DNA of 64,000 nt from Leucoraja erinacea (Eukaryota), in assembly GCF_028641065.1 (NCBI RefSeq), contig NC_073389.1, positions 27,652,001-27,716,000 of the forward strand, written 5' to 3'. The first letter of the stretch is position 1. Each line of letters starts with the position of its first letter. This document shows positions 1 through 64,000 of the stretch, piece after piece. The notes beneath the pieces are model-generated. The model worked only from the letters and a program-made list of their open reading frames with translations. It was not told the origin of the DNA and did not search any database. The translations under genes were made by a program, and so were the position numbers.

Positions 1-226
1 GAGAGCTGGGAAGGGGAAGGGGAAGGAAGGAGAAAGCAGGGACTACCTGAAATTGGGGAAGTCAATGTTCATACCGCTGGGGTGTAAACTACCCAAGCGA
101 AATAGGTGGTGCTGTTCATCCAATTTGCGACTAACTCTGGCCATGGAGGAGGCCCAGGACAGAAAGGACGGATTCAGAATGGGAGGGGGAGTTGAAGTGT
201 TGAGCCACCGGGAGATCAGGTTGGTT
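1..226 (-). mobile_element. Penelope-like element fragment, GIY-YIG C-terminus
   Basis: Minus strand reads RKLDEQHHLFRLGSLHPSGMNIDFPNFR* (stop at 43-45), homologous to 26408-26500. Confidence 0.75.
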
Positions 227-421
227 ACATTTACAATGAAAAGATTGCGAGAACTGTAAAAGGTATAGTAACATTATATACAAATATCCTTTAGCATTTC
301 CTCATTGACTGTGTCAAAAGTGAATATTGTTGTAGGTTTATTTATGCATCATATCCACAGATGCACTAGTATCAACTAAGAGAATGTTTGATTGTAATAT
401 GTACCGACAATGGAACATTGA

Positions 422-733
422 GATGAGGCTCTCACAAGGGTCTCCTCGATATCCCGCAGCTCCGCTCTCACTCCCCCTCCCCGCTCTCGTAACAAGGAGA
501 GAGTCCCCTTTGTCCTCACCTTCCACCCCATCAGCCGTCGTATACAACATATTATCCTCCAACATTTTCACCACCTCCACAGGAATCCTACTACAGGTAC
601 TGGCCCCTTCTTCCCATCTCCACCCCTTTCTGCTTTCCGCAGAGACCGTTCCCTCCGTAACTCCCAGGTCAACTCGTCCCATCCCACCCAAACCACCCCC
701 TCCCGAGGTACTTTCCCCTGCAGCCGCAGGAGG
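422..733 (+). mobile_element. Penelope-like element fragment, RT-to-endonuclease linker
   Basis: Open frame from 422: DEALTRVSSISRSSAL...RVPFVLTFHPISRRIQHIILQHF...PPLSAFRRDRSLRNS...GTFPCSRRR; same sequence family as 26920-27110. Confidence 0.75.
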
Positions 734-1652
734 CAGGAGTGAAACCAAAAGGATAAAGAGTTGCCGACTGTGAAACGGAGGAAGGAATGTAGGTGGAGGG
801 TGAGGGGGAAGGATGAAACTGTTGCAAGGGCAGCCAGGGTTCAGGGGGGGAGGAGAGGGAAGTGAAAGGTAAGGGGGAAGGAAGGTGTTTGTGGATAAGT
901 TCCCCTAAAATAAAATTAATTGCCTAAAATAAAAAGTCAACATTTGTGATCGGTGTGAAACAAAGAGGTTTAAAGGTCTATTTCACTGTATTTGTGGTCA
1001 GCAAACATGGGTCCCTATCCAAACGTTTCCTATCCATCTTCTCCAGAGATTCTGCCTGATCCGCTGAGGTACTCCAACACTTTTTTTGTAAACCGGCATC
1101 TGCAGTTCCTTGTATCGCAGCTTCGACACTCAATTCCCTGACTGATCAAGTCCCGTATGCCAAAAGTCTTCTTCACTTGCAACGTTACTTTCAGGGAACT
1201 ATGTATTTAGACCCTCTGCTCTACAACACTCCCCGCGGCCCTACAGTTCATTGTGAAGGCTCTGTCCCGGCTTGGCTTCTCAAAATGCAACATCTCGCTC
1301 TTATCTGAATTAAACTCCATTAGCCATTCATTAATCTCTATCTATTCCCTTAACTCCCTTTCCACCCAGGATGTCATTAGTCAGCTATTAGGAAAACTCT
1401 AGGCACTAGAAATTGTTCCATCTTTTCTTTGGGGTCAGTTTGGGTCACTCTAATCCTGTTTATAGAAGTTAAAATCAGCCTGCAACTTCAATAGTGAGAT
1501 TCACAGAACGACATTGCTGGGTTTCCGTGCATAATGCAGTGCTGAGGCTAACGTTAATTTGTTGTGGCATTCCCTATTCTTGCAAATTCTCACAGCTGTC
1601 AATGTTTCACTCCTGCTATCAATACAGCCTGGACTTAAAGAGACATACCACA

Positions 1653-1965
1653 ACGGCACGGTGGCCTAGCGGTAGAGTTGCTGCTTTAAAAAGCTTACAG
1701 CGCCAGAGACCCAGGTTCGATCCTGGCTATGGGTGCTCTCTGCATGGGGTTTGTACGTTCTCCCTGTGACCGCATACGCTTGCTCTGTCATCTTTGGTTC
1801 CCTCCCACACTCCAAAGACGTACAGGTTTGTAGGTTAATTGGCTTATATAAATGTAAAATTGTCACTAGTGTGCATAGGATAGTGTTAATGTGCGGGGAT
1901 CGCTGGTCGGTGCGGACACGGTGGGCAGAAAGGCCTGTTTCCGCTCTGTATCTTTAAACTAAACT
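1653..1965 (+). mobile_element. tRNA-derived V-SINE (HE1-like), near full length
   Basis: A-box ggtggcctagcgg, B-box ggttcgatcc, central tttcctcccac..ccaaagac core, CR1-like tail gggcc.aagggcctgtttcc, (taaac)n end. More than 30 copies in the window. Confidence 0.85.
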
Positions 1966-2034
1966 GAATTCATGCAACACACAGCTACAGGGAAGTGTTG
2001 CTATCGAATGAATACTGAAACTGTTGAGAGTCCA

Positions 2035-2343
2035 GGGCAGTACGGTTCGCAGAGGTAGAGTTGATGCCTTGCAGCGCCAGAGGCCCGGTTCGAACCCGGC
2101 TACGGGTGCTGTCTGTATGGAGTTTGTACATTCTCCCCATGACCGTGTGGGTTTTCTCCGAGATCTTCGGTTTCCTCCCACATTCAAAGACGTGCAAGTT
2201 TGTAGGTTAATTGGCTTGGTATAAATGTAAAATTGTCCCTAGTGTGTGTAGGATAATGTTAATGTGCAGGGATTGCTTGTCGGTGCGGTGGGGGGGGGGG
2301 GGAAGGGCCCGTTTCCACGCTGTATCTCTAAATTAAACTAAAC
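2035..2343 (+). mobile_element. V-SINE (HE1-like)
   Basis: Same head, core and tail; tandem with 1653-1965 and a truncated copy at 2417-2700. Confidence 0.85.
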
Positions 2344-2729
2344 TCACGCAACACACAACTCCAGGAACGTGCTGCTACCGAATGAATGGATACCGCAACT
2401 GTTGCCAGTCAAATGTCTTACAGCGCCAGAAACCTGGGTTCGATCCTGACTACAGGAGCTGCCTGTAAGGAATTTGACCGAGTGGATTTCCTATGGGTGC
2501 TCCAGTATCCTCCCACATCCCAAAGACATGCCGGTTTGTAGGTTAATTGGCTTCTGTAAAATTGCCCCAAGTTGGGAGTGGATGAGAAAGCGGGATAACA
2601 TAGAATTAGTGTGAGCGGGTGTTCGATGGCCGGTGTAGACACAATGGACCGATGAGACTGTTTCCACGTTGCATCTCCAAAACTAAAAACTAATCTAAAA
2701 CGTAAAGTGTACTTAATTGTCATTGGTAC

Positions 2730-2986
2730 CTATCAACTGAGCCATCCTATCAACAACTCAAGAGCAGTTCTGAGCTACTATCTAAGTCATTGGAGACCCT
2801 CAGACTATCTTTAATCGGACTTTACTGGACTTTATCTTGCACTAAACGTTATTCCCTTTATCCTGTATCTGTCCATTGTGGATGACTCGATTGGAATCAT
2901 GTATAGTCTTTCTGCTGACTGCTTAGTAGGCAATAAAAACTTTTCACTGTACCTCAGTACACGTGACAATAAACTAAACTAAACTA
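2730..2986 (+). mobile_element. 3' UTR fragment of a Rex1/L2-like LINE family
   Basis: Tail ttttcactgtacctc.gtacacgtgacaataaactaaac. Related pieces at about 6170-6490, 19245-19595(-), 45345-45650 and 59358-59586(-), some encoding SG(K/R)RYRS...SFFP. Confidence 0.65.
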
Positions 2987-3944
2987 ATGGACAATGAAAT
3001 TATTTCCTATAGCAGGGTGACCAGAACTGAACACAATGCTACAAGTATGACCTCAGCAGCATCTTGTACAACTGTCCCATTACTGCAGTATTTCAGGCCT
3101 GTAAAAACTATACGCAGAGATAGGATAATAAACAAAAAATATCAATAAATGAATAACCGACCAGCGCACAATAACTCAAAGTCCTTGGTATTACCAAAGG
3201 CGACCATCATTCATAGTTGAGGTTAGTGTGGTATGGTGTTCAAGAGCTTGATGGTTGCTGGGAAGGAGCTGCAGTCTGAAGAAGTCTCGGCCCGAAATGT
3301 CACCTATCTATGTTCCCCAGAAATGCTGCCTGACCCGCTGAGTTACTCCAGCACTTTCTGACCTTTTGTGTATTGGACGTTATCTGCATTTCTTTGTCTC
3401 TGCACTCTGTTCTTGATCCTGGAGGTGACAGTTTTCATACTCCTGGACCTTCTTCCCGATGGCAGGAGTGAAATGAGAGCGTGGCCAGGGTGGTGTGTGT
3501 CCTTGATGATGCCTTTTTAGAGGCGGTGGGGAGGACAGGACCCGTGATGGACCGCTAATCTCCTTCGTTCCTGGTCGTTTGAATTGCCAAACCATGATTC
3601 ACCAAGTCAATATGGCTGTAGAATTTCAGTCACCCTCCAAGGTATTAGTCAAAAAATGACCTGCACTGTTTACCAAGTTAGTTATTGAAATGCAAGATGT
3701 TCTGTGCCAGTGGAAAAGGCACATCAAATACAATGATTCTTGCAAATTCTCACAGCTGTCAACGTTTAACTACTGCTATCTTTGCAGGCTGCTCTTAAAG
3801 GGACTTACCACACTCACACAACACACAGCGACAGAGAAGTGTTGCTACTGAATGATTGGATATTGCAACTGTCCAGAATCAAGTGCATTTAATTGTGGGT
3901 GCGGGATGTACCGACAACGGAACAATTAAATTCTTTCCTCGAGC

Positions 3945-4222
3945 AGCACTGTGGCACAGCGGTAGAGTTGCTGCCATTACAGCGCCAGACCCGGGTTCGA
4001 TCCTGACCACGGGTCCTGTGTGTAGGGAGTTTGTACTTTCTCCCTGTGACCGCGCAGGTTTGCTCCGGGTGCTCCGGTTTCCTCCCACACTCCAAAGACG
4101 TGCAGGTTTGTAGGTTAATCGGCTTTGGTACAGGATTGTAAATTGTAATAGGGATCGCTAGTCAGCATAGATTCGGTGGACCAAAGGGCCTGTTTCCACA
4201 CTATCGCTAAACTAAAACTAAA
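3945..4222 (+). mobile_element. V-SINE (HE1-like)
   Basis: Same family. Confidence 0.8.
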
Positions 4223-4281
4223 CCTGCTTCTAGTTCCTTTGTTCATATTGCAATTCATAACAGAGATAGAGCATTAACTCT

Positions 4282-4313
<32 letters not shown>
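4282..4313 (+). repeat. Poly-G run (32 nt)
   Basis: Direct count. Others: C28 at 32139-32166 and G30 at 43757-43786. Confidence 0.9.
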
Positions 4314-4314
<1 letters not shown>

Positions 4315-5721
4315 GCTTAATGTCTAGTGTGTAGGGAGTGGATGTGATAGTGGGGTAACATAGAACTAGTGTGAACGGGTGATGGATTGTCGGCATGGAC
4401 TCGATGGGCCGAAGGGCCTGTTTCCATGCTGTATTTCTCTGAGCTCTAAACAGGTTTTATTCTTTATCCTGTGTCTGTACACTGTGGATGGCATGATTGT
4501 AATCATGTATAGTCTTTTTGCTGACTGGAAAGCATGCAACCAAAAAAGCTTTTTCCTGTACCTCGGTATACCTGACAACAATAATAAACAAAACTTTTAC
4601 ATTCTTGTGAAGTCACTTATCTGAAATGGCAGCTCCTGCCTGCAATACAGATTGTTATAATAATACTCCTCAGTGATCAGATAGATGAGATAATGCTGGG
4701 GAAGTTTGCACTATTCAACTTTGGAAGAAGTGAACACTTTTTGAAGGGAGTAAAAGACACAAGGCAAATGAAAAGAAATTAAACTAGAGCAAGGCAAGGA
4801 AGCAAGTTCAAACTAGTAGAAGTCAGGTCCAATATTCAAGCCAGGAAACTGTCACTCAAACAATGTGTGAACAATGCTTTGTATAGAGGTCCAGGTAAAT
4901 CCAGATATAACGATCCAGGTAAACGGATGAGGAGCAGTGAATGTCCTGATTGAGAGCAGAGAAAATTTAGCAGAAGTAAGAGTTAAGAAAAACTGAATAT
5001 AATAAAAAGGATTGATGGTTTATACCCTAGAAGCTGGTTTATACCCAGATGCTGGTTCATACTCAAGATAGACACAAAATGCTGAAGTAACTCAGCGGTT
5101 CAGGCAGCATCGCTCACAAAATTGGATAGGTGGTGCTTCAGGTCGGTACCCTTCTTCAGACGTATGTTTTGATCAACATAAAATTTTATGACAGACACAG
5201 CATTCATACAATCACCCAAACACTAGTTCTATCCTACACACTAGGGACCATTTACAGAAGCCAATAAACTTACAAATCTGCACGTCCTTGGGATGTGGGA
5301 GGAAACTGGAGCACCCGGAGAAAACCCACACGGTCATAGGAAGAACGTGCAACCTCTGTACGGACAGCACCCGAGGTCAGAATCGAACGTAGGTCTCTGG
5401 CGCCGTGAGGCAGCAGTTCTACCGCTGTGCCACCTCAAACCTGATGGTCATCCTTGTATATATAACTCTGCACACAATATCAGCCAAACAGCTCAGCAAA
5501 GATTACAAGAATATTAAGGTGGTCAAAGTGAAATGATTTCGACAATTTTATTGTGCTATTTATAGTACGTGATATTTTAGTTTAGAGATATGGCATGGAA
5601 AGACAGTATTTTGTACACTTTATAGGGTCTATATAACCAGCTGTCTTTTCCTTTTTGCTACAAATAAACCGCTTATTTACAGGAAGGCATACACACAAAA
5701 CCAATGCAGTGACATTGGGCG

Positions 5722-6012
5722 TTTGGGTGGCACAGTGGTGCAGCAGTAGAGTAGCTGCTTCACAGCGCCAGAGACATGGGTTCGATCCTGACTATAAGTG
5801 CTGTCTGTGAGTTCGCCCTGTGACTGCTTGGGTTTCCCCTGGATGTTCAGGATTCCTCCCACATTACAAAGACGTACAGGTATCTAAGTTAATTCGCTTC
5901 AATAAAATTGTAATTTGTCCGTAGTGTGTAGGATGGTGCTGTGTACGAGGTGATCGCTGGTCGGCGCAGACACGGTGGGCGAAGGGCCTGTTTCCGCGCT
6001 GCATCTCTAAAG
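5722..6012 (+). mobile_element. V-SINE (HE1-like)
   Basis: Same family; an inverted copy lies at about 5215-5432. Confidence 0.8.
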
Positions 6013-7623
6013 TATCTCTCAAAATACTGAGTATAATTTAACACGCTGTGTATAGTGTTAATGCTTGGCCAACAGTGCCATACACTCGAGTTCCAAACTT
6101 TAATTTGTTTCAAATTAACTTTATTTCAAATTGTTTCAAATCAATGACTTGTCCCACCCGGTCATTCCTTCTTCTCCCCGCTCCCACCCAGCAGAAAATA
6201 CAGAAGCTTGAGAGTACACACCAACAGACTTAGGAATAACTTTTTCCCCTCTGTTATCAGGTTTCTGAATGGTCCTTCCTTAAGCTAGGGTACTGTCCGA
6301 TTCACCGCTATCCCATTGCGGGCATTGGACTTAGTCTCTGAAACTGATGCGCTACATTGCAGAGAATTATACTCTGCACTCCGTATCTTCCCCTCTGCGC
6401 TACCTACTGTACGCGAGTTTGGCTAGTTTGTACCTATGTATGGTATTATGTGATCTGTTTGGATAGCGTGCAAAACAAAGCTTTTCAGTCTACCTATTAA
6501 GATTTAATAGGAACCCGAGGGGTAACTTATCATTCAAAGGGTGGTAGGTGTATGAAAGGAGCTGCCAGAGGAGGTAATTGAGGCACGTATAATCGCAACG
6601 TTTAAGAAACATTTAGACAGGTACATGGATAAGTTGGTTTAGTGGGAAATGAGTCAAATGCAGGCAGGTGGGACTAGTGTCGGTGTAGGCAAGTTGGGCA
6701 CAAGGGCCTGTTTCCACACTGTATGATAATGACAATTATGACATTTGGATTGACATATAGATAGGAAGGGTTTAGAGGGCTATGGGCCAAATGCAAGCAA
6801 ATGGGACTAGATCCATGTGCCAAATTGGTTGGCATGAACAAGGTGGGCTGAAGGGCCTGTTTCTGCCCTGTATGGCTCCATGACAGATCACCTAATTTTG
6901 CTGCCAGTTATAGTGTCGAGATAAAACGTATGTCCTTGTACATTTTCCTCTGCATGAGAAAGCAGATAATTTCTCTGCACTTCCTAAGGTCAAATGGCTG
7001 AATCTGTAACAATTCCTCAGTGCAGCTGGCACTTAAAGATAAAGCAGGAACATTTACCAGCATGACCTACCCTAGTCCGAAACCCGAGAAAGCAAAAATT
7101 AGAGACAAAAATAGCAAGATCATTGATTGAACAAAATTCAAAACTTAACACTACGAACTCCAACTAAACTCTGACACACAAACTGTCTTTGTTGCAAAAA
7201 GGACTTTGAGCTTTCTTTTGTTTTGGACTATATATATTTTTATTTATTGAACTTTTTTTTGTTTAGCTCAATAGCACAGTGATAAAGTTGCTGCCTCACA
7301 GCCCCAGAGACCTGGGTTCAACCCTGACTGTGGGTGCTGTCTGTACGGAGTTTATACATTTTCCCTGTGGCCACGTGGGTTTTCTGTTTTTTCTGGACCA
7401 TGGGTGCTCTGGTTTCCTTACACACTCTAAAGATGTACAGGTTCATAGGCTTCAGTAAAAATTGTAAATTGTCCCTAGTGTGTAGGATGGTGCTGGTGTA
7501 CAAGGATCAGTGGTCGGCATGGACTCGGTGGACTGAAGGGCCTGCTTCTGCGCTGTAAACTAAAAAGTAAACTAATGTGTTATCTATGATTATAGTCTTA
7601 TCATATAGTATTATAGTGTTATC

Positions 7624-7657
7624 AGTCTGAAGAAGGGTTTCGGCCCGAAACGTCGCC
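7624..7657 (+). ncRNA. Putative minimal type I hammerhead ribozyme (Penelope pLTR type), core intact
   Basis: CTGAAGA(7627-33) A GGGT-TTCG-GCCC GAAA CGTC: hammerhead boxes, stem II with UUCG loop, palindromic ACGT helix III. Local stem I is only about 2 bp; activity untested. Confidence 0.6.
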
Positions 7658-8816
7658 CGCTGCACCCGCTGAGTTTCTCCAGCATTTTTGTGTACCTTCG
7701 ATCTTCCAGCATCTGCAGTTCCTTCTTGAACACTGTTATCTATGATTACTGTGTTTACAGACTTGCAATGCTGCTGCAAGTAAGAATTTCATTGTTCTAT
7801 TTAGGTACACAAGACGATAAAACACTTTTGACTCTTGGCCCTCAGCAGTGCTGCCTGATCTGCTGAGTTACTCCAACTCATTCTTTTGTAAACCAGTATT
7901 TGCAAGTCCTTGTTTCAACACACTTCAACACTTTGTGTATTTTTAGTTTAGTTTTATAGATATAGCATGGAAACAGACTGTTGGGCCCAACAAGTCTGCG
8001 CCCACCATCGATCTCCCATTCACACTAGTTCTACATTATCCCACTTTCTCATCCACTCCCTACACACTAAGGACCAATTTACAGAGACCAATTAACGTAC
8101 AAACCTGCACGTCTGGGATGTGGGAGAAAACCAGAGTATCCAGAGAAAACCTGCGCGGTCACAGGGAGAACTTGTAAACTCCACGCACAGACAGCACCCA
8201 AGGAGAAATTTATTTAGTCAGAGGGTGGTGAATCTGTGGAATTCATTGCCACAGATGGCTCTGGAGACCAAGTCATTGGATATTTTTAAAGCGGAGATTG
8301 ACAGGTTCTCGATCAGCAAGGGTGTCAAGGGCGAGAAGGCAGGAGAATGGGGTTGAGCAGGAAAGGTAGATCAGCCATGGTCGAATGGCAGAGCAGACTC
8401 GATGGGCCGAATGGCCAAATTCTCTTCCTATGTCTTATGGTCAGGATCGAACCTGGGGTGCTGTGAGGCAGCAACTCTGCCAGTTGTTTTAATACATATC
8501 CCACTTTAATACAAATCAAACTGTTGCAGGGGTGAAGTAACAATGTAGCACATGTGTACATTTGTAACAAGGAGCAGTAGTGGAGTCCCACAGGGATTGA
8601 GTGAGGCGGGAGGGAGGAAACGAGAGGAGGCAGAGGAGGGGATGTGGGGAGGAATGGAAGGAAAGAAGGAGGGAATGGGGGTGAGTGAGAGGGAGGGAGA
8701 ACGCAGGGTGAGAGGAGAGAGAGGCGGGAGGGAAGGAGAGAGCATGGGAGGGGAGGAGAGGGGAGAGAGAGAGGGAGCAAAGATCCTAGAGAGAGGTGGG
8801 AGTGAAGAAGGAGAGT

Positions 8817-8895
8817 AGGCGGGGAGAAGGTGGAGGAGGCGGAGAGAAGGTGGAGGAGGCGGAGAGAAGGTGGAGGAGGCGGAGAGAAGGTGGAG
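8817..8895 (+). repeat. 20-bp purine-rich minisatellite (ggagagaaggtggaggaggc), about 4 copies
   Basis: Direct tandem units at 8821, 8841, 8861 and 8881 (partial), inside a GA-rich tract at about 8595-8895. Confidence 0.9.
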
Positions 8896-9230
8896 ATCCG
8901 CCCGCCTCCTGCCCGCTCCCATTACCTGTCGGGCTGGCAGCGCAGCGGTTCCCAGCAAAGATCTTTGATTCCCAGCGCTGTGTGTTCCCTCCCGGCCGTC
9001 GGCGAGCGCGGCTTGTTCTCTTGGGGGAGGTTTGATTCAGGTTCAGTGTCTGCAGCGAGCGGCGGAGCGTGAGACCGCCCCATGGTGCGGGGAGCGACAC
9101 CGGGAGCCCGGGCGTGAAGCCGGGGAAGAGAGAGACTGCGAGAGGCGAGGCGAGGCCATCCCGGCGGGGACATGCGGCGCTCCGCCGCGATCCTCCTACT
9201 GCCGGCCCTGCTCTGCGGTGAGTCTGGGGG
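8895..9230 (+). promoter_or_regulatory. CpG-island promoter/5' UTR of PTGFRN (GC-rich sequence resumes at 9465-9600)
   Basis: Dense CpG and GC-box-like ccgccc/ggcgg motifs around exon 1 in an otherwise CpG-poor window; the TSS cannot be determined from sequence. Confidence 0.75.
9172..9217 (+). CDS. PTGFRN: PTGFRN exon 1, signal peptide MRRSAAILLLPALLC(G)
   Basis: ATG with G at -3 inside a CpG island; hydrophobic leader; strong donor G|GTGAGT at 9218; phase 1 matches exon 2 (G+GG). Confidence 0.85.
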
Positions 9231-9745
9231 AGAAAGGGAGGGATAGAGAAGAGGATGAGGGGGAAGGGTGAGAAGGAGGGGGGGGGGGGGGGAGAGAAGG
9301 AGGGGAAGAGGGAGGTGGAGAATGGGGAAGGAGGGTGGGAGAAAGGGAAGTAAAGAGAGTGAGAGAAGGAGGGAGAGGGAAAGAGGAAAAGAAAGCGGAG
9401 GGAGGGAGAAATTGGGAATGGGCGTGCAACTGGGGGGAGGTGGAGAGACGGTGTTGTGAGACTCCAGGCCGGCGGGCGGGCGGGTCCCAGACGCTGCACC
9501 GGGACTACTCGTCCCCGAGGTAGTTTTACCCATCGAATATACCCGTCATTATCGCTGCCCTCTTTCCCTGCTGCCGCCCCTTCGGGCAGACGGTGAGGGG
9601 GTGGGTGTCGCTAAACAAGGACCAGGGCAGTGTCATTTCATTGTTAATGTGACATCTGTGAAATCTCGGTGTGAAAGCTGCTGGTTCAATGGTACTTTAA
9701 TGTCACATGTACTGGGGTACAGTGAAATTCCTTTTTGTATATAGT

Positions 9746-11537
9746 CAGGGCTGCCGACATTGGGTGAGAGTTGAGAGTGAGAAATTGCGAGGGGGCATAG
9801 TGACCGAGAGGGACACCGCCCTCCCACAGTAGGGAGCTTTTGCATTTTCAGCTTGAAATTGTGCAATCTGGTGCATACTGTAGCGAGTCTTTTAACTTAC
9901 ACTTGAATGCAACATTTATGCTTTAATTTGGATTAAGTATGAATAAGGTTAGGCTAAATTACATTCCACAATAGAGCCAGCCTCTGACCAACAGGCGCAG
10001 CACATGAATGACTATATTCATGTATTGAAATCAGATTATAATTCATGCTGTTATGCATATATATAGAGAAAAAAACAGAAACAAGGCATGAGTCGGACTT
10101 CCATCACTGTTCTGCACAAATAAATCAATCAACCTTACCCTTTGACTATAGAAACAAGACAAAAATAATGCCACATATTCAATCGTATATGGTTCAATGA
10201 AATTAAGATATATATGGAAAACATATATATGGAAACAGGCCCTTCAGCCCACCAAGTCCACACCGACCAGCAATCTATCATACACCAGTTCCATCCTGCA
10301 CTCCAGGGACAATTTACAGAAGTCAATTAACCTACAAACCTGCACTTCTTTCGGATGTGGGAGAAACCGGAATATCCAGAGAAAACCCATGTGGTCATAG
10401 GGAGAATGTACAAATACTGTACAGACAGCACCCGTAGTCAGGATCAAATCTGGGTCTGTGGTACTGCAAGGCAGCAACTCTACCGCTGCGCCAACGTGCC
10501 ACACCATTAAATTATTTTTTCTGTAATATATTTATTATGGTGTCACGTCAATAAAGATAAACACATGATTCTGATTTCTGCCCTTAGTTGGATAATACAC
10601 ATCTCCAGTAATTGTATTTTATGGCTGGTTTTCAACCTTGTCAGTCTGAAGGTCTCGACCCGAAACATCACCCCATTCTTTCTCTCCAGAGATGCTGCCT
10701 GTCCTGCTGAGTTTTTCTAGTTTTTAGTGTCTATCTTCAGTTTAAACCAGCATCTGCAGTTCCTTCCTACACTCCTTGTTAAGCGAAACGGGTTCTATTC
10801 TCGTAATATTATTCACCTCAACTAAGTTTTTTCTTCACCTCGTTGCTGCAGAGAATACAATTCCAGTTATCAAATTTTTCTTCAAAGTGAAAAAAAAATT
10901 CCAGCCCTGCCAACATCTTCAAAAATTGCCCCTGGATCCTCTCCAGAGCAATTGTACCCTTTCTACAATGTGTCATAGTCTTACAGCATGGAAACAGGCC
11001 CTTCATCCCAACTTGTTCATGCAGATCAAGATGCCCCATCTAAGCTAGTCCCATTTATCTGCATTTGGCCCAGATCCTTTTAAACCTTGTGTGTGAATGA
11101 GAGTGTGTGTCAGTGAAGCGGCGACAATATCCGGAGTGAGCGGAGTCTTGGCGATGCCCGGGGAGCGTTTCCCTCTCCCCCCTCCCGGGCGGGCCGGCCA
11201 GCCCTGGGCAGGTTAGGGTCAGTGACCCGGGGGTCAGGCATCGGAGCGGCTCTGGAGGCGGGACTGACGCCCTCACACACTCGGTCCACTCCTGGCTCCG
11301 GGCTGGGGATAAAATTCCATGCGGTGTGGACAGAGCGGTGGACTGACACAGCAGAGCCACCGGGGGTGGGAGGTGTGAGCGGTGCCTCAGGGGGGGGGGG
11401 ATCGGTGCTGGGACCACTGCCGTGTCTCACCTACCACACCATCTGCACGGGAGAAACTACTTTCCCCCCCCCCCCCCCAAATTATCCCGCGGGCCGGTAG
11501 TTTGACAGCTCTGCTTTAAACCAAGTTGGCAGCCCTG
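9746..11537. mobile_element. Non-autonomous DNA transposon (hAT/P-like TIR) with nested SINE, Penelope and CR1 pieces
   Basis: TIR CAGGGCTGCC(G/A)AC at both ends; flanking direct repeat ATATAGT (9739-45 / 11538-44). Confidence 0.75.
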
Positions 11538-13235
11538 ATATAGTTCAGTACAAGATACGCATCTCAGATGCTGAGTCTGAAGGTTTGTTCTTTGCAATCG
11601 TCCTGAAGTGACTGTAGCGTTTGCATGTTGATGGAGTTGCTGCTGTCATTTCAGCAACATCAGGATGCTTTTATTGTCTATTGTGCTTATTTGTCAGTGT
11701 CGTTTTAACATTGCAGGGACAGTGTGTAACCGATTACAGCCCACCCCAACTCTCTGCTCTCTGTTTTACCAGATTAAGGTGTTTATTTTTAGAATTAATT
11801 CCCCCTTCAACCTTAGATGAATACAAATAGTTCAGTTTTAGTTTTTTATTGTCAGGTGTACCGAGGTACAGTGAAGTGCTTTTTTGTTGCGTGCTATCCA
11901 GTCAGCAGAAAGACTGAAGAAGTCTGAGGAGGCGGGGAGGGAAGGAGGAGAGCAGGGAATAGAGGGATATAGATCATGTACAGGCAGAAGAGATCAGTTT
12001 AACTTGATTACTCATGTTTGGCACAAACATTGTGGGCTGAATGGCTTCTTCATGTGCTGTACTGCTCTATATTCTAGTGTAATTTGAAATGGAAACAAGC
12101 CCTTTGGCCCAACTCGTCCATGCCCACCAAGATACCCCATCTAAGCCAGTCCCATTTGCCCACAAGTGGCCCATTCCCCTCTAATCGACGTCCAGCTGTC
12201 TTTTAAATGTTGATATAGTCCCTGCCTCAGCTAACTCCTCTGGCAGCTTGTTCCATCTACCAACCACCCTCTGAGTGAAAAGGTTGCTCCTCGCGTTCCG
12301 ATTAAATCTTTCCCCTCTTACTTTAAACCTGTGTCCTCTGGTTCTTGATTCCTCTACTCTGTGCATTCACCCTATCCATTCCACTCATGATTTTATGCTC
12401 ATATTCACTGATCGAGAATTACACCATTCTTTAATCATGTAGACAATAGGATTTGTAACAAGGTTCAGAAATGAATGTGTGTATTTCAAGGAGAGGGGCA
12501 GTAAATTAATCACACAGCGATGTCCCCTTCTCACTTCTACAGAAGTATGCTGCCTTCTTCCATGCCTGTATTTATTATCAATGAATGCCTCTTATTCCGA
12601 GTACATAGAATTTCAACACTGCCTTCCAGACAAAGACTGTGTTTCACAACAGATATGATCTTCAGTAACGTAATTTAACTCCGGCAGGAGCACATGACGA
12701 GCAACCCATGTTCCCAAAAGGAGTGTGTAGGAAGGAGCTGCAGATGCTGGTTTACACAGAAGATAGATACAAAATGCTGGAGTAACTCAATGGATCTGGC
12801 AGCATCTCTGGAGAAAAAGAATAGGTGGCGTTTCAGGTTGAAGAAGGGTCGCCGAATGAAACGTCACCTCCTCCTTTTCTCCAGATGCTGCCTGTCCTAC
12901 TGAGTTACTCCAGCATTTTGTGTCTATTTAAGGTTAGTCAAGCTGTCCACAGTGTAGATACCGGATAAATGGAATAAGGTTTAGGGCCAGACAAAATCCA
13001 GAAAAGGCCAAAGTCTCAAACTCAATAGCAGCATTTCTGTTTGAGACCTGCCGCAGTAACACCCCTGGGTTTAAGTGACACAAATCCTTCCTTTCAGGAA
13101 GATTGTCACAAAATGCTGGAGTAACTCAGCAGGATAGAAGGAATGGGTGATGTTTCGGGTCGAGACCCTTTTTCAAGGGGTCTTATCGATGCCCATCCCC
13201 GCATGGCCCGGTTTCAGCATCTTCCGGCTGTATCC

Positions 13236-13532
13236 TTAGTTTAGTTTAAAGATACAGCTCGAAAACAGGCCCTTCAGTCCACAGAGTCTGCACCGATCAG
13301 CGATCCCCGCACACTAACTCTCCTACACACTAGAGACAATTTAACAGAAGCCAGCTAACCTACAAACCTGTTCATCTTTGGAGTGTGGGAGGAAACAAAA
13401 GCTCCCGGAGAAACCCCATGTGGTCAGAGGGAGAACGTACAAACTCCATACAGATAGCACCCGTGGTCAGGATCAAAGCAGGGTCTCTGGCGCTGTAAGG
13501 CAGCAGCTCTACCACTGCCCCACCGTGCCGCA
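13236..13532 (-). mobile_element. V-SINE (HE1-like)
   Basis: Same family, antisense. Confidence 0.8.
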
Positions 13533-15554
13533 CAACATGTAATCATGCATAGTTTTTCCGCTGACCGGATAGCAGGCAACATAAAACTGTACCTCGGTGC
13601 ATGTGACAATAATAAGCTAAACTGAAATAATGTCAGCTTTGACTTTCGAATCCTGTGCGGTGTGAAAATGCTGTTTGGGTGACTCATCCCGAGGAACATG
13701 AATTCCCCAAGATCGTTGTGTTTCACTTTAACAATCTCAATCTTCACTTCAGCAAATCTGAATGTGTGTGCGGTCTGTGTGATCGGTAACCTCGGATGTT
13801 GCTGATATACCTTTTGCCACAGAAATGTCCCCAAGTTGGTCAGAATGGAGAAGCTCACACCAAACATTTTTTGTGCACCTCACTGTTGCCATGGCGATGC
13901 CCTAAAAAAAGTTTTGAGGGAATTGGCAGCTAAGCCGTATTGTAGGGAAGTTGTATGGAGTCACGGTATGGTGTTACCAGTTGCATTTGTATGGGTTTAA
14001 GCTAGTTTTCACTCTTGCCATTGAAGTATGGTTTCACTGTGCTAATCACTCCCTTTTACCTTGCCCTTGTAGTCATTGTTCATTTTAATTCCATTCATTT
14101 GTAACCCTACACGACAACAACAACATTCATTTTTATAGAATGGAATTAAAATGAACTGCAGAGGCTGGTTTATATGGTCTCATCTTTGATTATGTGAATT
14201 TTGACCAGGATAAAGTGCCACTGGATTTTGTCTACACTAAAACAGTGTTATATAAAAATGGACACAAAATGCTGGAGTAACTTAGAGGGTCAGACGGCAT
14301 TTCTGGAGAACATGGATATGCAGGTTGGGTCTGAAGAAGGGTCCTGACCTGAAACGTCAACTATGCATTTTCTCCAGAGATGCTGCCTGATCTGCTGTTA
14401 CTCCAACATTTTGTATCCATTTTTATATAACACTGTTTTAGTGTAGATAAAATCCAGTGGCTCTTCATCGTAGTTGGCCAAAAATGATATAAAGCCAAAG
14501 GTGAAAAGACCTTCAGGAGGAGATGTGAGGAGATTTAGACTCTAGACGTTCAAGTGAGAAAGCGTGGAAACAGGTCCTTCAGCCCACTAAGTCTGCGCTG
14601 ACCACTGATTCCCAAACATTAGTTCAGACTAAGTCTGAAGAAGGCTCTCGACCCAAAGCGTCACCCATTCCGTCTCTCCAGAGATGCTGCCTGTCCAGCT
14701 GAGTTACTCCAGTATTTTGTGTCTACCTTCAATTTAAACCAGCATCAGCAGTTCTTTCCTACACACTAGTTCCATCCTATACACTAGGGACAATTTACAT
14801 AAATCAATTACCTACAAACCTGTATATCTTAGGAATGTGGGAGAAAACTGGAGTATCCAGAAGAAACCCACGTGGTCACAGGGAAAACCCACATAGATAG
14901 CACCTGTAGTCAGGATCGAACCCGGGTCCCTGGTTGCTGTGAGGTAGCGGCGGCTCCAATCCTGACCTCGGCTGCCCTCTGTGCAGAGTTTGCACTCTCT
15001 CCCTGTGACCACGTGGGTGGCCTCCGGGTGCACTGGTTTCATCCCAAAGATGGTCGGGTTTGTAGGTTAATCGGTCTCTGTAAATGAGAAGAGGAAGTGA
15101 CTGGGTTGAGACTGGTCCTTGATTATGCCAGTGGCCTTGCCAAGACAGCATGAAATATATAGTGTGAAGTGTTGGCCCACATCCCTCTAAATCTCTCCTA
15201 TCCATGTACCTGTCCAAATATATTTTTAACATTGTTCCATATACCCACTATATTATTTGATGCATTTCTGTGTTTATTAAATATAGCTGATCTCCTCTGG
15301 GTGTAGTTCACAAGCTTTTTGCTTTCAGTTTTGGATTTGGTGTCATGTTTTTTCTGATTAATCTAAGAGTTAACCATGACTGCCATTGTGTCAGTCTCCA
15401 ATAACAAGCACAATCTGCTGGAGACCTGACACAGAACAGAAACCTCAAACAGTTAGGCTGCAAGTTTTGTGCTGGCCTTTTTGAAGCTTGGCAGGGTCTG
15501 CATGCTGTTGAGATACATTTCCATTTGGCTTTTTCATAGGCAAAATAATTACTT

Positions 15555-15850
15555 CTTTAGACTTCAGAGATACAGTGTGGAAACAGGCCCTTCAGCCCAC
15601 TGTGTCCGCGCTGACCAGTGATCACTCCGTATACTAGCACTATCCAACACACTAGGGACAATTTACAATTTTACTGATCTAACTTTACAACCTTTGCAGT
15701 GTGGGAGGAAAATGGAGCTCCTAGAGAAATCCCATGCAGTCACAGGGAGAATGTACAATCTCCGTACAGACAGCGCCAATAGTCAGGATCGACCCCGGGT
15801 GTCTGGCGCTGTAAGGCAGCAACTCTACCGCTGTGCCACTGTGTCGCCCT
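15555..15850 (-). mobile_element. V-SINE (HE1-like)
   Basis: Same family, antisense. Confidence 0.8.
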
Positions 15851-16255
15851 TGCTGTTCCTGAACCTGGTGGTCACAGTTTTCAGACTCCTGTACCTTCTT
15901 CCCGATAGCAGGAGTGAAAAGTGAGAGTGTGGCCAGGGCGGTGTGGGTCTTTGACAATGCTGGCTGCCTCCAGATTTGATAAATAACAAGCCGATAATAG
16001 ACGTACACATAAGCAATAGAACGGGAGTCAAGAGTTTAATTGTCACATGTATCAGTAACGGAACAATGAAATTCTTACTCGTTGCAGCTTAACAGGCCCA
16101 TTAATACAACAATACACAGATAAATATATAATGATCATAATACAATAAATTAATAATTACCCAATTTATTAAAGTGTCGTTCTTTAAATGTGTGAGTGAG
16201 TGACTTAAAGAGACGGTGGCCTTGGAAATAAGTCACTGAAAGGTAAAACAACAGA

Positions 16256-17506
16256 GCATGCTTGACTAATCTTCTGGAATTTTTTGAGGATGTAACTAGG
16301 AAAATGGACAAGGGAGAGCCAGTGGAGGTAGTGTACCTGGACTTTCACAAAGCATTTGATACGGTCCCACATGGGAGATTAGTGGGCAAAATTAAAGCAC
16401 ATGGTATTAGGGGTAGGGTACTGACATGGATAGAAAATTGGTTGGCAGGCAGTTAAACAGGGATTAACGGGTCCCTTTCAGAGTGGCAGTCAGTGACTAG
16501 TGGGGTACCGCAAGGCTCAGTGCTGGGACCGCAGCTATTTACAATATACATTAATGATTTAGATGATGAGATTAAAAGTAACATTGGCAAATTTGCAGAT
16601 GACACAAAGCTGGGTGGCAGTGTGAACTGTGAGGAGGATGCTATGAGGATGCAGGGTGACTTGGACAGGTTGGGTGAGTGGGCAGATACATGGCAGTTGC
16701 AGTTTAATGTGGATAAATTTGAGGTTATCCACTTTGGTGGCAAAAACTGGAAGGCGGATTATTATCTGAATGGTGTCAAGTTGGGAAAAGGGGAAGAACA
16801 ACGGGATCTGGGGGGCCCTGTTCATCAGTCACTGAAAGTAAGCATGCAGGTACGGCAGGCAGTGAAGAAAGCGAATGGCATGTTGACCTTCATAACAAGA
16901 GAAGCTGAGTATAGGAGCAAAGAGGTCCTTCTGCAGTTGTACAAGGCCCTAGTGAGACCACAGCTGGAGTATTGTGTGCAGTTTTGGTCTCCAAATATGA
17001 GGAAGGACATTCTTGGTATTGTGGGAGTGCAGCGTAGGTTCACAAGGTTAATTCCCGGGATGGCATGACTGTCATAAATTGACAGAATGGAGCGGCTGGG
17101 CTTGTAAACTCTGGAATTTAGGGTGAGAGTGGATCCCATTGAAAAATATAAGATTATTAAGGGATTGTTCACGCTAGAGGCAGGAAACATGTTCCCGATG
17201 TTGGGGGGTCTAGAACTAGGGGCCACAGTTTAAGAATAAGAGGTAGGCCATTTATAACGGAGATGAAGAAAAACTTTTTCACCCAGTGTTGTTTGTGAAT
17301 GTGTGGAATTCTCTGCCTCAGAAGGCAGGGGAGGCCAATTCTCTGGATCCTTTCAAGAGAGAGTTAGAATGAGCTCTTAAAGATAGCGGAGTCAGGGGAT
17401 TTGGAGAGAAGGCAGGAACGGGGTACTGACTGTGGATGATCAGCCATGATCATATTGAATGGCGGTGCTGGCTCGAAGCGCCGGTTGGTCTACTCCTGCA
17501 CCTATT
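16256..17506 (+). mobile_element. 5'-truncated CR1-clade LINE (HER1-like), degenerate RT and 3' tail
   Basis: LTNLLEFFEDVT, VYLDFHKAFDTVPH, GVPQGSVLGP, KFADDTKLGG, RPQLEYCVQFWSP; frameshifts and stops present. Confidence 0.93.
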
Positions 17507-17747
17507 GGAGTAACTCAGCAGGTCAGACAGTATCTCTAGAGGGCGTGGATAGGTGACATTTTGAGTCGGGACACTTCTTCTGAGTCTGACACGTGTAGGT
17601 ACAGCACAGTTCAGAAGAACAGGGTCCTTTGCTGGATATCTTGCACAATGTACCTCTCCAAACCTCCTCAACTGAAAGGATGGATTAAAGTTATTTTGTT
17701 CCATTTCAATTGTCACAATAATTTTAACTAAACTTTAATCTCCTTTA

Positions 17748-18210
17748 GATAGACACAAAATGCTGGTCAGGCAGCAACTCTATAGAAAAGGAATAGGTGA
17801 TGTTTCGGGTCGAGACCCTTCTTCAGACTGAGAGTTGGGGGAAAGGGTAATTAGTGGGATGAAAAGGTATAAAGAACCAAAAAATGAAATGTATGAAAAG
17901 AACAAATCACTGTTCATACCCGCCTCGTTATCATCTCTTCCACAGCCAACAATGAACCATTGTGGGCTCTGCCTTTTCTTGAACATCCTTTCTGGCCTTG
18001 ATTTGATCTTTTCATACCTTTCATTTTTTTGTTCTTTGTATCTTTTCATACCTCCAGTTTCCCTCTCCCGTGACTCTCAGCCTGAAGAAGGGTCTCAACC
18101 CAAAACGGCACCCATTCCTTTCCTCCAGAGATGCTGCCTGACCCGTCAAGTTACTCCAGCATTTGGTGTCTATCTTCCGTGTAAACCAGCATCTGCAGTT
18201 CCTTCCTACG
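17748..18210. mobile_element. Older, longer Penelope 3'-end fold-back copy
   Basis: Inverted arms (about 17750-17900 vs 18015-18175), each with the hammerhead-like motif. Similar older copies at about 12725-12925, 19820-20010, 23935-24085, 28428-28655, 38205-38405, 50150-51810 (split), 54745-55100 and 60040-60270. Confidence 0.75.
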
Positions 18211-18382
18211 CATTCAAAGTATTTTAATTGTAATGTGTGATGTGATAGCAGTATTTGCTCATGACACTCGATAAGTATTCCAGTCGATTTATATTTTGGT
18301 TTGCGTTTTGATTTTGTTTTGGGTTGTGAATTTGACTTGGATGAATGGAGTGAAATCTTTCTGGGAAATATGTGTAAACATT

Positions 18383-18668
18383 GGCACGGTGGCCCAGTGC
18401 CGCATCGGTATAGTTGCTGCCTCACAGCACCGGAGACCGGGTTCGTTCCTGACACAGGTACTGTCTATGCAGAGTTTGCACGTTCTCTCCGTGACCGCAT
18501 CGGTTTTCTCCCACACTCCAAATATATGTACAGGTTAATAGGGTGTCGGTTAAAAATTGTAAGTTGTCCCTAATGTGTAGGATAGTGCTAGTGTACAGGG
18601 TGATCACTGATTGGTGTAGACCCGGTGGGCCGAAGGGCCTGTTACTGTTTTGGATATCTAAAGTAAAC
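18383..18668 (+). mobile_element. V-SINE (HE1-like)
   Basis: Same family. Confidence 0.78.
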
Positions 18669-18913
18669 ATTTAAGAACATAGACCAGTACAGCCCTTTGG
18701 CTCATAATGACTGTGCTGAACATGATGCCATGACCAACTCTTATCAGCCTGCACATAATCCATGTCCCTCCTTTCCCTGCATATCCATGTGGGTGAATAC
18801 ATTTACCACTTTGCATAGATGTTGGAAAAAAACCAAAAGGCTAACATGATACAATCTGCATTTTGCTTATTAATTTTGCCAATCTTGCCTCCCACATGTA
18901 AAGACTGGCTCCT

Positions 18914-19222
18914 TCCAGAACAAGGGGTCACAGTTTAAGGATAAAGGGGAAATCTTTTAGGACCGAGATGAGGAAAACTTTTTTCACACAGAGAGTGGTG
19001 AATCTCTGGAATTCTCTGCCGCAGAAGGTAGTTGAGGCCAGTTAATTATATTTTAAGAGGGAGTTAGATATAGCTCTTGTGGCTAAAGGGATCAGGGGGT
19101 ATGGAGAGAAGGCAGGAACAGGATACTGAGTTGGATGATCAGCCATGATCATATTGAATGGCGGTGCAGGCTCGAAGGGCCAAATGGCCTACTCCTGCAC
19201 CTATTTTCTGTGTTTCTATGTT
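18914..19222 (+). mobile_element. CR1 3' fragment, young
   Basis: RTRGHSLRIKG...FTQRVVNLWNSLP, ending in ctcctgcacctattttct.tgtttctatg. Confidence 0.85.
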
Positions 19223-20519
19223 TCACCTATCCATGTTTGCCTTCCAAAGTAAAGTCGGATCAAAGATAGTTTGAGGGTTTCCAGTGAGGTAGATAGTAGC
19301 TCAGGACTGCTCTCTAGTTGGTGATAGGCTGGTTCAGTTGCCTGATTACAGCTGGGGAAAAAACTGTCCCTGAATCTGGAGGTGTGTGTTTTTACGCTTC
19401 TGTACCTCTTGCCTGATGGGAGAGGGTAGAAGAGGTAGTGGCCGGGGTGAGACTGGTCTTTGATTATGCTGGTGGCCTTGTAAAGTGTAAATGGAATCAA
19501 TGGATGTTTGTGTGATGGTCTGGACTGCGTCCACAATTCTCTGCAATTTCTTGTGATCTTGGATGGAGCGGTTCCCAAACCACGTTCTTCCATTTGTGTG
19601 TTCTGTGTGCCGTCATTGACAGCAGAATTATTTGACCAAGCAACTTGGCAATAATGTTCCAGTTGGGAGGCTCACGAGTGCATTTCTTTGAACCATGCAT
19701 GTTGCAATGCCTGCCATTGTCTCGGGAGATCTGTGGAAACAATGCGTGAGAAGAATGGGTTGAGAATGTCGGAATATGCATTCATCTACTCAAACATAGT
19801 TTGCCTTTAATTGTAGACTGAAGGAACTGCCAATGCTGGCTTACAAAAAAAATACAAAGTGCTGGAGTAACTCAATGGGCCGGGCAGAGTTTCTGGAAAA
19901 CATGGGTCGATGATGTTTCGAGTTGGATCCTTCATCAGTCTGAAACATCACCTATCCATGTTCTACAGAAATGCTGCCTGACACGCTGAGTTACTCCAGC
20001 ATTTTGTGTTTTGTGCCTTAAATTGACCTCTGATTTGTGTTCCCACCATCTTTGCCATAATTCCTTGATTTATTTTACCCAATTTAAAAACATTGTCCAG
20101 TTTTCAATTGCCTAACTGGCTCTTAATCTTTCAGTTGAGAAGAAATTCCCATCGTTGTTCCTTGTTCCAAAGCAGTTAGTCAGACCCCCCATGTTGAATT
20201 GCAGCTCCCCTGGTTTAATATGCTCAGTTTGTCTATCTTGTTCTTCTAACCTACTGATCCATTAAACATTACCATGTCTCCTAATTCAGCAGCCATTTCA
20301 AACTCCGTTGTGCAACTCTACTATCTGTTTGAGAGCTACATTAAACATTTCTTGCAAACTACTTATGATGCTTGCCTGTGAGAGAATAGACCCTTTATCC
20401 ATGTTGTCTCCGGCTTGTCTATTAATGACTGAAGCACGTCACACAGGCTGCCTGCAATTCTCCCGCACTCTTGCCGTTAGTATGCAAAAGGACATAGGGT
20501 TTTGAATCAGTAGTAAGGA

Positions 20520-21432
20520 AGACAAATTCAATGCTAGCATTTATTTATAGAGGACTTGAATATAAAATGTAATGCTGAGGCTTTATAAGGCACTGGTCAG
20601 ACCACATTTGAAGCATTGTGAGCAGTTTTGGGCCCCATATCTGAGGAAGGATGATCTGGCACTGGAGAGAGCCCAGAGGAGGTTTACGAGAATGATCCGA
20701 GGGATGATTGGTTTAACTTATGATAAGCGTTTGACGGTACTGGGCCTGTACTCGCTGGAGTTTAGGAGGATGAGGGGGAACCTCATTGCAACTTACTGAA
20801 TAGTGAAAGGCCTGGGTAGGGTGGATGCGGAGAGTATGTGTCCACCAGTGGGAGAGTCTAGGACCATAGGCTATAGCAGGGGTCGGCAACCTACGGCCCC
20901 CAGGCCGAATGCAGCCCGTAACCTGAAATCATCCGGCCCTCAGGCGGATTTTTTTCCCCATAATCATCCGGCCCGCCGAGCTCCTGCGCAAAGCCACCAG
21001 CACGGCCGCGCACCTTCTGTGAACACGTTTAAGAACTGCAGATGCTGGGAAAATCTAAGATCGACAAAAAAATTGGAGAAACTCAGCGGGTGAGACATGC
21101 AAGGATTGCATGAGGCTGCCTGCCTCACCTGCTGCGTTTCCTCAGCATTTTTGTCTACCTTCTGTGAACACGTGATTTGATGCCTGCCATCCTGGGCGGG
21201 ACCCATGTGTACACGTGATAGATGTGGCCCGCCATCCGCTCACAGGCATGCGTCCCGGCCCCTATGCAGAACAAGGTTGCCGACCCCTGGGCTATAGCTT
21301 CAGAATAAGAGGACGTAAATGAGGGGAATTTTCTTCAATCAGAGGATGGTGAATCTGTGGAATTAATTTCCACGGACAGCTGTGGAGGACGTCAATTAAT
21401 ATTTTTAAGGCAGAGATTGACGCGGGTTCTCG
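20520..21432 (+). mobile_element. CR1 3' fragment interrupted by a hAT MITE
   Basis: MLRLYKALVRPHLKHCEQFWAPYLRKD...GLYSLEFRRMRG; resumes after the TSD at 21298. Confidence 0.85.
20877..21289. mobile_element. hAT (Charlie-like) MITE
   Basis: Perfect 16-bp TIR CAGGGGTCGGCAACCT (20877-92 / 21274-89); perfect 8-bp TSD GGCTATAG (20869-76 / 21290-97). Confidence 0.92.
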
Positions 21433-21433
21433 A

Positions 21434-21810
21434 TTACGATACGATAAAACTTTATTCATCCCCGGTGGGAAATTGGTTTGCCAACAGTCACAACACACAA
21501 GGTCCATGAAAACTTGAAATTTAAATAAAGGGACACAAAAAGAAAAAGACAAGCGACTGTTGGCTGGTGGCCGTGTGCACAGCGCCTTGACCGGAACAAA
21601 TGAACAAACAAACGAACACAGACTTATCTGCTGGGCAGAGGATTCTAAACTAGTCCGTCCCCCCCCCACACCGGGTCTCCCTTTGTTTTCCCACCGTCCA
21701 TCCCGGCCTTCCCCCCACGCCGTGTTCTCATTGTCACTCCCTCCTCCCCTGGCTCATAAGACAAGAACACATAACACACCCCCCTCCCCTGTAATATGGG
21801 GGATGCGTAT
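21434..21810 (-). mobile_element. Non-autonomous element with Rex1-type 3' end
   Basis: Minus strand ends aatttcccaccggggatgaataaagttttatcgtatcgt, the same architecture as the tail at 50226-50280. Confidence 0.6.
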
Positions 21811-24800
21811 ATTCATAGTGTCATACTGCGTGGAAGCGGACCCTTCGGCCCAGCTTGCCCACACAGACAAACATACCCAACTACACTAATCCCACCTGCC
21901 TGTGTTTGGCACGTTCCTCTAAACCTATACTATCTGTATATCTGACTGAATGTTTCTTAATCATTGTGAAATGCCTGCCTCACCCACCTCCTCTGGCAGC
22001 TCATTCCATATATCTACCACCCGCTGTGTAAAAAAAGTTGCCCCGCCGGTTCCTATTAGATCTTTCCTCTCAACTTAAACTGATGTTCACAGGTTCTCGA
22101 CCACCCCCCCCCCCCCCCCTGCTCTGGGTAAAAAACTGTGCATTCACCCTATCACCCTTCAGCCCCCTTCAACAATGAACAGCAAAGCAAATTGTTTTTT
22201 CTTTAATTCAGAGCTTTAATTAAATGCATTTCGGGCACATTTTTTGTAGGAAAGCTCTTTCAGTCATGGAAGAGGAAAATCTCAAAACTTTCCTTGAAAC
22301 TAAATGGAAATAGGGGGATAATTTCATGTGCCTTAATATTGATGACGTTTTTGACTGAGACCAAAGGATTAGTGGTCCAGCTGCAGCTTTGGGAATTGTG
22401 AAAGATGTTGAGAAAGTCAATGACTATTCCCAGCACTTGGTGAAATAGCAATAACAAACATGTGTTTAAGATTATCGTCGGACCATGGATAGGGATAATG
22501 GGGTTATTAAGACTTAGAATGCTTTACCGCAAATGGCGGTTCAGCAAAACTTTGAGAAATTTGCTGACTACTTTAAATGAGAAAATTGAAGAATATTGTT
22601 AAAGAAATATACTGGAATATAGAGATGGAGAGAACAGTAGAACTGCTGCCTCACAGCGCCAGAGACCCGGGTTCAATTCTGACTTCAGCTGTCTGTGCCG
22701 AGTTTGCACGTTCTCCCTGTGACTGCATATGTTTCCTCCGGGTGCTCCGGTTTTGTCCCACATCCCAAAGACGTGCAGGTTTGTAGATTAATTGGCTTCT
22801 GTAAACATATCTATCCAGTCAAAAGAAAAACTTCACATGATTAAAATCAAGTCATCCACAGATGCCAAGTTAAACTAATCTCCCCAGCCTGCACATAAAC
22901 CACATCCCTCCATTCCCTATATGTCCATCTGCCTATCTAAAAGCCTCTTCAATGCCACTATCATATCTGCCTCCACCATCACCCCTGGTAGCATATTCCA
23001 GGCACCCAACACTGTCTATAGTAAAAAAAAACATGTGCACATATCCTTCAAACTTTGCCTGTCTGACTGTAAAACCCTCTAGTATTTGGTATTTCCACCC
23101 TGGGGGGTAAAAGGTTATGATTGTCCACCCTATCTATGCCTCTCAGAATTTTATATATTTAAAGATAAATATCTTGACTGAAGTGACGAGTAACTAAGCT
23201 CGATGGATCTACACTTCATCTTCTGCCACTGCCATTGTATGATTTTATTTTAGCCATTCTTGTGTTAAGCCTGTATTTAGTATTGAGTATAATATATTCC
23301 ACCCTGTGCCAATGTGCTTGAGTTTTTGAAAATAGTATTAATCAATCTTTCTACTTCATGAACATAACAAGCAAACCACATTCTCCCTGTGACCATGTGG
23401 GTTTTCTCTGGGTGCTCCATTTTCTTTGCACTTTCCAAAGACGTACAGGGTTGTAGGTTAATTGGCTTCTGGAAATTGTTCCTAGTGTGTTGGATAGAAC
23501 TAGTGTACAGGAGACTAATGGTCGGAGTGGACTCAGTGGGCCTATTTCCACACTGTATCTCTAAACTAATTTGGCCTGGATAGAGTGAATGTGGAGAGGA
23601 TGTTTCCACTAGTGGGAGAGTCTAGGACCAGAAGTCATAGCCTCAGAATAAAAGGACGTTCCTTTAGGAAGGAGATGAGGAGGAATTTCTTTAGTCGGAG
23701 GGTGGTGAATCTGTGGAATTAATTGTCACAGAAGGCGGTGGAGGCCGTCAATTAATATTTTTAAGGCAGAGATAGATAAATTATTGATTAGTATGGGTGT
23801 CACGGGTTATGGAGAGAAGGCAGGAGAATGGGGTTAAGAGGGGAAGATAGATCAGCCATGATTGAATGGCGGAGTAGACTTGACGGGCCAAATGGCCTAA
23901 TTCTACTCCTATCATTTATGAACATTATGAAAAGGACATTAAGTGCTGGAGTTAATCAGCGGCTCAGACCACATCTCTGGAGAACATAGATCAGTCACGT
24001 CTCGTCTGAAGAAGAGTTCTAACCTGAGATGTGTTCTCCAGAGATGCTGTCTGACCTGCTGAGTTACTCCAGCACTTTGTGTGTTTTGTAAATTCAATGC
24101 AGGTGGCCTCATTTGTGCTTATTAGCATTAGGTGGGGCAGTGAAATTGGGAGTGGTTGTTAGGAAGTTGCAGAATCAACAAGATTTATAAAGAATCTGAA
24201 AGAGAAGGCAAGGAATAGTGGAAGTCCCGAAGAATGGAAACATTTTAGAAGCCAGCAAAAGATGACTTAAGAGAGTGGGGGTAAAGTATATTAGGAGAGT
24301 TAGCTGGCAAGAAATATCAAAACTGCAAATAAAATCTTTCATGTGAACAGAAAGATAAAGTAGCCAATGGGAAATGGCAGGGATTTATTTTGCTTTCACT
24401 TTCATCAAGGTTTCACTGCTGTTTCTTGCACCTGCAAAATATATGAGTTTTGGTTCAGGACCCGTCTTTGCGCTTCTTCAGGGTCTGAAGAAGGTTCCCG
24501 ACCAGAAACATCACCTGCACATTCCCTGCACTGATGCTGCCTGACCTCCTGAGTTCCTCCAGCACTTTGTTGCGATGACTGGTCCCTCCCTCTTTGGGCA
24601 ATTTGCCCCGGTAAAATGCAAATGGCCCCCTGCACATTACAAATGAACCACTTTTCTTAGACATAATGAAGTTTACTTTGCCAAAGCAAAGTAGCTCATC
24701 TGGTAGAGCCGCTTCCTCACAGCACCAGAGACTCGGGTTCCATCCTGAATGCAGGTGCTGCCTGTGTTGCGTTTGCACGTTCTGTTTGTGACCGTGTGGG

Positions 24801-25555
24801 TTTCTTCCGGGTGCTCCAATTTCCTCTCACATCCCAAAGACCCAAAGGGTGTCAGGGAAGGCAGGAGAATGGGGTTGAAAGGGAAAGATAGATCAGCCAT
24901 GATTGAATGGCGGAATAGACTTAATGGGCCAAATGGCCTAATTCTGCTCTGATAACGTATGGACTTATGATATGCGGGTTTGTAGGTCAATTGGCCCTCT
25001 GTAAATTGTCCACTAGTGAGTAGGGAGTGGATGAGAAAGTGGTATAACATAGAACTAGTGTGAACGGGTGATCAATGGTTGGCATGGACTTGATGGGCCG
25101 AAGAGGCTGTTTCCATGATGCATCAATGAAATCAAAGTAGTTCCTCTCAGTAGAGACTCCTCTGTGTGGTCTTATTTGGGAAAGATGATATTGTTATCCT
25201 GGCAGTTCTGGGGCTACCAGTTGTCATCAGATTGTTCTGCCACAGGTGCAGGCTGTCTTTTTCTTCCTGAAGCTTAAAGAAAAAGAAAGTTTGCTGAAAT
25301 GATGATTAGTAGGTTTTGCCTGTGCATGGTGATGTGTGAGGTGTGTTTTCATGCTGTGGTATGTGTGTGGTTTCCATCTCACCTGTGGCTGATGGGGAAA
25401 TAGCAAAATGGGAATAGGTTGTGGTTAATGGTGCACTTACAGCAGCATGGAGATAGCTTCTCCGTGCAGGTCTGATGCAGCACTTCTCCCTTTCTGAAGC
25501 CATCTACCAATCTATCTAAAATAGACACTAAATGCTGTATGGAGGTCAGGCAGCA

Positions 25556-25927
25556 GAGAAACATAGAAAATAGGTGCAGGAGTAGGCCATTCGGCCCTTC
25601 AAGCCAGCACCGCCATTCATTGTGATCATGGCTGATCGTCCCCAATCAATAACCCGTGCCTGCCTTCTCCCCATATCCCTTGACTCCACTAGCCCCTAGA
25701 GCTCTATCTAACTCTCTCTTAAATCCATCCAGTGGTTTGGCCTCCACTGCCCTCTGTGGCAGGATATTCCACAAATCCACAACTCTGGGTAAAAACGTTT
25801 TTTCTCACCTCAGTCTTAAATGGCCTCCCCTTTATTCTAAGGCTGTGGCCCTTGGTTCTGGACTCGCCCAACATTGGGAACATTTTTCCTGCATCTAGCT
25901 TGTCCAGTCCTATTATAATTTTATATG
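25556..25927 (-). mobile_element. CR1 3' fragment
   Basis: Same tail family (gaaacatagaaaataggtgcaggagtaggccattcggccc on the + strand). Confidence 0.8.
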
Positions 25928-25934
25928 TAAATAT

Positions 25935-27112
25935 ATGTTATCCAGCATCTCAGGAGAAAAGGAAGAGGTGATTTTTCGGGTCGACACCCTTCTTCCGAAT
26001 GAGAGGGTGCAGGAAAACTAGAGATATGAAAAGGAATGAAGAACAAATTTCATAAGTCATAGGAGCAGAATTAGACCATTCGGCCCATCAAGTCTACTCT
26101 GCCATTCCACCATGGCTGATCTATATTTCCCTCTCAACCACATTTTCCTGCCTTCTCCCCATAACCCCTGGCACTAATCAAGAACCTATGAATCTCCAAC
26201 TTAAAAATATCCATAAAAAATGAATCAAAAGGTGTACAAAAGAGCAAATCAAAGCCAGCAATCATGATCAAGGAAATGTGGAGCCCACAGTGGTCCATTG
26301 TAGGCTGTGGAGAAGGTGATAATGTGAAACTAAGCAGGACGACAGTGATACTAGTAGGGCGACTAGGGTGGGGGAGGGACAGAGAGAGAGAGGGAATGCA
26401 AGGGCCACTTGAAGTTAGGGAAATCAATTTTCATACCGCTGGATTGTAAGCTGCCCAAGCAAAATATGAGGTGCTGTTCCTTCAATTTGTGGGTGGCCTC
26501 TGACAATGGAGGAGGTCTAGGACGGAAAGGTCAGTGTGGGAATGGGAGGTGGAGTTAGAGAGCTTGGTAACCAGGAGATCGCGTAGGCCAATGCGGGCTT
26601 GGCGAGGTGTTCAGCGAAACGATGGCCCAGTCTGCGCTTGTTCTCGCCGATATATAGGAGTGCACACCCAGAACTGTGGATACAGTAGTTGAGGTTGGAG
26701 TTTAATGATTCAGTACTGCTTTATTTATCACAAATGCAAGTGCATATATTACACATGCGGGCGCCGCCATTTTTGGTTGCATTATTATTCAAAGTCTGGT
26801 CGGCCCACCTGGCCATCTTTGGGTCCCGAGGGCGCCCCCTGCAGCCTAGGTTGAAGGCGTTGGAGGCATAACACCGGATCACCCTCCTCCATGGGGAGTT
26901 ACAAGTGAACCTCTGCCTCACCTGAAAGGACCGTTGTGGTCCCTGGACAGAGTCGAGGGAGGAGGTATAGCGACAGGTGTTGCACCTCCTGCGGTTGCAG
27001 GGGAAAGTACCTGTAGAGGGGGTGGTTTGGGTGGCAAGGGATGCGTTAACCAGGCGGTTGCGGAGGGAAGGGTCTTTGCGGAAAGGGGTGGAGATGGGAA
27101 GATGTGGTCCAT
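25935..27112 (-). mobile_element. 5'-truncated Penelope-like retroelement: Cys linker, degenerate GIY-YIG endonuclease, 3' UTR/pLTR; carries nested inserts
   Basis: Minus strand, with frameshifts: GTFPCNRRRCNTC...RQRFTCNS|SNLNYCIHSSGCALLYIGENKRRLGHRFAEHL...HKLKEQHLIFCLGSLQSSGMKIDFPNFK, running into the decayed hammerhead-type repeat at about 25965-25998. CR1 tail nested at about 26050-26215. Confidence 0.8.
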
Positions 27113-30100
27113 GGATACCTCGAGAGGATGGGTGAGCTGACTGGGGGCAAACCTCCCATGCCCTGGGTGACGATCTGGGGCTTCCGAGGTCGGCTGCGGA
27201 AGGCGAGGGGACGGCGCGCTTTGTGTTAATTCCCAGAATCGCGTTTTACACAAAGTAACATTTTTATTTTCCTCTGCGTTACTGATTTACCAACTTTGGG
27301 ATAGGGATTGCAAATGTGTAAATTAGGCACAATATTTCTTTTGGAGATGCAAGGAACTGCAGATGGTGAAATCTGGAGAAAAGTGGAAGCAAAATGAATG
27401 TCAGTATTATTTTCTTTGGATAATTCTTCTCAGCATTGAGTCCCTTCGCAATTCTATTCTAGCACCTTGTTATTCGATACACAAGGAACTGCAGGATCTG
27501 GAAACTCAAGCAAAACACAAAATGCTGGAGGAACTCAGCGGGTCAGGCAGCATCTGTGGAAGGAAATGGACAGAACACATCTCCCTGCACACACACACCC
27601 TGCCTGACTTGCTGAGTTCCTCCAGCAGTTCGTGGTTCATTCAAGATTTCAGCTTATCTGGTTTCTTGTGCATCCTGGGATAATAATAATAATATGATTC
27701 GGTTTATAACGAAGCATGGTGGGAAATAAGCTGGGTTTCTGTAGGAAAGTTGTGATGAAGGGTCAAGTAGCTGGGAGAAGGCAGGAGAATGGGGTTGAGA
27801 GGGGGAGATAGATCAACCATGATTGAATGGTGGACGAGACTATGGGCTGAATGGCCTACTTCTGCTCCTATGACATGGACTTGGGTCATAGAGCCATACA
27901 GCGTGGAAACAGGCCCTTCGGCCTAACTCGCCCACATTTCCCAGCTACACTAGTCCCACTGCCTGCATTTGGCCCATATTGCTCTAAATTATCAAATGTT
28001 TCTGAGATTTTCTTAAACATCTGCCTCAACTATCTCCTCTGGCAACCCATTCCATATGCCCACCACCATTTGTGTGAAACGTTACCCCTCAAGTTCTTAT
28101 TAAATATTTCCTCCCTCGCCTTAAACCTGTCCTCTGGTTCTTGATTCCCCTACTATGGGCAAGAGACTCTATGTCTCCCGATCTATTCCACTCATGATTT
28201 TGTATACCTCTATCAGATCACCCCTCATCCCTGTGCACTCCTAGGAATAGTCCCAGCCTGCTCAACCTCTCCCTGCAGCTCAGGCCCTTGTGTCCTGGCA
28301 ACATCCTCGCAAATCTTCTCTGTACCCTTTCCATCTTATGGCTGAACAAATTCCTTTTTTCTTGCCGTTCAAATAACCAGCATGAAATTGAAAATCGTTT
28401 GACGTTACCGAATCTTGTGGAGACAAGGAGAACCGCAGATGCTGGGATCTTGTGTAGAGCATAAAGTGCTGGAGGAACTCGGCGGGTCAGGCAGCATCTG
28501 TGGAGGGAATGGATGGGCGACCTTTCAATCTGAAGAAGGGTGTCCACCAGAAACGTCACCCGTCTGTGTCCTCCACAGATGCTGTCTGACCCACTGAGTT
28601 TCTCCAGCACTTTGTGGCTCTTTTTGTAAAGCAGCATCTGCAGTTCATTGTGTCTACATGTGTGGTGTTTGCATGAACTGGCTGTGATTGCTTGTGCTTC
28701 CCTCAAGTGCTCCAACGCTGGTTGTGAGTATAATGGCTGATGTAAATGCACAATTGGGACATAAAACTGAGGAGCGTGGTGGAGGGGCATGTGAGAAAGA
28801 ATAAGCTGCAGGAAAATGGGACTGGTGGAAATGCTCTAAAAGCTGGCATTGACTTGATGGGGTGAATGGCCTCGAATGTCCCAGGGAAACATGAGAGGTG
28901 TAACAAAAGTAGTGGAGAGGAAACGTGAGTGAAATGGCTTCTGGAAAACTGATAACATTTTCTGTAGTCCTTCATAAGGTTGTTCACTGAAATAGAAGCT
29001 TGTGAAATTGAATGCAAGTTATTGATCTAGCTGAGTAGTATGAGAGGCTGTAAAGATAATGGCTGTGCAGGTGTGACAAGTCGTGTCCCTCAAGGTTAGG
29101 TAATCTAAGTCCAACTATTCACTTTTTATAGCCACGTTTGATGACTGGCTGTGTATCCAATCTTGCTAATGTTTTAGACGTAAAGGACATTGACAGCAGT
29201 ATAGATAAATTAAGATTCAAAGATTAATTGAATGAGCAATACAGCTAAGACATTTCAACCTAGACAAGTGTGAAGCCATTCATTTTAGACTTAAAAGTGA
29301 CTGAATGTACAGTAGATAACACAGAACCAGTGTGAGTGGGTTGCTGAGGACTCGTTGGGTCTAAAAATCTTTTTTCAATGCTGTATCACTAAACTAAACT
29401 GAAGATCGATTGATTTGAGCGAACACCGAAACAAAATTTCAACCTCGATTGTAGACATAAAGAATGGATAGAACATAGATAGAACGTAGAACAGTACTGC
29501 ACAGGAACAGGCCCTCAGGCCACAATGTCTGTGCCAATCATGATGCCAAGACGAGACACATCAAGTCAAGTCAAGTTTATTTGTCACATACACATACGAG
29601 ATGTGCAGTGAAATGAAAGTGGCAATGCTCGCGGACTTTTGTGCAAAAGACAAACAACAAAACAACAAACAACAACATGGTGCTGGAGTAACTCAGCTGG
29701 CCGGGCAGCATCTCTGGAGAACATGGATAAGTCACATTTTGGGTCAGGAACTTAATTCAGATTGAAAGTTCCCCACCCAAGACGTTACCTATCCATGTTC
29801 GCCAGAGATGCTGCCTGATCTGCTGAGTTACTCCAGCACTTAATGTCTTTTTATGTAAACCAGTATCTACAGTTCCTTGTATCTGCATGATATCAAGGTA
29901 GGAGAATGGGGTTGAGAGGGAAAGATAAATCAGCCATGATTCAATATTGGTGCCAACATTATGGGCCAAATGGCCTAATTCTGCTCATATGAATTGTGAA
30001 CTATGAATTTATCACTTCCGGACCCTAATAATCTGAAGCTATTTGTTTACATGAATATGCTGCTGTGGCGATGAGGAACATCTTTGCATTGTTGAGGCTT

Positions 30101-30188
30101 AGACAATGTTTGTCTTTACCAGCTGCTGGATTCTGCTTCTGAAAGCAGTGCTGAACAAGACTGGACAAATGGACAGATTAATGGAGTA

Positions 30189-30594
30189 CAGGTCCACCAC
30201 CGATTTTCCTGCAAATGGTGGTCCGGCACCTCCTATAATCCGGACTAAATTACGAGAGTGCACTTGAAATCCGTCCCTGTAAATATGTGGTGCCTCGGCC
30301 GGGTGAGGCGGCCGCTCTCGACCTCATCGGGGCATCGTGGCTGATTGGCAGGTCGAGTTTCCCTCCTGCGGCTGGTTCTCTGGAACTCCAGCCCGACTGG
30401 AGCCGGCAGATCTGTTCCCATAGCCAACTTTGCGGCCAGTATCTCGGCCCTTCAGCTGCCAAGGTGGAGAGGCCGACAGAGGTCACGGCCTGCAAGAGGA
30501 GTTGATTGGTACCATGACCTCTGTTGGTCCGGCAAAACGGATAATCCGGAAAGACTCTGGAATGAAGTGTGCTGGAAGGTCGGTGGTGGTCCTG
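30189..30594. mobile_element. Tc1/mariner-pogo (Tigger-like) MITE
   Basis: 21-bp TIR CAGG(T/A)CCACCACCGA(TT/CC)TTCC flanked by TA on both sides; a solo end of the same family at about 56763-56805. Confidence 0.8.
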
Positions 30595-31144
30595 TACCCC
30601 ATGACTTTGTAGATAAGGAAAGGTCTTGGCATGTCCACAGTGTTAATTGTTAATTAACTAGACTTTTATTCTAGTTCCTTAAAAAGTTCATAAGACGTAG
30701 AAGCAAAATTAGGCCATTTGATCCATCAAGTCTACTTTGCCATTTGATCACGGCTGATCTATCTTTCCCTCTCAACCCCATACTCCTGCCTTCTCCCCAT
30801 ACTAATCAAGAACCTGACATTTTCTGCTTTAGATTCCTGGTGACTTGGCCTCCACAGACGTCTGGAACAGTCACAAATACTGTACATAGATACAATCAGT
30901 TCAAACCCAGGTACAATAGGTAGAGCAAAGTTAGCATAGTAGCGCATCACTTCCTCAGACAAAGCCTACGTTTTGGGGTTTTGAAAAGCTAGTTGACGTA
31001 TATATGGGACTCTTAATGACGTTTATATTTTACGAAGGCAGTATAGTTCATGAGAAAAGCTAGTTTCTGAGACAGCACAGAAACATACATCTGTTTAAAG
31101 TTGGGAAAGGGAGGGTAGCTGAATTAGTTTGTCACAATAGACCA

Positions 31145-31410
31145 CCGTGGTGCAGCGGTAGAGTTGCTGCCTCACAGCGCCAGAGACCTGCATTTGATCC
31201 TCACTGCAGGTGTAGTCAGTACGGAGTTTGTACCTTCTCCCTGTGATAGCGCGGGTTTCCTCCCACATCCCAAAGATGTGCAGGTTTGTAGCTTTTGTTA
31301 ACTGTCCCTAGTGTGTAGGACACTACTACTACACGAGGTGAGCGCTGGTCGGCATGGACTTGGTGGGCAGAAGGGCCTATTTCCACGCTGTATCTCTAAA
31401 ACTTAACTAA
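31145..31410 (+). mobile_element. V-SINE (HE1-like)
   Basis: Same family. Confidence 0.78.
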
Positions 31411-33847
31411 GCCACCTGCAGTGGGTATAATGGAAAATTCACACATCCATTTCAGGGACGAATGAGGGAGTTTGCATCTCATCAGATGTCATGGGCCGTT
31501 GGGTTTCTATTTAGCTTGACATTACGATGTTGGTCCTAACTGGATTTGTCTATCAGAATGTTTCCAGATGGTGGACTTCAGCAATCCACTGACACTATAT
31601 TTCACGTTCTTCCCTCCGGTGAAGTTGAGAACTAATTTGATTGGTGCATCTACTACATAAAGATGCGTACCTCTGCAAATGATCCACATGCAAAACAGGC
31701 TCATGCAAGTCAACACTATGCTCCCAAGAATGTAATTTAAGGAAATTGGATGCAAATTTCATTCCCCATGTCTTAAAACATAGAAGCAGAATTAGGCCAT
31801 TTGGCCCATCGAGTCTACTCTGCCATTTGATCATGGCTGATCTATCTTTCCCTCAACCCCATTCTCCCCATAATCTTTGACATTCTTACTGATAACATGC
31901 ATCTTGAGTCCAGTAAAGTAGAAGGGACTTGAACTATTGACTGCAACAATGCACCAGTATGCTGGTTTACCAAAAAAGAACACAGAGTGCTGGAGTAACT
32001 CAGAGGGTCGGGCAGCATCTCTAGAGGATATGGATTGGTGACGTCTCGAGTTGTGATCCTTCTTCAGTCTGAGGGGTGGGGTGGTGCAGTGGAGGGGATT
32101 CAGCACTGGGTCTGCCCCATCTGTGACCAGAATCCCCTCCCCCCCCCCCCCCCCCCCCCCCCCCCCAAAGACTGATGACTGAACGGAAACATTGCATTTA
32201 CTTTCCCTTCACAGATGCTGCCTGACCTGAGTTCCTCCAGCACTGTCTGTTCTCACTAAAGCGGTGTTAAGGTTGAAAACAGCAAACAATGGATTCCCTA
32301 AAGAAACACAATATTGTTTACCAGAGATGCTACCTGACCCGCTGTTACTCCAGCACTTTGTGTCTTTTTAGCTTGCAAACCAGCATCTGCAGTTTTGAAT
32401 TCCAATCCAGGCGACACTCTGTGTTCTGGTCCCAGAAGCGGATGTGAAATCACACATTACAATTGCTCACTCCCAACAGCAGCATTTCTTACTTTTTATA
32501 ATGTTTCTTTTCCCAACATTTTATAATAAAAAATAAGGAGGCATATTTTTTCAGATTGACAGCAAAATATTATTGTCTAATGAGATAAATATTAGCACAG
32601 GAAAGGGAACTGCTTTATGCAGGTAAAACATTTCCTTATCCTTGGGTGCTGGGTTTCTGAAGTTATTGCCCAGCCTCCCGCAAGCTCCAATACTTCTTTG
32701 TTCATGTTTCTTTTGTGCTACGCAACCCTACAAAGTAATCTAATCTTGCATAATTTGGTAACCCTGGACACCAATTCTTAATATGCAAAAAAATCTGGCA
32801 GTGAGTACTGTCCCTAGTTCATCAATTGCTTTTATTATCGCTACTTTGTTCTTGGTTAGAAGGTGTGGAACCTTGCCCACGCTCTCACCTCAACAGACTG
32901 AACAGTTGATTTATCTCTAGTCCTAGGGCCTTCACGTTTGTGTTCCTCAATTGTTCAATGCTACCTTATTGTCACGTGTACCCAAATACAGTGACATTCT
33001 TTGCTTTGCATCGATGACATAATGTTACCTCATTTCAAGACTGAAGTTGAGGTTATAATGTATCTCTTGAAGGTAGATCAGAAGAATTTATGAGGATGTT
33101 GCCAGGACTCGAGGGCGTGAGCTATAGGGAGACGTTATGCAGGCTAGGACTCTATTCCTTGAAGCGCAGGAGGATGAGGGGTGATCTTATAGAAGTGTAC
33201 AAGATCATGAGGGGAATAGATCTGGTAGGCGCACAGTCTTTTGCCCAGAGTAAGGGAATCGAGCAGGTGGGACTAGTGTAGATAGAACTTGTTGGTCAGT
33301 GTGGGTAAGTTCGGTTGAAGGGCCTGTTTCCATACTGTATGATTCTATGATTCTATAAGAGTCTGCACCTGTACTATCTGAAGAGGGGTATCTACCCAAT
33401 TGTAGTCTATCCATTCCTGCCAGAGATGATTCCTTCAGCACTTTGTACTTTAATCTAGAATGCATTGTTGTTTAATGTTAGAAATTAAAAGAATTGAAGC
33501 ATTTAAAGTATTGTCTGCAGTTCTGGTCGCCCACTTCAGGAACAATGTGGAATGCTTTGGAGAGGGTGCAGAAGAGGATGTTGCCTAGATTAGAGGGTAT
33601 TACCTATAAAGTGAGGTTAAACAGACTTGGATTGTTTTTTCTCTGGAATATTGGATGTCGAGGGGAAACCTGATAGAAGTGTATAAAATTATGAGAGGTA
33701 TAGATGTGGTAGACAGTCAGAACGTTTTTCCCAGGATGTAATGTCAAACAGCTTTATGGTGAGAAGGGCAAAGTTTAAACAAGATGTGTAGTGGCATTTA
33801 AGAAACTTTTTGATCGGCACATGGCTATGCAAGTAATGAGAGGATAG

Positions 33848-34324
33848 GAAACAAAGAAACATAGAAAATAGGTGCAGAAGTAGGCCATTCGGCCCTTCAA
33901 GCCTGCACCGCCATTCAATATGATCATGGCTGATCATCCAACTCAGTATCCTGTTCCTGCCTTCTCTCCATACCCCCTGATCCCTTTAGCCACAAGGGCC
34001 ATATCTAACTCCCTCTTAATTATAGCCAATGAACTGGCCTCAGCTACCTTCTGCGGCAGAGAATTCCAGAGATTCACCACTCTCTGTGTGAAAAAAGTTT
34101 TCCTCATCTCGGTCCTAAAAGATTTCCCCTTTATCCTTAAACTGTGACCCCTTGTTCTGGACTTCCCCAACATCGGGAACAATCTTCCTGCATCTAGCCT
34201 GTCCAACCCCTTAAGAATTTTGTACGTTTCTATAAGATCCCCCCTCAACCTTCTAAATTCTAGCGAGTACAAACCGAGTCTATCCAGTCTTTCTTCATAT
34301 GAAAGTCCTGACATCCCAGGAATC
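33848..34324 (-). mobile_element. CR1 3' fragment, young, nested in an older CR1 tail
   Basis: Open frame IPGMSGLSYEERLDRLGLYSLEFRRLRGDLIETYK...TQRVVNLWNSLPQKV. Confidence 0.9.
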
Positions 34325-34799
34325 ACGAGCAGGCAGAGATGATTATATAACTTGGCATCATGTTTTGCACGGACTATGTGGGCCGAAGGGCCTGATCCTG
34401 TGCTGTACCTTCTACCTGTTCTATGTTCGAAAACCCAATGCGTCTGGATGTTATATACTATTATCTTCAATAATTGCACATTTTAAGAATGCAAAACTTA
34501 ACATATTAGCTTCTAAGGTTAATCTCTGTTCAGATCCCCCCCCCCCCCCCCTTTTCTCTCTTTCCCTCTTACCTCCTACATCCGTTCTCCCCCCCCTTCC
34601 CCACCCAACACTTCTCTGCAAATCCTTATCGCTAATATTTCCTGTATTGCTTTGAGAGTCGGCTTCTATGGCGGATCTTGCATTGTAAATGCTGTATTCA
34701 TTATTCTGCTTGATTAAGAAGATGCCAGCCTCTTTGCCAGTTAATTGGGTTTTTTTTAATAACTGCTTCCATTTTCAGCAATTTCAAATATTCTATGTA

Positions 34800-35140
34800 T
34801 TACAGGAGCAGAATTAGGCCATTTGGTCCATCAAGTCTACTCTGCCATTCCATCATGGCTGATCTATCTTTCCTGCTCAACCACATTCTCCTGCCTTCTC
34901 CTCGTAACCCCTGACACCCTTACTAATCAAGACTCTTTCCATCTCCACCTTACAAATACTCACTGACTTGGCCTCCCCAGCCTCTGTGGCAATGAATTCC
35001 ACAGATTCACCACCCTCTGACTAAAGACATTCCTCCTCATCACCTTTCTAAAGGTACCTCCTATTATTCTGAACTGTGCCCTCTGGTCCTAGACTCTCCC
35101 ACTAGTGGAAACATCCTCTCCACATCCACTCTGTCCAGGC
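34800..35140 (-). mobile_element. CR1 3' fragment ending about 48 nt upstream of exon 2
   Basis: Same family as 23575-23925 and 62455-62880. Confidence 0.8.
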
Positions 35141-35188
35141 CTAATTACAAGAGTGGTCATCGTTTGCTTGTTTTTCTGTGTCTTGCAG

Positions 35189-35554
35189 GGCTGACTTTGG
35201 GTCGTGTGGTAAAAGTTCCGACCGGTCCCTTGTACCGTGTGGTGAAAACGCCCGTCAGTGTTCCCTGCAATGTCAGCGCCTACGAAGGGCCCTCGGAGCA
35301 AAATTTCGATTGGTTTGTGTTCCGCAACGGCGGATTGGTGAAGGTGATCAGTACGTTGGAAGTCGAGTTTTCCGATGCCGAGTACAAGGACAAAGTAGCG
35401 GCCGGTGACATTTGGGTGGAGAGGCTGGGTGACAGCTCTGTTGAGCTGCGCTTCAGAAGTGTAAAGTTCGAGGATGAGGGGAGATATGATTGCCAAACTC
35501 CCAGTACAGACGAAAACAGTAGAGGAAATTATGAAGCCCGTGTGAGTTTAAAGG
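35189..35554 (+). CDS. PTGFRN: PTGFRN exon 2, Ig domain 1
   Basis: Acceptor tcttgcag|; GLTLGRVVKVPTG...PCNVSAYEGPSEQNFDW...DEGRYDC...SLK; donor G|GTAAGT. Confidence 0.96.
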
Positions 35555-35940
35555 GTAAGTTCCACCCTTTGTGCTATTAATTTTGATTGCATCTGTATAA
35601 ATGTTTCTTAAACGTTGTAATAGTACCTTCCCTAACTATCTCCTCCGGCAGCTTGTTCCACATACCCACCACCCTTTGTGTGGGCAAAGTTAGCCTTCAA
35701 GTTCCTATTAAATCATACCCGCGTTTTGTTTAGTTGGTAATCTTGATGCATTCGTTTATCAGTGTCATAGAGTGAAACAGCGCGGAAACAATTTGCCCAC
35801 ACCAACCAACATGTCCCATCTACACTAGTCCAATATGCCAGCTTTGGGTCCACATCCCTCCAAACCTGACCTATCCGTGTACCTGTCTAATTGTTTCTTA
35901 AACGTTGCAATAGTCCCTGTCTCAACTACCTCCTCTGGCT

Positions 35941-36194
35941 CACAAAAATGCTGGAGAAACTCAGCGGGTGCAGCAGCATCTATGGAGCGAAGGAAATAGG
36001 CAACGTTTCGGGCCGAAACCCTTCTTCAGTGAAGAAGGGTTTCGGCCCGAAACGTTGCCTATTTCCTTTGAAGAAGGGTTTCGGCCCGAAACGTTGCCTA
36101 TTTCCTTCGCTCCATAGATGCTGCTGCACCCGCTGAGTTTCTCCAGCATTTTTGTGTACCTTCGATTTTCCAGCATCTGCAGTTCCTTCTTGAA
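35941..36194. mobile_element. Young Penelope-pLTR-derived fold-back insertion with 14-bp TSD
   Basis: Perfect 88-bp inverted repeat, 35941-36028 vs 36069-36156; TSD tacctcct(c/g)tggct at 35927-35940 and 36195-36208. Confidence 0.85.
35998..36031 (-). ncRNA. Putative minimal hammerhead ribozyme, antisense to PTGFRN, core intact
   Basis: Reverse complement reads CTGAAGA A GGGT-TTCG-GCCC GAAA CGTT GCC. Confidence 0.55.
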
Positions 36195-36374
36195 TACCTC
36201 CTGTGGCTGTTTCACACACCCACCACCCTTTGTGTGAAAAAGTTACCCCTCAAATTCCTATTATATCTTTCTCCCTTCACCTTAAACCTTTGTCCTCCGG
36301 TTCTCGATCTCGCTACTCCTATGCAAGAGACACTGTGCGTCTACCCGAACTAATCCTCTCATGATTTCCTACAG

Positions 36375-36803
36375 TGATTCCTGATAAACTCGCTGTGCTG
36401 CCTGCAAAGTCCAGAAGCCTAACCAACACAAACCACACAGAAGGGACGCCAATGGAGATTGAGTGTGTTGCATCAACGTCAACATCGTCAACAGTTTCCA
36501 CCCATCTCTCTGTCACGTGGCAGTTGACCAAAAACGGAGGTGGTCCAGAGGACATCCTGTCCTTCACTGCAGATGATCAGTTACTGCCCGGGGCTTCGTA
36601 CACCGATCGATATTGGCACGGCGACGTTAGGATGAACTTGGAGGGAAACGGCGTCTTCAGACTCGTCGTTGACCACTTGCTGCTGGAGGACAGTGGTGTC
36701 TACTCTTGTGTGGCAGCCGAGTGGGTCAAAGAAGATGGCTTCAACTGGAAGAAGCTCCATGAGAAAGAGGCAACCATCAAAACCATCAGAGTTCAGCCAT
36801 TAG
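36375..36803 (+). CDS. PTGFRN: PTGFRN exon 3, Ig domain 2 (EWI motif reads EWV)
   Basis: Acceptor ttcctacag|; VIPDKL...IEC...THLSVTW...DSGVYSCVAAEWV...VQPL; donor G|GTACCT. Confidence 0.95.
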
Positions 36804-37030
36804 GTACCTCGTTGCCAGATCCTCAGTTGGATTTTGACAGATAGGTGAACCGCCCATTTTAATGGGTGGATCCACAGTTTGGATGGAGCTGGTGGGACAG
36901 GTGTGAAGAGGGAGGTGGTGGGACGGACATGAAAGGGAGTTGGGAGGAACATGAGGAGAGAGTAGGGACAGCCATGAAGAGAGAGTTGGGACAGACATGG
37001 AGGGAGTTGGTGGGACAGTTGGTTGGGGTG

Positions 37031-37092
37031 GGGAGTGAGGAGGGAGTTGGGATGGGAGTGAGGAGGGAGTTGGGATGGGAGTGAGGAGGGAG
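37031..37092 (+). repeat. 23-bp G-rich tandem repeat (gggagtgaggagggagttgggat), about 2.7 copies
   Basis: Units at 37031, 37054 and 37077, inside a G-rich tract at 36860-37105. Confidence 0.8.
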
Positions 37093-38474
37093 GTTGATGG
37101 GATAGGCTGTATGCGCAAGATTTGCGTGTGATAATTAGTGCTCTCAAAACCGGGAAGGAATTAAAGGGAGGTGTATTTTGCAAAATCTGCATTATATTTG
37201 ACTAATCTTAGCAGAATCAAATTGAGAATACACAGGTACATGGTTTAAATGCGAGGGGACCAAGGGGACACTTTTTCCTTAGGGTTACGAGATTGTGGAA
37301 GGTGCCTTTATATACATCGAAGATAATAGACACAAAATGCTGGCGTATCTCCCAAAAACATCGCCTATTTCTTTTCTCCAGAGATGCTGCCTGACCCGCT
37401 GAGTTACTCCAGCATTTTACATAGAAACATAGAAAATAGGTGCTTGAGTAGGCCATTTGGCTCTTCGAGTCAGCACCGCCATTCAATACGATCATGGCTG
37501 ATCATCCAAAAATCAGTATCCCGTTTCAGCTTTCTCCCCATATCCCTTGAATCCCTTAACCCTAAGAGCTAAATCTAACTCTCTTGAAAACATCCAGTGA
37601 ATTGGCCTCCACTGCCTTCTGTGGCAGAGAATTCCACAGATTGCTTTCTGTGGCAGAGAATTCCACAGATTTTGTGTCTACCTTCGGTATAAACCAGCAT
37701 CTGTAGTTCCATTGTAAGCCAACATAATTGTTGAAGCAATTCCTCTGGGTTGCTCCAAGATAATTAATTGCCAGTATCACCATGTGTGGAAAGGTTCAAA
37801 AGCTGGGTGAAGGAGATGGGTGTGGATATACAGGTATGCCAGATGCCTGGAATTACTGCTTGAAGGGGGAGTTAATGGCACAGGCATGAAGAGAGGGCTG
37901 AGTATGTTCCGAAGTGCTAGACATACTCGATGGGTTGGGCAGCATCTGTGGTGAGAATGGATGGGTGACATTTCGGGTCGGGATCCTCCTTTAGACTGAA
38001 TTCAGACTTTTTGAGAATGAAGAAGGGTCCCAACCTAACATATTGCCTGTCCATTGCTCAAGATTCCAGCATCTGCAGTTCCTTGTGCATATGCTTTGAG
38101 TAAATGTATTTCTACTAATTTTTATTTTGATCATTTGCATGACCATTAATTGCCATGACGCTTTTGGGACAGAATAGGACTATTAATCTCAGATGTAGTA
38201 GAAGCAAAGAACTGCAGATGCTGGTTTACAAAAAAAATACACCGTGCTGGAGTCCGGCAGCGTCTCTGGAAAGCATAGATGGGTGATGTTTCGGGTTAGG
38301 ACCCATCTTCAGACTCTGTAGAAGGCTCCCGACCGGAAGCATCACCTATCCATGTTCTCCAGAGATGCTGCCTGACCCACTGAGTTACTCCAGCACTTGG
38401 TGTCCTTCATCGAGCTTGAAATACTCTTTGCAGGGAGGAAGTTTTTACTAAAGAATGTGATTTCTGTGTTACAG

Positions 38475-38858
38475 CCCAGACTCTAAACGTCTCTGCAAGC
38501 GGAGGGACCCTCATGTTGAACAAAGGTGACGAGATTGATCTTGTTTGCAGTGTAACTGGTGCCGATGACTTCAGTGTTGAGGTTGGCTGGTATTTCAGCA
38601 CATCTCTGCCGACGGATACTCAAAGCAGCAAACTTCTGGTGCACATGAACCTTGCAGCCATCGTCAACAACTCGGACTTTGTCACGTTAAACAGGATTAG
38701 CGGCAGCGAATACAGACTGAGAGTGCAACAAGCCGACGAAGGAGACAGTGGATATTACTACTGTGCTGCCTCTGTTTGGGTCCCACATACCAATGGGTTA
38801 AAGCGCAACGCAGCAGCGAAGACCTCCGATCCTCTCCACGTCACTGTGACACTTCTAG
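38475..38858 (+). CDS. PTGFRN: PTGFRN exon 4, Ig domain 3
   Basis: Acceptor gtgttacag|; AQTLNVS...DLVC...EVGWYFS...DSGYYYCAASVW...VTLL; donor G|GTAATC. Confidence 0.95.
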
Positions 38859-38871
38859 GTAATCTCTTCCT

Positions 38872-39165
38872 TTAGACTTTAGAGATACAGCGCAGGGAAA
38901 CAGGCGCGCCAGTCTGCGCCAACCAGGGATCACCCTGCACACAAGTTGTATCCTACCCACAAGGGATATGTGCCATTTACAGCAGACAATTAACCTACAA
39001 ACCCGCATATCTTTGGAGTGTGAAAGGAAACCAGTGCACCCACAGAACACCCACACAGTCATAGGGAGAAAGTAAAACTCCGCAGTCAGCACCCACATTC
39101 AGGCTCGAATCCAGGTCTCTGGCGCTGCAGGGCAGCACCTCTACTGCTGCACCACTATGCCGCCC
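38872..39165 (-). mobile_element. V-SINE (HE1-like); tail starts 13 nt after the exon 4 donor
   Basis: Same family, antisense; sense partner at about 39483-39973. Confidence 0.8.
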
Positions 39166-39650
39166 TAACAATCGAGAGTTTTGGAAAACTTCCTTAAAGA
39201 TCTTCCTTCGTCGTTTTGCATGTGCGAGTAATTGTGTATAATTAGCAACATCACATGAAGTTTAGCGAGCATGGAATGCCTTTGTGTTGACTGCAAGTGA
39301 CTCCTTGACATTGCGCAGTGCTGAAATAGGATCGATTCTAATGGTTAATTATATGAAGATAAATGAATGGTTGTCATTGCAAAGAATGCTGGTTAGAAGC
39401 ATGTTTTTCCAATTTACACTTTGTGGTTTAGCAAAGCCATTGTAGAGAAAAGGACATTCTAGCTTCCTTCTGAAAGGAAGGTCGCGGCACAGTGGTTTGG
39501 CAGCAGAGTTGCTGCCCTACAGTGCCAGAGATCCGGGTTCCACCCTGACTAAGGATAGCGTCCATCTGGAATTTTTTACGTTTTCCCTGTGATCGCGTGG
39601 GTTTTTTCCGGGTGCTCCCATTCTCCAAAGACATGCAGATTTGTAGATTT

Positions 39651-39841
39651 ACAAAAAAGTTGGAGAAGCTCAGCGGGTGCAGCAGCATCTATGGAGCGAA
39701 GGAAATAGGCAACGTTTCGGGCCGAAACTGGCCCGAAACGTTGCTTATTTCCTTCGCTCCATAGATGCTGCTGCACCCGCTGAGTTTCTCCAGCTTTTTT
39801 GTGTACCTTCGATTGTCCAGCATCTGCAGTTCCTTCTCAAA
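39651..39841. mobile_element. Same young fold-back element, inserted in a V-SINE
   Basis: About 70-bp inverted arms; degenerate 14-bp TSD cag(a/g)tttgtag(a/g)tt at 39636-39649 and 39842-39855. Confidence 0.8.
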
Positions 39842-40553
39842 CAGGTTTGTAGGTTAGTTGGCTTTGGTAAAAGATGTCCCTAATTTGTAGGAAAATGCTG
39901 GAGTACGTGTGATTACTGGTTGGCGTGGACTCGGTGGGCTGATGGTCCTGTTTCCACACTGCATGTCTAAACTACCAAATTAGCCTTCAGATAAGATTCA
40001 CAAAGTGCTGGAATAACTCAGCAGCTCAGGGAGCTTATCTGGAGAATATGGATAAGATAGACACAATGCCTTGCCTAGCAAGAGCCTATCAATATCCAGA
40101 GGTTTTTAGGGTGTTATTCAGATCCTGGCTATAAATCACCCTTAAGTTTCCTGTTTTGATGCATTCTAAATTTTTAGGTTAGAGATTAGAGAGATACAGT
40201 GTGGAAACAGGCCCTTCGGCCCACCAAGACCATGCTGACCAATGAGCAAGCTGTACACTAGCAATAGCATTACCGAAGTCCAGTAACCTACACACCTGCT
40301 CGTCTTTGGAAGGAGACAGAAGCACCCAGAGAAAGCCCACAGAGTCACGGGGAGAACGTACAAACTCCATACAGAACCATGGTCTCTGGCCTGTAATGCA
40401 GCAACTCTAATGCTGCACCACTGTGCCGAATGTGAAAGGTTAATTCTGAAGAAGGGTTCCGACCAGAAATGTCACCCACCAATGTTCACCAACATTCTGT
40501 GCACTTTTTTGTGAACTAGCATCTGCAGTTCCTTGTGTCTCTCTGAAAGATTG

Positions 40554-40554
<1 letters not shown>

Positions 40555-40593
<39 letters not shown>
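40555..40593 (+). repeat. (TTGA)n microsatellite
   Basis: About 10 direct units. Confidence 0.9.
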
Positions 40594-40595
<2 letters not shown>

Positions 40596-40814
40596 AAAGA
40601 CAGCATGGCAACAGGCCCAGAGTCAAAAAAAGGCACAAAGCGCTGGATTAACAGGCAAAGTGTCTGGAGAACATGGATTGCTGACATTTGTGCTAGGAAC
40701 CTTCTTCAGGCAAATAGACCTCCACAGTCTATTGAAAGGTGACCCCCATAGATAATAACGTTGACATCATATTTTCAGTTGCATTTATATTAAAGAGGAA
40801 TCTGAAGAAGGGTC

Positions 40815-41110
40815 ATAGAAACATAGAAAATAGGTACAGGAATAGGCCATTAGGCCCTTCGAGCCTGCACCGCCATTCAATATGATCATGGCTGATCATC
40901 CAACTCAGTATCCTGTACCTGCCTTCTCTCCACAATCCCTTTAGCCACAAGGGCCACATCTAACTCCCTCTTAAATATAGCCAATGAACTGGCCTCAACT
41001 ACCTTCTGTGGCAGAGAGTTCCAGAGATTCACCACTCTCTGTGTGAAAAATGTTTTTCACATCTCGGTCCTAAAGGATTTCCCCTCTATCCTCAAACTGT
41101 GACCCCCTTG
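40815..41110 (-). mobile_element. CR1 3' fragment inserted into a hammerhead motif
   Basis: Splits ctgaagaagggtc | cccgacctgaatcgtcacc. Confidence 0.8.
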
Positions 41111-41400
41111 CCCCGACCTGAATCGTCACCTGTCCATGTTCTCCTGAGATGCTGCCTGACCTGCTGAGTTACTCCGGTACTTTGTGTCCTTTTGTGAGAG
41201 GCAAACCTCTGTTTTATAAACTGACATCTGGACAGGTACATGGATAGGAAAGGTTTCGAGAGATACGGGCAGGAGGGCCTAGTGTGGATGGGGCATATAC
41301 GTACGCGTAGGCAAACTGAGATGAAGGGCCTATTTCCATGCTGTATGATGATGACTCTGTGCAGTTGCTTGTGTCCACATCTCTGTTCTAATGTTTGCAG

Positions 41401-41823
41401 ATCCCACGTACACCGTTCTCTCCAGATCCCTGAGGATGCCCAATTCCTCAGGGGACGCAGCGGAACTTGAGTGCGAAGTGTTGGACTTGCACAACGCTGA
41501 TGAAGCCAAGTTAACCGTGGCCTGGACCTTCAAGCCGAGCGTGTCCAATGGAGTTGCTGGTGAGAGCGGGCTGATAGCGGAGATGGATCAAGATTGGACT
41601 CTGAAACTGAACCCTCGCTATAACGAGCGAGCCCAAAAGGGAGAGATAACCTTTACCAAACCCATGCCACATACGTTCAAGTTTCAGATGCAGCATGCAT
41701 CTGTCTCTGACAGAGGGGAATATTTCTGCAACATTTCTGCCTGGGTTAAACAACGAGGAAACACGTGGATGAAAAAACAGGAAATACTTTCCTCTGCTAT
41801 TGTTATGGTCTGGAAAACTGAAG
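41401..41823 (+). CDS. PTGFRN: PTGFRN exon 5, Ig domain 4
   Basis: Acceptor tttgcag|; DPTY...ELEC...TVAW...MDQDWTL...DRGEYFCNISAW...WKTE; donor G|GTAAAA. Confidence 0.95.
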
Positions 41824-42833
41824 GTAAAATGCCCCTCAACTTTCTGTGAGGACATTGTTCCCCTGACCAGTTGCTATGCTGTTATTTTCTTTGGGGGTGA
41901 CACTGTGCGCAATTTTGGAGTTGCTGCCTTACAGCGCCACAAGCTGCGGGTACTGTCCGATTCATCTCTACCCCATTTCATCTCTACCCCATTGCAGACA
42001 CTGGACTTTGTCCATGGAACTGGTGCACTGCAATGCCGAGTGGATGATATAGTGGCACAATTGGTAGAGCACAGCTGGCGGAGGTAAAGAGCCTTACAGC
42101 CCCAGAGACCCGAGTTTGATTCTGACCTCAGCTTCTGTCTGCGACAGTGGGGGTTTCCTCCGGGTGCTCCGATTTCCACCCACATCCCAAAGATGTGCGG
42201 TTTAGTAGATTATTTGGCCCTCTGTAACTTGCCCCTGGTGTGTAAGGAGTGGATGACAATGTGGGATAACATAGAAATAATATGAACAGGTGATCACTGG
42301 TCGGCATGTACTCGGTGGGTCAAAGGGCCTGTTTCTTGCTGTATATCTAAACTTGCCGACCAACATGTTCCATCTACACTAGTCCCACCTGCCTGTATTT
42401 GACCCATATCCCTCTAAACCTGTCCTATACATGTACCTGTCCAAATGGTTCTTAAACATTGCCTCAACTACCTCCTGCGGCAGCTCGTTCCATACACCCA
42501 CCGCCCTTTGTGTGAAAAAAACAGATGCAGCATGGAAACAGCCCCTTCGGCCCATCAAGTCTACACTGACCCATTCACACTAGTTCTATGTTATTGAACT
42601 TTCTCATCCCCTCCGTACACAGTAGGGGCAATGTACCTACCAACCTGCACGACTTTACAACGTGGCAGGAAACCAGAGCACCCAGAGGAAACCCACGCGG
42701 TCACAGGAAGAACGTGCGATCTCCACACAGACAGCACCCGTAGTCAGTATCGAACCTGGCTCTCTGGTGCTGCGAGGCAATGGCTTTACCAGCTATGTCA
42801 CTGCTGCCCCTGGGGATGGCGTGAGCTGTTTTA

Positions 42834-43725
42834 CAATACAATACAATACAATACAATACAATACAAATTTATTATCATTTGAGCCCCAGTGAGACTCAAA
42901 CGAAATGTTGTTTCCACAGCCATACAAACAAAGACACTGTCTTACAGACATACACATAATTAAATTCACACAAACATCCATCACAGTGAAGCCACTGTGA
43001 TGGAAGGCAAGTCTTTTCTCTCCCCTGTTCTCCGTGTCTCTCCCGATGTCCAAGCCCCAGGCGGGCGATGATGAGTCCCACGGCCATTTTAGGCCGCGCG
43101 GGGCGATTTACGGCCCCGCTCCCGGTCTGAAAGTCCAAGGTTGGAACCCCCACGGGCGATGGTGAGTCCCACGGCCATGAAGCCGTGCCGGGTGATGTAC
43201 TGTCCCGGTCCGGGTTGTTCCAACCCCGTGACACCGGCTGGAGAAGTCGCGTTGCGGGAGCTCCGGGAAGCAGTCTCTCTCTCTCCTCCCAGACCCGCGA
43301 GCTCCCGATGTCACAGTCCACCGGACCTGCGGCTGCCGGAGCCTGGAGCCTCCGAGCGTGGAGTTGCTGGAGCCTAAGAGCCCCAGTCAGCGAGCCGCAG
43401 CAGCGCCGCTCCCCACGCACCGAGGCCGGGCCACCCCCGACGATGGTGAGTCCGCAGATCCGCAGTCTCCGGGACTGGAGCCCCCGGGTCGTTCAGGTTG
43501 AAGGCTGGTGCTAGGCCCCAACGACAGCCGAGACCCGACAGGGAAAAAGTCGGGTCTCCCGGACAGGGAAGAGATTTAAACAGTTTCCCCCTCCCCCCCG
43601 CCCCCCACATTTACACATTTAAAAATACTATTAAAAAACACCAAGCACTACATTTAACTAGACAAAAAATAAAAAAAAGACAGACAGGCTGTAGGGGCCG
43701 CTGCAACGGGTGAGTCGCGCCGCCA
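42834..43725 (-). mobile_element. GC-rich non-autonomous retroposon with (GTATT)n tail
   Basis: (aatac)n at 42834-42866 next to a LINE-like 3' end (acatttcgtt...aaatgataataaa on the minus strand); CpG-rich body with no credible protein. Confidence 0.6.
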
Positions 43726-44053
43726 ATTAAAGCAGAGGTCCAGAGGTACCCTGCGTGGGGGGGGGGGGGGGGGGGGGGGGGGGGGGCGTAAAGATCAACA
43801 ATGGACCCGGAGAAGGGTGTGGGGGTGGGAGAAGAAGGAAGACGGACCAACGGGACTATGTTGATTACTTTTGTAACTTTGTCAGCGGCCGATATGTGGC
43901 GACTCTTGGAAATACTTGTGTATTGTATACAAAGCAAAGAAGCTCACTGTAGCATTGTACATGTGATACTCAAGCTGTCCTTTGGTGTATTAACCAGCAT
44001 CTGCAGTTCCTTGTGTTTCAGCATGTAATGTTGGTGTCCCCTCTGCCCCTCAG

Positions 44054-44458
44054 ACCCAGGGCTCAGTGTCATGGCAACTGAGGAGAAGCCAGCAGCTGCG
44101 ATGGGACACACGTTTGAAATGATGTGCAGCGTTTCAGCAGAGCACATGGCGGTCCCCTACTACTCCGTGGTGGTAGTGATGAACGAGCCGGCCTCCATCG
44201 ACAGCAAGAGGCTTATCTCACTGACGCGGGAGTCGGTGGTGAAACTGGAGCAGTGGGATGTCAAGGACCGGCCGGAAGACATTATCCTGGAGAAGGTCAG
44301 CGACCAGGAATTCCGATTCCGTCTGTACAGGACTCAGTTTTCCGACCAGGGCTCGTATTACTGTCTGGTCCAGGCGTGGATACAAGACCACAATGGATTG
44401 TGGGCCGAGGCTGTCTCCAATAACTCAAACCCCATTGCCGTCGCCTTTACAACAGCAG
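44054..44458 (+). CDS. PTGFRN: PTGFRN exon 6, Ig domain 5
   Basis: Acceptor ctgcccctcag|; DPGLSV...GHTFEMMC...SVVKLEQW...LEKV...DQGSYYC...FTTA; donor G|GTGAGT. Confidence 0.95.
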
Positions 44459-46013
44459 GTGAGTTCTGAGTGTATCATGCAGTGAAGTTTGCAATAGATT
44501 TCATTGTACTTAACACAATACAGCACAGGAATCGCCTCTTCGCATAAGTTGATAAGTCATAGGAGTAGAATTAAGCCATTCGGCCCATCGAGTCGAGTCT
44601 GTCATTCTATCATAGCTGATCTATCTTTCCCTCTCAACCCCATTCTCCTGTCTTCTCCCTGTAATCCCTGACATCCCTGCTAATCTCAAATCTGTCAATC
44701 TCTGCCTTTGAAATACCCAATAACGGCCTCCACAGCTGTCAGTGGCAATGAATTCCACAGATTCACCACCCCCTGGCTAAAATAATTCCTCATAATTTCC
44801 CTTCTGGATGTACGTCCTCTGTGCCCTCTGGTCCTAGGTTCTCCCACCACACTCTCCCTCTCCACATCCATTCTATCCAGGCCTTTCACTCTTCTGCCCA
44901 CAATGTCAGCCTTCACCGTGCAAAGTTAAACTAATCTCCTCTGCCTGCACGTGATGCATATAATGTTGCCTTTGCTTATTTCTCCTACCAAAATGCATCA
45001 TCTCACATTTCTCTGCACGAAACACCATCTACAATGTATCTGCCTACTTCATCAGTTTGTATCCTGCTGTAATGCAATATTATAGAACGGAGAATAATAC
45101 AGGAACAAGCCCTCCTGCAAGTCCATGCTGAACATGATGCCAAGCTAAACTAATCTCTACTGCCTGCATGTGATCCATATCCCTCCATTCCCTGCATATC
45201 CATGTGCCTATCTAAAGGCCTCTTAAACGCCACTATTGTATCTCCCTCCACCACCACCCCAAGCAACGCGTTCCAGGCATCTTTGCACTAGACGATGCAC
45301 CCTTTATTTTTGCACTGTGGACGGCTTGGTAGTATTTATGTTCACACGCACCACCAGACTCAGGAACAGTTTCTTCCCCTCCGTTATTGGCCTTCTGAAT
45401 GGTCCTTCCATAAACTAGGGCATTATCCAATTCCCCTCTATCCCATTGAGGACATTGGACTTTGTCTAAGGAACAGGTGCACTACAATGCTGTTAACTAT
45501 ATTCTGCACTCTGTACCTTCCCGTCGCTCTACTATTGTTCTTGAGTTTGGCTTGATTGTATTTATGTATAGTATCATCTGATCTGATTGGATGGCACGCA
45601 AACCAATGCTTTTCACTGTTTCTGTGATGTGCACGTGACAATAATAAACAAACAAGCGGATATAATTGCCTGCAATTCCAAATTCTGGATAGTGCAAAGT
45701 TGCTGAAAACACTGGTTCTTTTGAAGGTCCAGGACATTTGATGGATTTGATTTTCAAACTTTGTAAAAATCTTTCAAAGTAGCTTCTTGTTATAAAATAC
45801 TGCACGGCTGAATGAAAATAGCATTAATGTTCAGCTATTCTTTAAAGTAAGGATTATTGAAGAAAATAGTTGTGAACTTGGGCCACATTATATGTTAGAG
45901 GCCAATACTGTGGAGTAAGTGTAAATGTTCTGTAAAGTTCTGATTCTCTTTTAAACAAGGATCTCATTTTCAGTAAAGAGATTTAAGTGCCAGATCAATA
46001 AAGTAAAGACCAG

Positions 46014-46153
46014 GTATACAAAAATGCTGGAGAAACTCAGTGGGTGCAGCAGCATCAATGGAGCGAAGGAAATAGGCAACGTTTCGGGTCGAAACCCTTC
46101 TTCAGACTTTTGTGTACCTTCGATTTTCGAGCATCTGCAGTTCCTTCTTAAAC
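46014..46153. mobile_element. Same young fold-back element, perfect 14-bp TSD
   Basis: aaagtaaagaccag at 46000-46013 and 46154-46167; inverted segment joined to the direct 3' end gcatctgcagttccttcttaaac. Confidence 0.85.
46075..46107 (-). ncRNA. Putative minimal hammerhead ribozyme, antisense to PTGFRN, core intact
   Basis: Reverse complement reads GT CTGAAGA A GGGT-TTCG-ACCC GAAA CGTT GCC. Confidence 0.55.
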
Positions 46154-46924
46154 AAAGTAAAGACCAGATTGTGAGAGCGAATTAAAATATTTCAGTGAGA
46201 CAAATAAAGACACCACTGTATGTGGGATGGTTGCACGCTCCATTGCAAGGCTATTCCAAGTTTGCTACGGTTAGATTTACCCATTAATGTGTCCATACTT
46301 GAATAGTTTACTGATAATCATCAACTATAATTTTCAATGGAGGAAAGGTGTTGCTGAAAGAAATATTGGACGATCAGCAAATGGTGGCAGACCTGTACCT
46401 TTAAGGCCAAGATACGACTCTATGCTTTTATGAAATGTGAAACTTGCAGAATACAAGATGGCGCCAGAAACGTGGCAACTCTTCTTGTACTGCCTCAGTG
46501 TGATCTACCGTTCTTACACTACAATCATTGCACTCTTGTACTTGGGTATGAATGTGCTTACGTGTAGTAAGATTTTACTGAATGGGACGTAAAACAAAAA
46601 CATTTGCTGTTTTTAGTTACGTGACAATAAAGTATCATCGAACCATTGAAGAAGCCAAAAGGCTGTGAGATAAGGAGAGAGGCGTGAACTGTGAAGCCAG
46701 TTCATAAGTCCCAGGAGCTAAATTGGGTTATTTGGTCCATCGAGTCTACTCTGTCGTTCAATCATGGCTAATCTATCTTTCCCTCTCAACCCCATTCTCC
46801 TGCCTTCTCCCCGTAACCGTTGATGCCTTTATCTAGAGGAAAGAGAAAGGGAAATAGGTTTGTTTGTATTTAGTGACGTGCATTATAAAGCTTATCTATT
46901 AACTTGTCTCCTTTTGCACTCCAG

Positions 46925-47032
46925 CTCCTAGGTTTAATGTGACTTTGGAGTCAAAGAGACCTCATGTGCACCAAGGAGAGACGTTGGAAATGTACTGCGT
47001 GGTTGATCTGCTGGATATACCAAGCACCTCGG
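46925..47032 (+). CDS. PTGFRN: PTGFRN exon 7, N-terminal part of Ig domain 6 (absent from the ORF track)
   Basis: Acceptor cttttgcactccag|; APRFNVTLESKRPHVHQGETLEMYCVVDLLDIPSTS; donor G|GTAATT. Supplies the B-strand Cys that exon 8 lacks; 108 nt, phase 1-1. Confidence 0.9.
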
Positions 47033-47297
47033 GTAATTTTAGACGTTATGCTCTGGATCTATTATAGTGTGTGATACCAAAATAGCTTCACCGGGCTGAT
47101 TGACTCTCGGCAGCTCTGCACCTTCAGACAGCTACGGTGACTTTTCACGGCAGCTGCAGCCACGTCGGAATCTGGTCTGGCTTTAATTCACACCGTTCCC
47201 ACTCCTAGAGCTTTACGCCAAATCTATACGTCTTGGGGAATGTTGCATTTGTCAGGGATGCAGTTACATGATGTGCAGGGTACAAAAGACAATGCTG

Positions 47298-47568
47298 CTT
47301 AGTTTTAGAGATACTGCGCGGAAACAGGTCCTTCAGCCCACTTAGTCCGCACCAACCTGCGATCCCCACACATTACACTACCCTACACACACTAGCGACA
47401 ATTTACACTTGTACCAAGCCAAGCCTACAAACCTGTACGGAGAAAACCTACACGGTCACGGGGAGAACGTACAAACTCCATACAGACAGCTCCTGTAGGC
47501 AGGATCAAACCTGGGTCTCCGGCGCTGTAAGGCAGCAGCTCTACCACTGCACTACCATACCGTGCTGC
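47298..47568 (-). mobile_element. V-SINE (HE1-like)
   Basis: Same family. Further copies at about 47670-48056(-), 48235-48535(+) and 48585-48940(-). Confidence 0.78.
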
Positions 47569-49037
47569 CCTGTGCCTCTTTAGATAGGCACAAAATGCTG
47601 GAATAAATCAGCAGGTCAGGCAGCATCTCTGGAGAAAAGGAATAGGTGACGTTTTGGGTTGGAACCTTTGTAGTTTAGAGATCCAGCATAGAAACTGGCC
47701 CTTCAGCCCATCGAGTGCGCGCCAACCATCAACCACCCATTCACATTAGTTGCACCATTCCCTACACACTGGGGACAATTTACAGACACCATTTGGACAG
47801 TTACTTAGCTAGGAAATGGATATGGGCCAAATGCGGGCAAATGGGATGTTTAGATGGGGTATCTTTCTCGGCATGGACATGTTGAGCCCAAAGGTGTTTC
47901 TGTGCTGCATGACTCTAGTTGACCTACGGACACACTCATCTTTGGGATGTGGGAGGAAACCAGAGCACCTGGAGGAAACCCACACAGTCACAGGGAGAAC
48001 ATGCAAACTCCACACACAGACAGCACCCTGAGGTCAGGATCGAACCCGGGTCTCTGTGATGTCTTTCTTTCATGGGCGTTTGAATTGCTGAACCAGGCTG
48101 TGATGCAACCCTCTGGAATGTTATTGTCTTGGTTGCATTGTTATTGCCCTGGTTGTATTAATGTGACTCAAATGAAGTGACATTTCTCAAATCCTGACAT
48201 TATGTAGATTTTAGTTATTGTGCGTCTAGTATCATGGAGTGGCGCGGTGGCAGAGTTGCTGCTTCACAGCGCCAGAGACTCGGGTTCAATCCTGACTACG
48301 GGTGCTGTCTGTACGGAGTTTGTACATTCTCCCTGTGACCGCGTGGGTTTTATCTGGGTGCTCCAATTTATTCCCACACTCCAAACTCGTGCAGGTTTGT
48401 AGGTTAATTGGCTTCTGTAAATTGTAAATTGCTACTAATGTGCAGGATGGTGCTAGTATACAGGGTGATTGCTTGTTGGCACAGACTTGGTCGGCTGAAG
48501 GGCCTGTTTCTGCACTGCATCTCTAAAGTCTAAAGCAAAGTGGAGTTATATAGTTTTAAATTAAGTTTCAGAAAAGGCTCCCCCGGCCCACCGAGTCTGC
48601 GCCGACCAGCGATGGCCCCGTGCACTAGCACTGTCCTACACACTAGAGAAAATTTGCAATGTACAGAAGCCAATTAACCTACAGCCTGCATTGGATGATC
48701 AGCCATGATCATATTGAATGGCGGTGCAGGCTCGAAGGGCCGAATGGCCTACTCCTGCACCTAATTTCTATGTTTCTATGTCTTTGGAGTGTAGAAGGAA
48801 ACCGGAGCACCCGGAGAAAACCCACACGGTCACAGAGAGAATGCACAAACTGTGTAGAAACAGCACCCATAGTCAAGATTGAACGCGTGTCTATGGTGCT
48901 GTAAGGCAGCAACTCTACCGCTGCGCTATTATGCTGCCCATTGTATCGTGGGTATAAATATGATTGAATTTAATTTATAAATGCCCATTGTCTTGGGCCA
49001 TTCATTAATCCAAATGATTTATCACCTTTCCCCATAG

Positions 49038-49337
49038 ATGTTTTGTATGAAGTGGAATGGTACTTCCAAGGAATTCATTTTAATGCCACACTGAGTCCTT
49101 TGGTGATGGTGGATCGGGGATCAGTAGTCACCTACCAGGAAGACTTTGGGACGCGTGGAATCAGCGTTGAACGAGTTAGCACGCACAGCTTCCGACTGCG
49201 AGCCCACTGTGTGGACCGTGGCTTCACTGGAGATTATTTTTGCAAAGTGACGCCCTGGATTAAATATGAGGCTGAAAAATGGGTCCAAATCCCTCCACAG
49301 GAATCCGCTCAGCTTTCCATGCGCATCGATATTTCAG
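49038..49337 (+). CDS. PTGFRN: PTGFRN exon 8, C-terminal part of Ig domain 6
   Basis: Acceptor tttccccatag|; DVLYEVEW...SVERVS...GDYFCKVTPW...IDIS; donor G|GTTAGT. Confidence 0.94.
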
Positions 49338-49375
49338 GTTAGTGGAGACTTGCTCAGAGATACCTGAGAACAAAT

Positions 49376-49955
49376 GTGTAGGGACGAACTGCAGATGCTG
49401 GTTTACACCAAATATGGACACAAAACGCTGCAGTAACTCTGCAGGTCAGGCAGCATCTCTGGGGGAAAGGAATAGGTGACTTTTCGTGTTGACTCCTTTC
49501 TTTAGACTGAGAGTCAGGTGAGAGGGAAACTAGAGGTATGAAAAGGTACAAAGAACAAATGAATTGTACTTGGGCAGCTTATAACCCGATGGTATGCATC
49601 TTGATTTCTCTCATTTCAAGTAACCCTTGCATTCCCTCTCTCTCCATCCTTCCCTCGACTAGTTGTCCTACCAGTTTCCACTGTCATCCTGCTTAGTTTC
49701 ACTGTTTCTTTCACCTCCATCACCTTTTCCCACAGCCAACAATGGACCATTGTGGGCTCCACCTTTCTTGATCACCATTGCTGGCTTTGATTTGTTCTTT
49801 TCACACCTTTTATTCACTTGTTTTTTTGTACCTTTTCATACCTCTAGTTTCTCTCTCCCCTGACCCTGAAGATGGGCCTTGATCCGAAATGTCATCTATT
49901 CCTTTTCTCCAGAGATGCTGCCTGACCCGCTGAGTTACTCCAACAATTTATGTCT
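49376..49955. mobile_element. Penelope 3' fragment with inverted 5' arm
   Basis: Inverted pLTR arm at 49376-49560, then a + strand GIY-YIG end (LGSL*PDGMHLDFSHFK*, 49570-49623), 3' UTR and pLTR. Confidence 0.75.
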
Positions 49956-50225
49956 TATCTACCAGAGAACAAGACTCCAGTGCTTCATTCACCCTGTGCG
50001 AAGATGTATCAGCTGAAAAAGGGTCCCGACCTGACCTGAAACCATCTGCCTATCACCCCCCCCCCCTCGCCTATATCCACCTATCACTCCCTGCCTGAGC
50101 TCATCTGTTGCCAGTCCTGATCTGTCCTGGCTTTTTCTTCCTACCCCCCACCGCCCTTTTCTACAATCAGTTTGAAGAATATCCTGACTCAAAACGTCAC
50201 CTATCCATGTTCTCCAGAGATAGAC

Positions 50226-51575
50226 AATAATAATAATAATAATAAATACTTTATTGATCCCCTCAGGGAAATTCAGATGTCCAGAAGCCCCCAACCAACA
50301 AACCCACAGATTCAAAACGAACGCAGACAGAAAATACATAGAATACACTGTGGACACTACCTGAGAGCAATAAATACTTAAAAAGACCAATAATTAACAA
50401 TTAAAAATTAAAAATTGCAAGAATGCATCCCCCTACAGCCTAGCGGTCCGAATTATAAAATCTAATGGCTGCAGGGGTGAAGGATCTCCTGAACCGCTCC
50501 GTTCTACAGGGCAGGGAGAGGAGCCGGTTGTTGTTCCGAGTGCTCTTTTGACTCTCCAGAATTACATGGAGGGGATGCCCGGGGTTTTTCAGGATGACCT
50601 GCACCTTGTGCCTCATACGCCTCTCAAGCACATCCATCCCAGAGTCCACTCTCCCCTCCAGCACTGAGCTAGCTCGTTTAACCAGTTTGACCAGCTTCCT
50701 GTTGTTTTTTGCACTAATGCTGTTGCCCCAGTAGACAACAGCGTAGAAAATAACACTTGCAACCACAGTGTTGTAAAAAATGTGCAGCATGTCATTACAC
50801 ACATTGAAGGATTTGAGGCTTCTGAGGAAAAAGAGTCTGCTCTGGCCTTTTTTGTATAGGGGGTCAGAGTTGACAGACCAGTCCAGTTTGTTATCAAGTT
50901 GCACTTATGTCTGCACCACCTCAATGTCAGCCCCAGCAGTGTTGACCGGCTGAAGGGGGAGCTTGGACCTGCCAAAGTTAACCACCATCTCTTTAGTCTT
51001 AGTTGTGTTCAGGATGAGACAGTTCTCTTCACTCCAGGCACAAAAGGAACTGGTCAAGTTCCTGTATTCCTCCTCCTGCCCGTTCCTTACACATGCCACA
51101 ATCGCTGTATCATCTGAATATTTCTGTACGTGGCATGTGTCAGACTTATAGTTAAAGTCTGCTGTATACAGGGTGAAGAGGAACGGGGCCAGAACCGTTC
51201 CCTGTGGGGCACCAACATTGCACACCACTGTGCCAGAGACACTGTCCCCCAGCTTGACAAACTGTGGTCGACCCGTCAGGTAGCCGTCTATCCAGGAGAT
51301 AAATGTGGAATCCACCCCCATCTTCTTAAGCTTGTCATTCAGAATCAGGGGTTGGATGGTGTTGAACGCACTTGAGAAGTCGAAGAACATAATCCTCACA
51401 TAGCCACCGGGTTTGTCCAAAAAGGAGTAGATCCGGTGCAGCATGTAGAGGACTGCGTCATCCACCCCAATGTTCTCCTGGTATGCAAACTGTAGTGGGT
51501 CGAGTGCGTGCTGGACTTGTGGTCTCAGGAGACGAATGAGTAGCCGCTCCATTGTTTTCATGATATGGGATGTAA
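50226..51575 (-). mobile_element. 5'-truncated Rex1/Babar-type LINE, RT and C-terminal region, (ATT)n tail
   Basis: LDPLQFAYQ, DFSSAFNTIQP, GAPQGTVLAPFLFTLYT, KYSDDT, LNTTKTKEMVV, RTERFRRSFTPAAIRFYN; tail gaatttccc..gggatcaataaagt(att)n; one stop at 50905-50907. Confidence 0.9.
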
Positions 51576-52462
51576 GGTGCAGGAGTAGGCCATTCGGCCC
51601 TTCGAGCCAGCATCGCCATTCAATGTGATCATGGCTGATCATCCCCAATCAGTACCCCATTCCTGCCTTCTCCCCATATCCCCTGACTCCTCTATCTTTA
51701 AGTGCCCTATCTAGCTCTCTCTTGAAAGTTTCCAGAGAACCGGCCTCCACCTGAGGCAGAGAATTCTACAGATGCTGTCTGACCCGCTGAGTTACTCCAG
51801 CAATTTGTGTTTTGTTTTAAATTTTCACCTTTAATTAAAACTCCTGAAAGTTAGATTTTAAGTAAAGTGTTCAAATGTTATCGGGTAGGAATTTCAATCT
51901 TTGTTTTTTTCTTGAACATTGTTAGGAACCAAAAGAATGAGAGTTTAATTGAGCAGATGAGTGAATCAAAAAAAACTTGAATAAGATTAAAATGCAAAGT
52001 GCTGGAGGAACTCAACGGGTCAGGCAGCATCTGTGGAGGGAATGAACAAGAAATGTTGCTGGCTGGGACACTTCTTTAGGCTCTCTGCCTTTCAGGCCAG
52101 GGCCCTGGGTTTGACTGGTACTGTCCGTACGGAGTTTGCACGTTTTCCCAATGACTGCATGCATTTTCTCTGGGTGCTCCAGTTTCCTCCCACATGTCAA
52201 AGATGTACAGGATTGTAGGTTAATTGGCTTCGGTAAAATTGTAAATTGTCCCTAGTGTGTGGGATCCCTGGTCGGCGCGGCCTTGGTGGACCCAAGAGCC
52301 TGTTTCTCGCCGTATCTCTAAAGTAAACTGATAAGATGCTGGTAATAGAAACAGGAACTAGCTTAATGGTGCGAGGAATTGAATTCTGAAGATACTTGTA
52401 CTGACCTTTTTTATTTCCCCTTTTTGCTGTTTCCCTTCTCCCCCCCCCCCCCTCCCCTCCAG

Positions 52463-52626
52463 TGCTAGACTCCTTCAAGATGCCGCTCTTGTACGGAGTA
52501 GTCAGTGCCTTACTGGTTGGAATTCTCGCCTGCACCATCGGTTATTGTGCCTTCCCAAAGCCTCAAAGAAGGAGGACTGCACCCCTGGACGAGAGACGTG
52601 GGTTACTCCACAAATGCCTGAGCTGA
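52463..52626 (+). CDS. PTGFRN: PTGFRN exon 9, transmembrane segment and cytoplasmic tail (absent from the ORF track)
   Basis: Long pyrimidine tract then ccag|; VLDSFKMPLLYGVVSALLVGILACTIGYCAFPKPQRRRTAPLDERRGLLHKCLS*; TGA at 52624-52626. Confidence 0.93.
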
Positions 52627-52995
52627 GACGACCTCCAGCCACGTTCACCACCAACGATTGAACGAACCACTCAAACTACCTGTACTCTGACACTTGGGGG
52701 AGGACAAGCAAAGCCGGATCTTTTAGATATTTACCACGCGCAGTGATTTGTAATTTAAAACAAAAAGCCATGTTCATTTTCTTTGCGTGGAGTAAAAAAT
52801 ATTTTGGGAATGTCAGTGTGATTTTTTACTTTTTTAAAAAAAAGTTTTTTTTTGCAGTAAATTACGCTACGGAGATGTCGCCGATTTCCTCTCCTTTTTC
52901 CCAGTTTGGACGTGAAGAGCTGGACCCGGTCACGTTCCCCGGTGTCTGCGGATCGGACACCGTATCATTGCGCTTGCAACACTGACGGAGTGCAC

Positions 52996-53001
52996 AATAA
53001 A
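52996..53001 (+). terminator. Candidate poly(A) signal of PTGFRN
   Basis: First AATAAA after the stop (370 nt downstream), followed by a T/GT-rich tract (tattttgttgtg); repeat sequence starts at about 53070. Confidence 0.65.
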
Positions 53002-53159
53002 TAACGCTTTCTTTGATGTATGGATAAGTATTTTGTTGTGCAAAGATGAGTTCCAAATCATCGTATATAGTCATAGAGTCATCCAGCGTGGAAACAGGCC
53101 CTTCTGCTCAACTTGCCCACAATGACCAACATGCCCCATCTATGCTAGTCATACCCATA

Positions 53160-53448
53160 GGGGCAGCACAATGGTAGTTGGTGCCTTACAGTGCAAGAGA
53201 CCTGGGTTCGATCCTGACTACAGGTGCTGTCTGTATGGAGTTTGTATGTTCTCCTTGTGACCACGTGGGTTTTCTCTGGTTTCTTCCCACACTCCAAGGA
53301 TGTACGTTTGTAGGTTAATTGGCTTTGGTAAAATTGTAATGTGCCATAGTGTGTAGGATCGTGCTCGTGTATGTGGTGATCACTTGTCGGCACAGACTTG
53401 GTGGAGCAAAGGGCCAGTTTCTGGACTGTATTTTTAAAGCCTAAAGCC
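53160..53448 (+). mobile_element. V-SINE (HE1-like)
   Basis: Same family; inserted in a CR1 tail. Confidence 0.78.
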
Positions 53449-56400
53449 TTTATTTGGCTCACATCCCTCTAAACCAGTCCTATCCATACCTGTCTAAATG
53501 TTGCTTAAATGTTGTGAGAGTACCTGCTTGAACTACCTCCTCTGGCAGCACCTTCCATACACCCACCATCGCTTGTGTAAGATAATTGCCTCTCAGGTTC
53601 CTATTAAATCTTACCCCATCACCCTAAACCCACAGTCCTCTGGTTCTTGATTCTCCTACTCCGGGTAAAAGACTCTGGGCATTCACCCTGTCTATTCCTC
53701 TCATGATATTACGGAGCTCATTTCAGGCAGAGTGACGGGTTCCAACCTAATGCTGCTACAGCCTCTAGTTAAACATTGCATTCAGCATTAAACTCTTTCC
53801 TTGTGGACTAATCTGCCCCAAAAAGCAATGGGTTTTTTGTCTGCTGATGAGAGCAACATGATCTCGGCTATTTCCAGGGAGATCCAGAAGTTGCATTTTA
53901 ATTGGTTAATTTCAATAAGTGGAAACATTTAATTGCTGCCTTGGAACATGTTGTAGATACGATGAGGATGTTTAAGAGGCTTTTAGATAGGCAGATGTAT
54001 AGGTTGGAAATGGAGGGGTATGGTTCATGTTTAGTATAGTGTAGAGATACAGCATGGAAACAGGCCATTAGGCCCACACGGTTCTTGTCGACCATTGATC
54101 ACCCGTTCACACTGGTTCTGTTATCCCACTTTTGCATCCACACCCGACACAACGGGTAGTCAAGAGGTTAATTAACCTACCAACCTGCACCTCGTTGGGA
54201 TGTAGTAGGAAGCCCAAGTAGTCAAGATGAGAACTTGCAAACTCCGCACAAACAGCACCCGAGGTCAGGATTGAACCTGGGTCTCTGACTCTGTGAGGCA
54301 GCAGCTCTACCCGTTGCACCACTGTGCCGCCTTGTGTGTAGGCAGATGAGATTAGTTTATCCTTGTATCATGTTCAGCACAAACTTTGGGGGCTGAAGGG
54401 CCTGTTCCTGTTCAATCCATGGGTTGAATTGTATGCCAGTGCATATTATACACAAATTAAGGTTTCAATACTGATCCAGTTATCTAACAGTGTCTATCTG
54501 TCAGGAAATAAAAGAAAAAGCAGGTGATCCAAATTTCTATCTGGATTACATTATTACAGGTGCATTGGTCCAAGGCATTTGGTCTGACAAATGTCCATGA
54601 TTGCAAGGTACTCTAACTTTATAATTCCTGCATTTTCTTAAAGGTTCTTGAGCAAGTAGACATTACTTGCCAGACTGGTTGTACAGCCCTCCAGTCTTCA
54701 ACCTGTAATAGCAAATGAAAAAGCAACGCTATCTCTGGCTCAGATGCAAAATGCTGGAGTAACTCAGAGGATCAGGCAACATCTCTGGAGAAAAGGAATA
54801 GGTGGCGTTTCGGATCAAGAGGCTTCTTCAGACTCGGGGAGAGAGAAACTAGAGGTATGAAAAGTTACAAAGAGCAAATGAATGAAAGGTGTGAAAAGAA
54901 CAAATCAAAACTAACAACAATGATCAATGGAGCCCACAATGGTCTGTTGTAGGCTGTGGAGAAGATGATACAAACAGTGGAACTAAGCAGGATGACAGTG
55001 AAACTAGGGTGGGGGAAGGACAGAGAGGAAGGAGATGCAAGGGTTACTTGAATGAACACCACTGGGTTGCAAGCTGCCCAAGTGAAACATGTGGTGCTGA
55101 ATGCCACACGGTCACAGGGAGAACGTACAAGCTCTGTACAGACAGCACCTGGAGTCTTTAGCACTGTAAGGCAAACATTTTTCTTCGGCGAGAGTATGGG
55201 CAGAATAAATGGGAGGGTAGTTGGAAGGGAATATTGGGTGGACTTTCTTCCCACCACCATCAATGTGATGAGACACTGAAAAGGCTGCCTTCCCAGTGGG
55301 GATGGAATGAAAAATCGTGGCGTTGCCAACAAAGATTAGCACGATGGTAAAAAACTGCGCGCACTTTAATCTTTCTGCTTCCGCACCATCTGATCAAAGT
55401 CAGCCAAACTTTGGGAGGGAAATAAGATATATTAATCTCCTTCAAATATCCCTTGGGAGAAGAAAGGGCTAGTGGCTAGCATCACTATCAGTCGTAAGGG
55501 ACAGTCACGGGGTGAAATGATTCAATAGCAATGTGACCTGTGCCACCACTACCTGCACTCCTACATCTCTCTGCTCTACAACACTCCCCAGAATGGTAGG
55601 GCTCTGGGTATGTTTAGAGCAGAGAGATCGAGGAGTGGACACAAATTGCTGGAGTAACTCAGCGGGTCAGGCAACTGTCAGAGTACTGAGTATAGAAGTT
55701 GGGAGATTGTGTTCCTGGTACATAAGATGTTGGCGAGGCCTGATTTAGAGTATTGTGTTCTGTTTTGGTCACCAGGTTATAGGAAATATATTGTCAAGCT
55801 GGAAAGGGTGCAGAAAAAATTTGAGGATGTTGCCAAGACTCAAGGGCCTGAGCAATATGTTGAGCAGACTAGGAGGAGTGGAGTGCAGATGAGGGGTGAT
55901 TTTATAGAGGTGGACAAAATCATGAGATTAATAATGTAGGGTATTGCAGAGTAGGGGAATCGAGAACAAGGGGGTAGATTTAATAAGAACCTAAGGAGTA
56001 ACTTTTTTTACTCAGAAGGGTGGTGGGTGTATGGAACAAGCTGCCAGAAGAGGTAGTTGAGGCAGGTACTATTGCAACATTTATGAAACAGTTAGACAGG
56101 TACATGGATAGGACAGGTTTAGAGGGATATGGGCCAAACACAAGCAGTTGGGATTACTGTAGATGGGACATGTTGGTTGGTGTGGGCAAGTTGGGCCGAA
56201 GGGCCTGTTGCCATGCTATGACTCTCAGCAAAAACATTTCCACTACTGCCATTTCCTTGTTGATCTCTTTATCGTTGAGTAGCAATTATTGTTCACATGT
56301 GTCTCACATTGCATTATTTAAATACCTCCATAATGTTAAAAGTTGGAAAAACTGGCACTTACTTCAGGCACTTACTCAGGCACTTTAACCCGCCGTGGAG

Positions 56401-59400
56401 AATCACCCAGATCTGAACGTTTATTTGCAGCATAGTGCAATGGTTACAGCCTCTGCTGACTTCCCAGCTGCAGAAGTGACCACCAATGGCTGGTAATCTC
56501 CGGAGAAGCTAAACCAGCTGTTCCATGCCGCACATCTGTGTGTATGTGTGTGTGCAAATGAGTGTGTGTTGTACAGATGAGTGAAAATCTGCCAACTATG
56601 CATCGTTGGAATAATAGTTTGGTTTATTAGTTGAAATACTAGTTTTGTTTCGGCCTACCCTTATCGATTAAATCGATCTCGGGATTATATCTTATGTTGT
56701 TTCTTTTGGAATATTGTAAGTGCTAGAGTTAAATTGTAAAGCGGGTGAGTTTACATTATTAATACAGGTCCACCACTGATTTAGTGTCGCCCTTCGTTCC
56801 AGAACCTTTTTGGCCCGTGTGTGTAGGATAGAACTAGTGTATGTTTGTGTTTGTTTCTTTCGAGGACTGTTTAAGGAATTTCACTCTGTGGGGATTTAAT
56901 TTGACACTGGTTGTACTATGTAGTAAGCAAGTCACAATGAAAGTGCTTTCAAAGAATGCATCAACACCATGCTCTCAAAAATAGATTTGCTGGGGAAAAG
57001 AGATAATTACACATTGTGTATGCTTCATAATTGTCACCTTTTGAGTTATTTTTCTCTAGCCTCTCATCTGTACTTTGCTGGGCGATTTCATACGAGAGAA
57101 CACAGCACTGCATACCACTCATTCCCTTCATTTCTAAACTTAGTTACCTTCCCAAGTACTGAGAGTTATTTTGGTCCCGACAAAGGATTATGCAATTTGC
57201 TAAGTGAAAGATTTTGCCAGCTATTGTAAGGCATGTTTGTATGTCACATAGTATACTATCAAAAACAACTTGATCTAAATTGCAACCTGTATGATCACTT
57301 CAGATTTATTCATGGATATGGATCATATGCAGACAGTTCTGGGCGTCATGTTCAGCATGGACATTGCGGGCCCAAGGGCCTGTTCCTGTGCTCTACATTT
57401 CTGTGTTTTATATGCTTTGTCTTCCGCATCCTAAATGAACCTGAAGAAATAGCAAAATGTCAACACAAGGAACCGCAGATGCTGTTTCACACAAAAAAGA
57501 CAAAAAGTGCTGGAATAACGCAGCAGGTCAGGCAGCACCTCTGGAGAACATGGATAGGTGATGTTTCAAGTCAGGAACCCTCGAGTCAGTTTTATTAATT
57601 ATTTTAATTTTTTTAATGTATTTTTTAAATTCCGCACTTTCCATTGCAATTTGCTATGTAAAGTAACTTTCCTCATTTGCTAAATCACATGGGTTTCCTC
57701 CAGGTGTTCCGCTATCCTCCCACATCCCAAATATATGTGCAGGCTTGGAGATTAATTGGCTTCTGTAAATGTCCTTAGTGTGTACATTAGAACTAGAGTA
57801 CAGTGGTCAGAACTAGATTGTCGGCATGAACTTAGTGGGCCGAAGGGCCTGTTTCTATGCTGTATCTAAAGTAAATTTGTGTCCATCATTGCTGGTTGTT
57901 TGTCGGAGCATCTTATGTGGCACGGCACAGCGACTGATTTTTTTTCTAAATGCACACTAATCTTCTATTAACTTGATTTCTGTTTCCCCCTACCCCCTTT
58001 CCCTTTCCTGCCCCAGTGTGATCCCATTTCTCCCACAATCCTGTCCCTTTTCCTTCCCTCCCCATCTCATACACCCCATTCCTCTTTACATTTCACTCCT
58101 CTTTTTCCCTCCTAACCTGACACCCTTTTGTCTGCTTTTCATCTCTAGACTTTAGAGATACAGTTCCAGTGATACAGGTCCAGAGATGCTGCCTGACCCG
58201 TTGAGTTCCTCCAGCACCTTGTGCTTATCTCTCGCTGATTAAAAATCCTCATTGTTTACAGCTGTTTCTGATCTAGATCAGAGATGCATAGAATACAGTT
58301 GATGAAACAGTGGTGTCTTTATGTAGAATGCATAGACTTGTAGAGAGTAATTAGCTGATTGCCCAGGGCTGCTGGTGCTGTGGGAACTGCTTGCTTTATG
58401 TTGAGAGCCAATTTCCAAGCATCAGCTCAATGAACAACAAAACACTATACGTCTCAAAATAGGTATTTAATTTTCTGCTCCCCATGGATTAATGGTGATA
58501 GTTTGTGCAGCGTAGCAAGCAAAAAACCCCTCCATTTCCATACGAGTGAGTGGGTATATGGAGCAAGCTGCCAGAGGAAGTATTTGAGGCAGGTACTAGA
58601 CTTTACTTTAGACTTTAGAGAAACAGCATGGAAACAGGCCCTTCGGCCCAATGACTATCCCATACACTAGGAACCATTTACAATTTTTACCGAAGCCCAT
58701 TAATCGTCAAACCTGTACGTCTTTGGAGTGTGAGAGGAAACCGGGGCACCTGGAGAAAACCCACGCGGTCACAGGTAGAACAAATATGCTTTGAACAGAG
58801 AGCATCCAAAGTCACGATTAAACTCGGGTCGTTGTGAGGCAGCAGCTCTACTGCACATAAACAATACACTATTGTACTACAACAGCATTTAAAAGACACT
58901 TGGACGGGTACATGGATAGGAAAGATTTAGAGGGATGTTGGCAAATGTGACCAGCTTAGATGGGGCATCTTGGCTAGCATGGACAAGTTGGGCTGAAGGG
59001 ACTGTTTCCATACTGAAAAACAATGACTCTAAAAGAGTGCCTTTTCCTCCAACTGATGTGTATAAGTTTGTCTACTTGTAATACTGAGTCTTCATAAGTC
59101 CTTGCAAAACCATTATCGTGTGCAGTTCTGGTTGTTGCTTTACAGGAAGGATGTGGAGGCAAGGAGAAGATGCCGAGGAGGTTTACCTCCTGGATTGGAT
59201 GGTTCAAACTATAAGGAGAGGATGGTCAAACTTAGATTGTTTTGTCTGAACTGTAGGAGGCTGAGGGGAGACCTGGTAGAAGTATATACAATTATGGAAA
59301 GCGTACTGTAGATAGGGAAGACAGAACTTGTTTCCCAGGAAGGTAATGTCAAAGACGAGTTGGTGAGAGGACGGTTCATTTGCCTGATAACAGATGGGAA

Positions 59401-61061
59401 GACACTGTCCCTGAATCTGGAGGTGTGTGTTTACAAACTTCTGCACCTCCTTTGGGAGCGGGGAGAAGAGGGAATGACAGGGGTGAGACACATCCTTGAT
59501 TATGCTGGTGGCCTTGCCGTGGCAGCATGACGTGTACATGGAGTCAATGGAAGGGAGGTTGCTTTTGCTTGATGGCCTGGGCTATGAAACCTTTGGTTTT
59601 TGACACGATTATAGCAAGATGCAAAGTATTTTGTTTAATTAACAATTGTTTAATTATCTCACAATTTCTGAGCATGTTGGAAGACTGCAAAAAATGATTT
59701 TCTAGAAAGATGACAGGGTTATGAGAGGCTTGTGATCAATGAGCTCAATTTAAATGAGTCGGTGGAGTAAACATGGAGAAACATCAAGTGAAAGGGAATG
59801 GTACTAAATTGGCATCCACTGCCTGAATGAGCAGAGGAAGCATATTCAAAAGTAATATTTCAAAAGGGAATTAGATTAATATATATAAAAAGGAAATAAA
59901 AGTCACAAGGTACAAGAGAAAAAGATACAAGATACAAGATTATTTGTCATTAGGGTTAGGGTTACCCCTCAAAAAGTAGAGAAGCAAAATTATTTGGTTC
60001 ATTTTATCAAAATGGGAGCCCTATTTAATTTTTGGATACAAAGAAATGCAGATGCTGGTTCACAAAAAAAAATGACAACGTGCTGGAGTAACTCAGTGGG
60101 CCAGGCAGCATCCCTGGAGAACTTGAACAGGTGATGGTTCGGGTCTGAAAAAGGGTCCCGAACTGAAACTTCACCTATCCATGTTCTCCGGAGATGCTGC
60201 CTGACCCGCTGAGTTACTCCAGCACTTTGTGTCCTTTTGTGTATTAATTAGTATCTGCAGTTCTTTGTTTCTAAACTTTACCTCTAACAAGTCGAATTAC
60301 TAACCATAAACGTAGACACAATCGGTCTAAAGAAGGGTCTTCAGTCTGAAATGTCAACTGTACGTGTTCTCCAGAGATGCTGCCTGACTCACTGTGTTAC
60401 TCCAGAACTTTGTGCCCATATTTAATCTATTCTGCTTTAAATCTTTTTCATACAGTATTAGAGGAATTATCTAATGAATAGCATTGATATCACATTGCAA
60501 TGTAAAGTAATCACACTGACTTGTCCATATAAAGTTTAATTTAGTTTAGAGATACAGCATGGAAACAAGCCCTTTGGCCCACCGAGTCCGTGCCGACCAT
60601 CGATTGCCCTACACTAGTTCTATCCTACACTCTAGAGGCAATTTATAGAAGGCAATTAACATTTAGGTTTGGGAGAGCTGATAAGGAGGGGGTTTAAATG
60701 GTGCTATTTATTTCTTACACCCTCTATTGTACGATTTTAGGTGATGGGAGGGAGTGTAGAGATTAAACCACCTGAGCTGGATAGATCCCCGTACATTATA
60801 CCACAAAATGGCAGCAAAAGACAGAGACAGGCCCGTCTCTGTTGAAACCTTCTTTATGGTTTTGTCGCCATCTGTTCTTCCTCCTCCCAGTAGCGTGGAG
60901 GGTAAGGGCTCGAGGGGGCAGCTGCAATTCTGACACAAGTTGCATTTTAATTGACAGCCCCCACCCCCCTGATTTCACCACCTGAGCGTCTCGCAGGTCT
61001 GCTCCCCAGCCCCTCACCTGTTTGTTCCAATCTCACCCCCGTAGGCTTCATTCCCCCGTGA

Positions 61062-61345
61062 GGCGGCACGGTGGTGCAGTGGTAGAGTTGCTGCCTCACA
61101 GCGCCAGAGACCCGGGTTTCATCCTGGCTACGGGTGCTGTCTGTGTGTGTGGAGTTTGCACGTTCTCCCTGTGACCGCGTGGGTTTTCTCCGGGTTCCCC
61201 AGTTTCCTCCCATACTCCAAACACGTGCGGGTTTGTAGGTTAATTGGCTTTGGAAAGAAATGTAAATTGTCCCTAGTGTGTAGGAAGGTGTTAGTGATCC
61301 CTGGTCAGCATGGACTAGGTGGGCTGAAGAGCATGTTTCCACATG
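61062..61345 (+). mobile_element. V-SINE (HE1-like)
   Basis: ggcggcacggtggtgcagtggtagagttgctgcctcacagcgccagagacccggg head. Other copies at about 62989-63283 and 63893-64000. Confidence 0.82.
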
Positions 61346-64000
61346 TGACAATAATAAACCTAAACCTACATCGAAATGATGGTGTAAACATGAGCAAAAA
61401 ATGTTGCTCTAATTTACTGGCTCAATATATACCTGCAGCAATTAGATACCAATTGTGTATGAGTGTTCAGAATGGCAATGCTCTAAGCTGTCATTTGAAC
61501 TTTCCGTTATTGTGGAAATATATGCTCTTGTGAATTTATATATACGGTGAGCTGAAGAAAAGCTCAGGTACAGCACAGGAACAGGCCCTTCAGCCCACTA
61601 TGTCTGTGCTGAACATGATGCCAGGTTAAACCAATCACTGCCTGCACATAATCCATATCCTTCCATCCTCTGTCTATCTAAAAGTCTCTTAAACTACACT
61701 ATCATTAAAGGTCTGAGGAAGGGCTCTGATTCAAATTGTCAACTATGTCTCGCAGAGAAGCTTCCTGACACTCAGTTACTCCAGCATTTTGCTTCTATCT
61801 GCAGTTCTTTGTTTCTACATCCTACAATCGATTGCCGTGCTTTGTCCCGCCCACACCTCTTTTCCAGCTTTCCTTCCCCCCTATCAGTCTGAAGAAGGGT
61901 CCCAATCCGAAGCGTCTTTTGTCCATTCCCTCCACAGGTGCTGCCTGACCAGCTGAGTTCCTCCAGCATTTTGTGTTTTACTCAAGATTCTGGCATCTGC
62001 AGTTCCTTGTGTGTCTTGTTTACAGGTACATGCTTTGCTTCAGTGAGGAGTCAAGTCAATGAAAGATTATTATTGAACTTTGCACAAGATCTTTGCTGCC
62101 TTTGATGTCTGGCCATGGGTTGAGGACTGAGAAATATGTCAAAATTGCCTTCAACCGTGTAATCTTTAGTAAGATTACAGTTTAGCTAACGCCAAGCTTG
62201 GCCCTGGGGTGAATAAACACTGAGGAATTCATGCAGAAATATGCATGTATATGTCAAAATACCAAGAAGAATATTACTGTTATTGTAAAACACTCGGCCG
62301 AGGCTGAGTGACGAGACTCCCAGCAGTCAGACCAAACACTCCGAAGCTGTATTAAATCATCTGGATTCCAGTTCAATTAGTTCCAATGCCGATCCTTTAC
62401 AAAATTAAAGGCCCATTGTTCAGACATTCCCGGTCTGTCTGATTGGGTTAACGGTTGGTGATGTCTGACGGCACTGGGCCTGTACTCGCTGGAGTTTAGA
62501 AGGATGAGGTGAGACCTCATTGAAACTATCCGAATAGTGAAGGGCCTGGATAGAGTGGATGTGGAGAAGATGTTTCCACTAGTGGGAGAGTCTAGGACCA
62601 GAGGTCACAGCCTCAGAATCTCTTTTAGAAAGGAGATGAGAAGGGTTTCCTTTAGTCAGAGGATGGTGAATGCGTGGAATTAATTGCCACTGATGGTTGT
62701 GGAGGAGAAGTCATTGGGTATTTTTAAGGCCGAGATTGACAGATTCTTGATTAGTAAGGGTGTCGGGGGTCATGGGGAGAAGGCGGCAGAAATATTTTGA
62801 GAGGGAAAGAAAGATCAGCCATGATTGAATGGCGGGGTAGACTCGATGGGCCGAATGGCCTAATTCTGCTCCTAGAACTTATGGCAGGGACAATCAAATA
62901 GAGTTTGGACCATAAGACACAGAAGCCAAATACCATTCTCCTGCCTTCTCCCCATAACCTTTGACATCCTTACCAACCACACCACTAGGGCGGCGCTGTG
63001 GCACAGCTGCCATGCCCTCTCAGCGCCAGGAACCCATGTCCGATCCTGACCTCCGGTGCTGTCAGTGCGGAGTTTGCACGTTCTCCATGTAACCGTTTGG
63101 TTTTTCTCCAGGTGCTCCAGTTTCCTCACACATCCCAAAGGGTTTGTAGGTTAATTGGCCTCTGTAAATTGCCCCTACTGTTTAGGGGGTAGATGTGAAA
63201 GTCGGATAACATAGAACTAGTGTGAATGGATGATCGCTGGTTGGCGTGGAATCGCTGGGCCGAAGGGCCTATTTTCATGCTGATAAATGTATATAAAATT
63301 ACGAGAGGCAGAGATAGGGTCAGACAGAACCTTTTCCCAGGGTGGAAATGTCAAAGAGTAGAGGGCATAACTTTAAGGTGAGAAGGGAAAAGTTTAAAGG
63401 AGATGTGCTGGGCAAGTTTTTTTACACAGAGGCTGGTGAATGCCTGGAACATGCTGCCTGGGATGGTGGTGGAGGCAGACACTATAGTGGCGTTTAATCT
63501 ACTTTTACAGAGGCACATGGAGATGCAGGGAATGGAGGGATATGCATCACGTGCAGGCAAATAAGGTCATTTTATCTTGCCATTATTCGGCACAAACATT
63601 GTGGGCCAAAGGGCCTGTTCCTGTGCTGTCATTTTCTGTGTCGTTAGATGAGTAAATAACACAGAATAGATTGTTAAAGTTACGTCACTGAAGGGTAATA
63701 GAGCAAGAACTCTTAACGTACCCATTAAGATAAATTAGTAAGTTCTATAATTTGCTAATATGGGTTCAAACACAAACCAGAGTGGCATTTTCATTTTGAC
63801 CTGCGCATTTAATTATATGTTGGTTTCTTTCTACTTGGAAGATCAGTTTCAGTATTAAGGAACAAGGCAGGAAGGAACGCTCCACTGCGATTGGGGCGGT
63901 ACGGTGGCACAGTGGGAGAGCTGCTGCCTTACAGCACCGGAGACCTGGGTTCGATCCTGACTAGCTGTGCTGTCTGTACTGAGTTTATATGTTCTCCCTG

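Follow-up and report, generated by a model that had tools for sequence, protein, structure and literature searches.

What kind of element carries the short block that recurs throughout a 64,000-nucleotide stretch of Leucoraja erinacea DNA (contig NC_073389.1, positions 27,652,001 to 27,716,000; the window, hereafter), and is that block a working hammerhead ribozyme? A sequence-only reading had answered that the dominant repeat family of the window carries a minimal hammerhead of the kind found in the pseudo-LTRs of Penelope elements, and that it forms a non-autonomous, retrozyme-like system.

The Motif and Its Conservation in the Window

In the copy that raised the question, CTGAAGA-A-GGGT-TTCG-GCCC-GAAA-CGT-C can be read directly at 7627–7654 on the plus strand (table 1). 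The general pattern claimed for both strands, CTGAAGA-A-GGGT-N4-RCCC-GAAA-CGTY, occurs 12 times with at most two mismatches where 0 are expected, and 100 dinucleotide shuffles gave no match at this threshold. A relaxed core pattern finds 32 matches in the 64-kb window against 1.2 expected. The family is also as abundant as had been asserted, a whole-unit profile recovering 70 pieces in 64 kb, on both strands, 41 of them with the motif. The limits 7621–7732 first given for this copy are those of the profile match; the whole insertion, framed by a 15-bp target duplication, spans 7593–7733.

The core nucleotides C3-U4-G5-A6-N7-G8-A9 and G12-A13-A14 are all present, and the non-CpG core columns are 85–98% conserved (40–53 copies). 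An extra A separates A9 from G10.1 in 88% of the copies, positions 15.2-16.2 are CG, and H17, after ACGT, is C in 37 copies, T in 11, and G in 2. Only five copies of the window still pass a strict hammerhead descriptor; three of these five, all from the young subfamily S1, keep ACGT followed by C or T.

Helix II (GGGT/RCCC) has 4 bp and is closed by G10.1-C11.1. It had been said to keep its pairing while the loop varies; pairing is indeed preserved in 80% of cells (32 copies), but the changes are one-sided only, from G-C to G-U and from U-A to U-G. The loop does vary, TTCG, CTCG, CCCG, and GTCG differing by subfamily, and the variants CCTG and CCCA look as if CCCG had undergone CpG decay. The palindrome described for helix III, ACGT, is 4 nt long and has become ACAT or ATGT in many copies through decay. 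Of the 2–4 bp proposed for stem I, we found the low end, two contiguous pairs (U-A or U-G, then G-C), positions 3 and 4 being mostly unpaired. A core no more conserved across subfamilies than its neighbors had been named as grounds for abandoning the ribozyme interpretation. Conservation is about 0.9 in the core and 0.5–0.8 in flanking segments, and that of the reverse transcription (RT)-entry blocks equals that of the core (about 0.9).

Table 1. Features of the repeat family and of the associated Penelope-type sequences in the window
Position	Strand	Feature	Evidence or remark
425–733	+	Second Penelope-type ORF fossil, region before the endonuclease	tblastn, seven full-length relatives, E to 8e-15
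7578–7592	.	Left target-site duplication, TGTTATCTATGATTA	Exact 15-bp direct repeat with 7734–7748; 0/200 random controls reach its score
7593–7620	+	AT-rich filler, resembles target sequence	Inside the duplication; no match in other copies
7621–7733	+	Young S1 unit starting about 3 nt upstream of the core, with the motif, an RT-entry block, and a long, tailed 3' end	
7627–7633	+	Core C3-U4-G5-A6-A7-G8-A9 (CTGAAGA)	Columns 87–97% conserved across copies
7634–7646	+	Extra unpaired A (7634); helix II GGGT/GCCC (7635–7638 with 7643–7646); loop TTCG	
7647–7654	+	G12-A13-A14, palindromic helix III A15.1-C-G-U16.1, C17	Predicted scissile bond 7654/7655
7734–7748	.	Right target-site duplication of the same insertion (7593–7733)	
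17744–18211	.	Head-to-head pair of longer copies, part of 3'UTR on each; one short-ended, the other tailed	
19815–20013	.	Older head-to-head pair, tail on minus arm only	12-bp target duplication
25970–25997	-	Decayed motif CGGAAGA-A-GGGT-GTCG-ACCC-GAAA-AAT-C in the copy retaining an ORF end	
25998–26362	-	Penelope-like 3'UTR, 365 nt, ORF stop to hammerhead	Alignment, blastn, profile
26366–27245	-	Fossil of Penelope-type ORF, C-terminal part, with frameshifts and stops	Three-frame translations
35941–36194	.	Young S1 head-to-head pair: minus arm short-ended, plus arm tailed	Arms 97.7% identical
46014–46150	-	Young S1 unit, short 3' end, head-to-head with inverted last ~42 nt including tail	
49376–49958	.	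Head-to-head pair: plus arm with last ORF codons, 3'UTR, motif, and short end; minus arm tailed	
54742–55098	-	5'-truncated copy: ORF end (..HLGSLQPSG..), 3'UTR, motif, short 3' end	

The Motif Is Linked to a Penelope-Type ORF

The motif and a Penelope-type ORF end belong to one continuous stretch in three copies, most clearly in the copy that retains a GIY-YIG fossil. This fossil (26366–27245, minus strand) reads through a C-x4-C-x2-C linker (FPCNRRRCNTC) and a GIY-YIG core (..LLYIGENKRRLGHRFAEHL..) to the C-terminus ..EQHLIFCLGSLQSSGMKIDFPNFK. It matches GIY_YIG_2 weakly (E 0.015), and a 174-aa piece of it retrieved 346 relatives at E ≤ 0.001. Relatives of 800–920 aa contain RVT_1 and a DKG motif, sub-cutoff C-terminal GIY-YIG Pfam matches were obtained for six of the seven long relatives tested, and by tblastn the fossil is colinear with residues 640–856 of the 800–920-aa proteins. 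The 3'UTR that separates this ORF end from the motif is shared by the copies at 17744–18211, 49376–49958, and 54742–55098. The ORF beside the copy at 54808 has no Pfam match, its end being recognized by alignment and translation only. The window holds no intact Penelope ORF or full-length element, the copy at 25970–27245 is without its RT part, and no direct repeat of the unit flanks an ORF there as a pseudo-LTR pair would. The element is probably of Neptune type, given the C-x4-C-x2-C in the linker that precedes its GIY-YIG endonuclease.

Two RT fragments also occur in the window. One, which borders an ALKBH8_N region, looks like part of a LINE; the motif is linked to neither, and a PDB sequence search with the two was uninformative.

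Tails, Inverted Pairs, and Target Duplications

Penelope elements leave characteristic insertions, 5' truncated with an inverted copy and with an optional tail of 30–40 bp (PMC8557442, PMC11167929). In the window, the profile separates two classes of 3' ends, about 30 short and about 27 long; where copies have target duplications, the two ends are separated by 33–41 nt. There are about 15 head-to-head pairs, always with the minus arm before the plus arm, and about 9 of the 15 are tailed on one arm only. Because many copies are thus fold-backs, they can resemble MITEs, which bears out the likeness to MITEs pointed out earlier. Five target duplications are well supported, of 12, 13, 14, 15, and 17 bp, and four of them enclose whole pairs. 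Besides those listed in table 1, they are the 14-bp duplication around 35941–36194 (35927–35940 and 36195–36208), the 17-bp one around 46014–46150 (45997–46013 and 46151–46167), and the 13-bp one around 49376–49958 (49361–49373 and 49960–49972). The motif stands about 60–100 nt upstream of the 3' end of the insertion and 365 nt downstream of the ORF end. Among the S1 copies, the unit at 7621–7733 lacks about 23 nt of internal sequence present in 36067–36195 and is 90–95% identical to the others, and the pair at 35941–36194 contains a 39-bp, two-copy internal tandem (36030–36107; Tandem Repeats Finder) that adds an extra motif copy.

A discrete 5' end just before the core, about 3 nt upstream, is common to 28 of 44 copies: 28 alignments start between -9 and +1 of C3, none between -28 and -10, and eight at least 29 nt upstream, seven of these eight reaching at least 116 nt, into the 3'UTR. 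Where head-to-head pairs are full, their arms meet at -3 to +1.

Published work on Penelope suggests how such copies may arise. RT would begin internally on the RNA, at either of two neighboring entry sites that each lie just past a CCAGCAT box that could pair with an upstream GATGCTG, and copying would run 5'-ward through the hammerhead. Extension of both cut target strands would give the fold-backs, and most cDNAs would extend to a discrete 5' end of the RNA, some 3 nt short of the core, yielding short "mini-elements."

The Same Motif Class beside Related ORFs

As a comparison set we used 80 metagenomic loci encoding relatives of the Penelope ORF of the window. A hammerhead was found on the ORF strand in 28 of the 80. 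Descriptor matches number 30 on the ORF strand and 1 on the antisense strand, against about 0.1 in shuffles, and most ORF-strand matches lie 160–870 nt past the ORF match; at one locus (L040) the motif stands on both sides of the ORF. Their stem II comes in 18 different sequences. In every one of the 24 relatives with an extra nucleotide after A9, that nucleotide is A, and 24 of the 30 matches have a palindromic helix III with H after it (9% in background). Helix I, measured in 24 relatives, has 3–6 bp and covaries. Such covariation of the stems supports the motif class, and not the helix I of the family in the window.

ORF contiguity, the tail, inverted pairs, target duplications, and the presence of the motif beside related ORFs together uphold the Penelope origin and the minimal type I hammerhead that had been proposed. 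We conclude with high confidence that the repeat is the 3'-terminal 100–135 nt of a Penelope-like retrotransposon, and the block its minimal type I hammerhead motif.

Is the Motif an Active Ribozyme?

Rfam hammerhead models, suggested as a check, gave no match at gathering score in the whole window and none at E ≤ 10 around two loci. This is the expected outcome because the models require a helix III hairpin, which minimal hammerheads lack by definition. The sole Rfam matches are generic hairpin ones to the perfect fold-back at 35983–36074, which draws sub-threshold miRNA-precursor matches. Covariation, the other check put forward, was not seen: no stem II pair of the window is changed on both sides, and the score falls below that of shuffles, an uninformative result, given that the copies are in decay and stem II hardly varies. 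From 12 long copies RNAalifold returned the GATGCTG/CAGCATC pairing and nothing else, and minimum-energy folds of single strands do not surpass those of shuffles (z from -1.4 to +0.6). In S1, the predicted fold favors a rival GUUUCG/CGAAAC hairpin together with pairing between the core and the end of the tail. The 5' ends of copies show no pile-up at the predicted cut, only about 5 of 63 pieces starting within 5 nt of it, a share that neighboring bins match or exceed. In RNA runs, taken as contigs, thousands of contigs contain the repeat family, and spliced Ig-domain exons confirm that the runs are RNA.

On these grounds self-cleavage of the motif of the window appears doubtful. Since helix I has only 2 bp, efficient cleavage without the help of a protein is unlikely; formation of helix III would need two motif copies, and the hammerhead may be weak or vestigial.

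If the block is not kept for cleavage, it might be kept for something else. In one reading, which we consider unlikely, the hammerhead-derived block would now be part of an internal core promoter or a handle recognized by a protein, with a candidate start at a TCAGT that resembles an Inr and lies about 3 nt before it; on this view each short unit would be a full-length cDNA, begun at the first RT-entry site and completed at the 5' end of the transcript. The clustered starts (28 copies at -9 to +1, none from -28 to -10, eight longer) and the arm junctions of full pairs at -3 to +1 speak for this reading; a stop of RT may also produce a discrete 5' end. The upstream sequence (..CTGACTCTCAG/T) is also as much like a splice acceptor as a start, and in Drosophila virilis an intron ends at helix I (PMC4209133). 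The D. virilis Penelope terminal repeat does have a TATA-less internal promoter with Inr and DPE (PMC2377424), yet transcription there starts some 120 nt before the hammerhead instead of next to it (PMC4209133, PMC2377424). A role other than cleavage also agrees with the conservation of the core across subfamilies despite the loss of helix I, and with the Anolis element, in which protein is required for cleavage and insertion in vitro can do without cleavage (PMC11167929). It is a minority possibility that the units are a parasite or by-product of Penelope, each a 100–135-nt RNA with its own internal start some 3 nt ahead of the core, which would contain only the core block and an RT-entry site. 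Were this so, the block would be a promoter or a protein handle, not a self-cleaving ribozyme.

We find it quite unlikely that the short units form the independent, non-autonomous, retrozyme-like family of the sequence-only reading, whose dimers would cleave themselves at GUC/GUU, circularize, and be copied back into the genome. The S1 copies (7621–7733, 35941–36194, and 46014–46150) are 90–98% identical, hold all three fully intact motifs, and never occur with 3'UTR or ORF within the window; the 5' end shared by 28 of 44 copies would also suit an independent unit. Moreover, a 2026 preprint argues for a derivation of animal retrozymes from Penelope pseudo-LTRs and reports retrozymes in the sole cartilaginous fish that it sampled (10.64898/2026.07.22.740005). 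Against this, unit boundaries lie off the predicted cleavage site, where a cleaved and religated circle would put them, helix I of the units has only 2 bp, and the predicted S1 fold disfavors the hammerhead. Penelope minimal hammerheads are also poor cleavers in vitro (PMC4209133), and the Anolis element inserts without cleavage (PMC11167929). The window contains no head-to-tail arrays of whole units, its only tandem being the 39-bp internal duplication; because no such arrays exist, the term retrozyme-like is unsupported, and the copies are explained as Penelope 3' ends without a separate non-autonomous family.

That a SINE or MITE should merely happen to contain CTGANGA, a hairpin, and GAAA is hardly credible: MITE-like fold-backs are common, the perfect one at 35983–36074 resembles miRNA precursors below threshold, and the window copies do not covary, but chance is already contradicted by the one-sided tails and asymmetric pairs, the target duplications, the contiguity with the GIY-YIG ORF end, and the occurrence, beside related ORFs in unrelated samples, of motifs of this class that share features not covered by the descriptor.

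Three specific candidates are rejected. A pol III-type SINE is contradicted by the absence of a tRNA-like head from the whole window (ARAGORN) and of any Rfam match at gathering score there; a MITE, by target duplications of no fixed length (12–17 bp), by unequal arms, and by single arms that insert alone. The Anolis arrangement, with an ORF beginning within the unit, was discarded on the profile consensus, in which all three frames are closed.

Comparison with Known Systems

Minimal hammerhead motifs in the pseudo-LTRs of metazoan Penelope elements were reportedly the subject of work by Lunse, Weinberg and Breaker in 2017, as of an earlier study. That study placed minimal hammerheads (min-HHRs) in the pseudo-LTRs of metazoan Penelope-like elements, typically with an extra nucleotide after A9, a G10.1-C11.1 pair, and palindromic 15.2-16.2 (Cervera and de la Pena 2014; PMC4209133). 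The motif of the window shares with them the full CUGANGA and GAAA core, the unpaired nucleotide after A9, and G10.1-C11.1; a palindromic helix III, for which two copies are needed; occurrence as many single dispersed motifs and some opposite-strand pairs 100–700 bp apart; and a place near the 3' end of an element with RT and GIY-YIG. It differs in helix I, 2 bp here versus 4–5 bp, and in helix II, 4 bp here versus the common 6–8 bp (PMC4209133). The closest published helix I of 2 bp is that of the atypical D. virilis variant (PMC4209133). Among the four features of that study lying beyond the descriptor, one is found in part, namely within-genome consensus families, here without compensatory changes.

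The insertion structure is best compared with PAc, a Poseidon element of Anolis carolinensis (Frangieh et al. 2024; PMC11167929). In both, a hammerhead precedes a pair of neighboring internal sites at which RT starts, the 30–40 nt between these sites form the optional genomic "tail," and both target strands are extended. The main template of PAc is unprocessed RNA, which fits the absence of copy ends at the predicted cut in the window. Unlike the ORF of PAc, which begins inside helix II, that of the window leaves the block in the 3'UTR, with three frames closed. RT starts about 85–92 nt after the cut in PAc, whereas the 3' ends here fall about 60–100 nt after it, and in contrast to Poseidon, the linker motif of the window suggests the Neptune clade.

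Animal non-LTR retrozymes (Cervera and de la Pena 2020, PMC7229834; Li, Clavereau and Pollet 2026, preprint) are likewise short, non-coding units with type I hammerheads related to Penelope terminal repeats. Unlike the units of the window, they form head-to-tail arrays bounded by cleavage sites and have circular RNAs; the units described here are dispersed or head-to-head, bounded by the pre-core 5' end and the RT-entry sites. The newt dimeric satellite and the Schistosoma SINE-like hammerheads also resemble the motif, being of type I with an unstable helix III that allows only a double hammerhead, but they have a helix I of 5–6 bp and loop-loop contacts, and they reside in tandem satellite or pol III-type units, which the copies of the window do not.

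Significance

About 9% of the window consists of fold-backs and short units at risk of being labeled MITEs, SINEs, or miRNA-like hairpins, and genome-wide annotation should label such copies as Penelope 3' ends. The family is also a clean natural record of two RT-entry sites and a one-sided tail, behavior that has been reconstituted in vitro for one element only, from Anolis (PMC11167929). Finally, the combination of a conserved core, a near-absent helix I, and copy ends that ignore the predicted cut bears on the role of hammerheads in Penelope, to which this family adds a case where cleavage is unlikely to be the selected function.

Identity and Origin of the Repeat

That the dominant short repeat of the window is the 3' end of a Penelope-like element, together with its minimal hammerhead motif, is well supported, and this hammerhead-bearing family, abundant and old, includes one young subfamily (S1). 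The pattern proposed in the sequence-only reading matched 12 times over both strands of the window (at most two mismatches; none in 100 shuffles), a relaxed core pattern matched 32 times against 1.2 expected, and a profile made from nine long copies recovered 70 family pieces that make up about 9% of the 64-kb window, 41 of them with the motif, which bears out the dozens of copies on both strands claimed in that reading.

Features of the hammerhead-bearing family (conservation in aligned copies) and of its surroundings
Feature	Position (window)	Strand	Remarks
Unit, 5' start			few variable bases
Unit, motif block			next 3'; non-CpG core columns 85-98% conserved
Unit, 13-nt segment after motif			subfamily-specific, conservation 0.5-0.8
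Unit, blocks CTCCAGAGATGCTGCCTGACC and CTGAGTTACTCCAGCAYTTTGTG			conserved, about 0.9
Unit, spacer 3' of these blocks			variable
Unit, block CCAGCATCTGCAGTTCCTT			conserved, 3'-most; in about half of copies
S1 copies	7621-7733 (+); 35941-36194; 46014-46150
Motif of first S1 copy	7627-7654	+	CTGAAGA-A-GGGT-TTCG-GCCC-GAAA-CGT-C (direct reading)
Target duplication of first S1 copy	7578-7592 and 7734-7748		single unit
Internal duplication	36030-36107		39 bp
Perfect fold-back of two young units	35983-36074
ORF fossil	26366-27245	-
3'UTR and motif after ORF fossil	25998-26362; 25970-25997	-
tblastn match, long relatives	26506-27182	-	colinear
Second ORF fragment (tblastn)	425-733	+
Copies sharing the 3'UTR	17744-18211; 49376-49958; 54742-55098
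GATGCTG pairing	e.g. 18131-18137 with 18186-18192		positions 57-63 and 114-120 of alignment A2
Microsatellite (GATT)n	40549-40594		directly after long 3' end of copy 40441-40541
Reverse-transcriptase fragments (Pfam RVT_1)	50440-51648 (-); 16493-17068 (+)
V-set immunoglobulin domains (Pfam) in ORFs or exons	36374-36801; 38473-38858; 41391-41849	+
Second repeat family	e.g. 7286-7567; 13240-13523; 61071-61339		about 40 pieces

Aligned copies contain four conserved islands, of which the motif is thus one. Its conservation exceeds that of the adjoining segments, yet the other islands are similarly conserved, so that the core stands above its flanks, as the sequence-only reading required, but is not unique within the unit. 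Loop II is TTCG, CTCG, CCCG, or GTCG according to subfamily, with an unchanged core throughout, whereas many other variants (CCTG, CCCA, ACAT, ATGT) are, to judge from their sequences, products of CpG decay; of the varying loops initially listed, TTCG and CTCG are subfamily loops and CCTG looks like decayed CCCG.

Minus-strand three-frame translation of the ORF fossil, the broken C-terminal part of a Penelope-type ORF, reads, in order, a linker (..GTFPCNRRRCNTC..), ..LLYIGENKRRLGHRFAEHL.., and ..EQHLIFCLGSLQSSGMKIDFPNFK ending in a stop, in a frame interrupted by frameshifts. Pfam returned only a weak GIY_YIG_2 match (E 0.015). A 174-aa piece has 346 relatives among 1.84 billion representatives, and in seven long ones (794-924 aa) the match spans residues 640-825. 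All seven have RVT_1, six have a C-terminal GIY-YIG match slightly under the Pfam cutoff, and their alignment shows a KPADKGG (DKG) motif, YIDD, a C-x4-C-x2-C linker, and the GIY-YIG core. The 365 nt after the ORF stop, directly followed by the motif, are common to three other copies, two of which retain the last ORF codons. Because ORF end, shared 365 nt, and motif are contiguous, the motif belongs to the untranslated 3' end of a Penelope-like element, and this contiguity, with the insertion signatures described below, supports the proposed Penelope origin. The extra zinc-finger-like linker is a trait of the Neptune and Nematis clades (PMC8557442), and from the linker sequence we infer that the element would be of Neptune type. 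Two reverse-transcriptase fragments also occur in the window, neither with an adjoining same-strand hammerhead unit; the minus-strand one, with an ALKBH8_N-type region after it, has a LINE-like appearance.

Four features of Penelope minimal hammerheads emerge beyond the search pattern (Cervera and de la Pena, PMC4209133). The window motif displays the extra unpaired nucleotide between A9 and G10.1, the G10.1-C11.1 pair, and the palindromic 15.2-16.2; as for covariation-rich consensus families within a genome, families are present and compensatory changes absent. As an independent sample, we used 80 metagenomic loci coding for ORF relatives, searched for CTGANGA and, 0-1 nt later, a helix of at least 4 bp closed by G-C, then GAAA. 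This descriptor matched 30 times on the ORF strand, in 28 of the 80 loci, and once on the opposite strand (shuffles, about 0.1), mostly 160-870 nt downstream of the ORF match. One locus (L040) has motifs at 30 and 3449, on the ORF strand on either side of the ORF, a pseudo-LTR arrangement absent from the window; another (L028) has them at 2489 and 3703, both on the ORF strand. Three shared features lie outside the descriptor: an A in each of the 24 metagenomic motifs with an extra nucleotide; a palindromic helix III of 4 or 6 nt with a non-G after it, in 24 of the 30 matches (9% across all GAAA sites); and a helix I of 3-6 contiguous pairs, differing in sequence among loci. Stem II has 18 different sequences. 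The window motif fits this class in all respects except helix I. Homology with the Penelope hammerhead thus appears very likely, as first suggested, given the published features and the same motif class beside related ORFs.

Insertion Signatures

Penelope elements show strong 5' truncation, an inverted 5'-truncated copy alongside, and a 30-40-bp tail, often one-ended (Craig et al., PMC8557442); the tail is the interval between two neighbouring internal sites at which RT starts, and extension takes place on both target strands (Frangieh et al., PMC11167929). In the window, about 30 profile pieces end soon after ..CCAGCATTTTGTG and about 27 a few bases past ..CCAGCATCTGCAGTTCCTT, the two 3' ends being 33-41 nt apart in copies with bounding target duplications. 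About 15 head-to-head pairs occur, invariably with the minus arm before the plus arm, and the tail is one-armed in about nine. Five target duplications are well supported (12, 13, 14, 15, and 17 bp), four of which surround whole pairs. GATGCTG has two alternative pairing partners, CAGCAT just 5' of the short 3' end and the tail's CAGCATC; the resulting stems, just before the two 3'-end classes, may mark two RT-entry sites.

Animal retrozymes are head-to-tail arrays with unit limits at cleavage sites (PMC7229834; 10.64898/2026.07.22.740005), whereas tandem arrangement in the window is limited to the 39-bp internal duplication and unit boundaries lie elsewhere, so that the label "retrozyme-like" is not supported. 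S1 is possibly, on three loci, an autonomous-looking short lineage: its copies are 90-98% identical, include all three fully intact motifs of the window, and are never joined to the 3'UTR there. A MITE reading is opposed by target duplications of varying length and by arms that are unequal or stand alone, and no tRNA-like head was found in the window.

Evidence Against Efficient Catalysis

Helix I comprises just two pairs, U-A or U-G followed by G-C, in short units and 3'UTR-keeping copies alike, in contrast to the metagenomic relatives; the suspected shortness of stem I (2-4 bp) is thus real, at the lower bound. The atypical D. virilis motif is a precedent (PMC4209133). Two checks proposed earlier lent no support: among window copies no pair had both partners changed and covariation scored under shuffles, and Rfam hammerhead models gave no match, which is unsurprising since these models depend on a helix III hairpin. 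Shuffles reach the stability of the predicted folds; in S1, a GUUUCG/CGAAAC hairpin created by the TTCG loop competes, and the tail end CCUUCUUGA is paired with the core. Starts no more than 5 nt from the predicted cut number only about 5 among 63 pieces, without excess over neighbouring bins, in agreement with the Anolis element, whose unprocessed RNA is the template (PMC11167929). Given helix I, covariation, folds, and copy ends, efficient self-cleavage without a helper is unlikely.

Transcription and the 5' End

In three runs, contigs connect the first V-set exon to the second with zero mismatches, indicating that the runs are RNA, that the repeats between these exons are intronic, and that this is an expressed Ig-superfamily gene with many repeats in its introns. 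Family sequences occur in thousands of contigs, a form of data in which ends, strand, and circles are not visible. The fold-back of two young units has sub-threshold Rfam matches, of at most 52 bits, to several models of miRNA precursors (cut-offs 81-95), a generic hairpin effect, although fold-backs of this kind could, where intronic, feed small-RNA pathways. A second highly abundant family (..GGTCGGCATGGACTCGGTGG.CTGAAGGGCCTG..), unrelated to the hammerhead units, has one copy directly upstream of the first S1 copy.

Alignment starts were measured relative to C3, the first core base, with a profile including 120 nt of 3'UTR. Eight copies extend at least 29 nt upstream (seven reach 116 nt or more into the 3'UTR), none of the copies measured starts at -28 to -10, and 28 start at -9 to +1; pairs with both arms complete have their junction at -3 to +1, and a smaller set of arms ends within helix II, at +10 to +20. 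This clustering suggests that the template RNA has a discrete 5' end, ..TCAGT|CTGAAGA. One candidate is an Inr-like transcription start; D. virilis Penelope has an Inr + DPE internal promoter (PMC2377424), but transcription there begins about 120 nt upstream of the hammerhead (PMC4209133, PMC2377424). A splice acceptor (acceptor-like ..CTGACTCTCAG|T) is another, a D. virilis intron ending at helix I (PMC4209133), and an RT stop a third.

The family is of interest for a helix I nearly lost while the core is kept, for a discrete 5' end adjoining that core, and for a very clear one-sided tail pattern. If the Inr-like start is correct, short units would be run-off cDNAs that reach from the first RT-entry site back to where the transcript begins, and would not require a separate lineage.
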